A stretch of DNA of 16,399 nucleotides, taken from NCBI GenBank assembly GCA_918234285.1, contig CAKJXZ020000053.1, positions 1 to 16,399 on the forward strand, in the 5' to 3' direction. A program made the position numbers and the translations under genes. Each line of letters opens with the position of its first letter. Within the stretch, counting starts at the first letter, position 1. The notes beneath the pieces were generated by a model, which worked only from the letters and a program-made list of their open reading frames with translations, was not told the origin of the DNA and did not search any database. This document shows, in pieces, positions 1 to 16,399 of this stretch. The stretch comes from Pseudomonadota bacterium (GTDB taxonomy: Bacteria; Pseudomonadota; Alphaproteobacteria; RF32; CAG-239).

Positions 1-198
1 CATACCGAATGCCGCAGCTATATCGTCAGCCGGTTTAGCGGCCTTTGCTTGCGGTGCCGGCTTGGTTTCCATACCGAATGCCGCAGCTATATCATCAGCC
101 GGTTTGGCGGCCTTTGCTTGCGGTGTCGGCTTGGTTTCCATACCGAATGCCGCAGCTATATCGTCAGCCGGTTTGGCGGCCTTTGCTTGCGGTGCCGG
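1..198 (-). repeat. Coding tandem repeat, 69-bp unit, about 2.9 copies visible (23 aa, ETKPAPQAKAAKPADDIAAAFGM)
   Basis: cataccgaatgccgcagctatatc... recurs at 1, 70 and 139 with only a few substitutions. The unit length is a multiple of 3 and in frame with CDS 1..1815. It probably continues beyond the window. Confidence 0.95.
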
Positions 199-1815
199 AG
201 TCGGCTTTTTATTCTGATTATGTGATTCCTGCTTATTTTTTGTATCTTGAGCCGCCGCAAAGAGCGCGTCGATATCAATATCAACAACTTTATCAATCGG
301 TTCTTCCTCAGTTACACCATCATCAACGATAATATCTGAAATATCGATTTCTTTATTTTTGACCTCTTTTTCCTCAAACGGCTTTTCTTTTGCACTCTTG
401 CCACTGTTTACAAGAATATCGGAAATATCGATTTCTTTATTTTCGGCTTTGGTCGGAATGGCTTCTTTTTTACCAACGTTATTTGTTGCCGGCGGATTTT
501 TAGGCTTTGCCGTATTTTCGGCAACAGAAGTCTTTGTCGGCTCGGCTTGCTTGTGATGTTCCGGCTCTTTTATTTGCTGGGTGTGTTGTTTATCTTTGTT
601 TTTCGATTCGTCCTTATCTTTTACGAGCGAATTTGCCGTCGCATCTTTTTTCTCCGGCGCGGTTTCCGCCTTTTTCTCCGGCACAATTTCTTTTTTCTCC
701 GGAGTGGTTTCCGTCTTTTTCTCCGGCATAATTTCTTTCTTCTCCGGAGCAGTTTCCACCTTTGTTTCTACTTTTTTCTCCGGTACCGTTTCCGCTTTAA
801 TCGGTTGTTCGTTTTTATCTTTTTTGATGATATTGGAAGAGATGTTGGAAGCAACCTTCAAGATTTTATCGGCAATGCTTTCGTGAGGTTGCTCGGTCGT
901 ATCTTTGGTTTCATTGTCGAGATATACGTTTGCTTTATTCTGTTTTTCGACTTTAACTTCCGCATCGGCTCTTTTATCGGTAACAACGGCCGTATTCAAA
1001 GTTGGTGCAGAATCAGCAAGCGGTGCTGTCGGAGCGGCCGGAACAATAGGCGCAGCCGGAGCCGTAACCACCGCAGGAGCCTCTTTTTGAATGATGGTAC
1101 GTTCAATAATCTGCGGTTGCATATCTTTTTGTTGGGCCATCAGGGAAGAAATAAATTCCTTCTGCGATTCCATAATCGTTTGCGATAAGGTCTGTCCGAA
1201 GTTTTTCAAAACATCCATTTGTTGCTGCGAATTTTCCTTGAGCAACGTGCTGATTGTATCCGTAATATCGATATTCGGTGCACTTTTATCGGTAGATGAC
1301 CCTTTTTGTTGTGCGGCAATTTGCTGAATATTGGCATTAAGTTTTTGCAGATTTTGCGAATAGGTGCTGAAAGAATCAGTTAACGCCTTGGTAAAGTCGC
1401 TTCCCAACTCTAACGGTGCACTGATAACCGTCGGAACTACTTGCGCTGATGCAACCTGCATCGGGCTCGGAGCAGAATCGCCGGCAGGGGCTTTTTGATT
1501 GATAAGATTACTCAGCGCGGCATCCTTAATACCTTTTTGCGTCTCCAAATCGCTGATGTGTTCCAATAAAATCCGTCCGCCCGGCAACAGAGCTAAAATC
1601 TGGCGAATTTTATTCGGCATATCCAAGAGTTGCTGGTCAAATTCGGCTCGTTTGCCTTCCCGAAAAATATGAATCTGGTGAAATATATTCAGATAACGCT
1701 GAGCCGTCAGCAATAAATCTTCCTGATCTTCTCTATTGCCTCTGAACTCTGCGTTTTCATTCAATTCTGAATTTACGGCAGGCACCGGTTGTTCTTTTTC
1801 TTTGGCTTCTACCAT
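1..1815 (-). CDS. Large low-complexity/repetitive hypothetical protein (partial, at least 605 aa, runs off the left edge)
   Basis: I read this frame by hand and found no stop codon from ATG at 1815 to position 1. A GGGAG Shine-Dalgarno-like site lies just upstream. The N-terminus looks globular (MVEAKEKEQ...LLLTAQRYLNIFHQIHIF...LALLPGGRILLEHI). It is followed by Q-rich helical and A/P/E/K-rich disordered segments with in-frame repeats. It is absent from the ORF track because its stop lies outside the window. Confidence 0.85.
   Translation of the reverse strand, partial: MVEAKEKEQPVPAVNSELNENAEFRGNREDQEDLLLTAQRYLNIFHQIHIFREGKRAEFDQQLLDMPNKIRQILALLPGGRILLEHISDLETQKGIKDAALSNLINQKAPAGDSAPSPMQVASAQVVPTVISAPLELGSDFTKALTDSFSTYSQNLQKLNANIQQIAAQQKGSSTDKSAPNIDITDTISTLLKENSQQQMDVLKNFGQTLSQTIMESQKEFISSLMAQQKDMQPQIIERTIIQKEAPAVVTAPAAPIVPAAPTAPLADSAPTLNTAVVTDKRADAEVKVEKQNKANVYLDNETKDTTEQPHESIADKILKVASNISSNIIKKDKNEQPIKAETVPEKKVETKVETAPEKKEIMPEKKTETTPEKKEIVPEKKAETAPEKKDATANSLVKDKDESKNKDKQHTQQIKEPEHHKQAEPTKTSVAENTAKPKNPPATNNVGKKEAIPTKAENKEIDISDILVNSGKSAKEKPFEEKEVKNKEIDISDIIVDDGVTEEEPIDKVVDIDIDALFAAAQDTKNKQESHNQNKKPTPAPQAKAAKPADDIAAAFGMETKPTPQAKAAKPADDIAAAFGMETKPAPQAKAAKPADDIAAAFGM
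331..443 (-). repeat. Direct repeat of 29 bp x2 (peptide NKEIDISDI)
   Basis: aatatc(t/g)gaaatatcgatttctttatttt occurs at 331-359 and 415-443 with one mismatch. Confidence 0.85.
649..795 (-). repeat. Degenerate coding repeat of PEKK motifs (6 copies)
   Basis: Translation: AETVPEKKVETKVETAPEKKEIMPEKKTETTPEKKEIVPEKKAETAPEKK. The plus strand shows recurring ttctccgg. Confidence 0.85.
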
Positions 1816-1841
1816 TTTGCTCCCAGCAATCTGTTATACAC

Positions 1842-1873
1842 TTACTCTCCCTATTTTAATATAGAGAGAGTAA
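1842..1873 (-). promoter_or_regulatory. 13-bp inverted repeat between the XRE gene and the repetitive-protein gene (RNA hairpin or operator)
   Basis: ttactctccctat-tttaat-atagagagagtaa. The single mismatch is a G-U pair in the minus-strand RNA. There is no U tract after it, so it is not a canonical intrinsic terminator. A TATAAC -10-like hexamer follows on the minus strand. Confidence 0.45.
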
Positions 1874-1906
1874 ATATCTTATTAATATCGCATAACAAAT
1901 AAGACC

Positions 1907-2881
1907 TTAAAGATTGATAACCGCAACCTTATGAATTTTGGTTAAATCTTCATTGGTGAAATTAATGCGTTCCTCAGGATTCCAACGTAATCCGTACAGT
2001 TGACCGTTTTCATCCTCACGGATACTCAAAAGCTTTGTTTCCGTCTCGCTGATATAATACAGAGCGATATCTCCGGCGCTGACTACTTCAGACGGATCAA
2101 TAAACAACACGGAACGGCTTGAAAGCAGAGAACCTAAGCGGCGTGTGCATAAATTAATGGCATAAATATCCTGCTTACCGCGAAGGCAACTCGGACACGC
2201 AACTTCCTTGAAATTACCTGTACGGCTGACAATGATATTACCTTCGGCATTACCGACACCGTACAGCGGTACCAAAATGTCATCATTACTGTCTACCGAT
2301 GAAACACCGAGATTGGCATAACGTGCATTATTCAACACTTTATAGCGGGTATCGTTATGCTCAATAATATCTTCAAGCTGGCCGTCAGCATCCAGTTTTT
2401 GAATGGTAGACTTTAACTGATCTACCGTCATAGATAAAGCCTTGGCAATATTTTTGTATTCTTTATCCGAAACTTCACGCTGTCCCATCTCAATTCGATG
2501 GTACACCGATAAGGTCATGTCGGCATGCTCCGAAACCTCAATCAGAGTCAAGCCTTTGTTGGTACGAATATGACGCAAGCCGGCGCCGAGAGTTTTCAAA
2601 CCGGCGCTCTGATTGATTTTGCTGCGGCGTTCTTGTTCGCGCTTCCATGCCTGAACAACCTCTTGCTGCGAGTTTTGTTCGTTAACATATAAATCTTGTA
2701 ATGAGCAATCCAAAAGCTCAGCCACTTGAATCAGTTGTTCCTGATTCAATCTGCGATAACCTTTTTCGATTTTGGAAACAGCAGACAGACTGACACCCAG
2801 GTGATCAGCCAATTCCTGCATCGGCATACCATGAATACGACGATGCATTCTTATTTGATTTGGGAAAATAATTTCTTCCAT
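1907..2881 (-). CDS. XRE-family transcriptional regulator with two HTH domains and a C-terminal degenerate S24/LexA-like domain (324 aa)
   Basis: HTH1 is IRMHRRIHGMPMQELADHLGVSLSAVSKIEKGYRRL and HTH2 is LRHIRTNKGLTLIEVSEHADMTLSVYHRIEMGQREV. The C-terminal VPLYG...IYAINL...VLFIDP...AGDIAL...NPE follows the S24 pattern. An AGGGG SD lies upstream of the ATG. Confidence 0.88.
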   Translation of the reverse strand: MEEIIFPNQIRMHRRIHGMPMQELADHLGVSLSAVSKIEKGYRRLNQEQLIQVAELLDCSLQDLYVNEQNSQQEVVQAWKREQERRSKINQSAGLKTLGAGLRHIRTNKGLTLIEVSEHADMTLSVYHRIEMGQREVSDKEYKNIAKALSMTVDQLKSTIQKLDADGQLEDIIEHNDTRYKVLNNARYANLGVSSVDSNDDILVPLYGVGNAEGNIIVSRTGNFKEVACPSCLRGKQDIYAINLCTRRLGSLLSSRSVLFIDPSEVVSAGDIALYYISETETKLLSIREDENGQLYGLRWNPEERINFTNEDLTKIHKVAVINL

Positions 2882-2916
2882 ATTCAGCCCCTATTAAACA
2901 CATAACATCTGCCCTC

Positions 2917-2944
2917 ATAATATGCACTTATCCCAAAAAAGCAA
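2917..2944 (-). promoter_or_regulatory. Possible sigma70 promoter for the XRE regulator
   Basis: The minus strand reads TTGCTT-N16-TATTAT about 35 bp upstream of the start, with AT-rich sequence upstream. Confidence 0.35.
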
Positions 2945-3054
2945 GACAAAAATTAATTTATATACAAAAAGCTTGCGGCACGGCATAATTCGCACAACGA
3001 CAATTTGTTGCCGATTTTACGGCATTCTTCGGAAATTACCGTTAAAATTGTTTG

Positions 3055-5862
3055 TTAACTTTGCGCCGGCGGTTCAATATTAAGACCGGTCGCGGCCATC
3101 ACATCGTTATACGATACACCGGATTGATGCAACATTCCGTTCAGTGCATTGACCTCCGAATTTTCGGTATTCAGTGCTTCTTCAAACTTTTTGGCCCGGG
3201 TAGTACGTTGCATTTGGTCAAGCTGTATTTGCGCCAGGTGACGGTCATAATCTTCCTGCGTAAATCCGGCCATAGCCTGGTCGCGGTCGATGTTGTTACC
3301 CCAACGGCCTTGTGCATCAAGCGGCTGACGTCCTTTGTTTTTCTGATTCGCATATTCCGAAAAACTGCTCTTGCTGTCGTGGTCATACACCGGTTTGCCG
3401 TCAGGCCCGAGCACGACTTTGCCTTTGGCATCGCGTTTTACCGTATATTTGTTGACAGCGGTTTGGACACCGTTACTCTTGTGATGAGTAATATTGCCCT
3501 TGCCGTCAATTGTCTTCATATCGATAACCATTTGTTTGCCGACGATTTTAGCGTTAATTACGCGCTGTTTCATCAATTTTTCACCGGTTTCCGGATCTTT
3601 ACCGTCCTGATTGCTTTGGATAATGGTAAACGAACCGTCTTCATTGATTTTTACGTCGCGACTCGCAAACGTATCCGGTAAATCCAGACCGCGGCTTTCC
3701 ATAACTTCGGAAACCATGTATGTGGCGGCGGCTTCCGGGTTGGTGGCGTCGTTCTTGATTTGGTTAAAGGCTTTGGCATTGAGGGTGCCGTCGGTCTTCA
3801 CCAACTTATCGGCAGCGGCATTTTTGAAATCCGTTTTGGAACTGACAAGATTACCTTTGGTATCATATCGATTGGTCGTGGTTGAAACACCATCGTTAAT
3901 GGTCTGCGTCACACCTTTAGATTTTTTAGCGGTTATTTCCTGTCCTTCCAACGGGTGCAAAACCGAACGAGTGTACGGAGTTTTATACGAAACGATTTCA
4001 CCCTCCGGATTCATGGTAAACGTACGGCTTCCGTCGGCGGTGGAGTAGTGCGTATAGCCTTCCTCGTCTTTGGTAGCCGTCATTTCTTCATAGCCGGTAA
4101 CCACACCCAGAGTGCGTTGGCGCGATTGGAATCTTATATTACCGTTTTCATCACGCATCGGTTCGCCTTTTTCATCTCTCATCACTTCAAATGCTTTATC
4201 CACGGCTGTACGTTCCTTAGCATTCTGCATCGAAGTCCATACCCCGTTGGCATCACGAGTAACCGTGCGCTCGATTTCTTTTCCGAGTAGGCGCATGGTG
4301 CTGCGATAACCGATAACATCACCGGTTGAAGAGTCACGAATTTCTTCGTTTTGTGATAAGCCGGTTTTACTCAATCCTTTCATAGCCAAACCGGTCAGGT
4401 GGTTATAGCCGCTGCGGAAGGAATTTCCGAATTTTGAGTTTAACCCGTTACCTACAGCCTTAGCTCCCTCTGCGGTATAATGTGCGGCCGGTTGCGCAAC
4501 GTAGTTGGAAAATCCTTGCGCCATGGTACCGCCGACCATACGGCCGATACCTTCGCTTCCGCCCAATCCAGGAGAGTCGGCAAAGCGTTTAGCCATACTT
4601 CCGGCCTCGTCCATAAATGACCAGCAGAAGAAACAGATAGCCATCAGCTTGAAGGCACCGATACCCCACCAGGCTAAGCCCTCTATCTTGTTATCAAGCA
4701 TATCCATAAAGCTACCGGTCACAAATATTTCATCGTGGGATTCGATTTCCGCCGGCGAGAGGCTCGATAATCCGAGCCAGGAGGCCAAATTGGAGTTGAT
4801 AACGTAAATTATCAGAGCCATGAATACAAAGTTGAACATGGCATTCATGAAGAAAGTCCAAATTATCTTGACATACTTTTCGGTAATCTTAAAAGCGTAA
4901 GCGGCAATAGCACACGGAATCAACGCGGCGGCGACACACAACTGCAAAATACAATCAATCAAACACCACGGGAACGCCAGCATCAAAATCGAGCCGACTA
5001 CCCATAACACCCAACCGGTTGAAACATATCCTAACCCCGGTAACAGATTTTTGAGGAAGCGGTGTTTGTTGTGTGCCAGGCATATTGAATATTTGCCAAG
5101 ACCAACCATAATACCGGTGGCATCTTCCAAATTTTTGATACTGCAGACGATTGATTCGCCGATTTCCACCGGCAGACCGCCGTCAGCTCCGATTGCATAA
5201 TTGCCTTTATATCCTTTAATATTTTGCATATAATCACTTGATTTATCACAAGTGGAAGTCGAATTCAGTGTGTTGACGAAGTTAAATCCTGTTTTCATAA
5301 CCGGATTCAGCGTCAGATTCATAACTTGGAAGATGGCTCCGTTCAAAATCATCACTACCACCGACACACGGAAGGCTTGGAACAAAAAGCCTTTCAACAT
5401 CTCTCCGGTGGAAGTGGCGCTCGTCGTACCGATTTGTTTGGCAAAATAAAACAGCATCCAGATTAAAAATCCGATAATCACCAAATTCTTACTAGGTACC
5501 GCCAATTGGTTATTTGCGGTCAAAGCCAACGAACTGGCAACATTGAACATAATTTTGAATAAATTGCAGAAAACACAACTCTTTGAATCCAGGAACTCAC
5601 CTAAAGCGCAGTCTTTGGAATCACCTTCTTTGATTTGGGCCGGAGTTACTTCGGTGTTGGCTGAGCCGCCGGCTCCCCCGCCGTGAGCTACTTCCGGACT
5701 ACCGCAATAACCGGACGAACCGCAAGGACTATCCGTAGGACAACTTCCGCAGACTCCGCCCCATTCGGAACCGCCTGCGTATGCCGAAGACAGAGGAGCA
5801 AACGCACCCAGCAATAACATCAATAAAAACATATATAACTGCAATTTTCTCATATTCGTCAT
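3055..5862 (-). CDS. virB6: VirB6/TrbL-like type IV secretion membrane protein, unit 5 (935 aa), with long hydrophilic C-terminal extension
   Basis: Signal peptide (...SSAYA), Cys/Gly-rich head, CVFC motif and multiple TM segments. It carries the VirB6-like signature LIDCILQLCVAAALIPCAIAAYAFKITEKY...W..FMNAMFNF, then a Gly-rich linker and a ~480-aa soluble tail. An alternative start is at 5853. Confidence 0.72.
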   Translation of the reverse strand: MTNMRKLQLYMFLLMLLLGAFAPLSSAYAGGSEWGGVCGSCPTDSPCGSSGYCGSPEVAHGGGAGGSANTEVTPAQIKEGDSKDCALGEFLDSKSCVFCNLFKIMFNVASSLALTANNQLAVPSKNLVIIGFLIWMLFYFAKQIGTTSATSTGEMLKGFLFQAFRVSVVVMILNGAIFQVMNLTLNPVMKTGFNFVNTLNSTSTCDKSSDYMQNIKGYKGNYAIGADGGLPVEIGESIVCSIKNLEDATGIMVGLGKYSICLAHNKHRFLKNLLPGLGYVSTGWVLWVVGSILMLAFPWCLIDCILQLCVAAALIPCAIAAYAFKITEKYVKIIWTFFMNAMFNFVFMALIIYVINSNLASWLGLSSLSPAEIESHDEIFVTGSFMDMLDNKIEGLAWWGIGAFKLMAICFFCWSFMDEAGSMAKRFADSPGLGGSEGIGRMVGGTMAQGFSNYVAQPAAHYTAEGAKAVGNGLNSKFGNSFRSGYNHLTGLAMKGLSKTGLSQNEEIRDSSTGDVIGYRSTMRLLGKEIERTVTRDANGVWTSMQNAKERTAVDKAFEVMRDEKGEPMRDENGNIRFQSRQRTLGVVTGYEEMTATKDEEGYTHYSTADGSRTFTMNPEGEIVSYKTPYTRSVLHPLEGQEITAKKSKGVTQTINDGVSTTTNRYDTKGNLVSSKTDFKNAAADKLVKTDGTLNAKAFNQIKNDATNPEAAATYMVSEVMESRGLDLPDTFASRDVKINEDGSFTIIQSNQDGKDPETGEKLMKQRVINAKIVGKQMVIDMKTIDGKGNITHHKSNGVQTAVNKYTVKRDAKGKVVLGPDGKPVYDHDSKSSFSEYANQKNKGRQPLDAQGRWGNNIDRDQAMAGFTQEDYDRHLAQIQLDQMQRTTRAKKFEEALNTENSEVNALNGMLHQSGVSYNDVMAATGLNIEPPAQS

Positions 5863-5882
5863 CCTGTTTTCCGTTATCCGTC

Positions 5883-7781
5883 TCAGACCTCCAACTCACG
5901 ATATTCGTCCTGCTCTTCGGCCTTTAATCTCTCGGCTTCTTCATCTGCAGATACGACATCATTCCATTTCTGCATCCAGGAACGATTATCCGTTTTTCTG
6001 TTGCTGTTATCGCCAACCCAGTTGCCGAAATCTTTCAATACTCCGCCGAGTTTATCAGCCGATTTACCCATATCCTTGCCGGTGCGGGCCACGATTTGGC
6101 CGGTTTTCTTGGCAATAAAGCGGGTTCGTTGACCTTTGTTATCTTCCATAGCCTGAATGGCATCTCTGGTTGATTGCGGCATATTTGCCATCTGGCGTAC
6201 CGTTTTAATCGGATGAGCCATTTTCTTGAACGGTGTTGCCAACACATCTGTAGGGTTGAGGGTAATAGGGGCTTGATCTGCCTCTTTAAGGCCTTCCTTA
6301 AACCCTTGCGCAAATTCTTTGGCGCCTTTTCCGACCTTAGTATTTGAAACCTTTTCTTTTGCTGCTTTGGCAGTAGAAGAAACAGTTTCTGCCGCAGCTT
6401 CGATTTTCTCTCCGGTCTTTACCTTGGTCTCGTGCAAATCGGCGCGAACTTCTTCCGTAGACTTGTCCGAAACCGAAGCAATAGTTGCTGCAACCGCCTG
6501 CTTTCCGGCTTCTTTGGCAGCTCCTCCGCCGTGTGCAACCACATTCTCGGTTGCCTGTCCCACCGTCGGCGTGACTTTGTCGATATTACGCTGAAGCTTA
6601 TCGCCGACCTTTTTGGTGAAACGGTCAACTTTTTGATTAAATCCGTTGCCGGAACGCTTGCCGTTTTCCAATTTCCCGTCCAAAAAGTTCTGACGCTCGT
6701 CTTCGGTATATGGTAAAGGTGCGGCGGCAGTAACAAAATCGGCGGCTGTTTTTACCCCTTCACCGGCAGCCTGAACGGCATCGTTTGCCTTTTGTCCGAG
6801 GTTTTGAATGGCCTCATTGGCTCTTCTGCCGGCATTATGCATGGCATTATTGTAATATTGGCGCGGATTGGACATTACCCGTCTTACGCCTCTCCAACCG
6901 TCGGCAATTTTTTCTCTGCCTTCAGCCGAAATCAACGAGCCCATACCGCTGATGGCCTGTCCGGCCTGGTGAGTAACCACGTCTTTGGCAAAGTCTACAG
7001 CAGGCTTGGCTACATTTTGCGCCACCATACCGAAAGCCTGTGTACCCATTTGGTTTATCGGGCTTGAACTGCCGAACATGGCATCGCTGAAAAATGCGTT
7101 AAGATAGTCGTTTACACTGGATTCCAATATTCTGAAACCAAAGACCAGACTAAAGCCGACCACCAAAATATGGGAACTGAAGAACGAGAAATTCTCACTG
7201 ATTATTTCTGTTTGTTCTTGATCAATAGCATACCAAAAGGCCTGATCCCCGCCTTCAAACAATCCGGCATCGATTAAACAGACGGCAAATGCCACACCGA
7301 CTGACATAAGCATAAACAACATGGAATTACGGATAATCGTACCAAGGTTATCGATAAACTTGTTACTGGTCGGCGGGAACGGCCATAAAGCGATGCTTAT
7401 CGGCATAAAGATAATGGCAACACCAAGTCTGAGAGAGGCGTCCACAAAATACATGCCGACGCTTAAGGACATAAATATTCCCACCACATAAATAGCCAAT
7501 CCGACAAACAACAAGCCGATGTTCGGAACGTCAATCAAACCGAAAACGGAGGTTTTATCTACATCAATGGCATAACACATCAAGGCGTGCCCCACCATCA
7601 GAACATTGCCCATGGTTTTGTACGTAGCGGTCATCAACAAATGCATTCCCTGCAAGATTCCGTTATCAAACAAGCCCGCGCTGTCGGCGGCAACCTGAGC
7701 CTGCGCCGGCACGGCAAAGAGCACTTGAGCAATAATCAATGCCCAAACAAGGAAGATGATATTTTTCAGTCCGTTTCTCAT
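5883..7781 (-). CDS. virB6: VirB6/TrbL-like protein, C-terminal half of split unit 4 (~632 aa), with its own signal peptide and an A/K-rich helical tail
   Basis: An AAGGA SD lies 6 nt before ATG 7781; alternative starts are 7784, or 7796 with an ATGA overlap. The signal peptide is MRNGLKNIIFLVWALIIAQVLFAVPAQA. The signature is VGHALMC...FVDASLRLGVAIIFMPISIALWPFPPT. The track's extension to 8021 overlaps the upstream gene and is probably not translated. Confidence 0.72.
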   Translation of the reverse strand: MRNGLKNIIFLVWALIIAQVLFAVPAQAQVAADSAGLFDNGILQGMHLLMTATYKTMGNVLMVGHALMCYAIDVDKTSVFGLIDVPNIGLLFVGLAIYVVGIFMSLSVGMYFVDASLRLGVAIIFMPISIALWPFPPTSNKFIDNLGTIIRNSMLFMLMSVGVAFAVCLIDAGLFEGGDQAFWYAIDQEQTEIISENFSFFSSHILVVGFSLVFGFRILESSVNDYLNAFFSDAMFGSSSPINQMGTQAFGMVAQNVAKPAVDFAKDVVTHQAGQAISGMGSLISAEGREKIADGWRGVRRVMSNPRQYYNNAMHNAGRRANEAIQNLGQKANDAVQAAGEGVKTAADFVTAAAPLPYTEDERQNFLDGKLENGKRSGNGFNQKVDRFTKKVGDKLQRNIDKVTPTVGQATENVVAHGGGAAKEAGKQAVAATIASVSDKSTEEVRADLHETKVKTGEKIEAAAETVSSTAKAAKEKVSNTKVGKGAKEFAQGFKEGLKEADQAPITLNPTDVLATPFKKMAHPIKTVRQMANMPQSTRDAIQAMEDNKGQRTRFIAKKTGQIVARTGKDMGKSADKLGGVLKDFGNWVGDNSNRKTDNRSWMQKWNDVVSADEEAERLKAEEQDEYRELEV

Positions 7782-7792
7782 CATATTTCCTT

Positions 7793-8794
7793 TCATCGCA
7801 GAGCCTGCCCGGCCAATCCGGCAAACAAATCCAGACCGTATTTCAATCCTAAATCCAATACCGGATTTATGAAATAGTAGGCAATCAGCGGACCGGCTCT
7901 TTCCACAAACAAATAGGCCAATGATACCTTGAATCCCATCTTGATAATATCTTGCAGCAATTTTCCGATGGTTGTAGGCGTAAATGAAGCCAATTGTTGC
8001 AGCAAATAATATGCCAACCATATCATAAATCCGATTTCCAAAATCAACTTACCCAGCGATATAGCACTAGGCAAAGCTTTGCCGGCCGCCTGGAAAAACG
8101 AATTCATCAACACTACTACCACGTTGCAATACCAACAAAGTTTGGCATCATTGGTATCGTCCATATATATTTTTTTCATAGATTCAAACTTACAACCGCC
8201 GGCCGCTTTGGAGCCGTCACTGTTATCCGAATAATGCTGATTATGCGGCTGTTCCGGGGCATCTTTTTCTTGAACTTCTTCTTCCTTATCGGATGGCAGA
8301 GTAGGGTCATGCGACAACGCGGCATGTTCTTTGTTGTAGAAATACATACCGGAATTGACATCCTTAAACGCGCCGTTTGGACCGCCGCTGCGGCTGAACT
8401 CGTTAATATCGCCGTGTCCCAGTGAAGACAACGTACCGCTAACCGTTTGTTTTGCCAATCGGAGTGCCGTATTCCATCCGGCGGAATTCTGCCAACGCCG
8501 TTCGATGTTTTCTACACTGCCCAAATCGCCGGAAGGAGAGAAGGCACCGGAATTATAGATAATATCGGTGTAGGTAATATCTTTGTTGCCGTAGGCAGAT
8601 TGTTGTTCCTTGAGGCGATTGCGGAGAACGTTTGCCATATAGGTCATGGAAACTTCGTTACCGTTACGCGTTTCATTCATTAAAACGGCAGCAATCTGAT
8701 ATTCAACCAAACTCTTGCCGGCCCAAGCCGAACGCGGTAAAATACACAGTATCGCGACAAACAAGAACACAAATGCAAAAATACCTTTTCTCAT
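7793..8794 (-). CDS. Fusion protein (333 aa): signal peptide + SleB/Hydrolase_2-like cell-wall lytic transglycosylase domain + N-terminal (CxxC/TM) half of a VirB6-like unit
   Basis: IAAVLMNETRNGNEVSMTYMANVLRNR...TYTDIIYNSGAFS...GMYFY matches the SleB pattern LA..i..EArGE...g..aVa.VilNR...ti..Vvy...QFS...H.FY. The C-part, CWYC...ILEIGFMIWLAYYLLQ...GKLLQDIIKMGFKV...FINPVLDLGL, aligns by eye with the N-halves of the neighbouring paralogs. It has an ATGA overlap with the upstream gene and a GGAG SD. Confidence 0.75.
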   Translation of the reverse strand: MRKGIFAFVFLFVAILCILPRSAWAGKSLVEYQIAAVLMNETRNGNEVSMTYMANVLRNRLKEQQSAYGNKDITYTDIIYNSGAFSPSGDLGSVENIERRWQNSAGWNTALRLAKQTVSGTLSSLGHGDINEFSRSGGPNGAFKDVNSGMYFYNKEHAALSHDPTLPSDKEEEVQEKDAPEQPHNQHYSDNSDGSKAAGGCKFESMKKIYMDDTNDAKLCWYCNVVVVLMNSFFQAAGKALPSAISLGKLILEIGFMIWLAYYLLQQLASFTPTTIGKLLQDIIKMGFKVSLAYLFVERAGPLIAYYFINPVLDLGLKYGLDLFAGLAGQALR

Positions 8795-10248
8795 TGCCGT
8801 TCTCCCCTTTGCTGATTCTGATTTTTGTCGCGACCTGCCGCACGTTGCATGGCCTGTTTTGCTTTATTCATAGCCTCTTTTGCTTTCTGTACTTTATCTC
8901 TGAGAGCTCTCAATCTCGCGCTATAATTAATGGCTACCGTTGCTACCTTACCGGCACCTGCCGTAAGCGCTTCAAACGAAATTTGCGCAATTGTACCGAT
9001 GAGAGCGGCAACTTTTTGCTGGAACTTGGTATCTCCGCCGCCTCCCGAAACGCTTTCGGACATGGTAACAGCCATACCGGTTGCCTTAATGATGATAAAT
9101 CCCATCATAATCAGCGACAGAGGAATTGTGCCGAAACTCTGATATTCTTCAAGATCGCCGTATCGGTTGCCGTTTGCGGTCAACAATTCATTTACGGCAA
9201 ACACGGTCATCGAAACTAAAATGGCCAGGCACAGCATAATAGCTGCAGAGTTCAGAATAATCTTAAATCCGACATTGGTCCATTTACGGGTTTGTTCAAA
9301 GGCGTAGAACAAAATCAGGAACGGCATTATAACAATCATCATAACCATACGGAAAATCGCGTCTACGAGATAAAGCACGAAACCCCATTTGGCAATCAAA
9401 AAGGCTGCCATCAAGAATATACCGACGATGAACGGGAAAACGCCGTTGCCGAATACACCGCGCAGGGCCACGGTATAACCGGCATTCAGTTGGTCACTCA
9501 CCGCGCAGGCCATACAGCTCATCATATCAAGCGGTTCCTTCGGGAACGAAGAATCACTCATCTGCATAACCGTACCGGCCGGAACAGAGCATCCGCCGTC
9601 GGATATGGTGAAGTTGACCGGTTCCGTTTCACCGTCAATAACAACATCGCGAAGCGAGCCCGATTTTTGCGACATCAGCGACAATATCGCCGCGGCAAAT
9701 TCAAGTAATGTCATATAAATCGGAAACACAAAGGTATTGATGACATAGATGATATTGGTTGGAGAAGATGCCAGATAACCGCAAGCGAAGCATATTGCCG
9801 CCTTTCGTAGCACCTTGGTCCAGAATTCGCCGATAGATTCCGGTGAAGTAGCCGAAACATGCCGCAAAACCTGAAACGCTAACCACAAGGAAAATGCCAG
9901 CACCATCAACGACAATAAATCTTCGGTCGTTACTTTGGCATAAACATTGAGAGCCATATTGCTGAGGCCGTTGTAGAAGACTTTGAGGAGGGAAGCCTGA
10001 ATGCATTGTTTGCGTCCAGATACACAACGATTGTCTTCGTCAGGTTGCTCGTTTTGCATCACGCTTTTGCCATCGCCGACGGAAGGACATTCAAAACGTT
10101 GGCTGGCCGCGGTTTGCGGTTCACTTGCACCTCGCGACTGCTTGGCATTTTCTTCGTCACCGCACGCGGAAAGAAGGACAACCGTGCATAAAATAAGGCA
10201 CAGCACCTTTAAGATTTTCCAAATATTTATGTCCTTTATCCTAATCAT
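8791..10248 (-). CDS. virB6: VirB6/TrbL-like protein, unit 3 (~485 aa), predicted lipoprotein
   Basis: The likely start is ATG 10248 (alternative TTG 10299). It has a lipobox, VVLLSA-C (Cys29), and multiple TM segments. The signature is YLVDAIFRMVMMIVIMPFLILFYAFEQTRKW. The tail is short, basic and helical. Confidence 0.72.
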   Translation of the reverse strand: MIRIKDINIWKILKVLCLILCTVVLLSACGDEENAKQSRGASEPQTAASQRFECPSVGDGKSVMQNEQPDEDNRCVSGRKQCIQASLLKVFYNGLSNMALNVYAKVTTEDLLSLMVLAFSLWLAFQVLRHVSATSPESIGEFWTKVLRKAAICFACGYLASSPTNIIYVINTFVFPIYMTLLEFAAAILSLMSQKSGSLRDVVIDGETEPVNFTISDGGCSVPAGTVMQMSDSSFPKEPLDMMSCMACAVSDQLNAGYTVALRGVFGNGVFPFIVGIFLMAAFLIAKWGFVLYLVDAIFRMVMMIVIMPFLILFYAFEQTRKWTNVGFKIILNSAAIMLCLAILVSMTVFAVNELLTANGNRYGDLEEYQSFGTIPLSLIMMGFIIIKATGMAVTMSESVSGGGGDTKFQQKVAALIGTIAQISFEALTAGAGKVATVAINYSARLRALRDKVQKAKEAMNKAKQAMQRAAGRDKNQNQQRGERQ

Positions 10249-10323
10249 TGCAGTTCCACCCGTTGTATTTATTCTATCATAGTTCAGTATCTCTTTCAAT
10301 ATGGTTATAAGCCATCGTCATCC

Positions 10324-13053
10324 TCATTTTTTCGTCGGTTTATCCGGTTGCGGCTGAGGAATTTCAACTTTTGATTCCTGCGGCTGCGGTTGCGCCGGCT
10401 GTTCCGGTTGTTGCGGCGCCGGTTGTTGATCCGTCGGCTGCTGCGTCGGCTGTTCCGGTTGTTGCGGCGCCGGTTGTTGATCCGTTGGCTGTTGCTGTGC
10501 CGGCTGCGGCTGTTGCTGAGTTGTCGGCCTTGTGGCAGAACCGCTGTCTCCCGCCGGTTCCGGTTGCGTTTGATTGTCTGTTGCGTCCCTAGGCTGTCCT
10601 TCCTTTTGTCCGCTCGGAACATTATTGTTTTCTTGTGCGGAAGGTTTATCCGTAGGTTCTGATCTGTTTTGTTCCGCCGCTTCTCCGGCTTCGCCTTGGA
10701 CTTCCCCTGTCTCGACAGGATTTGGAGTAGTGCTTACCCGAGTGCGTTGCGGACCTTCTCCCGGCTCATTATTCTGCTGTGTTTCAGCTTCTGCCCGAGT
10801 TCCGTTCGGCGTTTTAGGCTGTTGTTGCGGTTTCTGAGCACCTTTATCATTTTGCTGTTGATCTGCAGGTTCGGCTGTTTCCTTTTCTGCCGGTTCGCCT
10901 GAGCTTTCTCCGGCCGTTTCGTCAGCCGGTGCTGCTTCATCATTGGCCAATGGAGTTACCGGTTCTCCCGAACCGCTGGTTCTTGATCCTTTGCCTTTCG
11001 GAGCGGCTTCTTCGCCGGAGCGCGGTGTACCGCCTTCATTGGTCGGTTTGCCCTCGCCGGAAGAAGGTGTGCCCTCCGTTTTAGGGGTCTCCTCACCGGT
11101 CGATGTATTCTCCAACGGTGTCTCGGTATCCGGTGTTTCAGGCGCCGTATCTCCACCAGGAGGAGGTGTCCCATCGCCACCCTGCTGCGGTGTTCCGCCT
11201 CCAGAAGGCGGCATATCTCCACCGGCTTGCGACGGAAGTCCGGAACCTGTTTGTTGATTTTGGAATCTTCCCAACCCCACTTTCTGGCCGAGAGTCTGCA
11301 GTCCGTTGTGTTTCATATCCGAAATTTTATCGGTTAATTCGTTAAATCCGGCCTTAATACCGGTATTCTCCAATGCGGCATTACCGGCATAACTGCCGAG
11401 TCTACCCATAGAATGTAATCCGCCTTTACCGACAGTAGTTGCCACACCGACGGCCGCAGTGCCCATTTTCGCACCGATATCGGAACCGGCACCTTGCGAG
11501 AATTGTTGTGCAAGTGAACTTACCTTAGCAATCAACTTTAAGGCAAAAATGCAGCAGGCGAGCAACATCAAAACTCTTATGCCGTCAAGCGATGCCAATT
11601 TTTTGAGGGTATCGGCTTCATTGTTGTTCACGGCGTGGAGTATTTCCTGCATACTCGAGCTGCCGTCGCCGGATACGGCAAACGCTATAATGGCAGTGCC
11701 GACCAATAAAACCGTGCCCATCAAAGCAAAGTTAAAGAATGTGTTCATCAGCATTTTAACACCTTTGACGGTGTATTGCTTAGTCAAGTCAAAAGGCCAA
11801 CAAGCTACCAACAACGGTACTAATGCACTGAGCATACCGATTTGTACCGTGCAGTCAATCAAATAAAACGACAGCGCCAACCAAATCATCAAGCCGAAAG
11901 CCAACATAATCAAACCGCTGAGGAACATGTGTAAATCAGGCAACAAATCACCGCCCCAGGTGCCGCTCGGTGCCGAGTGGCAAATCAATCCCATCCCCAC
12001 TGCCGGCAAAGTAGCGGCGGTGGCGCCAAAACATCTGACGGTACTCAGAACCTGATTAAACAGAGATTCATCCAATTCGGAAGAGGCAATTACTCCGTAT
12101 CCGCCCGGATTGGTATCGCACTGTATGTTACCGCTGGCAGATGCTATCGCCAGCCCCATATCCAATCCGCCACGAATAACCGGTGAAATAAACAAGGTAT
12201 AAATATATTGCGAGTTACTCAATAAGGTAACGGTGATAGCTATTTTCAGACCGATGAGTAGAACCGATTTCAAATATGTGCCGAGTTTAATACCGCCGGT
12301 TGAACCGACAGCTTTGAGAGACTCTATGGCTAACAATACCAAGAAAAAGATAATCACAACTTCGCTGAGCGGCTCTGCCGTGCTTTGCCAAGCAACGTGT
12401 GCAACACGAGCGCTGGCACTCAATGCCGCTTCAAACACTCCACACAACGGACAAGCAGCCAAACGTTGCTGGATACCGGTAAATGATTCGCATTTTCCGC
12501 CCTGTCCCTGCGCCAGGCCGGTATCTTTATCGAGAGTTTCACAAACAGGGTTTTCTCCGTTTTCGTCGCAAACGCAGGCGGTGGCAGAAGGATTTTTAAG
12601 TGCCTGAATACTTTTACGCATATTGTTATATGCCTCAATGGCCGGAGAGTAGGCGGCTTTAACCTCTTGCAACAGTTGAACGCAGGCCGTAGTATCGCCG
12701 CGAACATTACCCCACGGAATGCTGATATATTCGTATAAACTGTCATCTTCAATGTTTACACCTGCAGCTTTGGCGGCAACAGCATCATCAACCGAAATAC
12801 GTACTTTCGGTCCCGGATTTCCGCTTTCATCCAAACAATTGCCCATATAGGTCTGAGCCAGCGAGTTATATGGTCCTACCGCAGACTTAAATTGATTAAA
12901 TGAGGTTTTTAAATTATCCGTAAGTTCTTCTTTAACATTTGCCTGCACTTCCGGTTTACAAGTGTTTCCTTCTTCGGCAAATGCCGGCCCGGCTGCCGGT
13001 AAAATTACCGTCAGCAACAAAACCAAGAGAATTGTATACCACTTATTTTTCAT
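10324..13053 (-). CDS. virB6: VirB6/TrbL-like protein, unit 2 (~909 aa), with large N-terminal exported domain and P/Q/E/G/T-rich disordered tail
   Basis: The likely start is ATG 13053 (GAGG upstream; 11-bp overlap with the small gene). It has a signal peptide (...GPAFA) and a CPLC motif. The signature is YLIDCTVQIGMLSALVPLLVACWPFDLTKQY...MNTFFNF. The low-complexity tail is about 290 aa. Confidence 0.72.
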   Translation of the reverse strand: MKNKWYTILLVLLLTVILPAAGPAFAEEGNTCKPEVQANVKEELTDNLKTSFNQFKSAVGPYNSLAQTYMGNCLDESGNPGPKVRISVDDAVAAKAAGVNIEDDSLYEYISIPWGNVRGDTTACVQLLQEVKAAYSPAIEAYNNMRKSIQALKNPSATACVCDENGENPVCETLDKDTGLAQGQGGKCESFTGIQQRLAACPLCGVFEAALSASARVAHVAWQSTAEPLSEVVIIFFLVLLAIESLKAVGSTGGIKLGTYLKSVLLIGLKIAITVTLLSNSQYIYTLFISPVIRGGLDMGLAIASASGNIQCDTNPGGYGVIASSELDESLFNQVLSTVRCFGATAATLPAVGMGLICHSAPSGTWGGDLLPDLHMFLSGLIMLAFGLMIWLALSFYLIDCTVQIGMLSALVPLLVACWPFDLTKQYTVKGVKMLMNTFFNFALMGTVLLVGTAIIAFAVSGDGSSSMQEILHAVNNNEADTLKKLASLDGIRVLMLLACCIFALKLIAKVSSLAQQFSQGAGSDIGAKMGTAAVGVATTVGKGGLHSMGRLGSYAGNAALENTGIKAGFNELTDKISDMKHNGLQTLGQKVGLGRFQNQQTGSGLPSQAGGDMPPSGGGTPQQGGDGTPPPGGDTAPETPDTETPLENTSTGEETPKTEGTPSSGEGKPTNEGGTPRSGEEAAPKGKGSRTSGSGEPVTPLANDEAAPADETAGESSGEPAEKETAEPADQQQNDKGAQKPQQQPKTPNGTRAEAETQQNNEPGEGPQRTRVSTTPNPVETGEVQGEAGEAAEQNRSEPTDKPSAQENNNVPSGQKEGQPRDATDNQTQPEPAGDSGSATRPTTQQQPQPAQQQPTDQQPAPQQPEQPTQQPTDQQPAPQQPEQPAQPQPQESKVEIPQPQPDKPTKK
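10396..10495 (-). repeat. Coding tandem repeat, 51-bp unit x2 (QQPTDQQPAPQQPEQP)
   Basis: cggctgttccggttgttgcggcgccggttgttgatccgt recurs at 10396 and 10447. Confidence 0.9.
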
Positions 13054-13270
13054 CGGTTTCATCCTCTTTTGTTGCCGGAATTTCCGCTTGTTCCGAGTTA
13101 ATATTTTTATTGCCGAACCCCACAAAATAGGCAGCTGCGGCCAAAACTATAACCAACACCGCAAAAGCGGTAACATGAAAGGCTTGTGAACCCAATACGG
13201 AAAGGGCTCCGCACTTGAACAGCATGAAGATTGAAATCAGGATAATTAATGATAAAATAGTGGATTTCAT
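13043..13270 (-). CDS. Small membrane protein (75 aa, two hydrophobic segments, acidic tail)
   Basis: It has an ATGA overlap with the upstream stop and a GGAG SD. Its stop overlaps the next gene's start, so it fills the gap exactly. There are two hydrophobic stretches. Confidence 0.75.
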   Translation of the reverse strand: MKSTILSLIILISIFMLFKCGALSVLGSQAFHVTAFAVLVIVLAAAAYFVGFGNKNINSEQAEIPATKEDETDEK

Positions 13271-14874
13271 TTATTTTCTCCTTCTGTTTTATCCTGATTA
13301 AACCCATTGGTAATTTCGTCACTTTGCTGCTTGGAAGATTTATCATCGGTATCCATTCCCAAGGCTGCCTTAGTTTTGTTAACCGCATTGTCTTTGAAGT
13401 TTTTCGTTGCGGTCTTGACTTTGCCCGCACCGGCTTTGGCCGCACCGGTAACTCCGAGATCGTCACTCGCCGATTTAAGTTGCGAACCGACACCTTTAAC
13501 CGCATTTTTAGCCAAACCGGCCGCACCGCCGAGATTACCAGGCTTTCCGCCTTCACCGCTCAAAGCATCGCCGACCGCGGCCTTAGTTACCAACGAGGCA
13601 GCGGTACCGCCGAGATTGCCACCCAAACCGCCGAGTTGCGCTCCGGCTGCGAACTTGCTGGCCAAACGATTGGCTTCTCCCGGTAATTTGAAACACATAA
13701 AGCAACACACGATAACCATCAGCATCTGTAACCCGCCGATTTGGATGGTGTCTTCCAAACTGGTAACGCTGTCGCTGTTAATCAAATTTATCAGCTCTTC
13801 CTGAGATATCCCTACGGAAAGAGCCTGTCCGGAAATACCGACAATCGTGGCAACGATAATTCCCATCATTACAAAATTAAAGAAAACGTTTAAGAACATA
13901 TTCCAACCGATTTTGGTGTAACCGGAAGTCATTTTGAACGGCCAACATGCCACAAAAAACGCCATCAGCGCACACACTATTCCCAATTCTATGACGCAGT
14001 CAAGCATATAAAATCCGATAGCCAGCCAAATACCTACACCGGAAATATATAGTAGCGCACCCTCGGTCAGCATACCGATACGCGGAATAACTTTCATACG
14101 GAAAAACCATTCCAAATCTTTCCACGAATTACAAATAAAACCGCGCCCGATGGCCGGCATTGTGGTTGCACCGTTGCTGAAATTCTCTACGGCACCAACC
14201 ATAATTTGCGCGGTTCTTGCCGAAAAATATTCATTGGATGGATCAAAGGCACTCGCGTATTTTGCCCCGGTTTCCGCCGCTTTTTGCGAAGTTGTACCGG
14301 TAAGCGCCATGCCGAAATCCACACTGCTTTCCAAAATCGGACTGAGTAGTTTATTGTATAAAAATGTCGGATGCTGTAAAATTAAAATGGTGATAGCTAC
14401 CTTGAACCCCTGAAGCAGTAAATCAGTCAGGTATTTACCAAGTTTTTGTGCTTCTGGAGAGGCAACGGACATTAGAGTCAGATATCCTACATAAATCAGA
14501 AAAGCAATAGTCAGCAGTTCAATCAGGGCATCACTGGTTGCTTCAAACGAGCTCTTAGAAATTGTCTGCACCGCTCCCATTAGATTGGCAAATAAGCTGC
14601 ATGTAAAGCATTTATCTAAGAATTGCCGTTCGTAATCAGTAACGGTCTCGCATTCGTCGTCCGAATCTTTACCGGGCTCTGTCTGTGTGTTTTGTGGGGT
14701 TGATTGGTCACAGATGACTGTATTGTTATCATCGCATAAGCAACCTGCCTGTGCATTCGGGAGTGCAAACGGACAATTATGCAGTGTGCTAGCGGCAAAA
14801 GCAGGAGCCGTCCATAACACCGCAACGGTTAGGAATAATAAAAATAAATAACGGACGCAGCTCCTCAGTTCCAT
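13267..14874 (-). CDS. virB6: VirB6/TrbL-like protein, unit 1 (~535 aa)
   Basis: The likely start is ATG 14874 (TAAGGA SD), rather than 14934. It has a signal peptide (...APAFA), a Cys-rich head and a CFTC motif. The signature is YMLDCVIELGIVCALMAFFVACWPFKMTSGY...W.MFLNVFFNF. The G/A-rich tail is typical of TrbL. Confidence 0.72.
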   Translation of the reverse strand: MELRSCVRYLFLLFLTVAVLWTAPAFAASTLHNCPFALPNAQAGCLCDDNNTVICDQSTPQNTQTEPGKDSDDECETVTDYERQFLDKCFTCSLFANLMGAVQTISKSSFEATSDALIELLTIAFLIYVGYLTLMSVASPEAQKLGKYLTDLLLQGFKVAITILILQHPTFLYNKLLSPILESSVDFGMALTGTTSQKAAETGAKYASAFDPSNEYFSARTAQIMVGAVENFSNGATTMPAIGRGFICNSWKDLEWFFRMKVIPRIGMLTEGALLYISGVGIWLAIGFYMLDCVIELGIVCALMAFFVACWPFKMTSGYTKIGWNMFLNVFFNFVMMGIIVATIVGISGQALSVGISQEELINLINSDSVTSLEDTIQIGGLQMLMVIVCCFMCFKLPGEANRLASKFAAGAQLGGLGGNLGGTAASLVTKAAVGDALSGEGGKPGNLGGAAGLAKNAVKGVGSQLKSASDDLGVTGAAKAGAGKVKTATKNFKDNAVNKTKAALGMDTDDKSSKQQSDEITNGFNQDKTEGENK

Positions 14875-14908
14875 GGCAAAATCCTTAGTTCTTATACTTC
14901 TATGAATA

Positions 14909-14966
14909 CAGTATAACATAAAATTTTTCAACATTTTATGACAAATTTGTTAAATTTTCGTAACAA
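14909..14966 (-). promoter_or_regulatory. Putative operon promoter region (extended -10-like TGtTATACT; inverted repeat TTGTTA-N8-TAACAA)
   Basis: This is the AT-rich 130-bp gap before the first operon gene. TGtTATACT lies on the minus strand near 14911-14919 and the dyad at 14947-14966. Confidence 0.35.
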
Positions 14967-15004
14967 TAAGATCTAGGATTCGCCGACAGAGTACGTAAAG
15001 CCAA

Positions 15005-15940
15005 CTAAACCGGCATGGCTTCGGTGTTGTTTTCAATTACCACGGTTGCGCCGCGAGTATTATCTTCATCATCATCATCTTCTTCATCGTCAGATAATTT
15101 GCCGAATTCACCGCTCACAATATAATTGCGGGCATATTGCGCCACGGCATCACTGCTCAGCGGAAAATAAGTGTCTTTACGGATTTTTTTTATGTTGTCG
15201 GAATAGGACTCTTCGCTCGGAGGAGTGGAAAACGGAAAGCTATCGAATCGAGAGAGCAACTTTTTAACTCTATCGTGAACAGTCAGCGGAGCAAACAAAA
15301 TGCCGTGTTCAATGTCGTGAGGCAAACGCGCCAAAGCAACCGCTCGCGGAGTTGAAATATCACGCAACATCGGGCCTAAAATGAAATTGAAAAAATCTCT
15401 TGTGGTAAGTAACTCAGCCAAATCACTGCCGGAGTTAAGCGGGTTAATATCAAGGATTCGCGCAATATTGTACTGACGATAATTATTGCTTTTACTCAGT
15501 AATTTTCGTGTAATCAGACAACTGCAACCGACGTTTATGATATACAGTCGACCGCGGATTTCAATGTTTTTCAAAAATTGCGACAGCATGGTTGCGTGAT
15601 AATAAATATTGCGACGCAGCGAAGGATATCCCAAACAAACAACGTTCATCGGTAATTCTTTGAGCGAATCAGCCAATTTTTTTACGGATTTTTTGGAACG
15701 ACCGAATCCGTGTAAGATTAAAACAGTGTCATCATAAAGCGGACTTAATTCGTAGGCCTCTATATATTTTAAAAGTATATCTTTACATTGCGCAAAAGTT
15801 CCGGAGTGCCGCCGAATATTATGCGGATCAAGCAGGCGACATTTATTGTTGATGATATTACGCTGTATCACCCAATCTTGATAATTATATAAATCTTCCC
15901 AAAAGAATCGACCACCAAATGTGAAAAAATCGAATTTCAT
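15005..15940 (-). CDS. Alpha/beta-hydrolase-fold protein (esterase/lipase-like), apparently catalytically degenerate (311 aa)
   Basis: VLILHGFGRS oxyanion motif, LGYPS, and an NPLNSGSDLA loop (PP..GS.LA type). The N-terminal extension is TFGGRFFWED...W.IQRN...CRLLDP. The nucleophile elbow reads INVGCSC. There is a strong GGAGG SD and an acidic C-tail. Confidence 0.8.
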   Translation of the reverse strand: MKFDFFTFGGRFFWEDLYNYQDWVIQRNIINNKCRLLDPHNIRRHSGTFAQCKDILLKYIEAYELSPLYDDTVLILHGFGRSKKSVKKLADSLKELPMNVVCLGYPSLRRNIYYHATMLSQFLKNIEIRGRLYIINVGCSCLITRKLLSKSNNYRQYNIARILDINPLNSGSDLAELLTTRDFFNFILGPMLRDISTPRAVALARLPHDIEHGILFAPLTVHDRVKKLLSRFDSFPFSTPPSEESYSDNIKKIRKDTYFPLSSDAVAQYARNYIVSGEFGKLSDDEEDDDDEDNTRGATVVIENNTEAMPV

Positions 15941-16139
15941 AAAATTAACCTCCGAATCTGATTCGAATCTTGAAAGAAAATGTTTAATAAAAACTTAATG
16001 TTTTGATTTTTAATACTTTTTTAAGAAAAATTGAGGCTAGCCATCAACAAAAGGCAAAATTTTCAGCGGATGGAAACAGTAAAAATCGGGGACTGTTGAT
16101 AATTTTTTCACAATTTAAATTTACGAAAAATCAATAAGT

Positions 16140-16225
16140 TAATAAAAAATGTAAAAAAATTTTAAAAAAGATATAAAAAGGTGTTGACAACGAGAAAGTA
16201 ATAACGTATAAAACGCGTTACCGGC
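16140..16225 (+). promoter_or_regulatory. Strong sigma70 promoter of rrn type
   Basis: TTGACA (16184-16189)-N17-TATAAA (16207-16212). An A-tract UP-element-like sequence lies upstream and a GC-rich discriminator (acgcg...ccggccgc) downstream. Confidence 0.8.
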
Positions 16226-16399
16226 CGCGAGGTGGTAATCTTGCGGAAGGGCGGTTGTGGAGCGCGACCGAGTTATAAAAAATCGTGAATATAGTAAATA
16301 AGAGGATATGCAGACGGTATATCGAAAAGATATAAAGTCTAGTATATCGAGATAAAGGAACCAAGAAAATTCTTTATGAGTAATATTAGACAGGATAGA
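16220..16399 (+). other. Structured non-coding leader, probably the 5' leader of an rRNA operon (16S not in window)
   Basis: There is no ORF. A long hairpin spans 16305-16348 (gatatgc-agac-gg-tatatc-gaaaa-gatata-aa-gtct-a-gtatatc). The agaggatatgcagacgg stretch resembles alphaproteobacterial 16S leader motifs, from memory. Confidence 0.55.

Follow-up and report, generated by a model that had tools for sequence, protein, structure and literature searches.

Organization of the locus

The analysed window comprises 16,399 nucleotides and is identical with the entire 16.4-kb contig C53 (CAKJXZ020000053.1). Its central part (3055–14874) is occupied by an array of seven minus-strand genes, all co-oriented, which encode a 75-aa membrane protein and five VirB6/TrbL units, one being divided between two genes. 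The following features were assigned:

1–1815, minus strand: repeat-rich protein H, whose end lies off the contig; a conserved N-terminal region is followed by low-complexity sequence and 23-aa tandem repeats
1907–2881, minus strand: regulator of the XRE family, just downstream of the array; two HTH domains plus a C-terminal domain that belongs to no family
3055–5862, minus strand: VirB6 paralogue F, 935 aa; head rich in Cys and Gly, then CVFC, the core and the YAF motif
5883–7796, minus strand: E, 637 aa; own signal peptide, C-terminal VirB6 half-core, WPF motif, ~370-aa Lys/Ala-rich tail
7793–8794, minus strand: D, 333 aa; signal peptide, weak SleB-type hydrolase-like domain, CWYC, N-terminal half of the VirB6 core only
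8791–10248, minus strand: VirB6 paralogue C, 485 aa (ORF to 10299); lipoprotein-type signal LLSAC, YAF motif, short tail
10324–13062, minus strand: VirB6 paralogue B, 912 aa; head of ~170 aa, helical and rich in Cys, then CPLC, the core, WPF and a ~330-aa Pro/Gln/Glu-rich tail
13043–13270, minus strand: conserved 75-aa membrane protein; its start overlaps the stop of A (ATGA) and its end the start of B
13267–14874, minus strand: VirB6 paralogue A, 535 aa from ATG 14874 (ORF extends to 14934); after a signal peptide, a short head rich in Cys, then CFTC, the membrane core, the WPF motif and a tail rich in G
14915–14944, minus strand: promoter-like site TTGTCA-18-TATGTT, 41 bases upstream of ATG 14874, with 9 of 12 consensus matches
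15005–15940, minus strand: gene I, 311 aa, no family, 70 bases upstream of the longest start of A
16155–16399, plus strand: terminal 245-base segment of the contig, which recurs with one mismatch at the end of C28 (score 242 of 245)

Stop and start codons overlap as ATGA between A and the 75-aa ORF (13267–13270), between C and D (8791–8794) and between D and E (7793–7796); the seven genes and all three overlaps lie where the initial annotation had placed them. The promoter-like site is a consensus match only, taken from a scan which returned 29 sites versus 26.4 expected by chance. Export signals and G-rich linkers were judged by eye from the translations. The tail of F measures ~480 aa and contains recurring short Asp/Gly-rich stretches. 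The 75-aa protein matched no Pfam or NCBIfam family; its identity to counterparts is 84% in L012, 72% in L013 and 52% in L015, and a 73-aa counterpart is encoded inside the array of G048 (E 3.8e-5).

Both HTH stretches of the XRE regulator match HTH_3 (1.5e-21). The repeats of protein H have a 69-nt period (2.9 copies at 1–198), and the remainder of this protein is found at the end of contig C63. Identity of gene I to its counterparts is 94% in L012, 89% in L013 and 82% in L015; it is located upstream of the arrays in G020, G004 and G025 and also, with E 3.7e-37, in G130. At the opposite end from H, the segment at 16155–16399 contains an outward-directed TTGACA (16183)-17-TATAAA after an A/T-rich stretch and is plausibly the promoter and leader of an rRNA operon, judged by these elements. 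The probable rrn promoter of the initial annotation is thus backed by the outward promoter elements within a segment recurring on C28, but not by any rRNA or tRNA in the window or any 16S gene in the assembly.

The array units are VirB6/TrbL-type proteins

Paralogy of the units is evident from BLASTP comparisons, with E-values of 8e-59 (A-B), 6e-32 (A-F), 5e-32 (B-F), 6e-12 (B-C) and 2e-9 (A-C). D aligns only with the N-terminal half of other units (A, B and F) and E only with the C-terminal half, and they are therefore regarded as one split unit. The motif D-x11-[PA]-x5-[WY][PA]F-xx-T is present at the aligned position in all five units (A, B, C, E and F), which together with the paralogy corroborates their common architecture. 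Only the CxxC preceding the membrane block had been attributed to one unit too many: it is aligned in four of five (A CFTC, B CPLC, D CWYC, F CVFC), and C has none at this position. In the motif alignment C and F carry tyrosine in place of tryptophan, a residue described as essential in VirB6 proteins in the portion of the literature cited here (PMC2653234).

The match of D to Hydrolase_2 is below the Pfam threshold (16.9 bits versus a cut-off of 27); residues 8–128 align (E 6e-6) to a confident Hydrolase_2 domain (52 bits) in the C-half gene of G004. E shares 34% identity with its G004 orthologue (E 1e-57).

C is the sole protein of the genome to pass the Pfam TrbL profile PF04610 (34.1 bits versus a cut-off of 25.9), and E gives a weak match (13.3 bits). 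TrbL is also matched by 15 of 24 aligned family members, 27 of the 30 nearest named Atlas clusters fall in the TrbL set, and F matches the family profile at 2.5e-147. A sequence search of the PDB gave no match. The AlphaFold model of A (core pLDDT about 85–94) superimposes on TrwI/VirB6 8rt9_F with Z 15.2 and rmsd 5.1 over 269 of 272 residues, and its top five Foldseek hits are all TrwI; for the model of B (residues 201–527) Z is 14.6, again with 269 of 272 residues aligned. The next structural matches are a designed repeat protein (Z 10.5) and DotA (Z 9.8 with A, 11.2 with B). Based on the Pfam match of C, the TrbL matches of the family and the predicted structures of A and B, the array units are VirB6/TrbL proteins. 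The assignment in the initial annotation is thereby borne out, and the transmembrane core was matched to TrbL and TrwI, not to a family outside T4SSs.

Conservation and divergence of the array

In a first sample the array was present in 23 of 24 genomes of the same genus, in the one genome from another family of the order, and in one of 15 from other families. G048, G102, G279 and G180 carry arrays of three to five units next to the same XRE gene (regulator E 1e-74 to 1e-112), and the regulator is likewise found in G011, G020, G004 and G025. Gene I, the array, the XRE regulator and protein H, which relatives carry in the same position, form a block conserved among housekeeping genes; the flanks include ATP synthase and plsX/fabH-type genes. 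This neighbourhood, maintained across genus and order, agrees with the chromosomal location proposed previously.

All eight genes tested are under purifying selection, with dN/dS values of 0.05–0.21 (A 0.07–0.13; 75-aa ORF 0.21; D 0.10; E 0.08; F 0.06–0.08) that are rough because dS is near saturation (0.4–1.3). The cores are the most constrained parts (dN about 0.01 versus 0.1–0.26 in heads and tails). Between G000 and G004 identity amounts to 86% for VirB4, 77% for the XRE regulator, 72% for VirB3, 48–59% for VirB2 and 34–42% for the VirB6 units; VirB6 units and pilins thus diverge much faster than the ATPase VirB4.

In a tree from a quick search, which has many long branches, every paralogue groups with its positional orthologue of G004 (support 98–100). 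A and B are sisters (support 99) through a duplication in this genus, units 1–3 were duplicated separately in G048 and G102, F clusters with the final array gene of G025, and the clade of C extends to further genera, to a second family within the order and to a different order (support 92–98). Retention of the paralogues as positional orthologues throughout the genus under purifying selection suggests that they are non-redundant parts. As other lineages have three to five copies, a strict one-of-each pentamer cannot be general.

Secretion genes elsewhere in the genome

None of nine window proteins scanned matched a VirB3/4/8/9/10/11, relaxase, integrase or transposase family. The description of the locus as stand-alone, with no other T4SS genes, hence holds for the 16.4-kb contig only, because the window is the entire contig; it does not hold for the system. 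The 2.0-Mb genome encodes virB2 (three copies), virB3, virB4, virB8 (three copies), virB9, virB11 and virD4 on contigs other than C53, as well as two VirB10-like genes of ~1400 aa, and this remaining VirB/D4 set is distributed over contigs C17, C24 and C30. VirB4, VirB9 and VirB10 are therefore all encoded, the first two in single copy; VirB5 was not detected in the genome. Of the 11,417 ORFs in the six frames of the genome, six matched the family profile, all on C53, and no further VirB6 gene was found beyond the array.

The assembly is of metagenome type, with 71 contigs and 2.58% contamination, and the assignment of C53 and C17 to one cell rests on binning and on matching co-occurrence in relatives. 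VirB4 was found in all five array-bearing genomes tested, on a separate contig each time. RNA sequencing runs containing the window stretch were sought, and none was found. Because the array is unlinked from every T4SS gene, its functional connection to the secretion system is deduced from co-occurrence and from the absence of another VirB6.

Proposed function of the array

In a T4SS, VirB6 is the platform in the inner membrane on which the secretion stalk stands. We consider it likely, on the basis of gene content and conservation, that the operon supplies all VirB6 subunits of a chromosomal, vertically inherited and paralogue-expanded VirB/D4-type T4SS whose other genes reside at scattered loci. 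The paralogues would be exported, placed in the inner membrane and assembled under the stalk, with a mixed oligomer as the probable form. The variable Cys-rich heads in the periplasm, like the long tails, may add functions that minimal systems assign to separate proteins: D, with its hydrolase-like domain, would stand in for VirB1, the heads perhaps substitute for VirB5, which was not detected, and unit C, as a lipoprotein, could serve as an envelope anchor. The operon would be controlled by the adjacent two-HTH regulator, and the predicted machine would move proteins rather than plasmid DNA into neighbouring cells, be they bacteria, gut protists or host cells.

The initial annotation had regarded the subunits as exchangeable. 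In such a model each paralogue would form its own homo-oligomeric base, to be swapped according to substrate or target or for epitope variation. Variability concentrated in heads and tails, extensions that differ greatly between units, lineage-specific duplications, a copy number varying from three to five, and the status of VirB6 and pilins as the fastest evolving components are all compatible with this model. However, the genes form one operon with ATGA translational coupling and are thus probably made together; moreover, the order of all paralogues is fixed in 22 genus relatives with no loss or pseudogenes seen, and one unit is split into halves that would be unable to work alone. The data thus lean against exchangeability, and we regard alternative channels as unlikely.

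It is improbable that the array instead forms a T4SS-independent membrane complex, such as surface adhesins or a separate envelope machine with a regulator of its own. Physical separation from virB genes in all genomes inspected, the conserved regulator and flanking genes, and the large non-VirB6 extensions would suit such a complex, but it would leave the T4SS without any VirB6. TrbL matches, as tallied from search tables, occur in 22 of 25 sampled genomes of the class with a VirB4 at least 39% identical, and constraint is strongest precisely on the VirB6 cores. It is very improbable that the array is left over from a conjugative or integrative element or is carried by one as cargo, an origin brought to mind by the typical association of TrbL/VirB6 with conjugation and by contig ends lying within repeats. 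The window lacks integrase, transposase and relaxase matches, and the genome, 100% complete by marker genes, has no match to the relaxase families PF03432, PF03389 and PF08751, which argues against an ordinary conjugative element. Throughout genus and order the block keeps its place in one housekeeping neighbourhood, the array is bordered by neither tRNA nor direct repeats in the window, and VirB4 identity tracks kinship (76–93% to the closest proteins in the database, 73% inside the family, 51–65% in other families).

Comparison with known systems

With a dedicated VirB6 operon of a scattered T4SS as the preferred reading, uncultured gut Alphaproteobacteria would possess a paralogue-expanded T4SS resembling one that has been treated as a Rickettsiales signature. 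As far as the excerpted reports describe it (PMC2653234, PMC11077975, bioRxiv 10.1101/2025.08.29.673095), the rvh system (RvhB6a-e/VirB6-1..4) likewise comprises a tandem series of four to five VirB6 genes that have diverged extremely and bear large, variable flanking extensions, is chromosomal and vertically kept in small genomes, has its genes in scattered islets with other components duplicated, and has no detected canonical VirB5. Three of the six hallmarks published in these excerpts nevertheless fail here, namely duplication of VirB4, duplication of VirB9 and virB3-virB4-virB6 linkage. The present array does not follow virB3-virB4 and stands by itself next to an XRE regulator; there is one VirB4 and one VirB9, whereas VirB8 and VirB2 are triple and VirB10-like proteins double. 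One unit has a SleB-type hydrolase-like domain and another is a lipoprotein. The bacteria with the array live in gut and rumen, and the records of relatives bear the labels Alphaproteobacteria, Rhodospirillaceae or Azospirillaceae rather than Rickettsiales.

TrwI/VirB6 of R388 (PDB 7o3v, 8rt9, 8rtd), which forms the stalk base with TrwJ/VirB5, shares the fold of the membrane core and, for unit C, the Pfam family, yet sequence identity to the array units is only 9–14%. It is a single short VirB6 (272 residues modelled), encoded inside the operon of a plasmid-borne conjugative system with a VirB5 partner. DotA of Legionella Dot/Icm (PDB 9ngy), the second-best natural structural match of both models, is also a polytopic T4SS membrane protein of large size that has additional domains, but belongs to a type IVB system without an array, and its Z-scores are, by the tool's own note, within the chance range for helical membrane proteins. 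For the split unit D/E there is a precedent in virB6d of R. bellii OSU 85-389, also recorded as split in the excerpted rvh literature (PMC2653234, PMC11077975, bioRxiv 10.1101/2025.08.29.673095).

Organization of the operon

The window spans all 16,399 bases of contig C53, which belongs to genome G000 (2.0 Mb in 71 contigs). The genome is 100% complete and 2.58% contaminated as judged by marker genes. Every long gene of the window lies on the minus strand, in the following order of transcription:

15005-15940, minus strand: gene I, 311 aa, first in transcription order
13267-14874, minus strand: gene A, 535 aa; the ORF extends to 14934
13043-13270, minus strand: small ORF, 75 aa
10324-13062, minus strand: gene B, 912 aa
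8791-10248, minus strand: gene C, 485 aa
7793-8794, minus strand: gene D, 333 aa
5883-7796, minus strand: gene E, 637 aa
3055-5862, minus strand: gene F, 935 aa
1907-2881, minus strand: XRE regulator with two HTH domains
1-1815, minus strand: repeat protein H, continuing past the contig end

The products of A, B, C and F are paralogous across 370-480 residues (A-B 8e-59, A-F 6e-32, B-F 5e-32, B-C 6e-12), and D aligns only with the N-terminal half of these proteins and E only with the C-terminal half. Thus, the seven genes from A to F represent five units plus one small gene, which bears out the count of five units in the initial annotation; the three ATGA overlaps reported there are all present in the sequence. 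The motif D-x10-12-(P/A)-x5-(WPF/YAF)-xx-T described at the same time could be aligned in all five units as D-x11-[PA]-x5-[WY][PA]F-xx-T. The CxxC pair ascribed to every unit was found ahead of the membrane region in four of the five, but is absent from C.

VirB6 identity of the units

Unit C matches the Pfam family TrbL/VirB6 (PF04610) with 34.1 bits (36.1 bits in a second scan) against a cut-off of 25.9. The half unit E scores 13.3 bits, below the cut-off, and A, B, D and F gave no match to PF04610 when searched singly. A family alignment was built from A, B, C and F and 20 relatives from databases; of its 24 members, 15 match TrbL at E≤0.01, and the TrbL set holds 27 of the 30 nearest named Atlas clusters. 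A PDB sequence search with unit C and with the family profile returned no VirB6 chain; fold comparison alone gave VirB6. It covered the AlphaFold models of A and B. The core of the A model has a pLDDT of about 85-94, and its best five Foldseek rows are all TrwI, the VirB6 protein of plasmid R388. The A model aligns with 269 of 272 TrwI residues (Z 15.2, rmsd 5.1); next in this comparison come a designed repeat protein (Z 10.5) and DotA (Z 9.8). The B model aligns with the same number of TrwI residues (269 of 272; Z 14.6, rmsd 4.9). The proposed membership in the TrbL/VirB6 family is therefore upheld by the Pfam match of C and by the TrwI/VirB6 fold of A and B.

A conserved and reportedly essential tryptophan in a central membrane/cytoplasmic region of VirB6 is mentioned in PMC2653234. 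We infer that it corresponds to the aligned motif position, which reads WPF in A, B and E and YAF in C and F. The heads might take the place of VirB5; for that of B (residues 35-170), structural comparison gave no more than weak helical matches (Z about 6). A pairing prediction for the cores of A and B scored 0.00, a value obtained without controls that counts neither for nor against binding.

Among 1.84 billion representatives the family profile detects 1,634 clusters at E≤0.001, of which 818 remain at E≤1e-30. None of the VirB6 units has an NCBIfam model, and the few named relatives are annotated as 'hypothetical protein', so that surveys based on annotation would overlook VirB6 and record an incomplete T4SS.

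The remaining T4SS genes

The earlier statement that the operon stands without other T4SS genes is correct for contig C53 but not for the genome: VirB2, VirB3, VirB4, VirB8, VirB9, VirB10 and VirB11 are encoded on contig C17, VirD4 is on C24, and C30 has the third VirB8. The C17 cluster comprises three VirB2 pilin genes, VirB3 and VirB4, then about six genes without a Pfam family (one of 1,789 aa), and past these two VirB8 genes, a VirB9 with a SPOR domain, two giant tandem paralogues and VirB11. The family-less genes between virB4 and virB8 (inspected loci L003 16823-20000 and L004 1-6949) may be lineage-specific T4SS parts or effectors. The tandem paralogues, of 1,411 aa (L004 10460-14695) and 1,400 aa (L004 14698-18900), match each other at 5e-62, and only the second carries a TrbI/VirB10 domain; both are far longer than a usual VirB10.

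VirB4 is single, with one Pfam match and one phmmer match among all ORFs of the genome, and VirB9 likewise has one match. VirB8 is present in three copies, the tandem pair on C17 and the one on C30. In a PDB search, one member of the pair gave three weak 'VirB8 protein' matches (E 4e-5 to 5e-4) and the other none. The third VirB8-like gene stands alone (L093 6591-7385) in housekeeping surroundings with GroEL and a ribonucleotide-reductase-like gene. For VirB5 (PF07996) the best match reached 13.4 bits (E 0.08) on an unrelated contig, and several of the family-less ORFs behind virB4 could hide a VirB5 analogue. Among the 11,417 ORFs of G000 the VirB6 profile matched only six, all on C53 and none on C17; thus, the operon is the sole VirB6 supply of the machine.

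Just upstream of the virB2 genes, on the minus strand of C17 (L003 7905-10269), lie genes for a secretin and for a protein with a TcpQ domain, and a T2SSE-type ATPase is encoded close by; this combination suggests a type IVb-pilus or Tad-like system.

Conservation and genomic neighbourhood

Of 24 genomes of the genus, 23 carry the array, and the exception is 83% complete. In the same sample it was also detected in the order's only further family and in one of 15 other families. The order I-A-small ORF-B-C-D-E-F is unchanged in the nearest relatives. On the longer contigs of three relatives (G011, G020 and the congeneric G004) the array adjoins plsX/fabH-type genes and the ATP synthase operon. 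An ordinary conjugative element, the alternative that would have refuted a domesticated chromosomal module, finds no match in these data: neither integrase nor transposase occurs in the window, the relaxase families PF03432, PF03389 and PF08751 have no match in G000, and the array keeps the same neighbourhood across the 23 of 24 genomes.

In a species-level genome collection, 160 stretches encode relatives, and all 78 loci that were kept are gut or rumen metagenome bins, titled mostly Alphaproteobacteria. Four loci (L035, L039, L041 and L042) lie on contigs of records titled Eubacteriales, [Ruminococcus] gnavus or Bacteroidaceae; these bins are probably mislabelled or mixed.

VirB4 and the array are on separate contigs in all five array-bearing relatives tested (G004, G011, G020, G025 and G027); in G048, G231 and G129 they share a contig, at a distance of 26-63 kb. 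Among the 301 genomes of a class sample, at least three TrbL matches were found in 17, and 15 of these 17 genomes are no larger than 2.5 Mb. Identity of VirB4 to that of G000 drops stepwise, from 73% within the family through 51-65% in eight other small-genome families and 39-42% in six further families to at most 33% elsewhere, which fits vertical descent. The best 120 VirB4 relatives listed in a large protein collection are all close kin. In four genomes of other families (G048, G102, G279 and G180, the array of the last being cut by the contig end) a lone array of two to five VirB6 genes is followed by the same XRE regulator, and a relative of the small 75-aa gene lies inside one other-family array. 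The XRE regulator matches the NCBIfam model of Wmk, the male-killing protein of Wolbachia phage WO, with 50 bits against a cut-off of 300, probably through the shared double HTH layout only.

Evolution of the units and the split D/E pair

A quick maximum-likelihood tree was computed from 61 core sequences, with the two N-half genes and one fragment omitted as gappy. In it, each G000 unit pairs with the G004 unit of the same position (support 98-100), and A and B are sisters (support 99). The clade of the lipoprotein unit C spans another genus, the order's second family and another order (support 92-98), and several other lineages show recent duplications of their own. Deep nodes of the tree are unsafe because many branches are long.

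Purifying selection acts on each of the eight genes from I to F, with dN/dS of 0.03-0.21 against the two nearest relatives at a dS near saturation. The membrane cores are almost frozen (dN about 0.01), and heads and tails reach 0.1-0.26. Comparison of G000 with G004 gives the highest identity for VirB4 (86%), followed by the regulator (77%), VirB3 (72%) and the pilins (48-59%); the VirB6 units are only 34-42% identical.

Both halves of the split unit, D and E, are constrained. ORFs covering only the N-half occur in 22 of the 23 array-bearing genus relatives, and in G025, which belongs to another family, the gene at this position is not split; thus, the split is old and has been kept. By length, the genus has two classes of N-half ORF, a short one of 176-235 aa and a long one of 303-417 aa. 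The C-half gene of G004 (L094 7573-9873) starts with a Hydrolase_2 domain of the SleB cell-wall hydrolase type, a confident match at 52 bits, whereas G000 carries a diverged copy of this domain on the N-half gene D instead (16.9 bits; E 6e-6 against its G004 counterpart). Apparently the domain has changed place from one half gene to the other, and a wall-cutting domain on a VirB6 fragment could plausibly stand in for VirB1.

Comparison with the Rickettsiales rvh system

The rvh (Rickettsiales vir homolog) T4SS, as described in PMC2653234, PMC11077975 and 10.1101/2025.08.29.673095, has four to five tandem VirB6 proteins, about 80% diverged and with variable extensions, encoded behind virB3-virB4; VirB4, VirB8 and VirB9 are duplicated, VirB5 is absent and the genes lie in scattered islets. 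The same sources call it a 'bona fide rickettsial signature'. PMC11077975 and 10.1101/2025.08.29.673095 treat rvh, multicopy VirB6 included, as a signature of Rickettsiales at the level of the order, and describe what the duplications are for as a mystery.

The system of G000 resembles rvh in its multicopy VirB6 (five units), its duplicated VirB8 (three copies) and its scattered layout. Unlike rvh, it has a single VirB4 instead of an RvhB4-I/-II pair, a single VirB9, and an array that is not directly downstream of virB3-virB4. It goes beyond rvh in additional VirB2 and VirB10-like copies, a split unit that bears a hydrolase and a lipoprotein unit. Since the duplications of VirB4 and VirB9 and the virB3-virB4-virB6 linkage are all lacking, we do not file it as rvh; in principle it would work like rvh. 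When the Rickettsiales layout was sought in the class sample, only G158 and G300 showed virB4 followed by three small TrbL genes. The VirB4 of these two is 24-25% identical to that of G000, and the A1 profile misses their genes.

A literature search, outside whose scope lay the possibly relevant rvh taxon lists (Fig. S1 in PMC11077975; Supplementary figure 3 in 10.1101/2022.10.13.511287), found no publication reporting a T4SS or VirB6 array for gut Alphaproteobacteria of RF32 or Rs-D84. The operon shows that abundant, uncultured Alphaproteobacteria of gut and rumen share the design principle of rvh, with other duplicated parts and another gene layout, and thereby offers an independent comparison for the question why VirB6 multiplies.

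Proposed working and way of life

At the foot of the R388 stalk, VirB6 is a pentamer. The titles of the R388 PDB entries place VirB6 together with VirB5 at the inner-membrane foot of the stalk. As proposed here, the five units of G000 would be made together from one operon and then inserted in the inner membrane. There they would assemble, probably mixed, below the stalk of the machine whose other genes are on C17, C24 and C30; heads and tails would add periplasmic and cytoplasmic functions.

Conjugation is the less likely task of such a machine. The missing relaxase, the fixed chromosomal place and the fast evolution of the exposed parts favour delivery of proteins to other cells, and the operon flags a secretion system, probably effector-delivering, in a gut lineage with reduced metabolism. 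A rumen study describes the metabolism of alphaproteobacterial bins from the orders RF32 and Rs-D84 as reduced. No RNA run was listed as containing the window, and three metatranscriptome contig sets contained only 31-letter pieces on the A-rich positions 16139-16179 and nothing on the genes.

A broader reading, which we put forward tentatively and rate as rather improbable, is that the Rickettsiales-style machine is an old, vertically inherited trait of an entire radiation of Alphaproteobacteria with reduced genomes, which inhabit the guts of ruminants, horses, mice and people. Its marks would be scattered islets, several paralogues of VirB6, VirB8, VirB2 and VirB10, and no relaxase. If true, multicopy VirB6 would mark a wider and older effector system instead of being a Rickettsiales signature, and supposed commensals would make their living by injecting protists, bacteria or host cells on contact. 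The base of the stalk would then be a mixture of the VirB6 units, whose extensions would supply functions like those of VirB1 and VirB5.

Contig ends

The last 245 bases of the window (16155-16399) equal the end of contig C28 (68017-68261) with one mismatch and carry a near-consensus outward promoter, TTGACA-17-TATAAA, past an A/T-rich stretch. The G000 assembly contains no 16S gene, and in 65 of the 78 loci of relatives the contig ends 1.0-4.0 kb upstream of the matched VirB6 gene. Judged from sequence, an rRNA operon diverging from gene I, likely in two copies in G000, is the simplest likely explanation of these contig ends. The rrn promoter suspected initially would fit the outward promoter-like repeat and the lack of a 16S gene in the assembly, but the window showed no rRNA, nor did Rfam find one upstream of the array in 16 loci of relatives.

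At the left end, tandem repeats of 69 nt (23 aa) in H, at 1-198 and 644-763, account for the assembly break. Contig C63 has the ATP synthase operon and the rest of H at its end and therefore joins the left end of C53. The N-terminal region of H is conserved, and the protein is always encoded behind the XRE gene.

Follow-up and report, generated by a model that had tools for sequence, protein, structure and literature searches.

VirB6 is the least understood core component of type IV secretion systems (T4SSs) and is classically viewed as a polytopic inner-membrane channel. The window, i.e. the whole stretch of 16,399 nucleotides analyzed here, carries all of its genes on the minus strand, and five VirB6-like genes lie in it in tandem, flanked by a 311-aa gene without family and by an XRE regulator. 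Four members of this array (P1, P2, P3, and P5) are intact, whereas the fourth consists of two adjacent genes, A and B. The question raised by this locus is whether the pair is a broken gene or encodes a VirB6-like protein made of two chains, as had been proposed earlier from the DNA letters alone (the sequence-only reading). Our analysis reveals a genuine split of old age that is conserved in a group of uncultured Alphaproteobacteria and subject to purifying selection, and not a broken gene; the VirB6-like protein is here not one polypeptide but is encoded by two genes.

Organization of the locus

The features of the array are collected in Table 1; for P2, the true start is probably downstream of the first TTG. 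The VirB6 N-module of gene A comprises an invariant cysteine (C201), the pair C220xxC223, two long hydrophobic helices, a ...P311...G320 block, and a 13-residue tail, the gene ending in ...YYFINPVLDLGLKYGLDLFAGLAGQALR before the TGA stop, 13 residues beyond the conserved ...NPVLDLGLKYG block. The core of gene B contains the GLFDNGIL helix, the invariant C74, and three long hydrophobic helices with an invariant ALWPF motif; its C-terminal extension gave only weak apolipoprotein-like and helical-repeat matches. In a six-protein alignment, residues from about 210 to 333 of A align with the module of P1, P2, and P5 that is made of CxxC, TM1, TM2, and 'SP(I/V)...G', and gene B aligns with the remainder of the same paralogs from ...VGHALMC on. 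Both this alignment and the sequence of the junction confirm the earlier observation of a break between conserved blocks of a VirB6-like gene, A preceding B. The range originally proposed, 5883-8140, includes all of gene B but, of gene A, which extends to 8794, no more than the C-terminal, VirB6-like third.

Table 1. Features of the tandem VirB6-like array and of the split fourth gene
Feature	Position	Strand	Description	Basis
Gene A	7793..8794	(-)	333 aa; signal peptide, SleB-like hydrolase domain, linker, VirB6 N-module	ORF, paralog/ortholog alignments
Gene A signal peptide	8720..8794	(-)	residues 1-25, ...SAWA/GK	rule-based scan
SleB-like cell-wall hydrolase domain, gene A	8321..8719	(-)	about residues 26-158	
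VirB6 N-module, gene A	7796..8209	(-)	residues 196-333	
A/B junction	7788..7796	(-)		read from sequence; compared across 21 split loci
Gene B	5883..7796	(-)	637 aa from overlapping ATG; 633 or 632 aa from ATG 7784 or 7781	
Gene B signal peptide	7698..7796	(-)	residues 1-33, ...VPAQA/QV	rule-based scan
VirB6 core, gene B	6897..7697	(-)	residues 34-300	alignments
Gene B C-terminal extension	5886..6896	(-)	residues 301-637; hydrophilic, K/R-rich, helical	
Intact paralog P1	13267..14934	(-)	555 aa	ORF, alignment
Intact paralog P2	10324..13125	(-)	933 aa from first TTG	ORF, alignment
Intact paralog P3	8791..10299	(-)	502 aa, lipoprotein-like N-terminus	
Intact paralog P5	3055..5862	(-)	935 aa	ORF, alignment

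At the junction, the TGA stop of gene A (7795-7793) overlaps an ATG of gene B (7796-7794) in the arrangement ATGA. An AAGGA at 7792-7788 precedes two further ATGs of gene B, those at 7784 and 7781, by 3 and 6 nt.

Reality, conservation, and age of the split

Contigs of runs from three other studies cross the junction without any insertion or deletion, which speaks against a frameshift artefact, as the sequence-only reading had argued. One contig of 10,061 nt from run X3 covers positions 5883-8794 with 5 substitutions and 0 gaps, contig pieces from runs X4, X7, and X6 also cross the junction, and none of the four runs has a listed indel. The A module is present in 47 of the 50 same-genus genomes searched, always in frames of 175-464 aa, and the same split is seen in all 47 as well as in 6 further genera; it is conserved across at least 7 genera. 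A HMMER search against 1.84 billion representatives gave 314 matches, the best 38 of which are all proteins of 86-403 aa in which the A module stops 0-31 residues short of the C-terminus; only from rank 39 (E 7e-16) on do long proteins turn up. None of the 46 gene B homologs contains the A module. In the 21 split loci that were read, A and B are always adjacent, B starting within about 25 nt of the stop of A, and the ATGA overlap is found in 8 of them.

The gene following P3 was further examined in 20 loci from 17 other genera of the same family; it is split in 7 loci (6 genera) and intact in 13 (11 genera). It is also intact in the single genome of a second family, taken as outgroup. A further outgroup genome, G027, from another family of the class, was left out of the scoring because its array is cut by the contig end. 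In the tree of the neighbor gene P3, a single clade holds 10 of the 11 split rows (SH-aLRT 96) and the remaining row is unresolved, while the B-core tree implies at least three state changes and places two split genera, both on long branches, among intact ones. A single split clade was not rejected by AU tests (p 0.353 and p 0.211), so that, as far as these trees go, a single origin of the split is allowed. Relatives with a continuous gene, which could have overturned the earlier proposal, were found only among the more distant genera, next to the intact paralogs. Since the gene is continuous in those genera and in all paralogs, the ancestral state is the single gene and the polarity is that of a fission and not of a fusion; the proposal stands.

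Selection was estimated as omega by the NG86 method, comparing the genes of the window with those of two relatives. The values are 0.102 and 0.102 for gene A (0.048 and 0.065 for the A module alone) and 0.083 and 0.080 for gene B (0.030 and 0.055 for the B core alone); both halves are inside the range of the intact paralogs, 0.05-0.13. These low values (0.10 for A and 0.08 for B) bear out the view that the halves are selected and not pseudogenes. The signal-peptide codons gave an omega of 1.86 against one relative, from 34 codons with a dS of 0.024, too few sites for interpretation.

The signal peptide of gene B and the linker at the cut

Gene B begins with MKGNMMRNGLKNIIFLVWALIIAQVLFAVPAQA, followed by QV, and this N-terminus combines 3 basic residues (K/R) with a 17-residue hydrophobic core and an AQA site, before Q, after residue 33. 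The signal-peptide calls for A, B, and their homologs were made with a crude rule of our own and not with a trained predictor. By this rule 42 of the 46 B homologs are signal-peptide-like, the other 4 beginning within the protein or within the signal peptide, and so are 31 of the top 38 homologs of A. In all of the 21 split loci read in detail, B is a separate second gene with a signal-peptide-like start. Cleavage-type sites of the B homologs, among the sequences listed, are AQA, AHA, AAA, AWA, AFA, and ALA. The Sec-type signal peptide that had been noticed between the halves is recognized by the crude rule as a basic n-region, a core, and AQA.

This signal peptide is, as had been stated, without counterpart in the intact copies; at the position of the cut, 9 of 11 intact orthologs have just a periplasmic linker of 17-38 aa. 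The 'large exported loop' in which the break had been placed is indeed large in the paralogs, but spans just some 20 residues in the intact orthologs. After the predicted cleavage, the free ends at the cut amount to 13 residues (the tail of A) plus 7 residues (B), which is about the ancestral linker length. The linker of one intact ortholog carries a Peptidase_M23 domain and that of another a 334-aa insert, in keeping with the natural domain boundary that the sequence-only reading had seen here. The signal peptide of gene B is matched by MAFFT to those at the N-termini of the intact orthologs. We considered the idea that it comes from the N-terminus of a duplicated copy, by duplication and complementary deletions; as short hydrophobic segments align by composition, no claim is made on its origin.

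VirB6 identity and fold

Profile searches give a faint signal only for the family to which these genes belong. Gene B matches the Pfam TrbL/VirB6 family (PF04610) with an E of 0.071 and 13.3 bits, below the cut-off of 25.9, and gene A has no match to Pfam TrbL; P3 (E 3.1e-8, 34.1 bits) is the only paralog above threshold and the only TrbL match in the genome. A precomputed PF04610 assignment exists for 4 of the 46 gene B homologs, and NCBIfam gave no match for A or B. Compared with the sequences of solved structures, a profile of the B orthologs found no VirB6 and only helical-repeat or apolipoprotein-like chains on the tail, and neither a profile of the A orthologs nor gene B of genome G004 gave any match.

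The fold match rests on an intact ortholog from another genus (G137, 537 aa), only 24-27% identical to A and B. Its model has a core pLDDT of about 90, with helices 1 and 2 of 49 and 56 residues, and matches TrwI/VirB6 8rt9_F with a Z of 15.6 and an rmsd of 5.1, 272 of 272 residues being aligned; 7o3v_F follows with a Z of 15.4 and DotA with 12.4, the next unrelated rows being at or below 10.4. According to this model the intact ortholog has the VirB6 fold, with seven long helices as in TrwI. Judging from the helix order in the model, the cut would lie between TrwI-type helices 2 and 3, i.e. between the anchor helices and the stalk-forming ones. Four cysteines are invariant among the intact orthologs, and all of them are equally invariant in the split forms, three in A and one in B. 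A complex prediction for A 196-333 and B 35-300 with our own alignments scored 0.16 (mark 0.32) and is evidence neither way. The genome, a draft in 71 contigs, carries VirB4, two VirB2, VirB10, and VirD4, all of them on other contigs.

The SleB-like domain of gene A

The N-terminal domain of gene A matches Pfam Hydrolase_2 (PF07486) with an E of 0.01 and 16.9 bits, below the cut-off of 27. With the AlphaFold2 model, the top three PDB matches are the SleB catalytic domains 4fet_A, 4fet_B, and 4f55, at a probability of 0.98-1.00 and a TMt of 0.61-0.62, but with E of 0.03-0.15. BLASTP aligns the domain with the N-terminus of P0043, a B homolog with a precomputed Hydrolase_2 assignment (E 4e-12), and a domain homologous to it, carried by gene B of G004, reaches 52.2 bits against PF07486 (E 1e-13). 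Every hydrolase-bearing row of the gene A alignment has a glutamate at the position of E41 in the window, the putative catalytic residue. Depending on the species of the genus, the hydrolase domain is found on A or on B, and it is absent from both in one species. The sequence-only reading did not mention this extra domain.

A probable two-chain VirB6 and its alternatives

Taken together, we consider it likely that the fourth tandem gene underwent an ancient fission into a two-chain VirB6, the second chain being exported anew and the chains reassembled. The fission would have occurred in the short periplasmic linker after the two N-proximal membrane helices. The product of gene A would be exported and membrane-anchored, with its signal peptide, SleB-like hydrolase, cysteine motif, and helices 1-2, and gene B would be co-translated from the message of A, starting at, or a few bases past, the stop of A. 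The Sec signal peptide of B, presumably cleaved, would return the new N-terminus to the periplasm, where the chains most likely re-form one VirB6-like subunit of the single T4SS of the genome; A may hold the hydrolase at the assembly site.

The strongest alternative is that the halves function independently, A as a tethered wall hydrolase or anchor and B as an anchorless subunit that associates with the four remaining paralogs but does not bind A. The membrane part of R388 VirB6 is described as helices 1-2 only, the rest being stalk (PMC9259494), four intact paralogs are on hand as partners for B, and the hydrolase domain that shifts between A and B, or is missing, among species indicates that the halves are modular. 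Against this, A and B are neighbors in every split locus read, at most about 25 nt apart and overlapping in 8 loci, the A module is conserved as strongly as the B core (omega 0.05-0.065), and the invariant cysteines of the intact orthologs are kept on both chains. Moreover, helices 1-2 of the intact-ortholog model exceed a membrane span, so that some of their length is expected to contact the remainder of the protein. We regard independent halves as improbable.

A low probability is likewise given to the possibility that the N-terminus of gene B is an uncleaved signal anchor, i.e. an extra membrane helix, with which the topology would still be restored. A hydrophobic core of 17 residues is at the long end for cleaved signal peptides, but the crude rule finds a small-x-small site after the core in 42 of the 46 homologs, and apart from this site little of the segment's sequence is conserved, a common property of signal peptides.

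It is very unlikely that the ancestor had two genes, which were then fused in the genera that now have one. The state changes on the B-core tree would permit it, whereas all four paralogs in the window, the positional ortholog of the outgroup family, and the solved TrwI and DotA are single-chain, and the split forms one clade in the neighbor-gene tree, bar the one unresolved row.

Production of a single chain by programmed frameshifting or stop-codon read-through has a negligible probability, even if the frames of A and B overlap by 4 nt in the window and relative G002 has both in the same frame with one TAA between them: the stop of A is TGA in 10, TAA in 9, and TAG in 2 of the 21 split loci, with relative frames of 0, 1, and 2, and the use of all three stops and all three frames rules out read-through or a conserved frameshift. 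In addition, 3 more stops follow in the frame of A within 9 codons past its stop, and a single chain would place the signal peptide in the middle of the periplasmic linker. Faulty sequencing or assembly, or a pseudogene of recent origin, conceivable for a draft genome, is refuted by the independent assemblies, the conservation in the genus and in 6 further genera, and the omega of about 0.1 of both halves, and has practically no probability left.

A two-chain VirB6 whose cut falls after helix 2, and whose remainder has its own export signal, marks a natural module boundary and implies that covalent continuity of anchor and body is dispensable. It also offers two chains that can be tagged separately, so as to test the location of the body and the route by which it arrives. 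Domains, in this case peptidoglycan hydrolases, can be inserted into the linker, which is useful for engineering and for annotation, the genes being at present unnamed 'hypothetical proteins' whose halves could pass for pseudogene fragments. A more specific version, which we put forward tentatively and hold to be less probable than not by some distance, is that the fission parts VirB6 into a two-helix anchor (A) and a cleaved, fully extramembrane stalk body (B) held by A. The link between A and B could then be an inter-chain disulfide, an idea suggested by the three invariant cysteines of mature A and the one of B, the same four being invariant in the single-chain orthologs. The N-termini newly placed in the periplasm by the split would then have been used as attachment points for wall-hydrolase domains; if true, the lineage would be a natural experiment for the disputed questions of how VirB6 is oriented and assembled.

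Comparison with known systems

A VirB6 that is encoded in conserved form by two genes, the second with a signal peptide of its own, is real and new to the literature searched; with supplements outside its reach, that search returned no description of such an arrangement and only the virB6d of Rickettsia bellii as a split gene. The closest structural relative is TrwI/VirB6 of R388 (PDB 7o3v, 8rt9, 8rtd); in contrast to the classical view, its cryo-EM structure is described as having only helices 1-2 in the membrane, the rest forming a periplasmic pentameric stalk (PMC9259494, PMC12857230). The likeness lies in the seven-long-helix fold, as seen in the intact-ortholog model, and in two N-proximal helices as membrane anchor followed by hydrophobic helices, whereas no sequence similarity between TrwI and gene B is found by profile search. 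In contrast to TrwI, there are here two chains cut after helix 2, the first bearing a signal peptide of its own plus a wall-hydrolase domain, the second with a signal peptide and a 337-residue hydrophilic tail. As to the hydrolase, the SleB/CwlJ lytic enzymes (4fet, 4f55) provide the fold that is the top match of the N-terminal domain of gene A. A wall hydrolase is described as common in T4SSs (PMC12857230); those of the VirB1 type are free proteins, whereas here the putative hydrolase is fused to a VirB6 fragment.

The array itself resembles that of the rvh system of Rickettsiales (RvhB6a-e): in both, an alphaproteobacterium with a small genome and scattered T4SS genes has five VirB6 genes in tandem, 500-1150 aa long and extended by long hydrophilic parts (PMC2653234). 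The array of the window differs in not being adjacent to virB3/virB4. A split virB6d is recorded there for one Rickettsia bellii strain, the available text of that source mentioning no second signal peptide (PMC2653234), whereas the split described here extends over at least 7 genera and comes with a signal peptide on the second chain.

Organization of the VirB6-like array

The window is an entire contig (G000:C53). All genes of interest lie on the minus strand and form a tandem VirB6-like array whose fourth unit is divided into genes A and B. Only P3 passes the Pfam TrbL/VirB6 cut-off (E = 3.1e-8; gene B, E = 0.071). The paralogs are 19–29% identical to P1 and have one architecture in common. 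A signal peptide precedes a periplasmic N-domain that varies between them; a C...CxxC motif and two hydrophobic helices come next, then an ...SP(I/V)...G block, a loop and a ...G..(I/M)C block, and last three long hydrophobic helices, which carry an (A/C)WPF motif, and a K/R-rich tail.

Features of the array and of related loci, with omega (NG86; window against the same-genus relatives G001 and G054, dS 0.6–1.1)
Feature	Location	Strand	Length	Omega vs G001	Omega vs G054
Repeat protein	1-1815	minus			
XRE regulator	1907-2881	minus			
Five tandem VirB6-like units	3055-14934	minus			
P5 VirB6-like paralog	3055-5862	minus	935 aa		
Gene B	5883-7796	minus	637 aa	0.083	0.080
B core	residues 34-300			0.030	0.055
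B tail	residues 301-637			0.131	0.093
Gene A	7793-8794	minus	333 aa	0.102	0.102
A module	residues 196-333			0.048	0.065
A hydrolase part				0.137	0.127
SleB-like domain	8321-8719	minus			
P3 VirB6-like paralog, lipoprotein type	8791-10299	minus	502 aa		
P2 VirB6-like paralog	10324-13125	minus	933 aa		
P2 tail, low complexity	10324-11400	minus			
P1 VirB6-like paralog	13267-14934	minus	555 aa		
Gene ahead of array	15005-15940	minus	311 aa		
Secretin gene	G000:C17:15904-17541 (L022:5904-7541)	minus			
Intact ortholog with insert, other genus	L033:3655-6720	minus			
Intact ortholog with insert, other genus	L035:3835-6849	minus			
P5 of G004	L019:2304-5552	minus			

The flanking genes are a family-less one upstream and a regulator downstream. 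The former is a conserved gene (about 290–311 aa, MKFDFFTFGGRF(F/V)WED...) that has no match in Pfam or NCBIfam and always lies ahead of the VirB6 array (also in loci L017, L019 and L020), a place kept in the outgroup family. The regulator, highly conserved and with a pair of HTH_3 domains, stands after the array in every locus observed; its match to the Wolbachia Wmk family model is below threshold. Beyond it lies a large repeat protein, acidic and lysine-rich, and its C-terminal repeats (...KPTPQAKAAKPADDIAAAFGME...) continue past the end of the contig. The P2 tail is a long Pro/Gln/Glu/Thr-rich region with PQQPEQP-type repeats and coincides with the highest G+C of the window (0.55). In the relative G004 the P5 N-terminus carries an M23-like domain slightly below cut-off (E = 1e-5, 26 bits); an ...NHYG(T/S)D(I/L)G motif, recognized by eye there in most other relatives, is absent from P5 of the window and of G001.

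The A/B junction

Direct reading of the sequence shows that A terminates in ...FINPVLDLGLKYGLDLFAGLAGQALR-TGA. An ATG overlaps this stop (ATGA), and two further ATGs, preceded by AAGGA, lie 12 and 15 nt downstream. By our simple rule the N-terminus of B, MKGNMMRNGLKNIIFLVWALIIAQVLFAVPAQA|QVAADSAGLFDNGIL..., combines three basic residues with a hydrophobic core of 17 residues, and its AxA site lies after residue 33. Beyond this segment B aligns with the remainder of the paralogs. ORFs, sequence and paralog alignment thus bear out the sequence-only reading, in which A stops past one conserved block, B resumes at the next and a signal peptide lies between; the range it assigned, 5883-8140, was too narrow, leaving the initial two thirds of gene A uncovered. 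By the same rule, 42 of 46 B homologs have a signal-peptide-like N-terminus; in the remaining four, the start falls within the protein or within the signal peptide. In the divergent contig of sequencing run X6 the overlapping ATG is a TTG (7796-7797) and the last codon of A changes from Arg to His with the stop kept, so the true start of B may be the ATG at 7784 or 7781, behind AAGGA. The likely start of B lies within about 25 nt of the A stop in all 21 split loci, and the ATGA overlap, found in eight of them, suggests coupled translation of A and B.

Conservation of the split and selection

The split is real. A contig from another study (run X3) covers 5883-8794 with five substitutions and no gaps, pieces from runs X4 and X7 bridge the junction, as does the more divergent X6 contig, and no indel is listed in any of these four runs. 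The A module is present in 47 of 50 same-genus genomes searched, each time in an open frame of just 175–464 aa, and the same split occurs at orthologous loci of six other genera. When the module was compared with 1.84 billion representative proteins, the best 38 of 314 matches were all 86–403 aa long and ended 0–31 residues past the module, the first long proteins (paralog types) appearing at rank 39 (E = 7e-16); none of the 46 B homologs contains it. A pseudogene does not fit, and the independent contigs together with the split in 47/47 same-genus genomes rule out a sequencing or assembly artefact. Recoding is excluded by the variety among the 21 split loci, read base by base: the A stop codon is TGA in 10, TAA in 9 and TAG in 2, and B lies in frame 2 relative to A in 13, frame 1 in 7 and frame 0 in 1, which leaves no room for read-through, codon reassignment or a conserved frameshift. 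The earlier view that neither a frameshift artefact nor a pseudogene is involved therefore stands. The omega values of both genes fall inside the range of the intact paralogs (0.05–0.13; XRE regulator, about 0.02); over the 34 signal-peptide codons, with very few sites, omega is erratic (1.86, 0.08).

Site of the cut and VirB6 fold

The linker at the cut, measured from the ...DYG glycine (A G320) to the ...GLF glycine (B G41) once the intact orthologs are aligned to A and B, comprises 17–38 residues in 9 of 11 intact orthologs. Its counterpart in the window, 13 residues of the A tail plus the first 7 of mature B, amounts to 20; by this alignment the B signal peptide is a pure addition, whose removal would leave ends of ancestral length. 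In the other two orthologs the linker reaches 307 and 334 residues, the inserts being placed exactly where the gene in the window is cut; the former contains a Peptidase_M23 domain (Pfam, E = 1.4e-13), the latter has no Pfam match. That the same linker takes up large inserts in intact proteins agrees with the natural domain boundary proposed earlier.

An AlphaFold2 model of the intact ortholog from G137, a further genome (537 aa), was built on a 42-row alignment and has a core pLDDT of about 90. Long helices span 56–104 and 111–166, residues 167–183 are unstructured, and helices follow at 184–216, 235–278, 286–320 and 348–375. Its three best PDB rows in Foldseek are TrwI/VirB6 chains (prob 1.00, TMt 0.52–0.59, E = 0.003–0.05). 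VIA-align gives Z = 15.6, 15.4 and 15.1 for these, all residues of the solved chains being aligned, against 12.4 for Legionella DotA, 10.4 and 9.9 for unrelated designed helical repeats and at most 7.3 for the remaining rows. According to Mace et al. 2022 (PMC9259494) and a 2025 review (PMC12857230), TrwI has seven long helices, of which only alpha1 and alpha2 enter the inner membrane, the rest forming a periplasmic pentameric stalk. Judged by helix order in the model, the cut between A and B would fall between TrwI alpha2 and alpha3.

A SleB-like hydrolase domain of varying location

Besides its VirB6-like part, gene A contains an N-terminal SleB-like domain that the sequence-only reading overlooked. 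Residues ~26–158 match Pfam Hydrolase_2 weakly (E = 0.01), pLDDT exceeds 90 over much of the domain, and the top three PDB rows for the A model are SleB catalytic domains (prob 0.98–1.00, TMt 0.61–0.62; other rows, prob ≤0.16). In the window, as in its closer relatives, the domain belongs to gene A. In five other species of the genus (G020, G019, G004, G012 and G011) it comes directly behind the gene B signal peptide (Pfam E = 1e-13 for G004) and A is just ~175–290 aa; in G017 it is on neither gene, and Pfam detects none in split forms of other genera. These differences in location concern the window and loci L013, L015, L019, L020 and L021. In the B-core tree the species with the hydrolase on B branch first and those with it on A are nested as an inner clade with SH-aLRT 95 support, so that the domain probably moved from the N-terminus of B to that of A.

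Origin of the two-gene form

An order-level search found a B-core match in 119 of 121 genomes. We read 20 loci that span 17 of the family's other genera, each represented by its one or two best matches, with one further locus left out: the gene after the P3-type lipoprotein paralog is split in seven (6 genera) and single in 13 (11 genera). The sole genome from a second family likewise has it as a single gene (489 aa), and all four window paralogs and the solved VirB6 proteins are single chains; by these sequence comparisons the two-gene form is derived. In a P3 tree of the 24 rows with complete P3, one clade holds 10 of 11 split rows (SH-aLRT 96), the place of the eleventh being unsettled, and the AU test does not reject a topology that unites every split row (p = 0.353). 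With its 34 rows, the B-core tree implies at least three state changes, as two long-branched split genera are placed among intact ones; the branches that are well supported require just one such change, and the AU test gives p = 0.211. One ancient fission, though not proven, is thus the simplest reading; had fission recurred at the same site, the case for a natural boundary would be stronger still.

Proposed arrangement and comparison with known systems

These results support the interpretation of A and B as a two-chain VirB6. A would be exported by its own signal peptide, the hydrolase and cysteine motif remaining periplasmic, and its helices 1–2 would form a hairpin bringing the chain back to the periplasm. 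B, made from the same message, would be exported by its own signal peptide, and its three hydrophobic helices could either insert in the classical topology, with the K/R-rich tail in the cytoplasm, which fits the positive-inside rule, or form an R388-like stalk. The two chains would re-associate via their long helices. C201, C220 and C223, exactly the cysteines of mature A, are conserved in 27/27, 27/28 and 27/27 filled rows of split and intact orthologs, and C74 of B in 26/26; were these four to form two disulfides, one must join A to B, a suggestive arrangement.

The other T4SS genes of the genome form one set on other contigs (VirB4, two VirB2, VirB10 and VirD4), and no TrbL match was found in the genome outside the window; the array including A and B is therefore presumably the VirB6 component of this system. 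Within a few kb of the virB2-virB2-virB4 cluster lie several family-less signal-peptide proteins and a gene for a secretin (Pfam Secretin, E = 2.9e-15).

The split marks a module boundary in a protein of debated topology and makes the topology question testable, which gives it moderate to high interest. Our literature searches, which covered main texts, turned up no description of a conserved VirB6 encoded by two genes, the second with its own signal peptide. The array has five units, as many as the subunits of the solved VirB6 stalks and the Rickettsia copies. A hetero-pentamer with one subunit per paralog type is conceivable; in the outgroup genome G025 the VirB6-like copies number only four. 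TrwI/VirB6 is the closest structural relative, and the closest genomic analogue is the Rickettsia five-gene tandem array of extended VirB6 paralogs, for which the published account (PMC2653234) records a split virB6d in one R. bellii strain only.
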